Source: an uncultured Gammaproteobacteria bacterium (GTDB taxonomy: Bacteria > Pseudomonadota > Gammaproteobacteria > Steroidobacterales > Steroidobacteraceae). Taken from it: a stretch of DNA of 64,000 nucleotides. Of this stretch, positions 1-64,000 are shown piece by piece. The notes under the pieces were generated by a model, which did no database searches, had not been told where the DNA came from, and was given only the letters and a program-made list of their open reading frames with translations. Location of the stretch: positions 30,159 through 94,158 of the forward strand of contig CAVPOQ010000006.1 in the NCBI GenBank assembly GCA_963707145.1. Reading direction: 5' to 3'. Each line of letters opens with the position of its first letter. Position 1 is the stretch's first letter. The position numbers and the translations under genes were made by a program.

Positions 1-374
1 CCACAGAGTACTTGTAGGGGGTCCGCTGGCCACCCTTGGCGGCACCTGCCTTCACGGTGCCTTCGATCTTGCTTCCCTGGAACCCCGAATCGGTCCACCC
101 CTCGAACGGGCTGTCGCCCTCGAATGACGACCGACTTCTTGGCGCCGGACACCGACCACCTGACCGTGTCGCCCTCGCAGACGTCGATCGAGGTGGCGTC
201 CGCGTCGTCGGCAAGTTTGACGACCTTCAACACGCACTGATCGTCCTTGACCTTGAACTTGAGCTTGTGGGTCTTCTTCTCTGTCGGACAATCGGCAACG
301 GCGACACCCACGGCGGACTGCAGCAGGAACAGGCAGAGCACAGAAGCGGCGACCGACAGTCGATGGCTGGTCAT
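1..374 (-). CDS. Partial small secreted protein of unknown function (runs off the window edge). The coding frame appears to switch near 125-135.
   Basis: ATG at 374-372 is followed by a signal-peptide-like MTSHRLSVAASVLCLFLLQSAVGVAVA. GC3-rich codons hold in that frame down to ~130. The GC3-rich signal then continues in another frame (..FEGDSPFEGWTDSGFQGSKIEGTVKAGAAKGGQRTPYKYSV) to position 1. Not in the ORF track because it leaves the window. Confidence 0.45.
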   Translation of the reverse strand, partial: MTSHRLSVAASVLCLFLLQSAVGVAVADCPTEKKTHKLKFKVKDDQCVLKVVKLADDADATSIDVCEGDTVRWSVSGAKKSVVIRGRQPVRGVDRFGVPGKQDRRHREGRCRQGWPADPLQVLC

Positions 375-515
375 GGTTCCCCCGATTTGTTCTGGTCCGA
401 CTCGACGTGCACCCGCCGAGTCCTGGCTCGCAGACGCAACGACGCTCGACGGAGTCTCCTCGCGCGGGTGCGAAATGTCACGCGACGGGACGCAACCTAT
501 GCCCTGCCGGCGCGA

Positions 516-1808
516 CTACGGCGCCAGCACGCCCGTGCTCGCCCCGATCACCATCTCGACCAGCGACGGATCGGAGCCGCGCACCCAGCCGGCAACAGCC
601 CGGTCGGCCGCCACCGCCACGCTGCCGACGTAGGGGTTCGGCGACAACGACTGCGTGTTCCATGCGACGGTCTTGACGCCGATGCCCGTGCCGGCCGTCA
701 CCTTGCCGTCCCAGGCGATGGCGTAAAGGCCGCTCTCCCCTCCCGCCGCGTCGGCCTGGGTGGTCACGACGTCGAAGGTGTACAGCGAGCCCCAGCTCTT
801 GCCCGCGGTCGCCGTCGTACTCGCGCGCAGTTTGCCGGTCATGTAGTCGACGCCGTAGAGCATGGCGCCGCCGGCCCCGCCGCCCGTGATCGCGAGCGAG
901 CTGCCGAGTGGATCGAACTTGGCGAGGTGACGCAGCGCGGTCCAGTTCGAGGTCGGCGTCGACGTCGAGATGTTCATGCCGCCGTAGCGGTTGTAGAGCA
1001 CGAAGTAGCCGTTGCCGGCCGCGTCGAGCGCCGCGTCGGTCGCGTAGGTCTGGCCGGCCTTGGACGGGATCGCCTTGGGAGTCGTGTTCCACGCCCCCGG
1101 GCCCGCCGAGCGCCACGCGAGGTAGCCGGCCACCACCATCCCCTGCCCGTGCGAGTTCACCAGCAGCCGCGGGAAGGCGCCCGGCGTCTTCGTGAGCACG
1201 GTGGGCGCGGTCCAGTTGCCGAGCCGGTCCAGGACGAGGACCTCCGCGTCGTAAGACCTGTAGCTGCCGTTCACCCGCGTTGCGGCCAGCAGCAACTGCA
1301 CGTCGCCGTTGCTGTCGACCCCGGCTCCGGCGACCTGCCCGTAGCCGGAATCCGCGGGAATCACCGCGGCCGGCGACCACGCGCCGTTCGCATGGATCCG
1401 GTAGTACGGGGTCTCGCCTTCGGACCAGTAGACAGTGACCTTGCCGTCGGGCGCGACGACCACCCCGGAGGGCGAGTTGTAGGCCGTCGGGCTCGCCGTC
1501 AGCCGCAGCGGAGCAGTCCATGCGCCGCCGGAGTTCACGGCCGCGTAAACGTCACTCGTGTAGTCGTCAACGCGTTCGTCCCAGACCAGCGCGGCCGCCC
1601 CGTTCGCATTGACAGCCGTCCGGGCGTAAATCGAGCCGCTCGGAGACGGCACCGCGACCACTGCCTCGGGAGACCACGTCGCCTGCGCGGCCGCGGCCTC
1701 GTGCAGCGGCACGCATAACAGTGCCGCCGCCGACAGTCCCAGTGCCACTGCGCGCTGGCGCGCCACCCGATGCGCACGGTACCCCGCTGCGACCGATCGA
1801 TCCCGCAT
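516..1808 (-). CDS. Secreted repeat protein, probable beta-propeller, unknown function
   Basis: ATG at 1808 and an N-terminal signal peptide (..ALGLSAAALLCVPLHEAAAAQA). About 7 recurrences of a G-x-W-[TSN] blade-like motif at roughly 50-aa spacing (GGAWTAPLRL, NGAWSPAAVI, LGNWTAPTVL, PGAWNTTPKAI, TSNWTALRHL, GKSWGSLYTF). Confidence 0.7.
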   Translation of the reverse strand: MRDRSVAAGYRAHRVARQRAVALGLSAAALLCVPLHEAAAAQATWSPEAVVAVPSPSGSIYARTAVNANGAAALVWDERVDDYTSDVYAAVNSGGAWTAPLRLTASPTAYNSPSGVVVAPDGKVTVYWSEGETPYYRIHANGAWSPAAVIPADSGYGQVAGAGVDSNGDVQLLLAATRVNGSYRSYDAEVLVLDRLGNWTAPTVLTKTPGAFPRLLVNSHGQGMVVAGYLAWRSAGPGAWNTTPKAIPSKAGQTYATDAALDAAGNGYFVLYNRYGGMNISTSTPTSNWTALRHLAKFDPLGSSLAITGGGAGGAMLYGVDYMTGKLRASTTATAGKSWGSLYTFDVVTTQADAAGGESGLYAIAWDGKVTAGTGIGVKTVAWNTQSLSPNPYVGSVAVAADRAVAGWVRGSDPSLVEMVIGASTGVLAP

Positions 1809-1962
1809 CGCGAACGGATCGTATTCGTCATGAGTTGACTGCTCCCGCTTGGATTGACCGCCGTAGGACGGCGGGCAAGCGGGAAATCAATCGCGTCCGA
1901 GAGGACGCCCCGCGAATCAGGTACTGATCAGTTCGACGCCCTCCGACGGACGTACCGTGCCT

Positions 1963-2250
1963 TCATCGGGCTGCAAGCCCGGGACCCGACGCCGAACGAG
2001 GGCAGCGCAACGGATCGCCTGGCAGCGGCGGATGGCCCTCGGGCAGCACTGGCGGATGACCCTCCGGCAAGCCCAGATGGTGACCCGGAATCGGCGGATG
2101 GCCGTCGGGGAGCGATCCGGCATCCACGAGCATGCCGCCGGCCTCACGGGCCGATTCGACCGCGCTCGCACCGGTGCCGCCGTCGAAGCCGCAGCCCGCG
2201 ACCATCAGGGCGGCCGCCATCCAGGGAAGAACTCTCGCGACGCGACTCAT
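1963..2250 (-). CDS. Small lipoprotein with three P-[DE]-G-H-P-P repeats
   Basis: ATG at 2250 with GGAGG 7 nt upstream. Lipobox LMVAGC. Mature part contains LPDGHPPIPG, LPEGHPPV and LPEGHPPLPG. GC3-rich codons. Confidence 0.6.
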   Translation of the reverse strand: MSRVARVLPWMAAALMVAGCGFDGGTGASAVESAREAGGMLVDAGSLPDGHPPIPGHHLGLPEGHPPVLPEGHPPLPGDPLRCPRSASGPGLAAR

Positions 2251-2454
2251 GGCCTGCCTCCAGTCTCGACGGTACTGAACTCTGCGCCGGAACCGCCGGC
2301 ATTGCAGACGAAATCGCTGTCACGTCGCTGGTGGATTCATCCGGGACGGCCCGCCGCGGGTGGCTGCTACAATGCCTTGCGTTGCGGATCCATGCGCGCT
2401 GGCGCTGCGAAACGGTCATCTGCATTGCGATCGACGAACCGACAGCGAGATGCC

Positions 2455-3168
2455 ATGAGCGACCGGATTCCACCCGACTCAGACGATCCCGCCCTGCCCG
2501 TCTCGGCCCGCATCCGCACGCGCATCGAGCAGGCGCGCCATCGCTTCCACGCCAACGACAACATCTCCGCCTTCCTGCGCCCGGGCGAGCTCGAAGCGCT
2601 GATCGACGAAGTCGAGGGTCGGATGCGAGGCGTGCTCGAGAGCCTCGTGATCGACACCGAGAGCGATCACAACACCCAGGACACCGCACGGCGCGTCGCG
2701 AAGATGTACCTCACGGAAGTGTTCCGCGGGCGCTACGTGCCGGCGCCGCCAGTCACCGAGTTTCCGAACGCCGAGCACCTCAACGAGCTGATGATCGTCG
2801 GCCCGATCACGGTGCGCAGCGCGTGCAGCCATCACTTCTGCCCGATCCTCGGACGGCTGTGGATCGGCATCATGCCCAACGAGCACTCCAACCTGATCGG
2901 ACTGTCGAAGTACTCGCGTCTCGCCGAGTGGATCATGGGGCGGCCGCAGATCCAGGAGGAAGCGATCACGCAGATGGCCGACCTGCTCATGAACAAGGTG
3001 AGCCCGGACGGACTCGCCGTCGTGATGGAAGCCGATCACTTCTGCATGCACTGGCGCGGCGTCAAGGACGACCGTACCAAGATGGTCAACAGCGTGATGC
3101 GCGGTTCGTTCCTCAAGGACCCCACGCTGCGCCGCGAGTTCCTCTCACTGATCTCCCTGACCGACTGA
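2455..3168 (+). CDS. folE: GTP cyclohydrolase I (FolE type)
   Basis: C-terminal 190 aa match the FolE family as I know it (ARRVAKMY..., VRSACSHHFCPI, EADHFCMHWRGV). I place the start at ATG 2455 (MSDRIPP...). The 1957 start of the track ORF adds a low-complexity Arg/Ala extension. Confidence 0.9.
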   Translation: MSDRIPPDSDDPALPVSARIRTRIEQARHRFHANDNISAFLRPGELEALIDEVEGRMRGVLESLVIDTESDHNTQDTARRVAKMYLTEVFRGRYVPAPPVTEFPNAEHLNELMIVGPITVRSACSHHFCPILGRLWIGIMPNEHSNLIGLSKYSRLAEWIMGRPQIQEEAITQMADLLMNKVSPDGLAVVMEADHFCMHWRGVKDDRTKMVNSVMRGSFLKDPTLRREFLSLISLTD

Positions 3169-3175
3169 GGCCACC

Positions 3176-3604
3176 ATGCTCGTTCGCCTGCTCTACGCCA
3201 GCCGCGCCACCTCCCCGATGATCGCCTCGGTGCAGGAGTCGATCCTCGAGCAGTCGCGGGCGCGCAACCCCAAGGCCGGCATCACCGGCATCCTGTGCTT
3301 CAGCGACGATCTGTTCATCCAGGTGCTCGAGGGCAGCCGCGACGAGGTGTGCGAGCTCTACAACACCATCGTTCGCGACGGCCGCCACCAGCACGTGCGC
3401 ATCCTGAGCTTCGAGGAGATCCACGAGCGACGCTTCGGCAACTGGACCATGGGCCAGGTGAACCTGGCCAAGGTCAACCCGTCGCTGCTGCTGAAATACG
3501 GCGAGCGCGCCGAGTTGAACCCGTTCTCCGCCTCCGCGCAGGCCACGATGGCGCTGCTCGATGAACTGATCGCGGCCGCCCTCGTGGTCGGCCGCGCCAG
3601 CTGA
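3176..3604 (+). CDS. Short BLUF-domain blue-light FAD photoreceptor
   Basis: 142 aa. BLUF hallmarks are present: Tyr in LLYASRA, ITGILCF...FIQVLEGS (conserved Gln), RH..V and FGNWTMG (Trp/Met). GAGG lies 6 nt upstream. It starts 7 nt after the folE stop. Confidence 0.85.
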   Translation: MLVRLLYASRATSPMIASVQESILEQSRARNPKAGITGILCFSDDLFIQVLEGSRDEVCELYNTIVRDGRHQHVRILSFEEIHERRFGNWTMGQVNLAKVNPSLLLKYGERAELNPFSASAQATMALLDELIAAALVVGRAS

Positions 3605-3610
3605 GACGAT

Positions 3611-4726
3611 TCAGGCGGAGCGCAGCTCCGGCGCCTCGGGCACCAGCGACGGATAGTCGCTGTAACCCTCCGGGCCCGGCGTGTAGAAGAGCTCCGTCCG
3701 CGGCTGCGCCAGTTCGGCCCCCGATCGCAGACGCTCCACGAAGTCGGGATTGGCGATGAACGGCCGCCCGAAGACGGCGAGCTGGATCAGTCCCGCGTCG
3801 AGCAGTGCCTGCGCGCTCGCACCGTTCAGGTTGCCCGCCGCGAGCAACGCGCCCTTGACGTGCGGACGCAGCGCCGGGATCAGTGCCTGGGAGTCCCCTG
3901 CATTGTTGAGCTGCGGGCTGAACGCGTCCGGCAGCATGATGTGCAGGTAGGCCATGTCGGCCGTGGGCAGCGCGTCGAACAGCGCGCGGTGGGTCTCGAG
4001 CGGGTTCGCGTCCACGAGATCGTTGAACATGTGGCCGGGCGAGACGCGCAGGCCGGTGCGCTGCGCCCCGATCGCGGCCGCAACGGCCTCGACCACCTCC
4101 ACGACGAACCGGATCCGCCCGTTGATCGAGCCGCCGTAGGCGTCGCCGCGCTGGTTGGTGTTCGTGGCGAGGAACTGGTTGAGCAGGTAGCCGTTGGCGG
4201 CATGCAGCTCGACGCCGTCGAAGCCGGCAGCGACCGCATTGCGGGCGGCGGCAACGAACTCCTCGACGACGGCGGGCAGTTCGGCGGTGGCGAGCGCACG
4301 CGGCGCCGGGTAGTCCTGAAGTTGCTTCTGGTCGGTCCACATCTGGCCCGCCGGCGTCACCGCCGACGGCGCCACCGGCGCATCCGGGATCTGGCGGTTA
4401 AGCGGGTGCGCGATGCGGCCCACATGCATGATCTGCAGGAACATGCGCGCGCCCTTCGCATGCACGCCGTCCGTGACGCGCTTCCAGGCAGCCACCTGTT
4501 CCGGCGTGTGGATGCCGGGCGTGCGGCAGTAGCCCTGGCCCGCGAAGCTCGGCTGCGTGCCCTCGGCGATCACCAGCCCCGCACCGGCCCGCTGCGCGTA
4601 GTAGTCGGCGACGAACGGCATCGGTACGCCGCGCACGTCGGCACGCTGGCGCGTGAGCGGCGCCATTGCGATGCGGTTCTTCAGGGTGTGGCCGGCGAGG
4701 ACCGTCGGGTCGAAGAGACTCTTCAT
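3611..4726 (-). CDS. Old Yellow Enzyme family NAD(P)H:flavin oxidoreductase (NemA-like ene-reductase)
   Basis: MKSLFDPTVLAGHTLKNRIAMAPLTR... and GFDGVELHAANGYLLNQFL are typical OYE motifs. ATG at 4726 with GGAG upstream. The track ORF start at 4786 adds 20 unlikely residues. Confidence 0.85.
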   Translation of the reverse strand: MKSLFDPTVLAGHTLKNRIAMAPLTRQRADVRGVPMPFVADYYAQRAGAGLVIAEGTQPSFAGQGYCRTPGIHTPEQVAAWKRVTDGVHAKGARMFLQIMHVGRIAHPLNRQIPDAPVAPSAVTPAGQMWTDQKQLQDYPAPRALATAELPAVVEEFVAAARNAVAAGFDGVELHAANGYLLNQFLATNTNQRGDAYGGSINGRIRFVVEVVEAVAAAIGAQRTGLRVSPGHMFNDLVDANPLETHRALFDALPTADMAYLHIMLPDAFSPQLNNAGDSQALIPALRPHVKGALLAAGNLNGASAQALLDAGLIQLAVFGRPFIANPDFVERLRSGAELAQPRTELFYTPGPEGYSDYPSLVPEAPELRSA

Positions 4727-4799
4727 GCTGGGTGGGCTCCTGCGATGGAGTTCACCGGTTCGCCCGGCAGGAGCCCCGGGATTCACCCGAGCCCGCGCT

Positions 4800-5672
4800 T
4801 CAGGGCCAGCCGGCGCCCGGCGTGGCCACTTCCGTCACGGCGATGCGGCCGAGCCGAGCCCGTGAAACCACGTCCGCCACCGAGGACGGCGCGGTCATCA
4901 TGTACAGCGTGCGCCGTTGCGGGCCACCCAGCATGCAGGCGAAACACGGCTGGTCCGTCTCGACCGTCGCGACGATCGCGCCGCCCGGCGCCACCAGCAC
5001 GCACTCGGGCGCAATGGCATTGGCAACCCAGACGTGGCCGTTCGCGTCGAGACAGATGCCGTCCGGCGCCCGCATGCCGAGCGTGGCCCAGACCCTGCGA
5101 TTCGACAGCGCGCCGTCCGGGGCGATGTCGAAGGCCGTGAGACGCAGCGCGAGCGTCTCGGCGACGATCATCGTGCGTCCGTCCGGCGTGATGACCGAGC
5201 CGTTCGGAAAATGCAGGTCCGCGGCCGCCTCGCGCACCACTCCGTCCGGGCGCACGCATGCGAGCCGCGCCGTCGGGTGCTCGGCGAGCACCCCCTCGAC
5301 GCCGCGCGCCTCGAGCGCCTCGTCCAGCGCGAAACCGAAGTTGCCGACGTAGGCCCGCCCCTGCCCGTCGACGACCATGTCGTTGGCGTGATGGGTCGCC
5401 ACGCCGGAGAGCTCGGCATGCACCTTCACGCCGTCGGGATCCACCCGCAGCACCTGCATCCGGTGCATTGCGACGACCAGCAACCGACCGTCCGGCAGCC
5501 AGCCGAGCCCGGAGGGCTGGTCGTCGATCTCGAACTCCGTACGCACCACGCCGGCCGCATCCATGGACTTGACCGCGTGATCGTAGAAATCGCTGAACCA
5601 CAGCCGGCCGTCGTGCCAGCGCGGTCCCTCGCCGAAGAACAGGCCCTCGGCCAGGTTGCTTGCCTTGGTCAT
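4800..5672 (-). CDS. SMP-30/gluconolactonase/LRE-family protein (lactonase-like beta-propeller)
   Basis: 290 aa. GEGPRWHDGRLWFSD, DGRLLVV, PNGSVITPDGRTMIVAET and PDGICLDANGHVWVA resemble the SGL family. Confidence 0.8.
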   Translation of the reverse strand: MTKASNLAEGLFFGEGPRWHDGRLWFSDFYDHAVKSMDAAGVVRTEFEIDDQPSGLGWLPDGRLLVVAMHRMQVLRVDPDGVKVHAELSGVATHHANDMVVDGQGRAYVGNFGFALDEALEARGVEGVLAEHPTARLACVRPDGVVREAAADLHFPNGSVITPDGRTMIVAETLALRLTAFDIAPDGALSNRRVWATLGMRAPDGICLDANGHVWVANAIAPECVLVAPGGAIVATVETDQPCFACMLGGPQRRTLYMMTAPSSVADVVSRARLGRIAVTEVATPGAGWP

Positions 5673-5820
5673 GGAACGGTCCTCGCAGCGGCGGACGGAA
5701 TCCTGAAGCTACTCCTCCGCGGAGTGCTTGAGGAGCGTCCCGTGGGTCGGCCACGCTCGTGCAGCGATCCATGGCAACGGACGTCGTTCGCCGCGGGCCG
5801 CGCGCTGCACGGCCGCGGAC

Positions 5821-6777
5821 CTACGCCAGGGCCATCATGATCGACTTCAGGATCTTGTCGGTCCGGGTCTCGCGGCGGAACCCCATCACGCCGTCGAGCC
5901 AGGGTCGGACCATCAGCAGTTCGACGTTGAATCCCTGCGGGTCGTTGAGATACCCGACGACGACCTGCCCGGCCGAGCTCACGAGTTCCGCGTTCGGCCT
6001 GAAGCCGCCCGCCACCATCCGTTCCCAGGCCGCGCGGATGTCGTCCGCGTTCCTGAAGCCGAACGCGACGTTCATCATGCCGTGGTCACAGATGCGATAG
6101 CCGTCGGGCCACGGCCGCGGCGCGGGATCGGCGTACTCGGTGATCTCGAGCCAGGCCGTGCCCGCGTCGAGGAGGACGCCGCGCTTGCGGGCGGGCGGCT
6201 CGTCCCAGAGCGGTCCCTTGTCGGGCGGCGCCGCATCGAGGAGCGGGCAGCCGATGGCGTCGCGAAACGACTTCAAGGCGACGTCGAGGCTCGGGACGCT
6301 CAGTCCGACGCCGGCGAAGCGCGCGCGCAGGTGCGACGGAACCGGGCGCGATGCGGGACCCACCTCGAGCAGCACGCCGTTCGGGTCGTGCAGGACGAAA
6401 TAGGGCTTGCCGTCGATCGACTTGATGGACGACAGGCCGGGCACGGAGCGCCGGGCACAGGTGGCGTGGAAGGCGACCGGGTCGTTCACCTCCATCGCCA
6501 TCCGGCTGTACCCGATGTCCCAGGGCCTGCGCTGCCTGGCGAAGGAACGCGACTGCGGCGACTGGTACTGGAACAGTTCCAGCTGGAAGAACTCCCGATC
6601 ATCCATGTGCCAGTTCGCGATGAACCGCGGATCGGGCAGGGCCTGCACCTTCGCGGGCACTTTGCCCTTGAACACGGTGCCGCCGACGCGCGGAACCCCG
6701 AACAGGGACTCGTAGAACGCCACAGAGTTGTCGGCGTTCTCGACGATGATCGCGATCTGATTCAGGCACATTGTCAT
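5821..6777 (-). CDS. Two-domain VOC (glyoxalase/bleomycin-resistance/dioxygenase) family protein
   Basis: Start chosen at ATG 6777 (MTMCLNQIAIIVEN...) with GGGAG 6 nt upstream. Two VOC-like halves (..IAIIVENADNSVAFYESLFG.. and ..GVGLSVPSLDVALKSFRDAIG..). Confidence 0.7.
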   Translation of the reverse strand: MTMCLNQIAIIVENADNSVAFYESLFGVPRVGGTVFKGKVPAKVQALPDPRFIANWHMDDREFFQLELFQYQSPQSRSFARQRRPWDIGYSRMAMEVNDPVAFHATCARRSVPGLSSIKSIDGKPYFVLHDPNGVLLEVGPASRPVPSHLRARFAGVGLSVPSLDVALKSFRDAIGCPLLDAAPPDKGPLWDEPPARKRGVLLDAGTAWLEITEYADPAPRPWPDGYRICDHGMMNVAFGFRNADDIRAAWERMVAGGFRPNAELVSSAGQVVVGYLNDPQGFNVELLMVRPWLDGVMGFRRETRTDKILKSIMMALA

Positions 6778-6850
6778 TTCAGGCTCCCTTGCTTGCCGCA
6801 TTGCGGCCAGAGCGAGACCGGGTCGGACTCGGTCATGCAGATCGTGCGGC

Positions 6851-7843
6851 TCAAATGAGACCGGTCGACCGCGCCCAGGCCTCCGACCGTCGCATGCCTT
6901 CGGCAAGGTCCACCTTTGGTTCGAAGCCCAGCAGTTGCCGCGCCTTCTCGATGCTGTAAGTCCCGGGCCGCGACATCAACCCGATCGCGCCCCGGCCCAT
7001 CTCGGTGCTGCGCCCCGTCAGCCGTGCCAGCCTCCCCCCGGCCTCGGCCAGGCCGATGGCGAGGCCTTTCGGCATGCTGGGAGGCGAACCCGTCTTGCCG
7101 AGCCAGCGCCAGTGATGGCCGAAGAATTCCGCGCATGTGACCCCGGTACCGGCTGCCAGGTTGAAGACCTGGCCCACCCCTGTCTCGAGGCCAGCCGCAA
7201 GCACGACTCCGTCGATCAGGTCGTCGACGTAGATTGGGCTGAAGATCCCGCGGCCGCCGTCGGGCAGGATGAACTGGCGCGATTTCATCATTTGCACCGG
7301 AACGACGACCCACGCGCGCGAGGCCGGGCCGTACACGTCAGCGGGCCGGATGATGGTGCAGGCGATTTCCCCGCTGGCGTGAGCCGCGAGGATCGTGTGC
7401 TCGCCGGTGATCTTGGTGTCGGTGTACGAATTGCCATTCGTGATCAGTGGCCAGGATTCGTCCGCGCCATCCGGAAAATCGAAACCGTATGCCGCCACCG
7501 ACGACAGGTGCACGAATCGCTTCACGCCGGCCTCGCGGCAGGCCGTCAGCAGGCGCCGGGTGCCATGGCAGTTCACTTCCCAGGCGCTTCGCATTGGAGC
7601 CACCATGGAGACGACGGCGGCGGTGTGGATGACGAGGTCAGCGCTATCGATGTGCCTGTGCCATCGGTCCACCTCGCGCACGTCGCCCGCGACGACGTTC
7701 CAGGCCGGATCGGCCGCCATGTCCACGCCGCAGGTCTCGGCACCGTAATCACGGTAGCGCCGGGCCAGCGCACGACCGATGAAGCCATTCGCGCCGGTGA
7801 TGAACACCCGCCTCGGCAGTGCAATGCTCCCCTTGATGTTCAT
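6851..7843 (-). CDS. NAD-dependent epimerase/dehydratase family (extended SDR) protein
   Basis: Start at ATG 7843 (MNIKGSIALPRRVFITGANGFIGRAL). Rossmann GxxGxxG motif and Y..TK (NSYTDTKITGE) catalytic motif. The upstream part of the 508-aa track ORF is Arg/Ala junk. Confidence 0.85.
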   Translation of the reverse strand: MNIKGSIALPRRVFITGANGFIGRALARRYRDYGAETCGVDMAADPAWNVVAGDVREVDRWHRHIDSADLVIHTAAVVSMVAPMRSAWEVNCHGTRRLLTACREAGVKRFVHLSSVAAYGFDFPDGADESWPLITNGNSYTDTKITGEHTILAAHASGEIACTIIRPADVYGPASRAWVVVPVQMMKSRQFILPDGGRGIFSPIYVDDLIDGVVLAAGLETGVGQVFNLAAGTGVTCAEFFGHHWRWLGKTGSPPSMPKGLAIGLAEAGGRLARLTGRSTEMGRGAIGLMSRPGTYSIEKARQLLGFEPKVDLAEGMRRSEAWARSTGLI

Positions 7844-7902
7844 TCGGTAAACCTCGTACGGCCGGTCAAAGGCGATGGTGGGCGGCGCGCCGGTCCCGAG
7901 GC

Positions 7903-8691
7903 TCAGAAGCTCATCGAGGGCAGGTCGGCGAGCGTCCTGCGGGCCTTCGCGATGTCGAGCGTCTGCATGGCGTCGGCGGGCTCGAGCGTGACGGCCTTCT
8001 GCAGCAGCTGCATGGCATCGTCCTTGCTCGAGTCGCCGAACATCAGCAGCAGGCCGCTCGCCTTCTCGATGCAAGGCACGGGCGAGCCGGGTGCCAGCGC
8101 GACGGCCTGGTCGTAGTGCTCCTCGGCGAGGTCCTTCTTGGCGCCGAAGCTCAGGCCCGCGAGCATGCCGCCAACCTTGTCCACGATCTCGGCATGCCAG
8201 CCCGCCAGCGTCGCGTGGCCCTCCGCGTGCTTCGGCTGCAACTCGAGACAGCGTTGTGCCGAGTCGCGGATCTTCGGACCGAGGCCCTTGCTCAATGCCT
8301 CGATCATGCTGATGAACTGGCTGTAGCGACCGCGCGAGACCGCCAGCATGTAATGTGCGTTGGCGTTGTCCGGACACGCTTCGGTCGCGCGCTCGGCGAG
8401 ATCCATGGCCGTCTCGAAGAGGGCGACTTTCCGGTCTTCCTCGGGCTCGAGGTAATGGGCATAGATCGTCGCGGCGAACGCCGCCGGCACCAGCCCGAGG
8501 CCACCATGGGCCTTGCCGAGACTGACGGCGTCCTCGAATCGGCCCTCATGGTAGGCGCGCCACGCCTCCTGCACCGCGGGCTCGGCCGGGTACGGCTCGA
8601 GGTTGCCCGCATGGAGGACCTGCCAGTGCTGCTCGAGGGACGGGCCCGCGAAGTCGAACGGCGTGCCCGTGTATGCGTGCCAGTTGCTCAC
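7903..8691 (-). CDS. All-helical (TPR-like) hypothetical protein
   Basis: GTG start at 8691 with AGGAG 7 nt upstream. 262 aa with GC3-rich codons and helical-repeat-like composition. No family recognised. Confidence 0.6.
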   Translation of the reverse strand: MSNWHAYTGTPFDFAGPSLEQHWQVLHAGNLEPYPAEPAVQEAWRAYHEGRFEDAVSLGKAHGGLGLVPAAFAATIYAHYLEPEEDRKVALFETAMDLAERATEACPDNANAHYMLAVSRGRYSQFISMIEALSKGLGPKIRDSAQRCLELQPKHAEGHATLAGWHAEIVDKVGGMLAGLSFGAKKDLAEEHYDQAVALAPGSPVPCIEKASGLLLMFGDSSKDDAMQLLQKAVTLEPADAMQTLDIAKARRTLADLPSMSF

Positions 8692-8738
8692 GTTGATCTC
8701 CTTGGGTAATCAGTGCGCCCGGCGCAGCGGCGCCGTGT

Positions 8739-9455
8739 TCAGGTGGCGAGGCAGAGTTGCGACAGCTCCGCCTCGAGCGCGGCGGCCAGCGAGTCGGTCG
8801 AGGGAATGTCCCGGACTGACACGAGTTGGTCGCAACTGGCGGTGCGATCCTCGATCGCCCTTACGAGCCGCGGCTCCTCCCGCCCGAGCCAGACGCGCAT
8901 CAGCGCCTCCCAGTCGGAGCGGCCGATCAGCACGCCGATGCACACCGCGATCGCATCCCGGCGCCGGATCTGGGAGAGGCCGACGATCTTGCGGGCTCCC
9001 GCCGCAACCAGCTCGCCGTGCGATACCCCGGCGAAGCAAAGCCAGCCCAACTCGTCGTCAAGGTGCAGCGGCGTCGCTGCCGGCGACGGGGTGCCTGGTG
9101 CGAGTTCCGTCGGCACGCGAAGACGCTCGAGCACACGGCGGCAGGCTTCGCCAACCACACGGTACCCCGCGGGCAGGCTCATCCGCGCAAGGGCGTGCGC
9201 TGCGGGCAGCAGCAGGGTCAGGCTCAGCATCCACGGACCCGCCAGGACCGCCCCGCCGCCGCTGGCACGCCCGATCACCGCAAGACACTCGCGATCGGCG
9301 CGCTGCAGGAGTTCCGGTGACGGCTTCTGGCCGCGCCCCAGCACGACCGCAGGCGTGGAGTAGTGCCAGCTGATGACGCGCGGTCCGGTCGCGCCCGCCG
9401 CCATCGCATCGCGGATCTGCCGCTGCTCCGTTTCTGCGTCACTGATGGTGAGCAT
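8739..9455 (-). CDS. Biotin/lipoate A/B protein ligase family protein (short LplA/LipB-like)
   Basis: 238 aa. VVLGRGQ, GGGAVLAGPWM and the ARKIVGLSQIRRR (lysine motif) resemble the BPL_LplA_LipB catalytic domain. It starts 15 nt after the E2 stop. Confidence 0.7.
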   Translation of the reverse strand: MLTISDAETEQRQIRDAMAAGATGPRVISWHYSTPAVVLGRGQKPSPELLQRADRECLAVIGRASGGGAVLAGPWMLSLTLLLPAAHALARMSLPAGYRVVGEACRRVLERLRVPTELAPGTPSPAATPLHLDDELGWLCFAGVSHGELVAAGARKIVGLSQIRRRDAIAVCIGVLIGRSDWEALMRVWLGREEPRLVRAIEDRTASCDQLVSVRDIPSTDSLAAALEAELSQLCLAT

Positions 9456-9470
9456 GTCCGGCGGCCCCGG

Positions 9471-10154
9471 TCAGAAATCGCAGGCGCTGAGGCGACGCAC
9501 CACCGCGCTGAGGAACAGTCCAGCGGGGTGCCCGTCGAGCGCCCGGTGGTCGAATACCAGCGTCAAGGTCATCATCGGTCGGGCCACCACCGCGCCATCC
9601 ACCACGACGGCCCGCGGTGCGACCCGGCCGACCCCCAGGATGGCGATCTGAGGCGGGTTGAGGACGGGAGTGAACCAGTCGATGCCCGTGGCACCGAGCG
9701 TGCTGACCGTGAAGGTGCCGCGCTGGTAGGCCGACGCCGGCAGGCGCCCGGCGCGCGCGCCGTCCGCGAGCGTCGCGACCTCGGCCTCGAGCGCCGCGAA
9801 GTCCTTCGTGTGCGCCTGCGGGACCACGGGCACCACGACGCCGTTGGAAGTGTTCACGGCCACGCCGAGGTTGACCTGCGGCCAGAGCTCGACGCCCTGC
9901 TCGGAAACGATGCCGTTGACCGCCGGGTGCTCGCGCAATGTCAGGGCGACGGAGCGCAGCACCGCATGCGTGATCGAGATCCTGCGGCCGGTGTCCTGCC
10001 GTTCCTTCTCGACGCGCGGCAGGACCGCCGTCATGTCGGCATCGAGCCCCTGCGCCACCCGCGGCGCCTGCCACGCCGCCGTGAGGCTGCGCGCGATCAT
10101 GCCGCGAATGCCCTTGAGGGGAACGATCGTCCTGCCGTCGTCGCCGGCGCTCAT
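9471..10154 (-). CDS. 2-oxoacid dehydrogenase E2 acyltransferase, catalytic domain only
   Basis: 227 aa. VPLKGIRGMIARSL and the active-site DHRALDG motif are present. It has no lipoyl domain and no peripheral-subunit-binding domain. Confidence 0.85.
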   Translation of the reverse strand: MSAGDDGRTIVPLKGIRGMIARSLTAAWQAPRVAQGLDADMTAVLPRVEKERQDTGRRISITHAVLRSVALTLREHPAVNGIVSEQGVELWPQVNLGVAVNTSNGVVVPVVPQAHTKDFAALEAEVATLADGARAGRLPASAYQRGTFTVSTLGATGIDWFTPVLNPPQIAILGVGRVAPRAVVVDGAVVARPMMTLTLVFDHRALDGHPAGLFLSAVVRRLSACDF

Positions 10155-10157
10155 GGA

Positions 10158-10406
10158 TCAGCCGGCCTCGATGCGAGCGAGGACCTTGCCGCGTGGGAAA
10201 TTCTGCGTCGCAGCGACCTCGATCGACTCGACGACCCCGGCGGCTGGAGCCGTGACTTCGTGCGTTGCCTTCACCAGCACGACGTTCGCGATGATCTGGC
10301 CCATTTCGACCCGGTCACCCACCGCGACGAGCCACTCGTCGAGCAGCGCTTCGGTGCCCTCCTCGACGTCGGCCCACGGTTCATCCGGAAACGTAACGTC
10401 CACCAT
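10158..10406 (-). CDS. Stand-alone lipoyl-attachment domain protein (E2 N-terminal domain)
   Basis: 82 aa. LVKATHEVTAPAAGVVESIEV matches the E2 lipoyl-lysine hairpin pattern (xKAxxEVxAPxxGxV). GAGGAG lies 7 nt upstream of ATG 10406. Its TGA stop is in frame with the next ORF. Confidence 0.8.
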   Translation of the reverse strand: MVDVTFPDEPWADVEEGTEALLDEWLVAVGDRVEMGQIIANVVLVKATHEVTAPAAGVVESIEVAATQNFPRGKVLARIEAG

Positions 10407-10421
10407 AGTCTTGCTCCTCGG

Positions 10422-11456
10422 TTACCAGGCGAGCTTGCTGGCCATGAGCGCCTCGGCGGCCGCGACGATGTGATCCACCTGCGGGATCACGACCTTCTCG
10501 AGCGCCGGGCTGTACGGAATGGAAACTCCGGGAATGCCCAGGCGCCGGATGGGCGCCTTGAGACGGATGCGATCGAGCCGCTCGGCGACCAGCGCCGTGA
10601 TCTCGCCCGTCATGCCGAAGTTGAGGTAGTCCTCGTCCACGACCAGCAGCCGGCCGGTTCTGGCGACCGAGGCCGTGATGGCCTCGACGTCGAGTGGCAC
10701 CAGCGTGCGCGGGTCGATGACTTCGGCCGAGATGCCCTTGTCTGCCAGGTGCTGCGCGGCCAGTGCCGCCTTCTGCACGGTCTGGGAGAGTCCGACGATC
10801 GTGAGGTCGCTGCCTTCGCGCACCACGCGAGCCTTGCCGAACGGGATGGCGTAGGACTCCGCGGACACCTCGTCGTCGATCGTGATGTCGACGTAGCCCA
10901 TCACCGGCAGGCCGAGGATGGCCTTGTGGAACAGGTACACCACCGGGTTGTCGTCCCGGATCGCGGTGATCATGAGTCCCTTGGCGTCGTGCGGGTTCGA
11001 CGGCACCACGACCTTGAGTCCCGGCACGTGCGCAAACAGGCCGTGCAGGGTCTGCGAGTGCTGCGCGGCGTCGGAAAAGCCACCACCGGTGCTCGCCGTG
11101 ATGACCAGCGGCAGTTTGAGTGCCCCGCCGGACATGTAGGTCGCTTTACCGATCTCGTTCATGATCTGCCCGAAGCAGACACCCATGAAGTCGACGAACA
11201 TGAGTTCGGCGATGGGGCGGAGACCTGCGCTCGCGGCACCGAGTGCGGCCCCCATGATCCCGGTCTCGGAGATCGGCGTGTCGAGCACCCGGTCCGGGAA
11301 CCGCTTGTGCAGCCCGGCCGTCGACTGGAACACGCCGCCCATCTTGCCAACGTCCTCGCCCATGACGATGACGCGCGGATCGCGCTCCATCTCCTGCTGG
11401 ATGCCCTCGACCATGGCCTGGAAGAAGGCCAGCTTGCGAGTCTTCACTTCAGTCAT
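10422..11456 (-). CDS. TPP-dependent 2-oxoacid/acetoin dehydrogenase E1 component, beta subunit
   Basis: 344 aa with a transketolase-like pyrimidine-binding and C-terminal domain pattern (VIVMGEDVG.. GGVF.., DTPISE, VVVPSNPHDAKGL). Confidence 0.9.
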   Translation of the reverse strand: MTEVKTRKLAFFQAMVEGIQQEMERDPRVIVMGEDVGKMGGVFQSTAGLHKRFPDRVLDTPISETGIMGAALGAASAGLRPIAELMFVDFMGVCFGQIMNEIGKATYMSGGALKLPLVITASTGGGFSDAAQHSQTLHGLFAHVPGLKVVVPSNPHDAKGLMITAIRDDNPVVYLFHKAILGLPVMGYVDITIDDEVSAESYAIPFGKARVVREGSDLTIVGLSQTVQKAALAAQHLADKGISAEVIDPRTLVPLDVEAITASVARTGRLLVVDEDYLNFGMTGEITALVAERLDRIRLKAPIRRLGIPGVSIPYSPALEKVVIPQVDHIVAAAEALMASKLAW

Positions 11457-11480
11457 GGCGCTGTACCTGCAGTGCGTCGG

Positions 11481-12521
11481 TCAGGCCGACGTGGTCTCGA
11501 CGAACGTGTGAAGGAAGGCCTCCTCGGCTGCCGGATAGTCACTCTGCCGCGCGAACGCGATGGCAGCCTCGACGCGGCTCTTCGCGCGGTCGCGAATCTC
11601 CTTCTGCCGCGCATCGTCGAGCAGCCCCTCGGCCTTGAGCCGCCCCTCGTAGGCCTTGAGGGCATCCTTCTTCTTGAGCAACTCCACCTCGCCCTTCGGA
11701 CGATAGGTCTCGGGATCGCCCTGGAAGTGGCCGTAGAACCGGTCCACCTTGACCTCGATCAGCGTCGGGCCGTCGCCTGCGCGCGCGCGCGCAACCGCCT
11801 CGCCCACCGCCGCGAACACCTGGTCGGCGTCGTTCTCGGGGACGCGAACGCCCGGCATGCCATAGCCGGCGGCGCGGGTCGCTACGGATTCCACGGACGT
11901 CGAGGCCGCCTTGTTGACGGAGATGCCGTAGTTGTTGTCCTGGCACACGAAGACGCAGGGCAGCTTCCAAAGGCCTGCCATGTTGAGCGCCTCGTGGAAC
12001 GAGCCCTGGTTGCTCGCGCCCTCGCCGAACTCCGACAGCGCCACGGCACCGTTGCCGAGCTTCTTGCAGGCCAGCGCGGCGCCAACTGCCTGGGGAATGC
12101 CCGCACCCACGATCCCGGAGCAGGCGAAGTTCACGTTCGTGTCGAACAGGTGCATGTGGCCTCCCTTGCCACGGCCGAGGCCGGTCACCTTGCCGAAGAT
12201 CTCGGCCGCCATCCGGTTAAGGTCCACGCCCTTGGCGATCGCGAAGTGGTGGGCGCGGTGAGTGCCCCAGACCGAGTCCTCGCGCTTGAGGTGCGCGCAG
12301 GAACCGACCGCAGCCGCCTCCTGGCCCGCGGCAAGGTGCATCTCGCCCGGGATCGGCCCCGCACCGAGATCGAACGCCAGCCTGGGCTGGATCCTGGGGG
12401 GCAGCTTGCCCTCGAAGTACGCGAGCGCGAGCGTGTCCTCGAAGTTGCGGATCACGCACATCGTCTCGTACATCCAGAGTCGCTGCTCGGTGCTCGGTTT
12501 CATCGTGTCTTCCATCGTCAT
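11481..12521 (-). CDS. TPP-dependent 2-oxoacid/acetoin dehydrogenase E1 component, alpha subunit
   Basis: 346 aa. TPP-binding GEGASNQG...NN motif (SEFGEGASNQGSFHEALNMA..CQDNNYGIS). GAGG upstream of ATG 12521. Confidence 0.9.
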   Translation of the reverse strand: MTMEDTMKPSTEQRLWMYETMCVIRNFEDTLALAYFEGKLPPRIQPRLAFDLGAGPIPGEMHLAAGQEAAAVGSCAHLKREDSVWGTHRAHHFAIAKGVDLNRMAAEIFGKVTGLGRGKGGHMHLFDTNVNFACSGIVGAGIPQAVGAALACKKLGNGAVALSEFGEGASNQGSFHEALNMAGLWKLPCVFVCQDNNYGISVNKAASTSVESVATRAAGYGMPGVRVPENDADQVFAAVGEAVARARAGDGPTLIEVKVDRFYGHFQGDPETYRPKGEVELLKKKDALKAYEGRLKAEGLLDDARQKEIRDRAKSRVEAAIAFARQSDYPAAEEAFLHTFVETTSA

Positions 12522-12537
12522 CGGTATTGCCTCGGGG

Positions 12538-13338
12538 TCAGCCGCCCTGCTTGCGCAGCGCGTCGGCCACCATCCTGTCGGTGATGCGGTTCATCAGGCC
12601 GGGGAATAGCCGGGCCAGGACGCGTGTCAGCCTGGCCTTGAACCCGGTCACGATCATCCACTCGCCGCGCTCGGCGCCCCGGAGAATGTCGTTGCAGAGG
12701 TCGTCGATCGAAACGACACCCGCGAAATCCTTGGTCGCCATGCTGACCGGCGAAGCCGTCTTGCGTTCCTCGAGGACCATCGGCGTCACCACCTCGGGCG
12801 GGCACACCACGGTGACGTCGATACCGCGCGGCTTGCACTCGATGCGCAGCGCCGAGGCGAGGCCGACCACGCCGAACTTCGAGGCGTTGTAGGCCGCGTA
12901 ACCGTAGTTGCCGACGAGGCCGGCCAGCGACGCGACGAGCACCAGGTTGCTGCCCGGCGCCATGTGCGACAGGACCGCGGCCGCGAAGTTGCGAGAGCCG
13001 CGCAGGTTCACGTCGACTACCCAGTCGAAGTCGGCCGCGCTCAGTTCCGCAAAGATCCTGTTGCGCTGCACACCAGCCGAGTTGATGGCAAGTTGCGGCA
13101 CTCCCACCTGGCCGACCGCGGCGCCCACGGCGGCCGCCAGCCCTTCGGCGTCACGCACGTCGACCTCGTGAAAGACGGAACCGGGCGCCGCGCTGCTCAG
13201 CCTGCGCCGAACGTCGTCGCTCAGCTTGAGGTCGAAGATGGCGAGCCGCACCTTGCGCTGCGCGAGCATTTCCGCGAGCCGCAAGCCGATGCCGCTGCCG
13301 CCGCCCGTCACGAATGCGGTCGTCCAGACGCTGCTCAT
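12538..13338 (-). CDS. Short-chain dehydrogenase/reductase (SDR)
   Basis: Start at ATG 13338 (MSSVWTTAFVTGGGSGIG) with GGGGGAG upstream. TGxxxGIG and YxxxK (YAAYNASK) motifs. Confidence 0.85.
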   Translation of the reverse strand: MSSVWTTAFVTGGGSGIGLRLAEMLAQRKVRLAIFDLKLSDDVRRRLSSAAPGSVFHEVDVRDAEGLAAAVGAAVGQVGVPQLAINSAGVQRNRIFAELSAADFDWVVDVNLRGSRNFAAAVLSHMAPGSNLVLVASLAGLVGNYGYAAYNASKFGVVGLASALRIECKPRGIDVTVVCPPEVVTPMVLEERKTASPVSMATKDFAGVVSIDDLCNDILRGAERGEWMIVTGFKARLTRVLARLFPGLMNRITDRMVADALRKQGG

Positions 13339-13572
13339 GTGGCTCCCCCTGTTACCGCCCCGACTGCCATCGCCCGATTGGGGCCGGTTCGAAGGCGCCC
13401 GACGGGTTCTCGCGAGCGAGGACGACATGCGCCCTGCGCGATCCGCAGCCTTTGGACTCTAGGCTCGGGACCGGTGGCAGGGAATCCCGATCTCTTGGTA
13501 CCACCGATAAGCGCGCTAATCGGAGCAGCCGCGCCACGCCGTCGTCACTCGGCGGTCCGTCGCGGCGACCCC

Positions 13573-15417
13573 CTACGGGGAATACCAGATCGGCGAGCCG
13601 TAGACGCGTTCCTGGATGGTCGCGGGGCGTCCCGTGTCCTGCCACGGCTTGTCGAGCGCGATCGAGTCGAGCAGCGAATAGCGCGGCGTCGGGATTTCCA
13701 GCACGCGCGCGTAGTAGAACGCACGCTGCGCCGGGTCGAACTGCGGATCCCTCCACACCGCCTGCAGTTCGGCGGCTCCGATGTCGTTCGAATAGCGCCC
13801 GGTGGCGAGATCCACGGTGTTGCCCACGGGCGTCGCGCAGCGGCCGTCCGGCCCGATCGTCCGTCCATCGGACACCGCGACGTCGTAGATGCGCTCGCGC
13901 GTGGTGCCATCTGCCTCGAGCCAACCCTTCACCACCTGCACGCGATCGAGGTTGGCGCCGAGCGGATCCTTCATGGCGGCCACGAGGAACGCGGGGGCCT
14001 TGCGGCCGGCGCCCGCCCTGAGGTCGCCGCCCATGGGCACGCCCTTGCGGTAGCCGAGCGCCGCGAGATCCTTCGTCTTGAGGTCCGCCCTGTCGAATTC
14101 GAAGCCACCGAAGAATCGCAGCGTGATACGCGGCCCGGTCGACGCATAGACCTCCCTGCGCTTGAAGGCTTCGTAGATCGCCTGGCGGGTATTGTCCTTC
14201 GCCCATGCCGCGACATAGCCTGCCGCGCCCATGTCCCAGCCCTTGGCAGCACCCAGACCGCTTGGACCGCTGCGCGTGGCCGGGAAGGCATCGTGATAGC
14301 TCTTGCCCGCGAAGCCCGTCTCCTCCACCGCCGACATGCCGGTGTGGGAGTCGGAACTGCCGATCAGGCCGAACTTGTAGGGATTGACGCCGAGCTTCGC
14401 GTCCAGCGCCAGCCCGCGCCTGAGGCCCGCGCGGGCGTAGTCGGCGTCGGTGGGGTCCGGAGTCTTGCGATCGACGGTCATGACGAAGTTGTAGGTCTCG
14501 TAGCCTGCAAACTCGTCGGTCGGCGACAGCATCGGGTGAGTCTCCGAGTCGCCCTTGATCTGCGTGACCTCGAGCACCGGTTCCCACTCGGCGCGCGTCC
14601 TCGCGTAGGACGCGTCCAGCGGCTGGCCGTTCGCCCGGGCGAGCGGGAACATGCGACCGTCGCTCAGGTTGGCGTTGTGCGGGATCGAGAGGAACTGCGC
14701 GCCGGTGCGGCCGCTCACCTCGCCCAGCCAGCGCCAGAGCGCCTCGGGGTCCTGGCTCTCGAGCGCACTGAAGGGCAGGAACTGGCGCGCGACCTCGCCA
14801 CCCTGCGGCGTGAACACGACGCGGTGAATGTTTCCGCCGCCCGGCTGCGAACTCCACTCCCAGCCGATCAACGCCGTGAACACGCCCGGCTCGTTGTAGC
14901 GCTCCGCCGCATCGATGATCTCGTGCCACGTGCTGCGCCGCTTCTCACCGCCGTGCAGGTCTACGTAGGCCTGCTTCGGCGTGAGTCCATAGGCATTGGG
15001 CAGGCCGCTGCCGGCCGACGCGAGCAGGTCGTAAACCGCCTGCAGTTCCGATTCGCTCTTGCTGCCCCCGATACGGCGCAGCAGTTTGCCGGTGTCCGTG
15101 TCCGCGAACGCAGGGTCCCCGGCGAACAGTTTGGGCATCGCTCCAAGCACTTCCGCGTGATCGGCGACGACCAGGAAGTCGAGCGGACGGGATAACTGCC
15201 AGCGCGTCTGCGTCGTGGGACTCACGACCGGCAGGCCCCGGGCAAAGCGGTAGGCGGTGTCCGGTGTCGCGCTGAACGTGCCGAACAGGTAGACGTCGAA
15301 CGAGTAGCTCGTGTGCAGATGCGTGTCGCCCCAGTAGGGGCGCGTCTGTGCGCCGCTGGCCGGCGCAAGCACTGCTCCGAGACACGCGAGGCCTGAAACC
15401 ACGACTCGCAGCCTCAT
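13573..15417 (-). CDS. Exported DUF3604-family protein (PHP-like metal-dependent hydrolase fold), paralogue A
   Basis: 614 aa with a Sec signal peptide (..AVLAPASGAQT). Motifs WGDTHLHTSYSFD, RPLDFLVVADHAE, SIPHNANLSDGRMF, GSSDSHTG and a C-terminal YYARVLEIPTPR...GSPIWYSP. Strong GGAGGAG upstream. Confidence 0.8.
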   Translation of the reverse strand: MRLRVVVSGLACLGAVLAPASGAQTRPYWGDTHLHTSYSFDVYLFGTFSATPDTAYRFARGLPVVSPTTQTRWQLSRPLDFLVVADHAEVLGAMPKLFAGDPAFADTDTGKLLRRIGGSKSESELQAVYDLLASAGSGLPNAYGLTPKQAYVDLHGGEKRRSTWHEIIDAAERYNEPGVFTALIGWEWSSQPGGGNIHRVVFTPQGGEVARQFLPFSALESQDPEALWRWLGEVSGRTGAQFLSIPHNANLSDGRMFPLARANGQPLDASYARTRAEWEPVLEVTQIKGDSETHPMLSPTDEFAGYETYNFVMTVDRKTPDPTDADYARAGLRRGLALDAKLGVNPYKFGLIGSSDSHTGMSAVEETGFAGKSYHDAFPATRSGPSGLGAAKGWDMGAAGYVAAWAKDNTRQAIYEAFKRREVYASTGPRITLRFFGGFEFDRADLKTKDLAALGYRKGVPMGGDLRAGAGRKAPAFLVAAMKDPLGANLDRVQVVKGWLEADGTTRERIYDVAVSDGRTIGPDGRCATPVGNTVDLATGRYSNDIGAAELQAVWRDPQFDPAQRAFYYARVLEIPTPRYSLLDSIALDKPWQDTGRPATIQERVYGSPIWYSP

Positions 15418-15516
15418 GAATTCTCCTCCGAATGCGGCCGGTGGCGAACGCGACCGACCGCGCGTCGCGCCGTCACCGCCGCGGATCGCCCGTGCGGGTC
15501 TTGATTCCCTGCCGAC

Positions 15517-16023
15517 TCAGCGAGCGCTCGTCGGCACCGGGGCCGTGATGTAGGTCATCTGGTCGCAACACTGGTCCTTGATGCCCTGGTCGACCCACGC
15601 CTTGATCATCCCGGCGTCCATCAGCCCGAGGAACGTGCCGTCGGGCATGAAGTTGATGTTCGAGCCGGTCACGACCATGAACGTGTCGGTGTCCTCGGTG
15701 TTGCCCGCCGGCGTGTTGAACTGGTGGATCGAACCGCCCGGCTCGTACAGATAGTCACCCGCCTTCTGCACCTGGTCGGGATATTCCGTGTAGTACCACG
15801 CGCCGGACATCGTGTAGATGTGCACGGTGCCGGTGTGGAAGTGCAGCGGCAGTGTCACCCCTGGCGCGAACTTGACCCGCAACACCCACACGCCGTTGTG
15901 CGGATCGAGAAACAGCGGGTAGGCCTTGATGCCGGGATGCAGCAGGCCCTCGAGGAACTTGCCCACGTTCGTGTTGACCGTGAGCAGCTTGTCCTGCTTG
16001 GTGACGACTTCTGGCAATGACAT
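15517..16023 (-). CDS. Cupin protein of the 2,4'-dihydroxyacetophenone dioxygenase-like family
   Basis: 168 aa. LPLHFHTGTVHIYTMSGAWYYTEYPDQ..AGDYLYEPGGSIHQF is a cupin His motif resembling the DAD family from memory. GGGGGAG upstream. Confidence 0.7.
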   Translation of the reverse strand: MSLPEVVTKQDKLLTVNTNVGKFLEGLLHPGIKAYPLFLDPHNGVWVLRVKFAPGVTLPLHFHTGTVHIYTMSGAWYYTEYPDQVQKAGDYLYEPGGSIHQFNTPAGNTEDTDTFMVVTGSNINFMPDGTFLGLMDAGMIKAWVDQGIKDQCCDQMTYITAPVPTSAR

Positions 16024-16051
16024 TCGTACTCCCCCTTTGTTGAAGCGGCAA

Positions 16052-16213
16052 TCAGCGCAGCGGCTTGGTCACGGTCTTGCGGATTACCTTGTCCTTCTTG
16101 TCGTCCACCTTGTCCTCCATCTTGTCGACGGGACCCTTGTCGATCAGCTTGTCCGTCTGGTCCTTGACTTCGTTCTCGACCTTGTTGGTCACGACTTTGG
16201 TGCCAATGCCCAT
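16052..16213 (-). CDS. Unlisted 53-aa lysine/aspartate-rich hydrophilic mini-protein
   Basis: ATG 16213 to TGA 16052 gives MGIGTKVVTNKVENEVKDQTDKLIDKGPVDKMEDKVDDKKDKVIRKTVTKPLR. AGGAG lies 8 nt upstream. About 48 of 53 codons end in G/C. It is below the ORF-track length cut-off. Confidence 0.55.
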   Translation of the reverse strand: MGIGTKVVTNKVENEVKDQTDKLIDKGPVDKMEDKVDDKKDKVIRKTVTKPLR

Positions 16214-16372
16214 GTCTGCGCTCCTGTCTGCTGTGGTTGAGGGGTGTACCAGACCGGCGAGTTATCGGCGCGTTCCCGGATGCTCGCCGGCACGTCGGTG
16301 CGCAGGGTCGAAGCGCGCCGACTGACGACTCTGTTCACACCTGTGGCTTGCATCTCGGTACCTGCCGCCCCA

Positions 16373-18061
16373 TCACCGGGGCTTCTTGTCCTTCAGCTTT
16401 GCGTCCTTCGCGTCCTTTGCCTTCGCAGGCGCGCCGGCAGGCATGCTCTGCTTGCCGCGGTCGCTCGCTGCGCGATCGCCGCCGCCGCCCTTGGCTCCCG
16501 AGATTGCGCTCGATCTGGCACGTTCCGGTGCGCCGGACGGCACGGCCGCGGGCTTGCTCGCAGGTTTGCTCACCTTCGGTGCCGCAGGAGCGGCATCGCC
16601 GCGGTCCGACGCGGTGGAACGCGCGGCACTCGCCGACGGCTTGGCCTCGGGACGACTGACATTCGACGTCGCCGGCTTCGCAGCCGCCTTCGCCGTGGGC
16701 GCCGCGCTCGTCGCCTTGCTCTTGACGGCATCGCCGGTCGCCTGGCCGCCCGCGTAAGAGCCCTGCACCTTCGGCACGGCCCCTGCGGCACTGGTGGCCG
16801 CGCCCGGCCTGGCTTCCGGCACCTTGCTCTTGGCGGCCTGCGGAGCGCCCGCATAGGAACCCTGGCCCTTCCAGGCGTCTGCAGCCGGCGCAGGGCGCTT
16901 CGGCCCCTGCCTGGCCTGTGCATTCAACGAATCGAGCTCCGGCCGATTCGGCTTCGCTGCCGTGATCGGGCTGCTTGCCTTGCGGGACTGCCCGTCGCGC
17001 GTCGCACTGTTGTAGCCCGACCGGTTGTTGTCGTAGCGATCCCAGTACCCGCCGTTGTTGCCGCCCGGGTTGACCACGACGATGTTGCCGCTGTTGTTGA
17101 ATCCGCCGCCGTAGCCGGGTGGCCGGTTGTAGCCACTGCTCGGGTAATAGCCATTGCCGTATCGCGGGCGGTACGGATACGGGGGGTAATAGGGCATCGG
17201 CGGTCCGTAGTACCGCGGGTTGTAATAGCCCTTCTTGTACCAGTCGTCGTCGTCATCGTCGAAGATGTTGGCGACGAGCATGCCCGCGCCGAATGACAGC
17301 AGGCCCGTGGCGACCAGCGCTCCCGTACTGTGGCCCGTGTCTGCTGCGCCGGTTGTCGCGGTCGCGGCAGGAGCAGCGACCGCCGGCGCAGGAGCGTAAA
17401 CCGCCACGGGATCGTACTGCGGCACGTACACCACCTCCGGGCTCGGTGGCGACACCGTGATGACCTGGTGGCCCTCCTGGATCTCGGTCGCAACCTTCAT
17501 CTGCTCGGAACTCTTCAGGTTGCCGACGTCCCTGGCCTGAGTCCGCAGGCGCTGCACCGCGTCGAGCGCCCCCGCCTGGTCATTGACGTAGGCCTGGCCG
17601 AGCTCGGTCGTCCAGCCCATCTCAAGGCACATCATGTCGATGACTTCCGGCGACTGCAGCAGCCCGCGCACCGGCGGCGTAAAGCCGACCTGCTTCGCGG
17701 CCTCGTCGAGCGCGTTGCCCGCGAGGCTCGGGTTCTGCAGCAGCCAGTTGCCCGCGTCGAGCACTTCCTGCGGATTCGTCGCTGCGACCAGCACCTCGCC
17801 GAGTATCACGTCCGGGTACAGCGCGACGGGCGCCAGCAGCTCTTCCATCGCTTCTGGAGTCCAGGTCGCCGTGCTGGCCTGCAGCGGTTGCGGAGGCTGT
17901 GCGGCGGCCTGCTGAGCAGCGTCGGGGGGCGTCTGCACCGTTACGACAGGCGGCGTGGCAGGCGTCGCAGGAGGTGTCTCCTTGCTGCCACATCCCGACA
18001 GGGCGATTGCCACGCCGATCGCGAGCGCGAGGCCTTGCCTGGGCGGCGATTTGTATTCCAA
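16373..18061 (-). CDS. DUF3300-family lipoprotein with a long low-complexity C-terminal half
   Basis: LAPVALYPDVILGEVLVAATNPQEVLDAGNWL is the DUF3300 signature as I recall it. Lipobox IALSGC. I prefer the TTG start at 18061 (AGGAG 6 nt upstream) over the track's GTG at 18082. The C-terminal ~300 aa are Y/P/G/N-rich, then A/K/P/S-rich. Confidence 0.75.
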   Translation of the reverse strand: MEYKSPPRQGLALAIGVAIALSGCGSKETPPATPATPPVVTVQTPPDAAQQAAAQPPQPLQASTATWTPEAMEELLAPVALYPDVILGEVLVAATNPQEVLDAGNWLLQNPSLAGNALDEAAKQVGFTPPVRGLLQSPEVIDMMCLEMGWTTELGQAYVNDQAGALDAVQRLRTQARDVGNLKSSEQMKVATEIQEGHQVITVSPPSPEVVYVPQYDPVAVYAPAPAVAAPAATATTGAADTGHSTGALVATGLLSFGAGMLVANIFDDDDDDWYKKGYYNPRYYGPPMPYYPPYPYRPRYGNGYYPSSGYNRPPGYGGGFNNSGNIVVVNPGGNNGGYWDRYDNNRSGYNSATRDGQSRKASSPITAAKPNRPELDSLNAQARQGPKRPAPAADAWKGQGSYAGAPQAAKSKVPEARPGAATSAAGAVPKVQGSYAGGQATGDAVKSKATSAAPTAKAAAKPATSNVSRPEAKPSASAARSTASDRGDAAPAAPKVSKPASKPAAVPSGAPERARSSAISGAKGGGGDRAASDRGKQSMPAGAPAKAKDAKDAKLKDKKPR

Positions 18062-18149
18062 GCGTATCTCCTGTCCATTCACCGATGCGGGACGGCGCGG
18101 CCTACTTCACCGCTGACTAACCGTTGTTGTCATCCTTCTTATCGTCCGT

Positions 18150-18431
18150 TTAGTCCTTCTTGTCGTCCTTATCCTTCTTGTCGTTCTTGTCGTTCTTGTC
18201 GTTCTTGTCGTGCTTGTCCTTGTCGCCGATGTTGGCGGCGTCCTTGGCCGTGTCGTGCATGGCCTCCTTCGGGTCGCAGCGTCCACCGACGCCGACGGTT
18301 GCCTTCGCTGCGGCACTCTTCGCGGCCTTCTCAGCCGTGCAGTCCGGATCGAGCGGACCCGCGCTGACCGCCGTCACTGCCAGCGCCATCGCCAGACCCA
18401 GTCCCAGTCGCGACTTGAGTGAATTCATCAT
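18150..18431 (-). CDS. Small secreted two-Cys protein with poly-K/D tail (copy B)
   Basis: Start at ATG 18431 (MMNSLKSRLGLGLAMALAVTAVSA) with GGAG 9 nt upstream. Mature core is GPLDPDCTAEKAAKSAAAKATVGVGGRCDPKEA. Tail is DKDKHDKNDKNDKNDKKDKDDKKD. It lies 69 nt downstream of DUF3604-B. Confidence 0.7.
   Translation of the reverse strand: MMNSLKSRLGLGLAMALAVTAVSAGPLDPDCTAEKAAKSAAAKATVGVGGRCDPKEAMHDTAKDAANIGDKDKHDKNDKNDKNDKKDKDDKKD
18177..18221. repeat. 9-bp tandem repeat (cttgtcgtt, 3 perfect + 2 imperfect units) inside the K/D tail coding region
   Basis: Read directly: cttgtcgtt cttgtcgtt cttgtcgtt cttgtcgtg cttgtcctt. It encodes (N/H)DK units in frame on the minus strand. Confidence 0.8.
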
Positions 18432-18500
18432 GACTACTCTCCAGTTGGTCGATTGTTCAATACGGCCGCGCAGCAATTCGCTGCGATACGGCATCATGCG

Positions 18501-20417
18501 TTACGGCGTGTACCAGATCGGACTCGTCCATGCGCGCTCCTGGACCGCCGAAGGCACGTCGGGCAGCAGCGGCAGCTTGTTCCTGACGGCGTCGTAGGTC
18601 GTCCACCGCGGCGTCGGTATCTCGAGCACGCGGACGTAGTACAGCGCGTTCCTCGAGGGATCGAAGTCGGGGTCGGTCCACGTGCCCATCAGCTCCGGGC
18701 TGCCGATCGTGTTGGCGTACGTCGCCTTCGTCAGGTCGACCGTATTTCCAACGGGCGGGACCTTGCCGTCGCCACCGCGCTTGCGATCGCCGCTCCAGAC
18801 CACGTCGATCACCTTGTCCTGCGGCTCGCCCTTGGCGTCGACCATGCCCTTGATGATCTGGATGCGGTCGAGGTTGGCACCGTTGGGGTCCTTTGATGCC
18901 CAGACGGTAAACGTCGGCGCCTTGGATACCTTCTCGATCGTGCCGCCCATCGGCACGCCATTGCGATAGCCCTGCTCCACGAGCTCCCGCGGGTTCGTCG
19001 ATGCGGCGCCGAGGTCCGCGCCACCGAAGAACCGCACCTTGATGCGCGTGCCGGAGGTGACGAACGTTTCGCGCGCGGCCATCGCGTCCCAGATCGCGCC
19101 GCGCGTGTTGCGTGTCGCCCAGACGGCGGCCAGCGAGCCTGGATTCGATTCCTTCGACTTGATCCAGCCGTCGATCTCGCCATCGCGCCGCGCCTCGAGC
19201 GTGCCGTCCGCTGGGCCATGGCTGCCGATGTAGTCGTCCTCGGCGACGTCCGAGGGCAGGCCGTTGTGATTGTCGGTGCCGCCGATGAAACCGAGCTGGT
19301 AGGGATTCGCACCCAGCGTCTGCTGGTAATAGAGGCCCTTGGTCACGGCCCAGCGCACGAAGTTCTCCTTCTTGAACGTGCGGCCGCTGAACGTGCCGAC
19401 GCTGTCGGCGTTCTCGAAATTCGCAAACTCGTCGGCCGGCCAGAAGCTCCGGTGAACCTCCGAGTTGCCCTTGATCTGCATCATCTCGATCAGCCGCTCG
19501 AAGTGGCTGCGCAGGCGCGCGTAGTCCGCCGTGATCGGCTTGCCGGCATTGTCGAGCGGCTCGAACATCAGGCCCTTGCTGCCGTTGGAATTGTGCGGAA
19601 TCGCCAGCAGCCGCGAGCCCTTCTTCTCCTGCTCGGCCATCCAGGCCCAGAGCTTTTCCTCGTCGTTGCTGTCCAGCGCCGAGAACGGCACGTCCGGGAC
19701 GTTCAGGTCACGGAAGATGACGTTGCGATGCATGTTCCCGGCGTTCTGGGCGGACGTCCACTCGAAGCCGGCGAGTGTCGTGAACTTGCCGGGCCGGTAG
19801 TTGTCGATCGCGGCCTTGATCTGGACGTCCTTCCATGCGCTGCGCGTCGTCTCGGGACCGGCGTAGAACGGCGGGTGGTCCGGGTGTTCGCCGCGCATGT
19901 TGTTGATAACGTACTTCATGAACCAGGCACGCTGCTCGTCCACGGTCTTGAGCCCGCGCAGTTCCTCGAGCATCGGGTTGTCGCCGCCCTTGGCGCCCGG
20001 GACCTGCGTCGAGTACATCTCGCCGATGAACTCGGCGTGGTCGGAGACGGCCACCCAGTCGAGCGGACGGCCGATGTTGTGCTTCTGGCCGTTCACGACG
20101 ACGTCGGCGCCCTGCGCGAACTTGTAGGCCTCGTCCGGCGTGATCCGGGCGCCGCCGATGTAGGCATCGAGGGAGAACGACGTGTGCACGTGCGTCTCGC
20201 CGAAGTAGGCGTCCTTCAGCGGGTTCTCCGCAACAGCGGCCTCGAGATCCGCGACCGTCGGCGCCGGGGCGGATGCTGGCGCGGCCGCCGGCACGGCAGC
20301 GACAGGTTGGTCGCTGCTCCGTTGACAACCCGCCAGTGCGAACACGACTGCGAACGCGATCAGCGCAATCTGCGCGCTGCGCACTCGGGATAGGGTCTGC
20401 GTGTGCATTACATTCAT
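18501..20417 (-). CDS. DUF3604-family lipoprotein (PHP-like hydrolase fold), paralogue B
   Basis: Start placed at ATG 20417 (MNVMHTQTLSRVRSAQIALIAFAVVFALAGCQ, lipobox LAGC), GGAGG 10 nt upstream. Motifs FGETHVHTSFSLD, RPLDWVAVSDHAE, AIPHNSNGSKGLMF, GGTDNHNG and YYVRVLEIPTPRW..TSPIWYTP. Confidence 0.8.
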   Translation of the reverse strand: MNVMHTQTLSRVRSAQIALIAFAVVFALAGCQRSSDQPVAAVPAAAPASAPAPTVADLEAAVAENPLKDAYFGETHVHTSFSLDAYIGGARITPDEAYKFAQGADVVVNGQKHNIGRPLDWVAVSDHAEFIGEMYSTQVPGAKGGDNPMLEELRGLKTVDEQRAWFMKYVINNMRGEHPDHPPFYAGPETTRSAWKDVQIKAAIDNYRPGKFTTLAGFEWTSAQNAGNMHRNVIFRDLNVPDVPFSALDSNDEEKLWAWMAEQEKKGSRLLAIPHNSNGSKGLMFEPLDNAGKPITADYARLRSHFERLIEMMQIKGNSEVHRSFWPADEFANFENADSVGTFSGRTFKKENFVRWAVTKGLYYQQTLGANPYQLGFIGGTDNHNGLPSDVAEDDYIGSHGPADGTLEARRDGEIDGWIKSKESNPGSLAAVWATRNTRGAIWDAMAARETFVTSGTRIKVRFFGGADLGAASTNPRELVEQGYRNGVPMGGTIEKVSKAPTFTVWASKDPNGANLDRIQIIKGMVDAKGEPQDKVIDVVWSGDRKRGGDGKVPPVGNTVDLTKATYANTIGSPELMGTWTDPDFDPSRNALYYVRVLEIPTPRWTTYDAVRNKLPLLPDVPSAVQERAWTSPIWYTP

Positions 20418-20483
20418 TGTGATCAAGCCTCCATCTGTATGACTGCGGTCACCGGCCCGCCGCCAGCACGTGGCCGAGCTCCT

Positions 20484-21308
20484 TCATCTCGTCGCCGGTA
20501 CCAGCAGGGCCACGCCTGCCCGCAGGACCCATTCCTGATTGCCAGGATCGTCCTTGAAGTCGTAACCGACCTCGACATTCGGGCGCCATTTCTGTTCCGC
20601 CCAACCGATCACGAAGCCGTAGTTGACGCTGAGCAGAAGGGATGACCACCGGGAATGTTCCGTGTCGTAGACGAGGGCGCTGTTGCCCACCGAAAGCGAG
20701 CGTCCCTTGCCAAGCTGATAGCTCAACACGGGCTGCAGGTTGATGATCCCGACGTCCGGTGCGTCGTCATCGCCGGCGTACGAAAAGAACGTCTGGGCGA
20801 ACAGGCCCCAATTGACCTTCTTGGCCGACGAGTTGACGAAGCCCAGTGCCGGCCCTGCGGTCCACTTGTCGAGCGTCAAGCCATCGGCGCCGGTTGGCAG
20901 CGTGCCGGAAACGCCGATGCCGAAACGTCCCCAGTTACGATCGAACGTCACCAGATCGAACACGGTGAAATCCGCGAAGCCGTCGGCTCCGCTCGGCGAG
21001 GAGGTCACATAGGGCGCGGTCAGCCGGAAGATGTGGTGCGTGCCTGCCAGCTCGAACGGCAGCGCCGCGCGGAAGACGACCTGATTCGCCGAACCGCCGA
21101 TGCCGTGAAAACTCGGCGTGTACCAGTCGTTCAGCTGGAAGGACATCAGCGCGGCGGTGGGGTCGGTCGCCTGCGCCGCAAGTTCCTCGCTGTCGCTCGC
21201 CTCCTGCGCACGCGCCGCCGGGCTGCCGCCCGCAATCATGGCGGTGGCGGCCAGCGCCACACACTGCGCAGGCAGCGTGTCCCGGACGGACGATTCCCGC
21301 TTGTTCAT
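20484..21308 (-). CDS. Probable outer-membrane beta-barrel protein
   Basis: Start at ATG 21308 (MNKRESS..VALAATAMIAGGSPAARAQ signal). Alternating-hydrophobic beta-strand pattern and aromatic-rich strands (SVNYGFVIGW, VEVGYDF, LRAGVALLVP). Exact start uncertain because there is no clear SD. Confidence 0.6.
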   Translation of the reverse strand: MNKRESSVRDTLPAQCVALAATAMIAGGSPAARAQEASDSEELAAQATDPTAALMSFQLNDWYTPSFHGIGGSANQVVFRAALPFELAGTHHIFRLTAPYVTSSPSGADGFADFTVFDLVTFDRNWGRFGIGVSGTLPTGADGLTLDKWTAGPALGFVNSSAKKVNWGLFAQTFFSYAGDDDAPDVGIINLQPVLSYQLGKGRSLSVGNSALVYDTEHSRWSSLLLSVNYGFVIGWAEQKWRPNVEVGYDFKDDPGNQEWVLRAGVALLVPATR

Positions 21309-21356
21309 TACGCTGGGGAACTCTGCACGCACGCTGATCGGGACTCAGTCGCTGGA

Positions 21357-21647
21357 TCAAGCCTTGTTATCGTCCTTGTCATCCTTGTCTTTATCCATGT
21401 CCTTGTCCTTGCCGTCGCGCCGCTCCTCGACCGGTCCCTTGTCTTCGATGTTGACCACGTCCTTGGCCGTGTCCGATAGGGCTTCCTTCGGGTCACAGCG
21501 GCCGCCCACGCCGACCGTGGCCTTTACCGCGGCACTCTTGGCGGCCTTCTCGGGAGTACAGTCCGGGTCGAGCGGGCCCGCGCTTGCGATGGCCGCGGTT
21601 GCGGCAAGCAGCGCGCCGGTGATCCAGTGCCATGACGTTGGTTTCAT
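21357..21647 (-). CDS. Small secreted two-Cys protein with poly-K/D tail (copy C)
   Basis: ATG 21647 with GGAGG upstream and signal MKPTSWHWITGALLAATAAIASA. Core is GPLDPDCTPEKAAKSAAVKATVGVGGRCDPKEA. Tail is IEDKGPVEERRDGKDKDMDKDKDDKDDNKA. It lies 27 nt downstream of DUF3604-C. Confidence 0.7.
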   Translation of the reverse strand: MKPTSWHWITGALLAATAAIASAGPLDPDCTPEKAAKSAAVKATVGVGGRCDPKEALSDTAKDVVNIEDKGPVEERRDGKDKDMDKDKDDKDDNKA

Positions 21648-21674
21648 GATCGAGTCCTCCAGTTCAAGTGATTT

Positions 21675-23660
21675 TCACTTGCCCGGCGTGTACCAGATCG
21701 GCGAGGTCCAGCCGCGCTCCTGCTGCATCATCGGCACCTCGGGCGACATCTTGATGCCGAAGCGCACCTGGTCGTAGGCGGTCCAGCGCGGCGTCGGGAT
21801 CTCGATCACGCGTGCGTAATAGAACGCGCGCAACGACGGATCGAAGTCCGGGTCTTGCCACATTCCCGCGAGTTCAGGATCGCCGATCGTGTCCGTCCAC
21901 GTCGCGGTCGCGACGTCGACGGTATTGCCAACCGGCGGCAGCTTGCCGTCCTTGCCGGGCTTGCGACGGTCGGCGTCGCCCCAGGCCACCTCATAGATGC
22001 GCTCGTGTGCCTTGCCGTCCTTGCCGAGCCAGCCCTTCACGATCTGGATGCGGTCGAGATTGCCGAACATCGGGTCCTTGCGCGCCGCCACGAGGAACGT
22101 CGGCGCCTTGCCCGCCGGCGCCTTCGTGAGATCGCCGCCCATCGGCACGCCCTTCGCGTAGCCGACGTCCGCAAGGCTGCGGCTGCGGGCGTCGGCGGGC
22201 TGGTAGTCCCAGCCGCCGAAGAAGCGCACCGTCATCCGTGTGCCGGAGGTGCCATAGACCTCCTTGCGCTGCATCGCGTCCCACAGCGCTTCGCGCGTAT
22301 TCGCCGTCGCCCACACGGCGGCATAGCCGGCCCCGAGGTAGTGCCATGTGTAGCGCGTCTTGCCGAAACCCTGCTTCGAGACGTGCTCCCAGCGGGTCGG
22401 GCTCGGCTCCTGGTAGGGCATCTTGCCGTAGAAATTGTCTTCCTCGATCGCCGTGAGCGAGTTGTGCACGTCGGTGCTGCCGACGAACCCGAACTTGAAC
22501 GGATTCACGCCGAGCTTTGCTTCCTGCTCCATGCCGCGCAGCAGGCCTGCGCGCAGGTAGTTGGTCGGCATCATCTCGCGCGACAGCGGCTTGTCGGTGA
22601 GCGTCAGGTTGCCGTACTCCCAGCCGGCGATGCCCATGTCACCCGCAAACTCATCGTTGGGCGAGATGCCTGGGTGCGTCTCGCTGTTGCCCTTGGTCTG
22701 GACGATTTCCTGCAGCACTTCCCAGCGCGCGCGCCGTTCGGCGTAGTCGCGCGTGAGCGGCTGGCCGGAGAAGTCGGTCAGCTCGAACATGCGTCCGTTC
22801 GAGAGATTGCCGTTGTGCGGGATGGCGAGCATCCGGCCGCCGGTCTTCTTCTCGTAGGCATCCATCCACGCCCAGAGCTTCTCGGGGTCCTCGCTCTGCC
22901 AGGCGGAGAACGGGAAGACCTGGTCGGCCTTGTCCTTGCCGTCGCGGAACAGCACGTTGCGGTGCAGGTTGTTGCCGCCCGGCACCGAGGTCCACTCGTA
23001 ACCGATCATCGCGGTGAAGCGGCCGGGCTCGTTGTACTTCTCCGCGGTTGCCGTGTACTCCTGCCAGACGGACTTCATGATCGGTCCGACGACCTTCGGG
23101 TCCTTGATCGGGGCAGGCAACGTGCCCATCGCCTGGGCCTTGGTCACTTCGGTCTGCGTCGCGGCCGCTTCGTCACCGCCGGCCTTCATCCCCTTGCTCC
23201 ACTGCGCCAAGGTCGGGTCGGAGACGAACGCCGGATTGCCCTTGTAGACCTCCTGCATCAGGCCGAGACCTTCCGCATGGTCCGAGACGACGAGAAAATC
23301 GAGCGGACGCGACAGCTTCACCGGCACGCCCGTCGACGAAATGACTTCCTCACCGCGGGCGAAACGGTACGAGTCCTCGGGCGTCAGGCGATCGCCCGCC
23401 GCGAAGCCGTCGCCCGAATTCGAGGTGTGGTGGTGCGTGTCCCCCCAGTACACCTGGGTCGGATACTTGCGATTGGCGTACGGCGAGTAGTTCCGGGTCG
23501 CCACCGACAACTCCGCTTTGGCCGTGGGCGCGGGCGCTGCTTCGTAATCGTCGATCAGCTTCTGCGCCAGCACGGGACCGGCGCTCGCAGCCAGCACAAA
23601 CGCGACTGCCGCCGCAATCGCCGCCCCATGGTGGATGCGAGACATGTTGCGCTGGTTCAT
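21675..23660 (-). CDS. Exported DUF3604-family protein (PHP-like hydrolase fold), paralogue C
   Basis: Start placed at ATG 23660 (MNQRNMSRIHHGAAIAAAVAFVLAASAGPVLA), GAGGAG 6 nt upstream. Motifs WGDTHHHTSNSGD, RPLDFLVVSDHAE, AIPHNGNLSNGRMF, GSTDVHNS and YYARVIEIPTPRW..TSPIWYTPGK. Confidence 0.8.
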   Translation of the reverse strand: MNQRNMSRIHHGAAIAAAVAFVLAASAGPVLAQKLIDDYEAAPAPTAKAELSVATRNYSPYANRKYPTQVYWGDTHHHTSNSGDGFAAGDRLTPEDSYRFARGEEVISSTGVPVKLSRPLDFLVVSDHAEGLGLMQEVYKGNPAFVSDPTLAQWSKGMKAGGDEAAATQTEVTKAQAMGTLPAPIKDPKVVGPIMKSVWQEYTATAEKYNEPGRFTAMIGYEWTSVPGGNNLHRNVLFRDGKDKADQVFPFSAWQSEDPEKLWAWMDAYEKKTGGRMLAIPHNGNLSNGRMFELTDFSGQPLTRDYAERRARWEVLQEIVQTKGNSETHPGISPNDEFAGDMGIAGWEYGNLTLTDKPLSREMMPTNYLRAGLLRGMEQEAKLGVNPFKFGFVGSTDVHNSLTAIEEDNFYGKMPYQEPSPTRWEHVSKQGFGKTRYTWHYLGAGYAAVWATANTREALWDAMQRKEVYGTSGTRMTVRFFGGWDYQPADARSRSLADVGYAKGVPMGGDLTKAPAGKAPTFLVAARKDPMFGNLDRIQIVKGWLGKDGKAHERIYEVAWGDADRRKPGKDGKLPPVGNTVDVATATWTDTIGDPELAGMWQDPDFDPSLRAFYYARVIEIPTPRWTAYDQVRFGIKMSPEVPMMQQERGWTSPIWYTPGK

Positions 23661-23773
23661 CGTCATCTCCTCGCGAGTCAAATGCAGAGTTCGAATGTCC
23701 ATGCGTGCACATCGGGCATCGATGCCGACCAATCACCCTCTGGCCGCGCCTGGTGCTTCCGAGGTCAGGGCCT

Positions 23774-24868
23774 CTACTGCGCCGATTCGGCCTCGGTCCA
23801 GTCCTCGCTCGTGTTGCGGGGCGGCTTGATGCGGAGCGGCACCGACACAGTGAGAAACACGCCGTCGCCCTCGAGACGATTCTCGGCGCCGAACTCGTGA
23901 TACCAGCGCAGGTCGACCCCGACCGGGTGCACCTTGCCGGGGAACTGGTAGGCGATCTCGGGTCCGACGCCGAAGACCCGACCCTTGAAATCGCCGAGGA
24001 TGGCCGGGCCGTTGCTGTCGGCGGTCAACTGCTGGAACCAGTAGCCCACGATCCCGAACGCCCAGTTGTTCGGCAGGTGCTGACGCCCGGATATCTCCAG
24101 GTGGAAGTCCGTGCCGCTGCTGTAGTCGGTGTCCTGGTTGTCGCCGTTGAAAGTAAATCCCAGTACCGACGAGAACTCACGGCCGCCCTTGAAGTTGGCC
24201 ATCGTGTAGGCGGCGCCGACGTCGAGCGCCCAGCGGTTGCTGCTCAGGTTGGCGAGCCGCCCGAGTTCGTAGGAACCGATCGGGATCCACACCGACGAGT
24301 ACACGCTCCAGGCCCGGAACTTGTCGCCCTCACGATGCTTCCAGCCGACCGAGCCGCCCACGACCGGATCTGCGAATCCGCTGTCCGAATCGGAGAGGTT
24401 GACGGTAGGGCTGGTGCCGCCGTTCGGCAACTCCACCGCGCCTTTGCCGTCCACGTCGACTTTGCCGAACGGCGTGAGCAGGCTGAACGCCAGTCGCCCG
24501 CCAGCAACCGTGACATCGGTAACCCAGGTGAATTGCGGAATATCCATCAGGGCCTGCGCAGACACGTCCTGGACGAGGCGGTCGCCGCCGAACGGCAGCA
24601 GGTCGCTGCTGCTGGCGTCGTAGTAATACACGTCGTTCGTGAGATAGATGCCCGGCTTCGGCACGAACGCGGCGAGCGGGCCACGCTTGCCGAGCAGGTA
24701 GACGCTCTTGCCACCGTCATCGGCCTGCGCAACCGGCGCGAGCACGATGCTGAGACCGACGACTCCCGCCGCCAGGGCCTCGATGCCAGCCGGTCGACGG
24801 GACGGTCGTCGCTTCCTTCCGGGATGCGTTACGGCCGGAGGCCAGACTGGCTTATCTGCATGGTCCAT
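23774..24868 (-). CDS. Outer-membrane channel of the MetA-pathway/phenol-degradation-like 'transporter' family
   Basis: Start at ATG 24868 and signal ..LSIVLAPVAQA. The C-terminal LRWYHEFGAENRLEGDGVFLTVSVPL and overall beta-strand pattern resemble that OM family from memory. Confidence 0.65.
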   Translation of the reverse strand: MDHADKPVWPPAVTHPGRKRRPSRRPAGIEALAAGVVGLSIVLAPVAQADDGGKSVYLLGKRGPLAAFVPKPGIYLTNDVYYYDASSSDLLPFGGDRLVQDVSAQALMDIPQFTWVTDVTVAGGRLAFSLLTPFGKVDVDGKGAVELPNGGTSPTVNLSDSDSGFADPVVGGSVGWKHREGDKFRAWSVYSSVWIPIGSYELGRLANLSSNRWALDVGAAYTMANFKGGREFSSVLGFTFNGDNQDTDYSSGTDFHLEISGRQHLPNNWAFGIVGYWFQQLTADSNGPAILGDFKGRVFGVGPEIAYQFPGKVHPVGVDLRWYHEFGAENRLEGDGVFLTVSVPLRIKPPRNTSEDWTEAESAQ

Positions 24869-25040
24869 GGCAGGAATCCCCCCAAGCCTCCGATGCGGTG
24901 CGGCTGACAGGCCGACGAACTCCCGCGCCGAGGCAGGCGCGTTCCTCGGCACCGACCGCCACGGCGTGATCGCCAGGGCGGCCAGAGTCCGGCAACTCTA
25001 TGAACCCACGGCGGCTGCTGGAATACCGAAGATCAACGAA

Positions 25041-25064
25041 CGGTGATAACTTGGGTTATCACCG
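25041..25064. promoter_or_regulatory. Perfect 10-4-10 palindrome (cggtgataac ttgg gttatcaccg): candidate LysR-type operator
   Basis: Read directly. It lies in the 214-bp divergent intergenic region, 19 nt upstream of the lysR-family GTG start. The core TGATAAC-N4-GTTATCA is a dyad of the kind LTTRs bind. Confidence 0.4.
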
Positions 25065-25082
25065 CGCCGTCGAGGGGGCCAA

Positions 25083-25976
25083 GTGAACATCCGCGATTTC
25101 CTGGACGTCAGGGTGATCTGCGAGGCAGGCAGCCTGCGCAAGGCGGCTGCGTTGCTCGGGGTCACGCAGCCCACGCTCGGCAACCGGGTCTCGCACCTCG
25201 AGGACCAGCTCGGAGCACAGCTGTTCGACCGCAGCCGCGGCCAGTCGCAACCGACGGAACTCGCACTGTTCATCGCCCGGAGGGTGGCCACGATGGCCTG
25301 CGAGGCCGGGCGACTCGCGGAGGAAGCGAAGCGGCTTGCGTCGGGCAAGGGCGGGCTGGTGAGGATCGGGGTCTCGCCAGTGCCGTCGCGCATCATGTTC
25401 CCCGACATCATCATCGGCATCTCCGACCAGTTTCCGAGCATCAGTCTCGACGTGCTCTCCGCCCCCACGATCCAGCTCGCCGACGGTCTGCTGCGGCGCG
25501 AGCTGGACCTGATCGTCTGCCCGGCCCTGGACGGGGATCATCCCGTGGTCGCCTCCGAACTGCTGCTGGAAACCGACATCATCGTCGTCGCGCGTCCCGA
25601 CCATCCGTTGTGCGCCGATCCCCCCGCCACGATTCCCGGCCTGTTCAAGTTCCCGATCGCGTTGCCGGTCACCGAAAAGCACTACCTGGACGCGATCAAG
25701 CGTGAGTACGGCATCGATATCGAGAACCTTCCGGGCCGGATCCTGTGCTCCGATCCGAGCATGCTCGCCCGCATCGTCCAGAAGAGCGCACGGGTATTCA
25801 CGGCCGCGCCGCGGTTCTATTTCTCGCCCGAACTCGACGCCGGGCTGCTGCGCATCGTCGACACGCCGGTGCCCCTGGGGCATTCGCTGTACCTGCACTG
25901 GAACCGGGACGCCTACCCGCTGCCAGCCGTCGAGCGCACCAAGGAAGCGATTCGAACGGCGTTCGCCGCGCGCTGA
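25083..25976 (+). CDS. LysR-family transcriptional regulator
   Basis: GTG start. The N-terminal wHTH (GSLRKAAALLGVTQPTLGNRVSHLEDQLGAQLFDR) is typical of LTTRs. 297 aa. Divergent from the OM-channel gene. Confidence 0.9.
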   Translation: MNIRDFLDVRVICEAGSLRKAAALLGVTQPTLGNRVSHLEDQLGAQLFDRSRGQSQPTELALFIARRVATMACEAGRLAEEAKRLASGKGGLVRIGVSPVPSRIMFPDIIIGISDQFPSISLDVLSAPTIQLADGLLRRELDLIVCPALDGDHPVVASELLLETDIIVVARPDHPLCADPPATIPGLFKFPIALPVTEKHYLDAIKREYGIDIENLPGRILCSDPSMLARIVQKSARVFTAAPRFYFSPELDAGLLRIVDTPVPLGHSLYLHWNRDAYPLPAVERTKEAIRTAFAAR

Positions 25977-26187
25977 GGCCCGCGAGGACGGGGCCATGAC
26001 CCGGCCGAACTGCGCGTCACCATTCCCGGATTGCGCGAGGGGCAGAGTCGCGTATGGTCCCTGCTGGCAAGGTCAAATTCCGATTGCAGCGTCCAGGGCT
26101 TGGGGCGATTCGGAGCGCCGTGGCACGCTCAACGCGGCATGCAGTTCAACCGCCCCGCTCGTGCAGCCCCGAGAGGAGGAAGGTGTC

Positions 26188-26382
26188 GTGGGCAAACGCT
26201 GGAGATGGTTCGCAGGCATCGCGTCGGCGCTCTGCTTTGCAGGTGGCTTGTGGATCCTGATCTACGGTGGCTTCGACAGGGATGATCCGATCGGAACCGG
26301 CATCGGCCTGTACTTCCTCGGCAAGGCATTCTTCGTGGGGCCGACACTTCTTCTGCTCTCACGGAAGGTCGCCAGGGACTGA
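26188..26382 (+). CDS. Possible 64-aa two-TM membrane protein
   Basis: GTG 26188 is preceded by GAGGAGGAAGG. Product is GKRWRWFAGIASALCFAGGLWILIYGG...GIGLYFLGKAFFVGPTLLLLSRKVARD. Only the C-terminal part of track ORF 25702..26382 looks coding. Confidence 0.4.
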   Translation: MGKRWRWFAGIASALCFAGGLWILIYGGFDRDDPIGTGIGLYFLGKAFFVGPTLLLLSRKVARD

Positions 26383-26490
26383 CCCCGGGAAGGGTTCGCG
26401 CACTCAGCGGCGAGCCGACGACCGCGCCGCCACCCGCACCGCGCGTCCGCGACCCGCCCGATCTGCACGCCAGGTACACCGCCGCGGTGG

Positions 26491-27927
26491 CTACAGACCC
26501 GTACCCGACAGCGACACGCTGAGTGGTGCGGTGGTGGCGCTGGTCGCGATGCTGAGCTTCGCCGACTTCGCGGCCGCCACCGTCGGCGAGAACGTCACGC
26601 CGATCGTGCACGAGGCCCCCGCCGCCAGCGTCGCCGGACAGTCGTTCGTCTGCGCGAACAGCGGCGCCGAGCTGCCCGTGAGGCTGATGCCGGTGACCGC
26701 GAACGACGCGATGCCCTTGTTCTGCAGCGTCGCACCGAGCACCGGGCTCGTGGTGCCGACTACCACGTTGCCGAACTTGAGGCTGGTCGGGCTGACCGAG
26801 GCCGCCGGGTTCACCGTCAGCACCTTGGTCTTCTTGATGCCGTTGGCCGTGCCCGAGATGCTCGCCGTCGCCTTGGCCAGCACCGGGCTGGTCGTGATGT
26901 CGAACGTCGCCGACTGCAGGCCCTGGGGCACGAACACGCTCGTCGCGACCGGATTCGCCACCGCCGGGTTGCTGCTCGCCAGCACCACCTCGATCGGCCC
27001 CGGCGCCGCCTTGCACTCGAGCTTGGCCGTGCCGACCACCGGGTTGCCGCCTGCGACGGAGCTCGGCTTGTAGGCCAGCGACAGCATGCCGATCGGCCGC
27101 ACCGCGAGGTCCTGGCTCGCGGTGAAACCGTCGAGCGTGGCGCTCACCGAGCCACTCTCGAGCGCGAGCACGGCCGCCGTCTTGATCGAGAAGGTCTTCT
27201 TGCTCGCCCCGGCCGCAAACGTGACCGACACCGGCGCGGTAGCCGACGCGAGCGTGTCGGCGATCGTCACGGTCTTGCCCTCCGCCGGAGCCGGGAACGG
27301 CAGCGTCACCGTGCCGGTCACGCTCTTGCATCCCGCCACCGTGGCGACGCTGAGCTTGAGCGCAACCGGATCCACGGTGGGCTCCACCTTGACGTTGTCG
27401 AGGAACCCGCCGTTGATGCCGTTGACGGGTCCGCCGTCGACGAAGCGCAGCTCGGTGCTGGACGATGTGGCCACGAAGGTGAAGCTCTGCTTCGTCCAAA
27501 CAAGCGGCACCAATACCGCCGCACTCCCGTCGACGTAGTGGCGCTCGATGCCATCGATCCGCACGCTGACGGCGTCGTCTACGCCACTCACGTTTCCGTG
27601 CGGCGCATAGTCGAAACTGACCGTGTACTCGGCGCCCGGGGTGGTCGGGAACGACTGGTAGAGCTGCGCGGTGAAGCCTTCGAGTTCGAGGAACTGCTGG
27701 CCGTCGCTCGGATTGAAGCCTTGAAGGTTCGTGTGCCACGCGATCGTCCCACCGGTCCGGCTCCAGCCGGTCGGGTTCGTGGTGTTGCGGATGTAGTAGA
27801 TGGTGAACGTGAACGCCGGCAGCTCGAACGACCCGTTGGTGATCACGGAGGTCGCGCCTGCCTCGGGGCTCAGCGCGACCAGGCCAGTCAAGCAGATCAC
27901 GCCACGCAAATGGGTTTTGAGCCGCAT
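26491..27927 (-). CDS. Secreted multidomain surface protein: N-terminal jelly-roll (DUF642/choice-of-anchor-C-like), tandem Ig-like repeats, C-terminal choice-of-anchor-D-like domain
   Basis: ATG 27927 with GGGGAG upstream and a signal peptide. NGSFE..GW..FLELEG..NGGFLDNVKV at the N-terminus. Two ~85-aa internal repeats. C-terminal LKFGNVVVGTTS..LQNKG..CPATLAAGASCTIGVTFSP resembles choice-of-anchor D. Confidence 0.7.
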   Translation of the reverse strand: MRLKTHLRGVICLTGLVALSPEAGATSVITNGSFELPAFTFTIYYIRNTTNPTGWSRTGGTIAWHTNLQGFNPSDGQQFLELEGFTAQLYQSFPTTPGAEYTVSFDYAPHGNVSGVDDAVSVRIDGIERHYVDGSAAVLVPLVWTKQSFTFVATSSSTELRFVDGGPVNGINGGFLDNVKVEPTVDPVALKLSVATVAGCKSVTGTVTLPFPAPAEGKTVTIADTLASATAPVSVTFAAGASKKTFSIKTAAVLALESGSVSATLDGFTASQDLAVRPIGMLSLAYKPSSVAGGNPVVGTAKLECKAAPGPIEVVLASSNPAVANPVATSVFVPQGLQSATFDITTSPVLAKATASISGTANGIKKTKVLTVNPAASVSPTSLKFGNVVVGTTSPVLGATLQNKGIASFAVTGISLTGSSAPLFAQTNDCPATLAAGASCTIGVTFSPTVAAAKSAKLSIATSATTAPLSVSLSGTGL

Positions 27928-28183
27928 GATGATCTCCCCTGCTTTGTTATCGATTTCGCCGCATCCAGCCGGCGATTACGCTGCGATATACGCCGGTCGG
28001 CGCGCTGGCGCAAGCAACTGCGCGGTCGCACGGCCTGCGGCCCGCGCTGCGATCGCATCGGGTCTCCGCTCCAGAGTCGTCGGGGACGCCGTCGTAACTG
28101 CCAGCGATCCTGCCGCGCCTCGTGTCGGTCGAGTGCAGAAAGAAGAGCCCCGGCGCGTGGTCCGGGTGATATCCACGAGCGCC

Positions 28184-28548
28184 TCATCCCGACCGTCCCT
28201 CTGCCATCACCCTGCAGGAGCCTGCCTGACCGGCGCAGCCCCGACTCGGCACCGGACGCAGCAGATCGAGGTCGAGCGACGAACGATCCGGAAATAGCGC
28301 TACGCTTGCGTCCGCAAGGTCTGCGGGTACGCCGGCGAACGCCTTCATGGCGACGAAGTCCTCGCGGCGGAGACGCTCCTGCGTTTCTCCGGCCAGTTCG
28401 ACCTGCCGCGTTCGGTTCACGCCTCCGGGTCCTTTCCCCGCAGGCCGGCGACACCCTCTTCCACGGATGCGCCTGTCGAGGTGCTGGACGGATAATGTGA
28501 ACGGACTGGCAACGTCAGCCAGAGTGATCGCTCTCCCGGGGCATTCAT
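28184..28548 (-). pseudogene. Degenerate, internally deleted and frameshifted copy of the nucleotidyltransferase gene at 31588..32151
   Basis: The N-terminal ~20 codons and the C-terminal ~75 codons align by eye with 31588..32151 (NRTRQV, RED..AMKAFAG.P.DLADA, DR.SLD..LLR). About 75 central codons are missing. There is a 1-nt gap relative to the intact copy just before NRTRQV. Confidence 0.5.
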
Positions 28549-28755
28549 GACGGATATCAAAGGTCCAGCGATCGACCCGGAGACCTTCCGGGTCGAGGGT
28601 CATTGCTGCGGCATCCGCATCCCGGCTCTTGCGGATCTCACCGGCGAAGGTCTCCGGTTCGAAATATCGGCCGAATTGAAGGCCGAACTTGTCGCGGCAG
28701 GCATCTTGACCGTCGAGGGCAGACCGGAACCGCCCAAGCCCCGCATTACGCCGGG

Positions 28756-29468
28756 TCAACCGGAGCGCGTCAGGTAGGTGCCGATTCCGACGATCAACCA
28801 TGCATTCGATGTCTGCGGCAACAGGCTGCCGATGAACAGGATCGCAGACGTCGCGCTGAAGGTGACCGCGAACCTTACGCCCAGCAGGAATGCGCCTGGC
28901 AGACCGCGATCGGCCAAGCCCTCGGTGACACCAGGCTTCGCCGGACCAAGATTCAGGTTCAGCGGAATCCACCGCAGCAGCAGGCCCGCAAGGATCAGGA
29001 ATGGCCCGATGAACGGCTCCAGTGCCGTCTGCAGGAGGCCGGAGGCCGTCGGCGCCGCTGCAATACCCGACGCCACCAGCAAACCGACAATCGCGTACGC
29101 CGTGGCGCGGCCTGCGGCGTCGCTGATCACGCCGAGGGTCGCCCGGCATCCACGACATGCGCCTCGAAGGCACCCTCCTCCTTCTGCTTTGTAAAGACCT
29201 TCTGCAGGTTCTTCCAGCGGACCTCCTCCCATTCGCGAGGTCGGAGACGATGACGGTCCTGCTGATGAGCCGGTAGCCCAGGATGAAATGCTTGTTGCCG
29301 GGCCCCTCCAAGCTGACGGTACAGAACTGGATCCAGTCGCTCTGGAACTCTGGCGCAACGTTGCGCTCGCGGCAGTCCCGGGTGAGCCGCTCGATCCGTA
29401 CGCAGGTGGCGCAGCGCACGCGACGGTCGCGAGTGCGAGCAGCGCCCGTCCCAGGAATTTCTTCTTCG
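28756..29468 (-). pseudogene. Multi-frame coding remnants, probably one or two decayed genes
   Basis: Protein-like stretches occupy all three minus-strand frames in succession. They are KKKFLGRALLALATVACA, then NVAPEFQSDWIQFCTVSLEGPGNKHFILGYRLISRTVIVSDL, then EWEEVRWKNLQKVFTKQKEEGAFEAHVVDA. The last is a membrane segment, AYAIVGLLVASG...GLPGAFLLGVRFAVTFSATSAILFIGSLLP, which looks CcdA/DsbD_2-like. Assignment is tentative. Confidence 0.3.
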
Positions 29469-29699
29469 TCAGATCAAGAGCTTCTTCGCCTCATCCAGCG
29501 AAGGCACCTTGCCGCTGAGCTTCACGACCCCGTCGATCACGAGCGCCGGGGTGAACATCACGCCGAACTCGGGATAGCGCTTCATGTCGGTGACTTTCTC
29601 GAGGTCGTACTGGATGCCGAGGTCCCTGCGCCGCCTGCTCTGCGATCGCCGTGAATGCCGGCACTTCGCGCAGCCCGAACCGAGGATCTGGATCTTCAT
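29469..29699 (-). CDS. Thioredoxin-fold 'redox-active disulfide protein 2' (TM0979-like), with an apparently scrambled 13-residue segment
   Basis: MKIQILGSGCAKC...LGIQYDLEKVTDMKRYPEFGVMFTPALVIDGVVKLSGKVPS matches the family as I recall it. Residues 14-26 (RHSRRSQSRRRRD) look out of frame. Confidence 0.7.
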   Translation of the reverse strand: MKIQILGSGCAKCRHSRRSQSRRRRDLGIQYDLEKVTDMKRYPEFGVMFTPALVIDGVVKLSGKVPSLDEAKKLLI

Positions 29700-29726
29700 C
29701 GTCGTCTCCTGCGGGCGATGCCCGCA

Positions 29727-31052
29727 TCAGGACATCAGCATTCCATACGCCCAGCCACAGATCGCCGCCATGACGATGACGAGGGCGATGTAGGTGGCCG
29801 TCCTCTTCGGGCCGAGGATCGAGTTGATCACGATCATGCTGGGGAGGCTGAGCGCCGGCCCGGCCAGCAGCAGGGCCAGCGACGGCCCGGCGCCCATCCC
29901 ACTGCCGACCAGGCCCTGCACGATGGGCACCTCGGTGAGAGTGGCGAAGTACATGAACGCACCTGACACCGCGGCAAACAGGTTGGCTGCGACGGAATTG
30001 CCGCCCACGAGCCCGCTGATCCAGGCCGACGGAATCAGGCCCTCGTGGCCGGGCCGACCGAGCAGGAAGCCGGCCACCAGTACGCCCGCCAGCAGCAGCG
30101 GCACGATCTGCTTCGTGTAGCTCCAGGCCTGGTTGAACCACTCGCCGGCCTCGTCGGTGCGGCCGGCCGTGAGCCAGGCCAACCCGAGCACCGCGACGAG
30201 AAAGGGCCACGTCGGATGGCCGGGAACGGCCAGTGCAACCAATAGCGACACGACCGTGACCCCGGCGATGCGCAGCGGCTCGAGCTTGAACCAACGCCAC
30301 AGCAGCAAGCGGCGAGGGTCAGGCCGAGCGCCGATGTGAGCCACCACTTGACGGCGTAGACGGCCGCGAAGAATCCCGTGGTCTGTGCGGCGGCTCCCCA
30401 GTTCGCGAACACGAGGATGCCCAACTGCACCGCGAAGAACGTCGCCGTCTGCCACAAGGGCCGACCGGCCTCCGGCTCCGGCAGTGCCGCCGCGCCGCAA
30501 TCTTCGCTTGCTCCTCGCGCCGGAAGATCGTTGCCATCAGCAGCCCGATGACGATCGCGAACGAGACTGCACCCACGGCCCGGGCGATGCCTAGCGGCGC
30601 GCCGAGCACCTTGGCGGTCAGTGATGATCGCGAGCACGTTGATCGCCGGGCCCTGAATAGAGGAACGCCGTGGCGGGACCGAGGCCCGCACCCATGCGGT
30701 AGATGCCCTGGAACAGCGGCAGTACCGTGCAGCTACAGACCGCCAGGATCGTGCCGGAGACGGAGCCCACGCCATAGGCCAAGGGTTTCGGTGCGGTCGG
30801 GCCGAGGTAGCGCATCACCGAAGCCTGAGATACGAAAGCGGCGATCGCGCCCGCGATCCAGAACGCGGGCAGCAGGCAGAGCACCACGTGCTCGCGCGCG
30901 TACCACTTCGTGAGTTCCAGGGCCTCGGTCACTGCACCGTCAAATCGGGGCGTGCCGACTGGCAGGAAATAGACGTGGCTGAAAGCAGCAGCAAGCCAGC
31001 CGAAGACCTTGAGTTCGTGCCGAGCGGACGAGTTCAGCGTGAGGGTGGCCAT
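29727..31052 (-). pseudogene. ArsP-like permease (PF03773-type, CSC motif) disrupted by at least four 1-nt indels
   Basis: Family-like sequence must be read from frames 2, 1, 0, 1, 2. The pieces are MATLT..ILAVCSCTVLPLF..FLYSG, PAINVLAII, LTAKVLGAPLGIARAVGAVSFAIVIGLLMATIFRREEQAKIAA, AALPEPEAGRPLWQTATFFAVQLGILVFANWG..LGLTLAA and LLLWRWFKLEPLRIAG...MLMS. Junctions fall at ~30650, 30622, ~30490 and ~30309. A stop occurs at 30618 in the initial frame. Confidence 0.75.
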
Positions 31053-31072
31053 GGCGGCCTCCGTCGGAAAAG

Positions 31073-31390
31073 TCAGGCGCAGTCGCAGGCGGTCCGCGCC
31101 GAGGAACGGCCGAGTCGTGCCCTGTCGAGGCAATGGATGAAGTGAGATACGCACTCCAGCTCGAGGCGGTAGAAGATCTTTTGTCCGCGCTTGTCGCTGG
31201 AGACGACTCCTGCCTCGCGGAGGATGTCCAGATGCTTCGACGTGGTGGACCAGCCGAGCCCGACTGCGTGCACGAGATCGCAGACGCAGCGCTCCCCGTC
31301 CATCAGCGTCCGAACGAGAGTCAGACGTCCGGAGTTTCCGAGGGCCTTGAAAACCTCGTCCGGCGACGCGCCAAGGGGCTTGGTAACCAT
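31073..31390 (-). CDS. arsR: ArsR/SmtB-family metalloregulator (CVCDL arsenite-type motif)
   Basis: 105 aa. ERCVCDLVHAVGLGWSTTSKHLDILREAGVV is a wHTH carrying the ELCVCDL-like motif. It lies directly upstream of the permease. Confidence 0.85.
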   Translation of the reverse strand: MVTKPLGASPDEVFKALGNSGRLTLVRTLMDGERCVCDLVHAVGLGWSTTSKHLDILREAGVVSSDKRGQKIFYRLELECVSHFIHCLDRARLGRSSARTACDCA

Positions 31391-31400
31391 AGCGGAAGTA

Positions 31401-31418
31401 TTTCGCTAATCAGCGAAA
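31401..31418. promoter_or_regulatory. Perfect 7-4-7 inverted repeat (tttcgct aatc agcgaaa): candidate ArsR operator
   Basis: Read directly. It lies 11-28 nt upstream of the arsR ATG (31390) on the minus strand. Confidence 0.4.
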
Positions 31419-31486
31419 CATGAATCAGGACCTTCCGCAGGGCACCTCAAAAGCCGAGGTGCATGCGGTACAAGACGCTGCAAATC

Positions 31487-31536
31487 AAAACAGCCCCAGC
31501 GGGGCCGTTCGCTTCGAATGCGCCGGTAGCGGGGGC
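31487..31536. repeat. Imperfect ~50-bp direct repeat of 32401..32449 (last ~12 nt of tRNA-fMet plus its downstream terminator hairpin)
   Basis: By-eye alignment of aaaacagccccagcggggccgttcgcttcgaatgcgccggtagcgggggc with aaaacggccccagaggggccgttcgcttcgattcgatggtagcgggggc gives about 42 of 50 matching positions. Confidence 0.6.
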
Positions 31537-31587
31537 GTGCTACGGATCCGAGCAATCCCGATGATTGGCATCTTCCCCAGGGACGCT

Positions 31588-32151
31588 TCAGTCCACGGCG
31601 CCGATGAGGAGCTCAACGGCTTTCGCCGTCTCGCGACCGAATCGGTGCGCCAAACGACGCAACAACTCCACATCAAGTGACCCGCGATCCTGCTCGATAA
31701 CTGCACGCGCATCCGCCAGGTCGACCGGTCCGCCGGCGAACGCCTTCATCGCGATTAAGTCCTCCCGACCGACGATCTCCAGGAGCGCTTCCGCGAGCCT
31801 GACCTGCCGCGTGCGGTTCAGAAGTTCGGGGTCCATGCCGCGCAGGCCGACCAGGAGATCGACGCGGTTACCGTGGCCGTCCCTGACTTCGAGCAGAGCC
31901 GGGATCGGATCATCGGCATCGCCGACCCTGAGAGCGGCCTCGTAACCCTCCTCGGCGAGGGACTGCCGCAGGGTCTGCGCCTCGCGAACCTGCAGTGCCA
32001 CGACAGCGTCGGCATCGAGACTGGCCCGTACGACCCCGTGCACTGCCGCCGCCATCGCACCGATGACGGCATACCGAACTCCTTGCGCGGTGAGGAACTC
32101 GGCGACGTCCGCCATCAGCAGCGCTGACTGGCCCGGAGCGCTAGCCCGCAT
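31588..32151 (-). CDS. Minimal nucleotidyltransferase-fold protein (MNT/AbiEii-like), candidate toxin-antitoxin or defence component
   Basis: YAVIGAMAAAVHGVVRASLDADAVV fits the G-x-x-A...G..R.s.D.D NTase motif. 187 aa, or ~175 aa if it starts at MADVAEF. It overlaps the upstream small ORF's stop by 11 nt. Confidence 0.6.
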   Translation of the reverse strand: MRASAPGQSALLMADVAEFLTAQGVRYAVIGAMAAAVHGVVRASLDADAVVALQVREAQTLRQSLAEEGYEAALRVGDADDPIPALLEVRDGHGNRVDLLVGLRGMDPELLNRTRQVRLAEALLEIVGREDLIAMKAFAGGPVDLADARAVIEQDRGSLDVELLRRLAHRFGRETAKAVELLIGAVD

Positions 32152-32320
32152 TTCGCGCCGCCACGTGTCGAGGGCTTTGCTGGACTGCTACGCCTGCGCC
32201 GTGAAGCTGCGCCATGAGTTGGCAGTGAGCCAGGAACGCGGCCAGCCGCTGCTCCGGCGTCATACGCTTGACGTCGTCGCTCAAGCTGCGGCGAGCAGCA
32301 TCGGCCAGTTGTGACCTCAT
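32141..32320 (-). CDS. Possible small partner protein (59 aa, or 76 aa from ATG 32371) of the nucleotidyltransferase
   Basis: MRSQLADAARRSLSDDVKRMTPEQRLAAFLAHCQLMAQLHGAG.. Its stop overlaps the NTase ATG. No clear SD, so the start is uncertain. Confidence 0.35.
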   Translation of the reverse strand: MRSQLADAARRSLSDDVKRMTPEQRLAAFLAHCQLMAQLHGAGVAVQQSPRHVAARNAG

Positions 32321-32400
32321 GTGGCGATGTGCAACCGGTGCGGAGGCGGTGTCAAGCAGCAGCACGAACATGCCAGGCGGATCTGCTTGCCCCGGACAGC

Positions 32401-32422
32401 AAAACGGCCCCAGAGGGGCCGT
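32401..32422 (-). terminator. Rho-independent-type terminator after tRNA-fMet
   Basis: On the minus strand: ACGGCCCC-TCT-GGGGCCGT followed by TTTT, 15 nt downstream of the tRNA CCA end. Confidence 0.55.
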
Positions 32423-32436
32423 TCGCTTCGATTCGA

Positions 32437-32513
32437 TGGTAGCGGGGGCAGGATTTGAACCTGCGACCTTCGGGTTATGAGCCCGACGAGCTGCCAGACT
32501 GCTCCACCCCGCA
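32437..32513 (-). tRNA. Initiator tRNA-fMet (anticodon CAT)
   Basis: 77 nt: TGCGGGGTGGAGCAGTCTGGCAGCTCGTCGGGCTCATAACCCGAAGGTCGCAGGTTCAAATCCTGCCCCCGCTACCA. The cloverleaf folds. It has three G:C pairs closing the anticodon stem and a 1:72 mismatch. It is nearly identical to E. coli tRNA-fMet as I remember it. Confidence 0.9.
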
Positions 32514-32595
32514 ATCGAGCCGCTCATGATACAGAGCAGGTGAAGCTCTTTCAAGCACGCGGGTCACGGCGACCGGTTCGGCTGTGGCGGGCGTA

Positions 32596-33063
32596 TCAGC
32601 CACCGCCGCCAGAGCACCCTCCCCCGGCGCAGGTGCGGCGGTTGCGGTCGACCTCCTGCTGCAAAGTGCGCTTACTCGCTTCCATGCGCTGGAGGTCGGC
32701 CTGCGAATAGCAGTACTCCTTCGCAAAGCGCGTGCCGACCGGGGTGTCGCTGCGGCAGTACAACGTCTTTTCGCCGAAAGTCTTCTTGCGATAGCCAGCA
32801 GGGGCGATGAAGTCGCTGCTGACTGCAGCTGCGGCGGCCGCCGCAGCAGGATCGGCCGGATCTGCCTCAGACACTGCCGCCGGAGCAGCCGCTGCGGCAG
32901 TCGCCGCGACGGGCGCAGGCGCCGTCGCGGGCTCCTGGGCGGGAGCAGCCGCGACCGCGGCGGACGCAGGCTGCTGCTCTGCGTTCGGCCGAGGCTGTTG
33001 CGCGGGTTCCGACGCAAGGGCGAAAAGCGGGGCAATGGCGATCAGGACGAGGAGATTGCGCAT
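32596..33063 (-). CDS. Secreted protein with Ala/Pro-rich linker and 4-Cys C-terminal domain, unknown function
   Basis: Start at ATG 33063 (MRNLLVLIAIAPLFALA signal). It has a ~75-aa A/P/Q-rich region, then ..TLYCRSDTPVGTRFAKEYCYSQADLQRME...RRTCAGGGCSGGGG. Confidence 0.6.
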   Translation of the reverse strand: MRNLLVLIAIAPLFALASEPAQQPRPNAEQQPASAAVAAAPAQEPATAPAPVAATAAAAAPAAVSEADPADPAAAAAAAAVSSDFIAPAGYRKKTFGEKTLYCRSDTPVGTRFAKEYCYSQADLQRMEASKRTLQQEVDRNRRTCAGGGCSGGGG

Positions 33064-33157
33064 GCAGTCGGGCCTCAAGGAAAGACGTTGGTGGATGATC
33101 TCATGGCATGCGCCTTTGCACAGCCACGACGGTCGCCATCTGCGAAGTTCGTCCGCA

Positions 33158-34603
33158 CTACGGCAGTACACGGGCGCATAACGCGAGCAGCAGACCCGGG
33201 TATATCCCGAGCAACAGTACGGCAAGCCCGTTGGCGCTCAGCACGAACCGGAACGAGGCGCTGCCCTCCAGCGGGGCGCGCTGCACCGGCTCGTCGAAAT
33301 ACATGACCTTCACGACCCGCAGGTAGTAGTAGGCGCCGATCACGGAGAACACCACGGCCACCACTGCGAGCCAGAGCAGGCCCACGTTGAGCGCCGCCTG
33401 GATCACGGCCAGCTTGGCCCAGAATCCTACGAACGGCGGTACGCCGGCCATGCTGAACATGATCATCAGCATCACGGCCGCGAACCACGGGCTGCGCGCG
33501 TTGAGGCCCCTGAAGTCGTCCAGGCGGTCGGCCTCGAATCCCCGGCGCGACAGCAGAATGATCATGCCGAATGCGCCGATTGCCATGATCACGTAGGTGA
33601 TCGTGTAGTAGAGCGCCGCCCGGTAGCCCTCGCTGGTGCCCGCGAGGATGCCCATCAGGATGAAGCCCACGTGCGAGATCGTGGAGTACGCGAGCATGCG
33701 CTTGAGGTTCGTCTGCGCGATGGCGACCACGTTGCCCAGGGCCATCGACAGCACCGCCACCACCACGAGCATGTCCTGCCAGCCGTCGTGCAGGCCGCCG
33801 AGCCCTTCCGCGAGCAACCGGAATGCGAGCGCGAACGAGGCGAGCTTCGGTGCGGAGCTCAGCAGCAGCGTCACCGGCGTGGGCGCGCCGTGGTAGACGT
33901 CCGGCACCCACATGTGGAACGGAACGGCGCCGAACTTGAACGCGATGCCTACGATGATGAACGCGAGCCCGAACAGCAGGCCGATCTGGTTCGGCCCGAA
34001 GCCCATGACGGCGTCGCTCACCTGACCGAGCTGCAGCGAGCCGGTGACACCGTAGATCATCGACATGCCGTAGAGCAGCGCGCCCGAGGCGATCGAGCCC
34101 AGCACGAAGTACTTGATCGCGGCCTCGGCCGACACACCGGAGTCGCGGTTGAACGCCACCAGCGCGTACAGCGACAGCGCCAGAAGCTCGACGCCCAGGT
34201 AGAGCGTCACGAGGCTGTTGGCGGAGATCAGCACCATGATGCCGAGCAGCGCGAACAGCCCGAGCACGAAGAACTCACCCTTTAGCAGCTGCCGCGCGTA
34301 GAGGTATCCGTACGAATAGAGGAACACCACGGCGACCGCGCCGTACGCGACGACCTTCAGCAGCGTGCCGAGCGGATCCGCGACGTAGGTGCCGTGCCAC
34401 GCGACGGTGCGGACCTCCACGCCGGTGCGGGCCGTGATCCAGGCGGCGCCTGCCAGTGCAACCAGCGACAGCACGAACGTGACCACGCGCTGCCCGTCCT
34501 CGAGGAACAGGTCCACGAGCAGGATCACGCAGACCGCGGCCAGCAGAAAGATCTCGGGCGCGGCGAGCATCAGGTCGAGGCGGGTGATGGATGCGGGATT
34601 CAT
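33158..34603 (-). CDS. nuoN: NADH-quinone oxidoreductase subunit N
   Basis: 481 aa polytopic antiporter-like subunit, last gene of the nuo operon. GAVPFHMWVPDVYHGAP motif. Confidence 0.95.
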   Translation of the reverse strand: MNPASITRLDLMLAAPEIFLLAAVCVILLVDLFLEDGQRVVTFVLSLVALAGAAWITARTGVEVRTVAWHGTYVADPLGTLLKVVAYGAVAVVFLYSYGYLYARQLLKGEFFVLGLFALLGIMVLISANSLVTLYLGVELLALSLYALVAFNRDSGVSAEAAIKYFVLGSIASGALLYGMSMIYGVTGSLQLGQVSDAVMGFGPNQIGLLFGLAFIIVGIAFKFGAVPFHMWVPDVYHGAPTPVTLLLSSAPKLASFALAFRLLAEGLGGLHDGWQDMLVVVAVLSMALGNVVAIAQTNLKRMLAYSTISHVGFILMGILAGTSEGYRAALYYTITYVIMAIGAFGMIILLSRRGFEADRLDDFRGLNARSPWFAAVMLMIMFSMAGVPPFVGFWAKLAVIQAALNVGLLWLAVVAVVFSVIGAYYYLRVVKVMYFDEPVQRAPLEGSASFRFVLSANGLAVLLLGIYPGLLLALCARVLP

Positions 34604-34607
34604 GGTC

Positions 34608-36122
34608 CTACAGCTTCGTCAGCATCAACTGCTGCACCAGCTGCTCGATCGTGGGTCGCATGACTTCGAGCAGCGGCGCCGGCCAGAGGCCGAGCGCCAG
34701 CACCGCCACCGCCAGCACGCCGAGCACGAGGTACTCGCGTCCGTTGAGGTCCTGCAGCTGTGCGACCTGCTCGTTGCCGACTGGTCCGAAGACGACCCGC
34801 TTCACGAGCCACAGCGTGTAGGCGGCGCCGAGGATCAGCGTCAAGGCCGCGAGGAATGCGTACCAGAAGCTGGCGCGGAAGCTCGCGAGGATCACCAGGA
34901 ACTCGCCGACGAAGCCAGACGTGCCGGGAAGCCCGGCGTTGGCCATCGCGAACAGCACCATGAACGCGCCGAATGCGGGCATGGTGTTGATCACGCCACC
35001 GTAATCGGCGATCTGGCGGCTGTGCATGCGGTCGTAGAGCACCCCGATGCAGAAGAACAACGCGCCCGAGACGAGGCCGTGGGAGATCATCTGCACCATG
35101 GCGCCATCGAGACCCATCGCCGCACCCTGCACGCTGCCCGTGTTGGCGACAATCTGGAACGCCGTGAAGGCGCCCAGCGTCACGAAGCCCATGTGCGCGA
35201 TGGACGAATAGGCGATCAGCTTCTTCATGTCCTGCTGCACGAGCGCGACGAGGCCGATGTAGACCACCGCGATCAGCGACAGCGCGATGATCAGCCAGTC
35301 GAGCTCCCGGCTCGCGTCCGGCGCGATGGGCAGGCTGAAGCGCAGGAAGCCGTAACCGCCCATCTTGAGCATGATGGCGGCCAGGATCACCGAGCCGCCC
35401 GTCGGCGCCTCGACGTGGGCGTCTGGCAGCCAGGTGTGCACCGGCCACATCGGGACCTTGACGGCGAATGCCACGAGGAAGGCCGTGAAGACGAGCACCT
35501 GCTCGCGCATCGACAGCGGCAGCGCCTGCAGGTCGGCGATCGCGTAGCTGCCGCCCTGCAGGTACAGGTAGACCAGGGCCACCAGCATCAGCACCGAGCC
35601 GAGGAACGTGTAGAGGAAGAACTTGACGGTCGCGTACACGCGCCGCGGGCCGCCCCACACGCCGATGATCACGAACATCGGGATGAGCATCGCTTCCCAC
35701 AGCACGTAGAAGAGCATCGCGTCGAGCGCCGCGAAGACGCCGATCATGAGGCCCTCGAGGATCAGGAACGACGCGAGGTACTGCGCGGGCCGCTTCTCGA
35801 TGACCGTCCAGCCCGCGATCACGACCAGCGGGGTGACGAATGCGGTGAGCACGATCAGCGGCATCGAGATGCCGTCGACGCCGAGGTGGTACCAGGCGTT
35901 GAACGCCCCGATCCAGGGCTCGCGCTCCACAAACTGCATCGCGGCCGTGCTGGTGTCGAAGTCGCGCCACAGGACCACGCTGGCGATGAACGTCGCGACC
36001 GATGCCGCCAGCGCGATCCAGCGGGCCGCCGCTGCACTGCGCTCGCCGATCAGCAGCAGCAGCGCTCCCGCCGCGATCGGCAGCCAGAGGAGCACGCTCA
36101 GGATGGGCCAGTCCGCTTGCAT
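34608..36122 (-). CDS. nuoM: NADH-quinone oxidoreductase subunit M
   Basis: 504 aa. VPMWPVHTWLPDAHVEAPTGGSV motif. Positioned between nuoL and nuoN. Confidence 0.95.
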   Translation of the reverse strand: MQADWPILSVLLWLPIAAGALLLLIGERSAAAARWIALAASVATFIASVVLWRDFDTSTAAMQFVEREPWIGAFNAWYHLGVDGISMPLIVLTAFVTPLVVIAGWTVIEKRPAQYLASFLILEGLMIGVFAALDAMLFYVLWEAMLIPMFVIIGVWGGPRRVYATVKFFLYTFLGSVLMLVALVYLYLQGGSYAIADLQALPLSMREQVLVFTAFLVAFAVKVPMWPVHTWLPDAHVEAPTGGSVILAAIMLKMGGYGFLRFSLPIAPDASRELDWLIIALSLIAVVYIGLVALVQQDMKKLIAYSSIAHMGFVTLGAFTAFQIVANTGSVQGAAMGLDGAMVQMISHGLVSGALFFCIGVLYDRMHSRQIADYGGVINTMPAFGAFMVLFAMANAGLPGTSGFVGEFLVILASFRASFWYAFLAALTLILGAAYTLWLVKRVVFGPVGNEQVAQLQDLNGREYLVLGVLAVAVLALGLWPAPLLEVMRPTIEQLVQQLMLTKL

Positions 36123-36125
36123 GGG

Positions 36126-38079
<1,954 letters not shown>

Positions 38080-38082
38080 GGC

Positions 38083-38388
38083 TCAGCCCCTCATCGCGTC
38101 GAGATCGTCGACGTTGATGCTGCGACGCTGCCGGAACAGCACGACCAGGATGGCGAGCCCGATCGCGGACTCCGCCGCCGCCACCGTCAGGATGAAGAAC
38201 ACGAACACCTGCCCCCCGAGATCACCGAGGTGGCGCGCGAAGGCGATGAAATTGAAATTCACGGCCAGCAGCATCAGCTCGATGCACATCAGCAGCAGCA
38301 GGACGTTCTTGCGGTTGATGAAGATGCCTGCCACCGCGAGACTGAACAGGATCCCCGACAGCAGCAGCACGTGGGAGAGCGGGATCAC
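38083..38388 (-). CDS. nuoK: NADH-quinone oxidoreductase subunit K
   Basis: GTG start at 38388 overlapping the nuoJ stop (GTGA). 101 aa: [48 protein letters not shown]. Confidence 0.9.
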
Positions 38389-38987
38389 TGCCGGCCCTCC
38401 GCGTCCATCTTGACGATCCGGACGCGGTCCTCGGCGCGGACCGCGACCTGCTTGCCGACGTTCTGCAGCTTCTGGCCCGGCCGGCGGCGCATGGTGAGCG
38501 TGATCGCCGCGACGATCGCGACGAGCAGGATCACCGCCGCGACCTCGAACGGGTACAGGTACTGCGTGTAGAGCAGTTCGCCAAGGGCCTGCGTGTTCGA
38601 GTGCCCGGCGGGCAGCGGCGCCGGTCCCTCGCCCTCCGGGAGCCCGAGCCCGCGCACCCACACCACGAGGCCGATCTGCGCCACGACGATCAGCGCCACC
38701 AGCGCACCGAACGGCGCGTAGCGCGTGAAGCCCTGCCGCAGCTTCTCGACGTCCACGTCCATCATCATGACGACGAACAGCCACAGCACCATCACCGCGC
38801 CGACGTAGACGACGACCAGCGTGATGGCGAGGAATTCCGCCTCGAGCAGCAACCAGAGCACGGCGCTGTTGACGAATGCGAACACCAGGAAGAGCGCACA
38901 GTGCACCGGATTGCGGGCCGTGATCACGCCGAGTGCGGCGACCACCAGCAGGGCAGCGAACGCATAGAAGAGAACGTTGACGATCAT
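38385..38987 (-). CDS. nuoJ: NADH-quinone oxidoreductase subunit J
   Basis: 200 aa. [35 protein letters not shown] is typical of NuoJ. Confidence 0.9.
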
Positions 38988-39000
38988 CGTGGCTGCCTGC

Positions 39001-39480
39001 TCAGCGGTACGGCGCGTCGGCCGCCTTGTCCGCGGCGATCATGGCTTCGTAGCGCTCGCCCACGGCGAGCAGCTTGTCCTTGGTCATGATGTTCTCGCCG
39101 CGGTGCTCCATGTGGTACTCGTGGATGCGTGTCTCGACGATCGCGTCCACCGGACAGGCCTCCTCGCAGAATCCACAGTAGATGCACTTGAAGAGATCGA
39201 TGTCGTAGCGCGTCGTGCGGCGCGTGCCGTCCGCGCTGACGTCGGATTCGATGGTGATCGCGAGCGCCGGGCACACCGCCTCGCAGAGCTTGCAGGCGAT
39301 GCAGCGCTCCTGACCGTTCGGGTAGCGTCGCAGCGCGTGCAGGCCTCGGAAGCGCGGCGACTGCGGGGTCTTCTCCTCCGGGTACTGGATCGTGACCTTC
39401 GGCGCGAACAGGTTCTTCAGCGTGACCGACAGCCCGATCAGCAGTTCGTAGAGGAAGAAAGTCTTCAGGACGCTGCGCAC
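39001..39480 (-). CDS. nuoI: NADH-quinone oxidoreductase subunit I
   Basis: GTG start. Two 4Fe-4S ferredoxin motifs: [12 protein letters not shown] and [12 protein letters not shown]. Confidence 0.95.
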
Positions 39481-39487
39481 GGCGACC

Positions 39488-40543
39488 TCAGGCGGCCCAC
39501 GGGCCGATCTTGTAGATCCACATGGCGGCCTCCACGCAGAGCCACACCAGCGTCACCGGGATGAAGACCTTCCAGCCGAGCCGCATGATCTGGTCGTAGC
39601 GATAGCGCGGGAACGTGGCGCGGAACCACAGGAAGCAGAACAGGAAGAACGAGATCTTGATGACCAGCCAGTGCAGCCCGGGCGCGGCGAGGAAAGTGTC
39701 GCCCAGCAGCGGGTAACCCTGGAACGGGGACAGCCAGCCACCGAAGAAGAAGGTCGCGGTCAGCGCCGCGATCAGGATCATGTTCGCGTACTCGGTGAGG
39801 AAGAACAGCGCGAACGCGATCCCCGAGTACTCGACGTGGAAGCCCGCGACGATCTCCGACTCGCCCTCGGCCACGTCGAACGGAGCGCGGTTGGTCTCCG
39901 CCACGCCCGAGATGAAGTAGACGAGGAACAGCGGGAACAGCCACAGCCAGTACCACGACAGCGGCCCGCCCGACTGCGCCTCGACGATCTTCCCGATGTT
40001 GAGCGTGCCCGCGGCCATCACCACGCCCACCAGCGCGAAGCCCATCGCGATTTCGTAAGCCACGATCTGCGCCGCGGAGCGCATTGCCCCGAGGAATGCA
40101 TACTTGGAGTTGGTTGCCCAGCCCGCAAGGATGATGCCGTAGGCGCCGAAGCCCGCGAGTGCGAGCACGTAGAGCACGCCCGCGTCCACGTCCGCGATGG
40201 CGAAACCGGGCCACAGTGAGATCACCGCCCAGGCCGCGAATGCCGGCGTGAGCGCGAGCAGCGGTGCCACGACGAACAGGAAGCGGTTCGAGCGCGCCGG
40301 CACGACCACTTCCTTGATCAGCAGCTTGATGACGTCGGCGAACGGCTGCAGCAGGCCCTTCGGTCCGACTCGGTTCGGGCCGATGCGGACCTGCATGTAG
40401 CCGATCACCTTGCGCTCGGCGAGCGTGAGGTAGGCCACGCACAGGATCACGACGATCGTGACCGCGAGGATCTGGGCGAGGGTCGTGAGCGTGTGGCGCA
40501 GCCCCTCCGGCCATGCCGCCCAGGTGCCGGCGACGAAGTCCAT
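39488..40543 (-). CDS. nuoH: NADH-quinone oxidoreductase subunit H
   Basis: The ATG at 40543 overlaps the nuoG TGA by 1 nt (a GTG at 40546 is also possible). [27 protein letters not shown] motif. Confidence 0.95.
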
Positions 40544-42729
40544 CACGTCGCACCGCCAGTGGCGCCCGAGCGGCCTTCCACCGTCTCCTGCAGCGGTACG
40601 GAACGACGCACCACGGCGTCCACCGCGTACAGCCCGACCTCGCGCGTCGCGTCGAGCGCCGCGAGGCGTCCCGGCGCGAAGGTCGCGGCCGCTGCGGCGG
40701 CCGGGATCTCATTCAGCTCGCGCGCGAGCTCGTCGCGGATCTCCTCGGAGCTCAGGTACTCGAAGCCCGCGAGCCCGAGCAGGTTGCCGAGCACGCGCAG
40801 GACCTTCCACGCGGGCCGGGCCTCGCCTGGAGGCCGCGCCGCGCCAGGGACGCTCTGCCAGCGGCCCTCGACGTTCACCCACGTTCCCGATGTCTCGGCG
40901 AAGGCCGCCACGGGCAGGATCACCGAGCAGTTCGCCAGCTGCTCGTCGCCCGCGTAGGGCGTAACGGCCACGACGCACTGCGCGCCCCGCAGGGCGGCGT
41001 CCGCCGCCTGCGCAGCACCGAGGTCCGCGCCCTCGACGCCGCCCACCAGCAGGTAGCCTCGCAGGCGCGCGCTGATCATCTCCGCGGCCGCGAGGCCCGG
41101 CTTCGCGACCGCGCGGCCACCAACGCCACGATGCGGCACCGCGCCGCCGAGCGACGCCCCCACCGCGTTCCCGCCGTCCGGAAGCTGGCCGAGCGTTGCG
41201 CCCGTGACCTCCGCGAGCGCCGCGGCGAGCGCACGGATTTCCGAGAAGGCGACGTGCCGCTCGGCCAGCGCTCCGAGCAGGATCACGCGAAGCCCGCCCT
41301 GGGCGAGCTGCCCTGCGACCCGCTCGTGGTCGACGGTCGGCACGATGCCCTCGAGGGACGGCGCCAGCGCGGACGGGACGGGACGCCCGGCGGTCCGCAG
41401 CGCCGCGGCGAGCAGCGCCGCGAGGTGCTGCGCCATGCCGTGACCATTGCTGGTGAAACTGGCCTCGACCGGGAACAGCACGTCCACCGGCCGCGGATTG
41501 ACGAACGCAACCCGGGTTCCGTGGCGCACCGCGCCCTTGCGGATGCGGTTCGCGACGATGGGCACCTCGCGCCGTACGTCGCAACCCACGAGCAGCACCG
41601 CTGCAGCGCGTTCGAGCTCGGCGATGGCGACGCCGAGCGTGGGAGCCACGGGGTCACCGGACTGGTCGCGGACGTCCTGGCGGCGCAGGCGGTGATCCAC
41701 GTTCTCTGATCCGAGACCACGCGCGATGCGCGCCGCGAGGTAGGCTTCCTCCACCGTCGCCGCAGGCGACACCAGCACGCCGAGCTGCCCCGACCCGTGC
41801 GCGCGAACGACCGCCTGCAGGCCCTTCGCGGCGGTCTCCAGCGCGGTCTCCCAGTCCACCTCGCGCCAGGCGCCCGCCTCCCTGACCATCGGCTTGTGGG
41901 CACGGTCCGCCGAGTACAGGCCCTCGCAGCTGAAGCGGTCGCGGTCGGCGATCCAGGTCTCGTTGATCTCGTCGTTGGTGCGCGGCACGACGCGCATCAG
42001 GCGCCCGCGCAGCACGTGGCCCCACAGGTTGGTGCCGGCGCAGTCGTGCGGCGAAACCAGCGGGTGCCGGGACATCTCCCAGGCGCGCGCGCGGTAGCGG
42101 TAGGGCTTGTTGTTGAGCGCGCCGACCGGGCACAGGTCGATGATGTTGCCCGACAGCTCATGGTCCACGCTCTTCTCGATAAAGGTCGAGATCTGCATGC
42201 GGTCGCCGCGGCCGACCGTGCCGAGCTCCGGAATGCCTGCGATCTCCTGGCCGAAGCGCACGCAGCGCGTGCAGTGGATGCAGCGCGTCATGTCGGTGGA
42301 GACGAGCGACCCCAGGTTCTGGTCCTTCACGACGCGCTTGCGCTCGGTGTACCGTGCCACGTCGCGGCCGAAGCCCATCGCGAGATCCTGCAGCTCGCAT
42401 TCCCCGCCCTGGTCGCAGATCGGGCAGTCGAGCGGATGGTTGATGAGCAGGAATTCCATGGTCGCTTTCTGGGCCGCAATGGCGCGGGGCGACTTCGTGA
42501 AGACCTTCATGCCCTCGGCCACGGGGGTGGCGCAGGCAGGCAGTGGCTTCGGCGCCTTCTCGACCTCGACCAGGCACATGCGACAGTTCGCCGCGATCGA
42601 GAGCTTCTCGTGATAGCAGAAACGCGGCACGTACGCGCGCTGCGCGTCGGTCGCGTGAATGATCATGGCGCCCCTGGGCGCCTTGACCGGCACGCCGTCG
42701 ATCTCGAGGTTGACCAGTTCTTCGCTCAT
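40543..42729 (-). CDS. nuoG: NADH-quinone oxidoreductase subunit G
   Basis: Start at ATG 42729 ([15 protein letters not shown]). Cys clusters [33 protein letters not shown] and [10 protein letters not shown]. 728 aa. Confidence 0.95.
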
Positions 42730-42733
42730 GCCG

Positions 42734-44041
42734 TCATGCCGCGCGGCCGCGCGCCTCGACGATGCCGTGCCCGTGCTCGATCCAGTGCTCGAACTCGTGG
42801 CGGTAGTGCTTGACGAAGCTCTGCACCGGCCACGCGGCTGCGTCGCCCAGCGCACAGATGGTGTGGCCCTCGATGTTGTTGGCGACGCTGACCAGCATGT
42901 CGACGTCCTCGCGGCGGCCCTGTCCAGCCAGGATCCGCCGCAGCGTCCGGTTCAGCCAGCCCGTCCCCTCGCGGCAGGGCGTGCACTGGCCGCAGGACTC
43001 CATGTAGTAGAACCGCGACAGTCGCTCGAGCACGCGCACCATGTCGGTGGTCTCATCCATGACGATGACCGCGGCCGAGCCGATCGCCGAGCCCGCCTTC
43101 TTCAGCGAGTCGTAGTCCATGTTGGTGGTGAGCATTGTCTCGCCCGGCACCACCGGCACCGACGAGCCGCCCGGGATCACCGCCTTGAGCCTGCGACCGC
43201 CGCGCATGCCGCCGGAGATCTCGAGCAGGTCCCTGAACGGCACGCCCAGCGGCAGCTCGTAGTTGCCGGGCTTCGCGACGTGGCCCGACACCGAGAAGAT
43301 CACCGTGCCGCCCGAGTTCGGCGGACCGAGGCCGGCGAACCATTCCGGTCCCTTGCGCATGATCGCCGGCACCGAGGCGAAGCTCTGGGCGTTGTTGATG
43401 GTGGTCGGCTTGCCGTAGAGACCGTAGTTCGCCGGGAACGGCGGCTTGAAGCGCGGCTTGCCCTGCTTGCCCTCGAGCGACTCGAGCAGCGCCGTCTCCT
43501 CGCCGCAGATGTACGCCCCGGCGCCGACGAAGGTGTAGAGGTCGAAATCGATGCCCGAACCCATCAGGTTCCTGCCGAGCAGCCCGGCCGCGTATGCCTC
43601 CTTGAGCGCCGCCTCGAAGCGCGGCACGGGCTCGGCCATGAATTCGCCGCGGATGTAGTTGTAGCCCACCGTGGCGCCCATCGCGTAGCCACCGATGGCC
43701 ATCCCCTCGATCAGTGCGTGCGGGTTGTAGCGCAGGATGTCGCGGTCGTGGCAGGTGCCGGGCTCGCTCTCGTCGGAGTTGCAGACCGCGTACTTCTGCA
43801 CCGGCGCGCTGCGCGGCATGAATGACCACTTGAGGCCGGTCGGGAAGCCCGCACCGCCGCGGCCGCGCAGGCCAGAGGCCTTCACGGTCTCGATGATCTG
43901 CTCGCGCGGCGTCTTCTCGGCCAGGATCCGGCGCCACGCCTCGTAGCCGCCGGTCTGCACGTAGGTCGCGAGTTCCCACGGACGCTCGAGCTTCAGCGGC
44001 TCGAAGCAGACCAGGTTCATGCGGTCGGTCCAGTCGCTCAC
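42734..44041 (-). CDS. nuoF: NADH-quinone oxidoreductase subunit F
   Basis: [18 protein letters not shown] (FMN/NADH site) and [12 protein letters not shown] (4Fe-4S). GTG start at 44041 (an ATG at 44020 is possible). Confidence 0.95.
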
Positions 44042-44050
44042 GGCGTCGCC

Positions 44051-44557
44051 CTATTTGTGCTCGTCGAGAATCCTGTCGACCTTCTCGGCCGTCAGGTCCT
44101 CGTAGTAGACGTGGTCCACCATCATCATGGGCGCGCCGTTGCAGGCCGCGAGGCACTCCTCCTCGGCCTTGAGGTAGAAGCGTCCGTCGGGCGTGCTCTC
44201 GCCGACCCCGATGCCGAGACGTCTCTCGACGTGGGCGAGGATCTCCTCCCCGCCGCAGAGCATGCACGAAATGTTGGTGCACACCGAGACGTGATGGCGG
44301 CCGCAGGGCTTCGTCTCGAACATCGAGTAGAAGCTCGCGACCTCGTAGACCTGGATCGGCGGCAGGCCGAGGTATTCGGCGACCGCGTCCATCGCCGGCT
44401 GCGTCAGGTAGCCCCGCTCGTGCTGCACCGCGTGCAGCGCCGCGATCACGGCCGAGCGCCTGCGCTCCGGCGGGAACTTCGCCACCCAGTGGTCGATCTC
44501 CTCGCGCACGTGCGGCGACAGCACGGCGTCGGCGGCATCGTGGATGGTCTCGCTCAC
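44051..44557 (-). CDS. nuoE: NADH-quinone oxidoreductase subunit E
   Basis: GTG start at 44557 overlapping the nuoD stop (GTGA). 2Fe-2S pattern [11 protein letters not shown]...CLAACNGAP. 168 aa. Confidence 0.9.
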
Positions 44558-45807
44558 CGGTCGATCTCCCCGAACACGATGTCCGCCGTCCCGATCACGG
44601 CCACCACGTCCGCCAGCATGTGGCCGCTCACCATTTCCTCCAGCGCCGCAAGGTGCGGGAACCCGGGGGCCCGGCACTTGAGACGGTACGGCTTGTTGGC
44701 GCCGTCCGACACGAGGTAGATGCCGAACTCGCCCTTCGGCGCCTCGACCGCGGCGTAGGCCTCGCCTTCGGGGACGCAGTAGCCCTCGGTGAACAGCTTG
44801 AAGTGGTGGATCAGCGACTCCATGTCGCCCTTCATCTGCTCGCGAGTCGGCGGAACGACCTTGTGGTCGCCGGCCATCACCGGCCCGGGGTTGGCCCGCA
44901 GCCATTCCACGCACTGCCGGACGATCCGGTTCGACTGGCGCATCTCCTCGATACGCACGAGGTAGCGGTCGTAGCAGTCGCCGTTCACGCCCACCGGGAT
45001 GTCGAAGTCGACGCGGTCGTAGACCTCGTAGGTCTGCTTCTTGCGCAGATCCCATGCCACGCCCGATCCGCGCAGCATCGGGCCGGTGAAGCCGAGGTTG
45101 AGTGCGCGCTCAGGAGTCACCACGCCGATGTTCACCGTGCGCTGCTTCCAGATGCGGTTGTCCGTCAGCAGCGTCTCGTACTCGTCGACGCAGGCCGGGA
45201 AGCGCGTCGTGAAATCCTCGATGAAGTCGAGCAGGCTGCCGGAGCGCTTGTCGTTAAGGCGGGCGACGTCCTGCTCGCTCCTGAATCGTGACGGCTGGAA
45301 TCTCGGCATGTGCTCCGGCAGGTCGCGGTAGACGCCGCCCGGGCGGTAGTACGTCGCGTGCATGCGCGTACCGGAAACTGCCTCATAGCAGTCCATCAGA
45401 TCCTCGCGCTCGCGGAAGCAGTAGAGGAACACCGTCATGGCACCGATGTCGAGGCCATGCGCGCCGAGCCACATCAGGTGGTTCAGGATTCGCGTGACCT
45501 CGTCGAACATCACGCGGATGTACTGCGCGCGCAGCGGCACCTCCACGCCGAGCAGCTTCTCGATGGCCATCACGTAGGCGTGCTCGTTGCACATCATCGA
45601 GACGTAGTCGAGCCGGTCCATGTAGCCGATGGACTGATTGAAGGGCTTCGACTCCGCGAGCTTCTCGGTCGCGCGGTGCAGCAGCCCGATGTGCGGGTCG
45701 GCCTTCTGCACGACCTCGCCGTCCATCTCGAGCACCAGGCGCAGTACCCCGTGAGCCGCGGGGTGCTGCGGCCCGAAGTTCATGGTGTAGCTGCGGATCT
45801 CAGCCAT
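44554..45807 (-). CDS. nuoD: NADH-quinone oxidoreductase subunit D
   Basis: Start at ATG 45807 ([24 protein letters not shown]). 417 aa. Overlaps the nuoC stop by 8 nt. Confidence 0.95.
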
Positions 45808-46504
45808 GGCCCCCGCCCCTGCCCGGCGCATTCTTGAGGGCCGCGTCGTAGCGGTTGTCGTCGCGGATCACGCGCGGCACGAGCGTTCGCGGCTCGATCG
45901 CCACGGGTTCGTAGACCACGCGACCCTGCGCCGCGTCGTAACGGACCTCGACGTTGCCGATCAACGGGAAGTCTTTGCGGAACGGGTGGCCGACGAAGCC
46001 GTAGTCCGTGAGGATGCGCCGCAGATCAGGATGGCCGCGAAACAGGATGCCGAACAGGTCGAAGGCCTCGCGCTCGTACCAGTCGGCGGCTCTCCAGACC
46101 TCCACCACCGAGTCGAGCAGCGGCGGCTCGCCCGGTTCGCACCAGCAGCGCAGGCGCAGGCGCCGGTTGTGCACCACCGAGAGCAGGTGGTAGACGACGA
46201 GGAAGCGCCGCTCCGGGGCGTCGCCGGCCGCGCGCGCGCGGCTCACGCCGCGACTGAAGCCGCCACTGGTGGCCGACTGCGTGTCCCACTCGGTGCGCCC
46301 AAAGTCGAGGTAGTCCACGCCCGCCAGGTCGATCAACTGCTCGTAGCGCCACTCGGCCTCCTCGCGCAGCGCGCGACAGATCTCGAGCAGGCGACTGCCC
46401 GGCACCTCGAACGTGAGTTCCCCGCAGCGCGAAGGCACCCGCGCGAGCGCCTCACCGAAGCGCGCGGACAGGGCGGAAGCGAGGCTTTCCAGCGGGTCGC
46501 TCAT
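45800..46504 (-). CDS. nuoC: NADH-quinone oxidoreductase subunit C
   Basis: Start at ATG 46504 ([13 protein letters not shown]..). [24 protein letters not shown] motif. 234 aa. Confidence 0.9.
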
Positions 46505-46511
46505 GGTCGGT

Positions 46512-46994
46512 TCAGCGGGCGATCGTCTGAGTCCGGTGGATCTTCTTCTGCAGCTGCAGGATGCCGTAGAGCAGCGCCTCGGCCGTGGGCGGGCAGCCCG
46601 GCACGTAGACGTCCACCGGCACGATGCGGTCGCAGCCGCGCACCACGGCATAGGAATAGTGGTAGTAGCCGCCGCCGTTTGCGCACGAGCCCATCGAGAT
46701 CACCCAGCGCGGCTCCGGCATCTGGTCGTAGACCTTGCGCAGCGCCGGCGCCATCTTGTTCACGAGGGTGCCGGCCACGATCATCACGTCGGACTGGCGC
46801 GGGCTTGGACGGAAGACGATGCCGAAGCGGTCGAGGTCGTAACGCGCGGCGCCTGCATGCATCATCTCGACCGCGCAGCAGGCGAGACCGAAAGTCATCG
46901 GCCACATCGAGCCCGTGCGGGCCCAGTTCATCACTGCGTCGACGCTGGTCGTGACGAAGCCGCGCTCGGGCAGCCCGGAGGCCTCTAATCCCAT
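46512..46994 (-). CDS. nuoB: NADH-quinone oxidoreductase subunit B
   Basis: Start at ATG 46994, overlapping the nuoA stop. [26 protein letters not shown] and GCPP motifs. 160 aa. Confidence 0.95.
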
Positions 46995-47341
46995 TCCAGG
47001 GCCCCCTTCTTCCACTCGTAGACGAAGCCGACCACGAGCACGAGCAGGAACACTCCCATGGCCGCGAGGCCTACGACGCCGATCGAATCGAGCGCGACAG
47101 CCCACGGGAAGAGGAACGCGATCTCGAGGTCGAAGACGATGAACAGGATGGCGACGAGGTAGTAGCGCACGTCGAACTTCATGCGCGAATCCTCGAATGC
47201 CTCGAACCCGCACTCGTACGAGGAGAGCTTCTCCGGGTCGGGGCTGCGCGGGCCGAGCAGGAAACCGAGCACGAGCAGCAGGACGCCGAGCGCGCCCGCG
47301 ACCGCGAGGAAGATCAGGATTGGCAGGTACTCGGCCAGCAT
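46985..47341 (-). CDS. nuoA: NADH-quinone oxidoreductase subunit A
   Basis: 118 aa. [33 protein letters not shown] is typical of NuoA. Confidence 0.95.
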
Positions 47342-47425
47342 CGCTCGGTGGCGTCCCGGAATGGCAATCCGACGGCCCGCAAATTCTAGCAGGGACTGCT
47401 GCGGCGCAGTATGGCTACAAACGAA

Positions 47426-47449
47426 CAGGCGAACCCGGAGGTTCGCCTG
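47426..47449 (-). terminator. Perfect 10-bp stem hairpin between tRNA-Leu and the nuo promoter region
   Basis: caggcgaacc-cgga-ggttcgcctg read directly. On the minus strand it is followed by TTCGTTTGT. Confidence 0.45.
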
Positions 47450-47458
47450 TCACGTACA

Positions 47459-47543
47459 TGGTGCGGATGGAGAGACTCGAACTCTCACGCCTTGCGGCAC
47501 TAACCCCTCAAGCTAGCGTGTCTACCAATTCCACCACATCCGC
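47459..47543 (-). tRNA. tRNA-Leu (anticodon GAG)
   Basis: 85 nt: GCGGATGTGGTGGAATTGGTAGACACGCTAGCTTGAGGGGTTAGTGCCGCAAGGCGTGAGAGTTCGAGTCTCTCCATCCGCACCA. 7-bp acceptor stem, long variable arm, T-arm GAGAG/CTCTC. Confidence 0.9.
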
Positions 47544-47569
47544 AGTAAGTCTCGACCGTCACTGTAAGG

Positions 47570-47998
47570 TCATTGTCCAGCCGGGGCCGGGGCCGGAGCA
47601 GGCTCGGGCGTCGTGACCGGAACCTCGGGAGCAGTGCCCGGCAGCGTGGCCGGTGCCGCGTTCTCGGGCACGCTCGGCAGCAGACCCGGGGGCGCCTGCG
47701 TCTCAAGCGGCGCAGGCTGCTCCGTCGGCACGCGGTCCACCACGCTGGTCGGTGCCGTTCTCTGGCTGAACAGGAAAGAGAGTCCGAGGCTCGTCAGGAA
47801 GAACAGCGTCGCGAGGATCGCGGTCGTCCTCGAGAGGAACGAACCCGACCCGCGCGCACCGAACACCGTGCCCGACGCGCCGGCGCCGAAGCCCGCGCCG
47901 GCGTCGGCGCCTCGGCCGCGCTGCAACAGCACGAGGCCGATGATGGACGCCGCGAGCAGCACGTGCACGACCACGGCCAGAGTCTGTACCCAGTTCAT
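47570..47998 (-). CDS. secG: Preprotein translocase subunit SecG with Pro-rich C-terminal extension
   Basis: MNWVQTLAVVVHVLLAASIIGLVLLQRGRGADAGAGFG..FGARGSGSFLSRTTAILATLFF. Position next to tpiA. The tail is P/A/E-rich. Confidence 0.9.
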   Translation of the reverse strand: MNWVQTLAVVVHVLLAASIIGLVLLQRGRGADAGAGFGAGASGTVFGARGSGSFLSRTTAILATLFFLTSLGLSFLFSQRTAPTSVVDRVPTEQPAPLETQAPPGLLPSVPENAAPATLPGTAPEVPVTTPEPAPAPAPAGQ

Positions 47999-48013
47999 CA
48001 GTTGACTCCTCGG

Positions 48014-48766
48014 TCAGCCGGCGGCCGCGCAGATCTGCGCAAACTCGTCCGCCTTGAGCGAGGCCCCGCCCACCAGGCCGCCATCGATGTCCGCCATGGC
48101 GAAAAGCTCGCGTGCGTTCGACGCCTTCACGCTGCCGCCGTAGAGGACTCTGACCTCGTTTGCGATTCTAGCATCCAGGGCCTCGACCCTCGCGCGGATC
48201 ATGGCGTGAACGTCCTGCGCCTGCTCGGGCGTGGCGTTGCGTCCGGTGCCGATCGCCCACACCGGCTCGTAGGCGATCACGGCCGAGCGCAACGCGGCCA
48301 CGCCGCACACCGCGAGCACCGCGTCGAGCTGGCGCGCCACCACCTCGGTCGTGCGACCCTGCTCGCGTTCCTCGAGGGTCTCGCCGACGCACAGCACCGG
48401 CACCAGTCCCGCCGCCTGAGCGGCCACGAACTTGCGCGCGACCAGCGCGTCGTGCTCCCCGAACAGCTGGCGTCGCTCGGAGTGGCCGACCAGCACGTAG
48501 CGGCAACCCACGTCGCGCAGCATCGCTCCCGAGACTTCGCCGGTGAACGCGCCGCTCGACTCCGCGCACAGCGACTGGGCCCCCAGGTCGATCTCGGCGT
48601 CCTTCAGCAGCCGGCCCGCCTCGGACAGGTAGACGAATGGCGGACAGACCAGCACGTCGGCGGCGAGCGACTCCGGCAGCCGGTCGAGCAGGTCGCGCAC
48701 CAGTGCCGCGTTCTCGGCCCGTGAGCCGTGCATCTTCCAGTTTCCGGCGACGAGGGGTTTGCGCAT
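48014..48766 (-). CDS. tpiA: Triose-phosphate isomerase
   Basis: 250 aa. [29 protein letters not shown] and GGSV motifs. Confidence 0.95.
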
Positions 48767-48883
48767 TGGAGGCCTGCACCGTGGGCGGGGACGGGCGCCG
48801 GGCCGGCGATGGGCCAGCGGGCGGACCGCGAAAAGCCCGCGATTTTAGCCACGGGTCACCGGGAAATCAATGCGCGCTGCGGT

Positions 48884-50215
48884 TCACACCGCCTGTCGCA
48901 CAACCTCCGCGAGTTCGTTCGCGTGCCGGGCGACGACGGCCTCGTCCTCGCCCTCGACCATGACCCGGATCAGTGGTTCGGTGCCCGAGGCGCGCAGCAC
49001 GACCCGTCCGCTCGCGCCGAGCGACGCCTCCACGCGCGCCACCGCCTGCTGGATCGCCGATGACTGCTTCGGGTCGACCCGCTCGCGCACGCGCACGTTC
49101 ACCATGACCTGCGGGAACTGCGGCATGCCGGCGGCCAGTTCCGCGAGCGAGCGGCCGGAGTGCTTCATTGCCGCCAGCACCTGCAACGCGCTCACCAACC
49201 CGTCCCCGGTCGTGGTCCGGTCGAGACACAACAAGTGCCCGGAGGTCTCGCCGCCCAGCACGCCGCCGTGCTCCTTCAGCATTTCGAGCACGTAGCGGTC
49301 GCCGACGGCGGCACGCAGGAACGTCACGCCGGCCGCCTCGAGCGCGTGCTGCAGGCCGAGATTGCTCATCACGGTCCCGACCACGGGCCCCTTGAGTTCG
49401 CCCTGCGCGAGCCGGTCGCGCGCGATGACGTACAGCAGCCGGTCGCCGTCGACGAGGCGTCCGAGGTGATCGACCATGACCAGCCGGTCGCCGTCGCCGT
49501 CGAGGGCGATGCCGACGTCGGCCTGCACGCCGGACACGGTGAGCTGCAGCAGTTCGGGCGCCGTCGAGCCGCAGCGCAGGTTGATGTTCCGTCCGTTCGG
49601 CGAGCAACCGATCGGGATGATCTCCGCGCCGAGGTCGGTCAGCACGCGCGGCGCCACCTTGTAGGCCGCACCGTGCGCACAGTCGATGACCACCTTGAGG
49701 CCCGCGAGGTCCATGCCGGGCGGCACGGTCGAGGCGCAGAACTGCTGGTAGATCACGCGCGACTTGTCCACGCGCGTGGCGCGACCGAGGCCGGTGGACT
49801 CGCGGGTCAGCACCGCTCCTGTCAGCAGCGCCTCTATCTGCCCCTCGACGTCGTCGGAGAGCTTGCTCCCGCCGGCGTCGAAAAACTTGATGCCGTTGTC
49901 CTCGTACGGGTTGTGCGAGGCGCTGATCACCACGCCGAAGCGACAGCCGAAGCGCTGCGTGAGGTAGGCGATCCCGGGTGTGGGCAGCGGCCCGATCAGG
50001 CTCACGTCCACACCGGCGGCCACGCAGCCGGCCTCCACCGCCGCCTCGAACATGTACCCGGACAGCCGCGTGTCCTTGCCGACCAGCGCCGTGCCGCCCT
50101 GCGGCGCCAGCACGCGCGCCGCCGCACCCGCGAGCCGCAGCGCAAACTCGACTGTCATCGGCTCCTCGCCGACCCGCCCACGCACGCCGTCCGTGCCGAA
50201 ATACTTGCGGCTCAT
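48884..50215 (-). CDS. glmM: Phosphoglucosamine mutase
   Basis: MSRKYFGTDGVRG and the active-site ISASHNPYEDNGIKFF. Start preferred at ATG 50215 (ATGA overlap with the folP stop). The track ORF starts 2 codons earlier at 50221. Confidence 0.95.
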   Translation of the reverse strand: MSRKYFGTDGVRGRVGEEPMTVEFALRLAGAAARVLAPQGGTALVGKDTRLSGYMFEAAVEAGCVAAGVDVSLIGPLPTPGIAYLTQRFGCRFGVVISASHNPYEDNGIKFFDAGGSKLSDDVEGQIEALLTGAVLTRESTGLGRATRVDKSRVIYQQFCASTVPPGMDLAGLKVVIDCAHGAAYKVAPRVLTDLGAEIIPIGCSPNGRNINLRCGSTAPELLQLTVSGVQADVGIALDGDGDRLVMVDHLGRLVDGDRLLYVIARDRLAQGELKGPVVGTVMSNLGLQHALEAAGVTFLRAAVGDRYVLEMLKEHGGVLGGETSGHLLCLDRTTTGDGLVSALQVLAAMKHSGRSLAELAAGMPQFPQVMVNVRVRERVDPKQSSAIQQAVARVEASLGASGRVVLRASGTEPLIRVMVEGEDEAVVARHANELAEVVRQAV

Positions 50216-51060
50216 GTCCATCCACCTCCGGTCCCGGCGCGCTGCAGCGCGCTCGCCACTTTCACTGCATCCACCGTCGCCGCCACGTCGTGGGCACGGA
50301 CGATCGCCGCCCCGTGCATCACCGCCAGCGCCGCGAAAGCCACGCTGCCGGCGAGCCGCCCGGACGCCGGGCGGCCGGTGATGATACCGACCAGCGACTT
50401 GCGCGACACACCGACCAGTACCGCAATCCCGGGGTCCGCCAGCCGCTCGAGCGCCGCGAGCAGCGCGAGGTTGTGCTCGGGTCGCTTGCCGAAGCCGATG
50501 CCGGGGTCCACGCAGATCCGTTCCGACTCGATGCCCGCCCGGTGGCAGGCTTCAACCCGGGCGGCGAGATAGCCGCGAACCTCCGCGACCACGTCGTCGT
50601 AGCGCGGGGCGTCCTGCATCGTACGCGGCTCGCCTCGCATGTGCATGAGGCACACGGCCGCACCCGAGGCGGCGGCGGCCTGCAGCGCGCCGGGCGCCTC
50701 GAGCGCCCTGACATCGTTGATCAACCCGGCGCCTGCCGCGACCGCGGCGCGCATCACCTCCGGCTTGCTCGTGTCCACCGAGACCGGGATCGCGAGGCGG
50801 CCGGCCAGGCCCTCGATGACCGGCAGCACCCTGCGCATTTCCTCGGCGGCATCCACCGGTGTCGCGCCGGGGCGAGTCGACTCGCCGCCGACGTCGATGA
50901 CGGCGGCTCCTTCCTCCGCCAGCTGCAGTCCCTGCGCGATGGCCGCGTCCGCGCAGCCGTAGCGCCCGCCGTCGGAGAACGAGTCCGGCGTGACGTTCAG
51001 CACGGCCATCACGGCGGGAGTGACCAGTTCGATCGGCTGGCCGCGGCAGAGGAGTCGCAT
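50212..51060 (-). CDS. folP: Dihydropteroate synthase
   Basis: 282 aa. VMAVLNVTPDSFSDGG, IDVGGESTRPGA and GIGFGK motifs. Confidence 0.95.
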   Translation of the reverse strand: MRLLCRGQPIELVTPAVMAVLNVTPDSFSDGGRYGCADAAIAQGLQLAEEGAAVIDVGGESTRPGATPVDAAEEMRRVLPVIEGLAGRLAIPVSVDTSKPEVMRAAVAAGAGLINDVRALEAPGALQAAAASGAAVCLMHMRGEPRTMQDAPRYDDVVAEVRGYLAARVEACHRAGIESERICVDPGIGFGKRPEHNLALLAALERLADPGIAVLVGVSRKSLVGIITGRPASGRLAGSVAFAALAVMHGAAIVRAHDVAATVDAVKVASALQRAGTGGGWT

Positions 51061-51113
51061 GGATCAGGCGGCTGAAACGAAGCGCCCGGCGGTGCCGGGC
51101 GCTTCAGGAAGCA

Positions 51114-53033
<1,920 letters not shown>

Positions 53034-53095
53034 GTTCTTGACCTCAGGGTCGGTTTCGGCGCAGGCGCTGCAGAACGCGTATACGCCGGATGACA

Positions 53096-53722
53096 CTACA
53101 CCAATCGAAATCCGCGTGCCAGAACGTACACCTCGGCACTGCGGGGCCTCGAAGCTTTCGGCTTGCGCAACTTCACGGATTCAAACGAACCCCGCAGCCG
53201 CGCGATCAGCGGCTGGAACTCCCGGCCCTGGAACACCTTCATCAGCAGGTCGCCACCGGGTCGCAGCGCCTCTCCGGCGAACTCCTCCGCCAGTTCCACC
53301 AGCTGCATCGAGCGGTCGTGATCCACGTCCGGCATGCCCGTCATGTTGGGGGCCATGTCGGACATCACAAGGTCGACCCGCAACCCGCCGAGCAGATCGC
53401 GCAGGCGCTCGAGCGTCGCCTCCTCGCTGAAGTCGCCCTCGATGAACTCGACTCCCGGCAGCGCGGGCATGGGCAGCACGTCGAGGGCGATCACCCGTCC
53501 ACGTCCGCCGAGCAGCCGGGCGGCGTACTGGCTCCAGCCGCCCGGAGCGGCGCCGAGATCGACGACAGTCATGCCGGACCTGAGCAGCCGGTCGGACCGC
53601 TGGATCTCCTCGAGCTTGAAGGCGGCTCGCGAGCGCCAGCCCTCGGCGCGGGCGCGTTGCACGAAGGGATCGGCGGCGTGCTCGGCGAGCCAGCGGGCGG
53701 AGCTCCTGGTGCGCTTGGGCAT
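53096..53722 (-). CDS. rlmE: 23S rRNA (uridine2552-2'-O)-methyltransferase RlmE/FtsJ
   Basis: 208 aa. [30 protein letters not shown] and [13 protein letters not shown] (SAM motif). Upstream of ftsH. Confidence 0.95.
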
Positions 53723-53866
53723 GGCTCAGCATCCTCTGCGGCCGGCCGGCGGATCACTGGCCCGGGCTGCGGCCAGGCGCCCGGGGCCTGTAGACTGTCG
53801 CGCGGCGCCGCAGGTGCCCCGGCGGCGCAATCTCCCTGCCGGAAACCCCGGTCCGCAAGCCAACCG

Positions 53867-54163
53867 ATGCCGCTCAACGACGCCCAGCGCAAGTACCTCC
53901 GACGCCTCGGCCACGACCGCAGTCCGATCGTGCTCGTCGGCCAGGGCGGCCTGGGGCCCAACCTCGTCGCCGAGCTGGACCGGGCGCTGCGCGACCACGA
54001 ACTCGTGAAAGTCCGCGCGCGGGTCGGTGACCGCGGCGAGCGCGACCGCGTCCTGGCCGGACTCGCGGCGCAGACCGGGGCGGAACTCGTGCAGCAGATC
54101 GGGCACGTAGGCCTGTTCTACCGCCGCCACCCGGACCGGCCGCGGATCCTGCTCCCGGACTGA
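53867..54163 (+). CDS. yhbY: YhbY-like CRM-domain RNA-binding protein
   Basis: Start at ATG 53867 (MPLNDAQRKYLRRLGHDRSPIVLVGQGGL..ELVKVR..). 98 aa. Divergent from rlmE, as in E. coli. Confidence 0.85.
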   Translation: MPLNDAQRKYLRRLGHDRSPIVLVGQGGLGPNLVAELDRALRDHELVKVRARVGDRGERDRVLAGLAAQTGAELVQQIGHVGLFYRRHPDRPRILLPD

Positions 54164-54206
54164 CGGCCCGGCTCCGGCGGCCCGCCCGCGGGCAGCGCGG
54201 CGGCGT

Positions 54207-54679
54207 TCAGACGTAGCGCACCGCCACGATCTCGAAGGCGCGCGTGCCCCCGGGCACGGCCACGTCGACGACGTCGCCCTCGCTCTTGCCGACCAGCGCC
54301 CGGGCGATCGGCGAGGTGATCGAGATCAGTCCGAGGCGCACGTCGGCCTCGAGCTCGCCCACGATCTGGAAAACGACCTCGGCCCCATCGTCCTGGTCCT
54401 CGAGGTCCACCGTGGCTCCGAACACGACCCGGTTGGTCGGCGGCAGGTGCCCGACATCGATGATCTCGCAGTGCGACAGCTCGTGGTCGAGCTGCTTGAT
54501 GCGGCCCTCGATGAATCCCTGCTGCTCGCGAGCGGCGTGATACTCGGCGTTCTCGCTCAGGTCGCCGTGGGCGCGCGCTTCGGCGATCGCCTGGATGACG
54601 CGCGGGCGGTCCTCGCTCTTCAGCCGCCGCAGCTCGATCCGCAGTCTCTCTGCTCCCTTGAGGGTCAGCGGCTTGCGTT

Positions 54680-54683
<4 letters not shown>
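54207..54683 (-). CDS. greA: Transcription elongation factor GreA
   Basis: Start at ATG 54683 (ATGA overlap with the carB stop). 158 aa: [46 protein letters not shown]. Confidence 0.95.
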
Positions 54684-57904
<3,221 letters not shown>

Positions 57905-57923
57905 GGCGGTTGCGCTCCCCGGC

Positions 57924-59081
57924 TCAGGCCGACTGGCGCGCAGGGACGACGCCCTTGCGCAGCATCGACTCGACGAAGCGTGAGAACAGCGGCGCGAGGT
58001 CGCGCGGGCCCGGGCTCGCCTCCGGGTGGCCCTGGAAGCTGAAGGCCGGCCGGTCCGTGCAGGCGATGCCCTGCAGCGAACCGTCGAACAACGAGCGGTG
58101 CGTGGCCCGCACCTCCGGCGGCAGCGTGGCCTCATCGACCGCGAAGCCGTGGTTCTGGCTCGAGATGAACACGCGTCCGGAGTCCAGATCGATCACCGGG
58201 TGGTTCGCGCCGTGGTGACCGAACTTCATCTTGAGCGTGCGGGCGCCGACCGCGAGCCCGAGCAGCTGGTGCCCGAGGCAGATGCCGAACAGTGGCACGC
58301 CCGCCTCGAGCAGGCGGCGGATCGCCACGATCGCGTAGTCGCAGGGTTCGGGGTCGCCCGGGCCGTTGGAGAGGAACACGCCGTCGGGCTCGAGCGCGAG
58401 CACCTCCTCGGCCGGGGTCTGCGCCGGCACCACCGTCATGCGGCAGCCGTGGTCGGAGAGCAGGCGCAGGATGTTGCGCTTGATGCCGAAGTCGTAGGCG
58501 ACGACGTGCAGCCGCTGCCCGGGGCGGCGCTTCGGTCCGCGCTCCAGCGACCAGTTGGTACCCTCGTTCCACTGGTAAGGCCGCCGGGTCGACACCACCT
58601 TGGCGAGGTCCATGCCCTTCAGCCCGGGGAACCGGCGCGCCGCCTCGCGTGCGAGGTCCGGGCGGGCTGCCGCGTCGCCGCTGGCGATGCAGCCGGCCTG
58701 CGCGCCCTTCTCGCGCAGGATGCGGGTGAGCTTGCGCGTGTCGATCTCGGCGATCGCCACCACGCCGCCGCGAATGAGGAACTCCGGCAGCGACTCGGTG
58801 GCGCGCCAGTTGGAGTGCAGCAACGGCAGGTCGCGGATCACGAGTCCGGCGGCATGGATGGCGCCCGACTCGAGGTCCTCGGGATTCGTGCCCGTGTTGC
58901 CGATGTGGGGATAGGTCAGGGTGACGATCTGCCGGGAGTAGGAGGGATCCGACAGGATCTCCTGGTAACCGGTCATGGCCGTGTTGAACACGACTTCACC
59001 GGTCGCGGTGCCGGACGCACCGATGGAAACGCCGCGGAACACGGTGCCGTCCTCGAGCGCCAGAACAGCGGGTGTCGTCAA
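57924..59081 (-). CDS. carA: Carbamoyl-phosphate synthase small subunit
   Basis: TTG start at 59081 with GGAGGAGG 5 nt upstream ([16 protein letters not shown]..). GATase motif [10 protein letters not shown]. 385 aa. The upstream part of the track ORF is junk. Confidence 0.9.
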
Positions 59082-59274
59082 GGTCGCCTCCTCCGTTCCA
59101 CCGGCCCGCCGACGGCCGGCAGACACGTTTCGCGCGTGCGCCGACCTCCGAGATGAGCGTTGCTCACCCCGGTCGCGTTTGGCTCCACGGGCTAAGTCAG
59201 GAAGTCTACGCGAGGGCCGCACGAGGCGCCACGCGAAAACGGCGTCGCGCCGGCAACCCGCCGCCGTCGGCCGG

Positions 59275-60075
59275 CTACAGCCCGAGCACGTCCAGCATCG
59301 AGTAGAGCCCCGGCGGTCGGCCGGCCACCCAGCGGGCAGCAACGAGCGCCCCGCGGGCGAATGCGGAGCGGTCCTCGGCGTGGTGCGCCAGTTCCACCCG
59401 CTCGCCGGGGCCGGCGAAGACGAGGCGATGGTCGCCGACGATGTCCCCGCCACGCACCACGGCGAAGCCGATCGCGCCGTCCGGGCGCGGTCCGCTCGCC
59501 CCGTGCCGGTCGTACACGGCGGCCAGCTCGAGCGTCGTTCCGCGTCCGCGGGCCACGGCATGCCCGAGGCCGAGCGCCGTGCCGCTCGGCGCGTCGACCT
59601 TGTGGCGGTGGTGGGCCTCGACGATCTCCGCGTCGTACCCGGACCCGAGGGCGCGGGCCGCAAGTTCCGCCAGTCTGAACAGCAGGTTGACGCCGAGACT
59701 CATGTTCGGGGCCAGCACGACCGGGATCGTGGCCGCGAGACGCGCCAGCTCGGCGCGGCCGGCGTCGTCGTGCCCGGTGGTGCCGATCACGAGCGGAATT
59801 CCCGCCGCGGCGCAGCGCCGGGCATGCGCGAGCGACGGCGCCGGAAGGGTGAAGTCGATCGCCACCGCGGCGCCATCGAGTGCGAGACCGGGATCGCTGC
59901 CGATGGCCACGGCGAGCGGCGCGATGCCGGCGATTACGCCCGCGTCGTGGCCGGTCGCAGCGTCGCCTGGGGCTGCCAGGGCGCCGCTCAGGCGCAGGTC
60001 GCTCGCCTCCGCCAGCAGCGCGACGATGGTCCGCCCCATCCGGCCCGATGCGCCGAGCACTGCGATATTCAGCAC
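59275..60075 (-). CDS. dapB: 4-hydroxy-tetrahydrodipicolinate reductase
   Basis: GTG start at 60075 ([14 protein letters not shown]). [15 protein letters not shown] motif. 266 aa. Confidence 0.9.
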
Positions 60076-60082
60076 GACCAGC

Positions 60083-61219
60083 TCACTCCCCGAGGCTGCG
60101 GAAGAAGCGCTTGACCCCGTCGAGCCAGGAGTCCTCGCGCGGGTGGTGACGGCTGGAGTCGCTCTGCAGCGACTCCTCGAACTGCTGCAGCAGTTCCTTC
60201 TGCTCGCGCGTGAGGTCGACGGGCGTTTCGACCACCACCCGGCAGAAGAGGTCACCGGTCGCGCCTCCGCGCACGGGCTTGATGCCCTTCTCGCGCAGCC
60301 GGAAGACCCGTCCGGACTGAGTCTCCGCCGGAATCTTGATCGTTGCCTGGCCATCGAGCGTCGGCACCTCGACGGAACCGCCGAGTGCCGCGCGCGCGAA
60401 GCTCACCGGCACCTCGCAGGACAGATGGCTGCCGTCGCGCTCGAAGATCGGATGCTCGCGCACCCGGACCTCGACATAGAGGTCGCCGGTGGGCCCGCCG
60501 TTGCGCCCCGTCTCGCCCTCGCCCGACAGCCGGATGCGGTCGCCCGTGTCGACGCCCGCGGGCACCTTCACGGACAGCGTCTTCTGCTTGCGCTGGCGGC
60601 CCTGGCCGCGGCACTTTCCGCAGGGGTCGCTCACGATCTGGCCGCGCCCGTGGCAGCGCGGGCAGGTCTGCTGCACGGTGAAAAACCCCTGCTGCATCCG
60701 TACCTGGCCGGCACCCCGGCAGGTGTCGCAGGGCGCGGGCTTCGAGCCCTTCGCCGCGCCGCTGCCGCTGCATTCCTCGCACTCCGCGAGCGTCGTGAAC
60801 TCGATGCTGCAGGTGTCGCCGAACACCGCCTGCTCGAGGTCGAGCTCGAGCTCGTAGCGCAGGTCGGCGCCGCGGAACACCTGCGAGCGACCACGGCGGC
60901 CGCCACCGAAGATGTCGCCGAACACGTCGCCGAAGATGTCGCCGAAGGCGTCCCGGGGGTCGAAGCCCCCGCCTGCGCCCCCGCCACGCATGCCGTCCAC
61001 GCCGGCGTGGCCGAACTGGTCGTAGGCCGCTCGCTTCTGGGCGTCGGTGAGGGTCTCGTAGGCCTCCTTGGCCTCCTTGAACTTACCCTCGGCGTCCCCG
61101 TCGCCCGGATTGCGATCCGGGTGGAACTTCATGGCGAGGCGGCGGTAGGCCTTCTTGATGTCGGCCTCCGACGCCGTCCGCGGCACGTCGAGGACCTGGT
61201 AGTAGTCGCGCTTCGCCAT
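60083..61219 (-). CDS. dnaJ: Molecular chaperone DnaJ
   Basis: J domain ([21 protein letters not shown]), G/F region and four CxxCxGxG zinc motifs. 378 aa. Confidence 0.95.
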
Positions 61220-61320
61220 ACGATGTGCGGCCGATGTCCGGTCGGTAACGAAAAGCCGCCGCGGACGTTGTATCCCGCGGCGGCCAGTCAGTCAGTGCAG
61301 CATAACCCCTCGGGGCCAGC

Positions 61321-63255
<1,935 letters not shown>

Positions 63256-63293
63256 GGTGGGGCTCCGTCCAGTCAGGATTTCGTTGACCGCCT

Positions 63294-63321
63294 AGGTGGG
63301 GGTCGACGGCCGGGATTCAAG
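63294..63321 (-). promoter_or_regulatory. Candidate sigma-32 heat-shock promoter for dnaK
   Basis: The minus strand reads CTTGAA-N13-CCCCCACCT immediately after the grpE stop, against the consensus CTTGAAA-N13-14-CCCCATNT. Confidence 0.4.
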
Positions 63322-63882
63322 TCAGTTCGCATGCGGATCCGCTGCGGCGGGGTCCGGGACGCGGGCCACCAGCACCCGCGCCGGGCGCAGCAGGCGCCCG
63401 TTGAGCACGTAGCCCTTCTGGACCACGGCCAGCACGGTGCCCGGCGGCTGCTCGGCGCTCGGCTGGGTCGCAATGGCCTCGTGGAACTCCGGGTTGAAGG
63501 CCTGCCCCGCCGGGTCGAGCACACTCACGCCGGCCTTCTCAAAGGCCCGGTTGACCAGCCGCAACGTGGCCTCCATGCCCTCGAGCAGGCGTTCAGGCTG
63601 GGCGGTCGCAACGGACTGCAGGCCGAGTTCGAGGCTGTCGCGGACCTCGAGGAGGTCGCCAGCGAAGCGCTCGACCGCGTAGCGGCTGGCCGACTCGAGG
63701 TCCCGCTGGCCCCGCTTGCGGACGTTCTCGGTCTCGGCGACCGCCCGCAGATAGCTGTTCCAGTGCTCCTGGGCCCTCGCCTCGGCGTCGGCCAGCGCCG
63801 CCTCGAGGTCGTCGGGCACGGGATCCGCGGCGCCGCCTGGGGTGTCGTCCAGGTTCGATGGGGTGTCGGAGGGGTGGGTCAT
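63322..63882 (-). CDS. grpE: Nucleotide exchange factor GrpE
   Basis: Start placed at ATG 63882 (MTHPSDTPS..). ENVRKR, FNPEFHEA and GYVLNGRLLRPARV motifs. 186 aa. Confidence 0.9.
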   Translation of the reverse strand: MTHPSDTPSNLDDTPGGAADPVPDDLEAALADAEARAQEHWNSYLRAVAETENVRKRGQRDLESASRYAVERFAGDLLEVRDSLELGLQSVATAQPERLLEGMEATLRLVNRAFEKAGVSVLDPAGQAFNPEFHEAIATQPSAEQPPGTVLAVVQKGYVLNGRLLRPARVLVARVPDPAAADPHAN

Positions 63883-63954
63883 GTCGGCTCGCCTGGTTGC
63901 AGTGGCCGCGCCCCGTCCGGCCGCAATGGCCGAAGGCGACACGGGTCGCAGGGG

Positions 63955-63982
63955 ATATCGGGCCTAGCGGCGTGAATTCAAG
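63955..63982 (-). promoter_or_regulatory. Candidate sigma-32 heat-shock promoter for grpE
   Basis: The minus strand reads CTTGAA-N14-CCCGATAT, about 73 nt upstream of the grpE ATG. It is a close match to CTTGAAA-N13-14-CCCCATNT. Confidence 0.5.
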
Positions 63983-64000
63983 GCGGAGCCGAGCAGCCGG

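Follow-up and report, generated by a model that had tools for sequence, protein, structure and literature searches.

A conserved island of DUF3604 genes with a candidate PHP-like metal site and a divergent LysR regulator

Loci for the use of sulfate esters, such as ats and sft of Pseudomonas, combine type I (formylglycine) sulfatases with LysR-type control. HupE/UreJ permeases occur in hydrogenase and urease accessory gene clusters, and the PHP enzyme YcdX of E. coli has a chaperone, YcdY. The nearest described relatives by fold of the proteins reported here are the PHP-like phosphoesterase 3E38 and its sequence relatives, among them Sb-PDE and No-PDE, phosphodiesterases that bind three zinc ions and are exported by the Sec route (PMC5460133, PMC11656708). 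PMC11656708 lists nine PHP ligands: H61, H63, D68, H93, E135, H142, H203, D260 and H262. For DUF3604 proteins, a literature search found no substrate or activity for any member, the sole mention being a gene-list entry, Chlamydia CT_425. The island described below offers a testable handle on this very large uncharacterised enzyme family.

Gene content of the island

The window, by which we mean the whole 64-kb stretch of DNA analyzed, contains the following features.

25083..25976, plus strand: LysR-type regulator, divergent from the cluster (HTH_1 54 bits, LysR_substrate 87.5 bits)
25041..25064: candidate LysR operator, CGGTGATAAC-TTGG-GTTATCACCG, a perfect 10-nt inverted repeat with an N4 spacer
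23774..24868, minus strand: MetA-type outer-membrane (OM) channel (Phenol_MetA_deg), first gene of the cluster (PF13557, 207.9 bits, E 3.3e-61)
21675..23660, minus strand: DUF3604 paralogue 3, Sec-exported, N-terminus ...AASAGPVLA/QK (PF12228, 789 bits)
21357..21647, minus strand: mini-protein 2, 96 aa, with signal peptide, DPDCT...GVGGRCDPKE core and K/D-rich tail
20484..21308, minus strand: exported 274-aa protein, probable small OM barrel, a distant MetA relative by hhalign
18501..20417, minus strand: DUF3604 paralogue 2, lipoprotein with lipobox LAGC and Gln at +2 (PF12228, 701 bits)
18150..18431, minus strand: mini-protein 1, 93 aa, with a tail of DK(N/D) repeats; paralogous to mini-protein 2
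16373..18082, minus strand: DUF3300 lipoprotein, lipobox LSGC (PF11737, 155.7 bits)
~16240..16320, minus strand: 3'-end relic of a fourth DUF3604 gene (…DVPASIRERADNSPVWYTP; DNA repeats D13 and D14)
16052..16213, minus strand: mini-protein 3, 53 aa, K/D-rich, apparently a derived copy without signal peptide or Cys
15517..16023, minus strand: cytoplasmic Cupin_7 protein, partner of paralogue 1 (PF12973, 61.7 bits)
13573..15417, minus strand: DUF3604 paralogue 1, Sec-exported, the copy used for modelling (PF12228, 761 bits)
12538..13428, minus strand: short-chain dehydrogenase (SDR), directly downstream after a 144-nt gap (adh_short, 128.5 bits)

An earlier, sequence-only reading of this DNA had described three large exported paralogues interleaved with envelope proteins on one strand, with intergenic gaps of 27-159 nt, and the coordinates bear this out. 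All three paralogues match PF12228 end to end in a Pfam profile search, far above the cutoff of 20.4 bits, and they are 41-49% identical in pairs. The His/Asp motifs listed in that reading (WGDTHxHTSxSxD, RPLD..V[SA]DHAE, IPHNxNxSxGxMF and G[SG][ST]DxH) are all present, as is the common C-terminus, YY[AV]RV[LI]EIPTPR...SPIWY[TS]P. DUF3604 was the only family found in Pfam and NCBIfam profile searches, in which no characterised family passed threshold. Membership of the CehA/McbA family (NCBIfam NF038032) was rejected because the score was 18.1 bits against a cutoff of 80, with the first motif (the HxH region) alone covered.

Export signals, called by reading N-termini and by a lipobox pattern search, agree with the two Sec signals and one lipobox originally proposed. 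N-termini of the Sec type mark paralogues 1 and 3 and their relatives, and the LAGC lipobox of paralogue 2 is kept in most of its orthologues; paralogue 3 has more than 8000 relatives, the nearest 72-90% identical. This retention of localisation signals within each orthologue group supports the suggestion that the three copies may be specialised.

Two OM beta-barrels had also been predicted. The MetA-type channel is borne out by its profile match; its product has a signal-peptide-like N-terminus and a weak sequence match to the solved barrel 4rl8. The 274-aa protein has no Pfam match. The profile of its homologues aligns to the MetA profile (hhalign probability 78%, E 1.8e-5, over 99 columns that include the GfGD motif), and it is therefore likely, not proven, to be an OM barrel distantly related to MetA. 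The DUF3300 lipoprotein is as first described, and its C-terminal half is of low complexity, Pro/Tyr/Gly-rich and basic.

Two of the three proposed mini-proteins are clear. Mini-proteins 1 and 2 each have a signal peptide, a pair of invariant Cys and a tail rich in K and D; they are 58% identical over the alignment and 73% over the first 70 residues, and their genes form a DNA repeat, D6, that is 82% identical. Mini-protein 2 matches nothing in Pfam or NCBIfam, and its family numbers 148 representatives at the 50% identity level in a set of 1.84 billion proteins. The Cys-pair mini-protein is a new tiny disulfide protein. Mini-protein 3 aligns to the core and tail of the family, its MGIG start matching the family VGVG, and it looks like a derived copy. 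Its gene has a coding-like GC3 of 0.89 and a GGAG ribosome-binding site; the protein was not found in the protein collection, and a similar MGIG-type gene follows two DUF3604 genes in locus L001.

An addition to the features listed earlier is the relic of a fourth DUF3604 gene. It matches the C-terminus of paralogue 2 (tblastn, 52% identity over 27 aa, E 1e-5), and the ORF that encloses it looks non-coding because its GC3 is 0.67.

Predicted fold and candidate metal site of DUF3604

The AlphaFold2 model of paralogue 1 is of high confidence (pLDDT 91.4, pTM 0.91). Its sole significant fold match in the PDB was 3e38_B (E 3.3e-6, probability 1.0), a moderate match with a TM of 0.46 on the target. 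At the sequence level, the Pfam PHP model did not match the three DUF3604 proteins, and no similarity of these proteins to solved structures was found. We paired DUF3604 residues with the PHP ligands by sequence order, invariance and predicted strand position. The counterparts, in the same order, are H33, H35, D41, H87, E187, H198, H247, D356 and H358; all nine are invariant in 62 DUF3604 sequences and sit at or just past predicted strand ends in the model. Many residues besides these are also invariant. The PHP resemblance noticed from the motifs is thus matched in the model, which supports a PHP-like fold; the candidate metal ligands form a full set, invariant and in order.

Conservation of the neighbourhood and candidate operator

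The cluster is real and conserved. Related loci in genomes and metagenomes contain the set of LysR, MetA, DUF3604, mini-protein and second DUF3604. Among 85 mini-protein loci, 52 contain DUF3604, which directly precedes the mini-protein in 34 and directly follows it in 27; the gene for the 274-aa protein recurs beside the mini-protein in 17. Related islands (L003, L045, L122 and L169) also contain DUF3300, mostly accompanied by DUF2950. The neighbours named in the sequence-only reading (barrels, DUF3300 and mini-proteins) do therefore co-occur with DUF3604 elsewhere. In species-level genome loci, each of these partners appears in 2 to 3 of 80, and the recurrence of mini-protein, barrel and LysR operator with DUF3604 is confined to one narrow lineage. 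The distribution of DUF3604 itself is patchy and island-like, with one to four tandem copies.

The divergent regulator is a generic LysR, with no specific NCBIfam equivalog above cutoff; a homologue, 61% identical, adjoins the related island in L045. The perfect palindrome noted beside it lies 19 nt upstream of its start and is conserved. Its core, GATAAC-N4-GTTATC, has a single match in the window, where 0.02 would be expected by chance, and exactly the same core stands in the same place beside LysR in L124, L125 and L126. Reading of flanking sequence revealed a degenerate core, GATAAG-N4-TCTATC, with a downstream TATTCC box in L045 and L094, and L084/L085 and L102 have the same degenerate core in the equivalent place. 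We identified neither a Pho-type nor a sulfur-starvation regulator.

DUF3604 is not the only partner of the mini-protein and MetA module, which also pairs with formylglycine sulfatases. Exported sulfatases with the CSPTR motif stand immediately downstream of the mini-protein in nine loci, the place that DUF3604 takes in 27. They adjoin DUF3604 in L087, L122 and L135 and lie near the MetA barrel in related metagenomic islands. In L008, a genome of the Bacteroidota, four tandem DUF3604 genes are bordered by sulfatases. The 64-kb window itself contains no sulfatase.

A proposed regulated envelope system and its alternatives

At roughly even odds (about 0.5), we favor a regulated envelope system that imports and hydrolyses a substrate, most likely an anionic ester, under LysR control. 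The substrate would pass the outer membrane through two dedicated small barrels, the MetA-type channel and its 274-aa distant relative, and would be hydrolysed by three specialised DUF3604 enzymes, of which one is lipid-anchored and the other two are soluble in the periplasm. DUF3604 would be a divergent hydrolase of the PHP superfamily, with three metals in its active site, and the chemistry most likely the hydrolysis of a phosphodiester or phosphomonoester, possibly of a sulfate ester. The Cys-pair mini-proteins would serve as lineage-specific periplasmic accessories of the channel-plus-hydrolase module. The divergent LysR would bind the conserved palindrome and control the cluster. The evidence supports overall the envelope-located hydrolysis and uptake first proposed. 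Gene content, homology, export signals, fold, the invariant ligand set and the conservation of neighbourhoods and operator are shown by the data, and the inferred elements are hydrolytic activity, ester class, direction of transport, regulation with inducibility, and the part played by the mini-proteins.

The released alcohol or carbonyl product would probably be handled by the conserved cytoplasmic cupin and nearby oxidoreductases. Cupin_7 copies near paralogue-1 orthologues are 89-91% identical in L102 and L169, and 60% identical in the cultured Parahaliea maris (L172). The nearest solved structure is 3cjx, a protein whose function is not known. In P. maris the orthologous cupin, a paralogue-1-type DUF3604, a TonB-dependent receptor, SDR genes and an AraC regulator stand together, a layout typical of nutrient uptake. 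The SDR in the window is possibly a member of the cluster unit; in P. maris SDR genes flank the cupin and DUF3604, yet they are only 26-28% identical to it.

Alternatively, DUF3604 might work in the periplasm with a HupE/UreJ-type permease, as a partner that depends on metal or releases it, and serve not nutrient catabolism but the uptake or trafficking of Ni, Co, Zn or a similar metal, the ion that its three metal sites would bind or free from a chelate for import by the permease. We regard this as unlikely, although the commonest partners of DUF3604 found across phyla point to metal handling: a PPIase-like protein in 29 and a HupE/UreJ_2 permease in 26 of 80 species-level loci. A membrane-anchored Rotamase_2 (PPIase-like) gene and then HupE_UreJ_2 directly follow DUF3604, with gaps typically below ~60 nt, in Proteobacteria, Bacteroidota, Planctomycetota, Myxococcota, Verrucomicrobiota and Nitrospirota. 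In the permease a His-rich HxxxGxDH-type motif is kept, as is a His at the mature N-terminus, and the pair also occurs in close relatives of the island (L045, L084, L125 and L169). However, no such pair was found in the 64-kb window (tblastn, E <= 1e-4), and the divergent paralogues in each locus, the linked sulfatases, TonB receptors and dehydrogenases, and the invariant non-ligand residues look like those of substrate-diversified enzymes. A simpler view is that the pair supplies metal to the DUF3604 enzyme or aids its maturation.

It is rather improbable that the substrates are neutral, that is, carboxyl or carbamate esters, lactones or amides of an aromatic or ketone compound, hydrolysed by CehA/McbA-like chemistry that feeds the adjacent cupin, SDR and acetoin-dehydrogenase-like genes. 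The weak HxH-region match to the CehA/McbA metallohydrolase model is consistent with such chemistry, as are the conserved cupin and SDR and, downstream on the same strand, genes for an E1/E2 dehydrogenase complex (acetoin-dehydrogenase-like), a glyoxalase-type dioxygenase and lactonase-like proteins. That match falls well short of its cutoff, however, and the cupin resembles 2,4'-dihydroxyacetophenone dioxygenase only remotely (E 2e-6). Co-residence with sulfatases suggests anionic esters, and phosphoesters are the substrates of most characterised PHP enzymes, including all those in PMC11656708 and PMC5460133.

We give slightly less credence still to envelope maintenance or stress, in which the hydrolases would remodel part of the cell's own envelope, such as phosphorylated lipid or LPS head groups, rather than degrade an external nutrient, assisted by lipoprotein, LolA-like and small periplasmic proteins. 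Paralogue 2 is a lipoprotein, and related loci contain DUF3300, DUF2950, DUF2541, LolA-like DUF2092 and aquaporin Z; DUF3300 is among CpxR-related E. coli genes (PMC9600279). Genes for a PLD-type phosphodiesterase, an inositol-monophosphatase-like protein and an FGGY kinase lie in the L169 context. Chlamydia, with its reduced genome, has kept DUF3604, which fits a catabolic role poorly. On the other hand, the patchy distribution in islands of variable copy number argues against housekeeping of this kind, and linkage to LysR/AraC regulators, a TonB receptor, sulfatases and catabolic dehydrogenases fits nutrient use better.

Finally, chance juxtaposition of unrelated neighbours with no joint function is highly improbable: sequence scans for promoters and terminators found no evidence defining an operon and gene order varies between related loci, but the neighbourhood census already contradicts it, with the same gene set on many independent contigs, the mini-protein directly flanked by DUF3604 in most, a conserved operator, and all cluster genes on one strand with short gaps.

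Among known systems, sulfate-ester loci resemble the island in combining an exported ester hydrolase, outer-membrane uptake and a LysR-family regulator. They differ in that the window has no sulfatase, and neither a sulfur-starvation regulator nor a sulfate-ester transporter was found; the DUF3604 fold is also unrelated to the alkaline-phosphatase fold of sulfatases. The CehA/McbA carbaryl hydrolases share a metallohydrolase domain with an HxH-type first motif, a weak local match to a family of which DUF3604 is not a member. The association of DUF3604 with HupE/UreJ_2 and a chaperone-like PPIase across phyla follows the pattern seen when an enzyme has its own factors for metal supply or maturation; it differs from YcdX/YcdY in its accessory proteins, which are not related to YcdY, in the periplasmic location of the enzyme and in the absence of the pair from the window. 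Sb-PDE, No-PDE and 3E38 (BVU_3505) have no detectable sequence similarity to DUF3604, which belongs to PF12228 and not PF02811, exceeds Sb-PDE (441 residues) by ~170-220 residues and has large insertions. DUF3604 is accompanied by OM barrels and mini-proteins and, elsewhere, by PPIase-like proteins and HupE, whereas no such partners of Sb-PDE were found reported. [quoted passage not shown]

Layout and setting of the cluster

The sequence-only reading had described a one-strand cluster with three DUF3604 paralogues, opposite a divergent LysR gene with a perfect palindrome, and this arrangement is confirmed. The paralogues share all the motifs it had quoted and are 41-49% identical, and gaps of 27-159 nt separate the cluster genes.

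Genes of the cluster in transcription order, with the facing LysR-family gene last
23774-24868, minus strand: MetA-type outer-membrane protein, first in transcription order (PF13557, 207.9 bits against a cutoff of 22)
21675-23660, minus strand: DUF3604 paralogue 3 (PF12228, 789 bits)
21357-21647, minus strand: mini-protein 2, between paralogue 3 and the 274-aa gene
20484-21308, minus strand: exported protein of 274 aa, no Pfam match
18501-20417, minus strand: DUF3604 paralogue 2 (PF12228, 701 bits), lipobox LAGC
18150-18431, minus strand: mini-protein 1, between paralogue 2 and the DUF3300 gene
16373-18082, minus strand: DUF3300 lipoprotein (PF11737, 155.7 bits against a cutoff of 25), lipobox LSGC
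16052-16213, minus strand: mini-protein 3, between the DUF3300 and Cupin_7 genes
15517-16023, minus strand: Cupin_7 protein, directly upstream of paralogue 1 in transcription order
13573-15417, minus strand: DUF3604 paralogue 1, last in transcription order (PF12228, 761 bits)
25083-25976, plus strand: LysR-family gene facing the cluster (HTH_1, 54 bits; LysR substrate-binding domain, 87.5 bits)

The export signals also held up: paralogue 2 has its lipobox, LAGC, and paralogues 1 and 3 have Sec-type signals, as judged by reading their N termini. All three of the proposed mini-protein genes were found, but the third lacks a signal peptide and both cysteines and looks like a derived copy. It was not found in the protein collection; its GC3 of 0.89 and GGAG ribosome-binding site suggest that it may still be expressed. 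Between the DUF3300 gene and mini-protein 3, at ~16240-16320 on the minus strand, DNA repeats and tblastn (E 1e-5) revealed the relic of a fourth DUF3604 gene, consisting of its last ~27 codons (…DVPASIRERADNSPVWYTP) within an ORF whose GC3 of 0.67 is non-coding-like. The island has lost one DUF3604 copy.

Pairwise BLASTP between the 274-aa protein and the MetA barrel was not significant. Profile-profile comparison of 274-aa protein homologues with MetA barrels by hhalign gave a probability of 78% (E 1.8e-5) over 99 columns that include the GfGD motif, and this alignment supports the view that the 274-aa protein is probably a small outer-membrane barrel.

The palindrome, CGGTGATAAC-TTGG-GTTATCACCG, lies at 25041-25064 in the divergent region between the LysR gene and the cluster; it occurs once in the window, where chance would give 0.02 matches. 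Its core, GATAAC-N4-GTTATC, is equally placed beside the LysR start in three related loci (L124, L125 and L126). A degenerate form, GATAAG-N4-TCTATC, is found next to LysR in L045, L084/L085 and L094; in L102 it separates the cupin gene from the MetA gene. A TATTCC box ~20 nt beyond the palindrome is likewise conserved in the intergenic sequences that were inspected, those of the window, L045, L094 and L124/L125. This phylogenetic footprint across related loci supports a real LysR operator at this candidate site; its spacing, ATAAC-N4-GTTAT, is unlike the textbook T-N11-A box. Consensus scans found no excess of promoter- or terminator-like sites over shuffled sequence.

The G+C content of the window is 64-72%, with no compositional break at the cluster. 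The flanks contain a complete-looking nuo gene set for respiratory complex I (33158-47449), ftsH (51114-53180) and dnaK (61321-63291), so the cluster sits in the core chromosome. Recent horizontal acquisition was considered and rejected, because nothing in the base composition stands out and the flanking genes are core ones. Close homologues come from MAGs labelled Steroidobacteraceae and 'Burkholderiaceae'. Just past the LysR gene, a minus-strand gene (26491-27927) encodes a secreted protein of 478 aa that has a DUF642 domain at its N terminus and Ig-like (ASH/HYDIN-type) domains at its C terminus.

The DUF3604 proteins and their candidate metal site

All three paralogues exceed the PF12228 gathering score of 20.4 (761, 701 and 789 bits for paralogues 1, 2 and 3) and cover profile positions 2 or 3 to 591 of 591. 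PF12228 is the only model above its cutoff, and no characterised family in the NCBIfam search claims the DUF3604 proteins, in keeping with the earlier view that the family has no assigned function. The PHP-domain model PF02811 matched none of the three at E ≤ 0.01. The CehA/McbA metallohydrolase family (NF038032) was rejected, as it matches the first motif of paralogue 1 only, at 18.1 bits against a cutoff of 80.

The proposed resemblance to PHP-type metal hydrolases was supported by structure prediction and a fold search. Paralogue 1 was modelled with AlphaFold2 from an alignment of 62 sequences, and the model is confident (pLDDT 91.4, pTM 0.91). The fold search supports a distorted barrel of the PHP type: the sole Foldseek match in the PDB at E ≤ 0.001 was 3e38_B (E 3.3e-6, probability 1.0, TM 0.46 normalised on the target), annotated as a 'two-domain protein containing predicted PHP-like metal-dependent phosphoesterase'; the C-terminal domain of the model gave weak matches to immunoglobulin-like beta-sandwiches. 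The only characterised enzymes of the 3E38 group are Sb-PDE and No-PDE, and their metal ligands, numbered as in No-PDE, are H61, H63, D68, H93, E135, H142, H203, D260 and H262 (PMC5460133, PMC11656708). Paralogue 1 has nine counterparts in the same order, H33, H35, D41, H87, E187, H198, H247, D356 and H358, all invariant in the 62 sequences. These candidate ligands, assigned by order, motif and predicted strand ends, follow the PHP order HxH, D, H, E, H, H, DxH; in the model they are found at the ends of predicted strands or immediately beyond them. Together with the 3e38_B match, they support a PHP-like reading at the level of fold and motif.

Membership of the Sb-PDE/No-PDE/3E38 group at the level of sequence was rejected. 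The network that delimits the group asks for an identity of at least ~30% with either Sb-PDE or 3E38 (PMC11656708), and neither phmmer with a single protein nor the 62-sequence profile found 3E38, any PHP protein or any sequence relative among PDB sequences.

DUF3604 homologues form at least 8000 sequence clusters at E ≤ 1e-10, with genome matches in Gamma- and Alphaproteobacteria, Bacteroidota, Myxococcota, Desulfobacterota, Planctomycetota, Gemmatimonadota, Verrucomicrobiota and Nitrospirota; Chlamydia trachomatis CT_425 is likewise annotated as DUF3604, and the family extends to bacteria of soil and sea. We found almost no literature on the family, and a full-text search turned up no functional study. 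Each window paralogue has its own orthologues at 70-90% identity, with the lipobox kept in those of paralogue 2 and Sec signals in those of paralogues 1 and 3, implying that the triplication is old and that the differences in localisation have been maintained.

Conserved partners in related loci

The surroundings of DUF3604 were compared in 80 loci, with each species represented by a single genome and 10 kb taken on each side. Most often DUF3604 is accompanied by a gene for a membrane-anchored Rotamase_2 (PPIase-like) protein and, after it, one for a HupE_UreJ_2 permease; they occur across phyla (L004-L083) in 29 and 26 of the 80 species-level loci, respectively, and the pair usually begins within ~60 nt of the DUF3604 stop codon. 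We found no description in the literature of the resulting three-gene unit, DUF3604-Rotamase_2-HupE_UreJ_2 (examples are L004 10001-13788, L058 1339-4934 and L059 8979-12623). A metal-handling role for the window system, which ranks first among the alternatives but which we consider unlikely, is tied to this HupE/PPIase partnership. In related islands the pair is usually downstream of a lipoprotein-type DUF3604 gene; the 64-kb window has neither a Rotamase_2 nor a HupE gene.

Of the 80 loci, no more than 2 to 3 contain any one of the genes for the mini-protein, MetA barrel, 274-aa protein and DUF3300; six have a sulfatase gene within 10 kb of DUF3604. In Marinigracilibium pacificum (Bacteroidota; L008 1837-17705), two sulfatase genes flank four tandem DUF3604 genes, and the second is followed by genes for a 282-aa protein without a Pfam match, Rotamase_2, HupE and an Omp85-like protein.

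Neither Pfam nor NCBIfam has a model for the mini-protein family, which is small: it comprises 623 clusters at 90% identity, and a set of 1.84 billion proteins contains 148 representatives of it at 50% identity. The first 40 residues of the mature protein are almost invariant (AGPLDPDCTxEKAAKSAAxKATVGVGGRCDPKE), including two invariant cysteines. An AlphaFold2 model from 23 homologues, with two short helices and a disordered tail, is not interpretable (pLDDT 51, pTM 0.17).

Because many contigs are under 3 kb, partner counts in the 85 mini-protein loci are lower bounds: DUF3604 in 52, the MetA barrel in 23, the 274-aa protein in 17, sulfatase in 15, Rotamase_2 in 13, DUF2541 in 10, HupE in nine, aquaporin Z and an SBF-family transporter in six each, and a LolA-like DUF2092 with a low-complexity 168-aa protein in 7-8. 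The immediate neighbour of the mini-protein is DUF3604 upstream in 34 loci and downstream in 27, or a sulfatase upstream in five and downstream in nine. The predicted co-occurrence of DUF3604 with mini-protein, outer-membrane and DUF3300 genes is therefore real, but it is lineage-restricted, and the scaffold is also common to sulfatases. DUF3604 enzymes and true sulfatases occupy one modular island of channels and small periplasmic proteins.

In L087 10468-15301, L122 2169-4532 and L135 2130-8072, exported formylglycine sulfatases stand in the place of DUF3604 beside the mini-protein and MetA barrel; the two L087 enzymes that we inspected are ~790 aa long, with signal peptides and the formylglycine motif CSPTR. 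Sometimes DUF3604 and a sulfatase are both present in one island. The 168-aa protein, exported and without family assignment, has (N-V-N-x) and (D-V) repeats (L087 7157-7663), and always follows the LolA-like DUF2092 gene in sulfatase/DUF3604 islands. No sulfatase gene was found in the window by tblastn with four sulfatase queries. A type I sulfatase utilisation locus was accordingly rejected: formylglycine (C/S-x-P-x-R) sulfatases occur in related islands only.

The mini-protein/DUF3604 islands decay and rearrange repeatedly. In L001 (14245-14382), a 45-aa ORF after a signal-less 'MGIG' mini-protein is a C-terminal remnant of the 274-aa barrel-like protein (…FAVNPQYNL…LLVPAS). In L085 (6941-9973), the MetA barrel and the next DUF3604 are called as one fused 1010-aa ORF and the downstream DUF3604 is in fragments, probably owing to frameshifts or assembly errors.

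Flanking metabolism and proposed function

The cupin recurs with paralogue 1. The window cupin is 91% identical to a copy directly upstream of a paralogue-1 orthologue in L169, and 89% identical to one near a paralogue-1-type DUF3604 in L102. The cultured Parahaliea maris (L172 3123-11768) has the order AraC / SDR - Cupin_7 - TonB-dependent receptor - SDR - DUF3604 - DUF3604, its cupin being 60% identical to that of the window and its first DUF3604 65% identical to paralogue 1. The closest solved structure to the window cupin is 3cjx, a cupin of unknown function. The JGI/IMG label on relatives, '2,4'-dihydroxyacetophenone dioxygenase', was not supported, as the similarity is remote (E 2e-6) and 3cjx is closer.

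The island flanks vary yet repeatedly encode oxidation of alcohols, diols or hydroxy-carbonyls. They include an SDR, an acetoin-dehydrogenase-like E1/E2 set, a glyoxalase-type dioxygenase and an SMP-30 lactonase-like protein in the window; a PQQ alcohol dehydrogenase, an aldehyde dehydrogenase and hydroxy-acid dehydrogenases in L102; and PQQ-ADH, Fe-ADH, an FGGY kinase, an inositol-monophosphatase-like gene and a PLD-type phosphodiesterase in L169. This recurrence is soft evidence that hydrolysis might yield an alcohol or polyol that is then oxidised. The acetoin or 2-oxoacid-dehydrogenase-like set of the window (9471-12521 and 8739-9470, minus strand, downstream of the SDR and on the same strand as the cluster) encodes E1 alpha, E1 beta, a free-standing 82-aa lipoyl-domain protein and a separate 227-aa E2 catalytic domain (a split E2), with a lipoate-protein ligase-like gene.

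Overall, we favour, with a probability of about 0.5, a LysR-controlled envelope system in which a substrate would be imported through dedicated small barrels and cleaved by three specialised DUF3604 hydrolases of the PHP three-metal type. The LysR protein would govern its induction, the mini-proteins would also have a part, and the chemistry would most probably be hydrolysis of anionic phospho- or sulfo-esters. The data show which genes are present, their homology and export signals, the fold, a conserved set of candidate ligands, and the conservation of neighbourhoods and of the candidate operator; enzyme activity, the class of ester, the direction of transport, induction and what the mini-proteins do are inferred. 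The cupin and dehydrogenase genes could instead be fed by hydrolysis of a neutral ester, carbamate or lactone, which ranks second among the alternatives and to which we give little weight. Endogenous envelope remodelling by these exported proteins, third in order, seems improbable. Chance juxtaposition of genes that share conserved neighbourhoods is hardly credible.

Beyond this proposed LysR-controlled ester-hydrolysing system, a wider joint reading, unlikely as a whole, would make DUF3604 a new and widespread class of periplasmic three-metal ester hydrolases, such as a PHP-fold sulfatase or organophosphate diesterase for ester mineralisation in soil, wetland and sea. Their maturation would require a dedicated chaperone, PPIase-like, and a metal permease of the HupE type. 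The uncatalogued Cys-pair mini-protein, common to DUF3604 enzymes and formylglycine sulfatases, would serve MetA-type channels as an obligate partner, be it adaptor, plug or chaperone.

These data provide testable leads on a very large family: a candidate PHP-type three-metal site, envelope export, dedicated outer-membrane channels, interchangeability with true sulfatases, a cross-phylum partnership with a metal permease and chaperone, and a conserved candidate regulator site. Parahaliea maris, a cultured organism with an orthologous module, is tractable for experiments. If the substrates are indeed organic phosphate or sulfate esters, these enzymes may represent an overlooked route of P or S mineralisation in wetlands, sediments and the sea.

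DUF3604 itself is a catalogued domain, and systems that combine a channel with a periplasmic hydrolase and a regulator are familiar in outline. We found no earlier description of the modular island, of the mini-protein family, of its interchange between DUF3604 and sulfatases, or of the cross-phylum DUF3604-PPIase-HupE unit. In its proposed workings the window system resembles both the exported PHP phosphodiesterases Sb-PDE and No-PDE and the sulfatase-based ester-utilisation loci, but by sequence criteria it belongs to neither.
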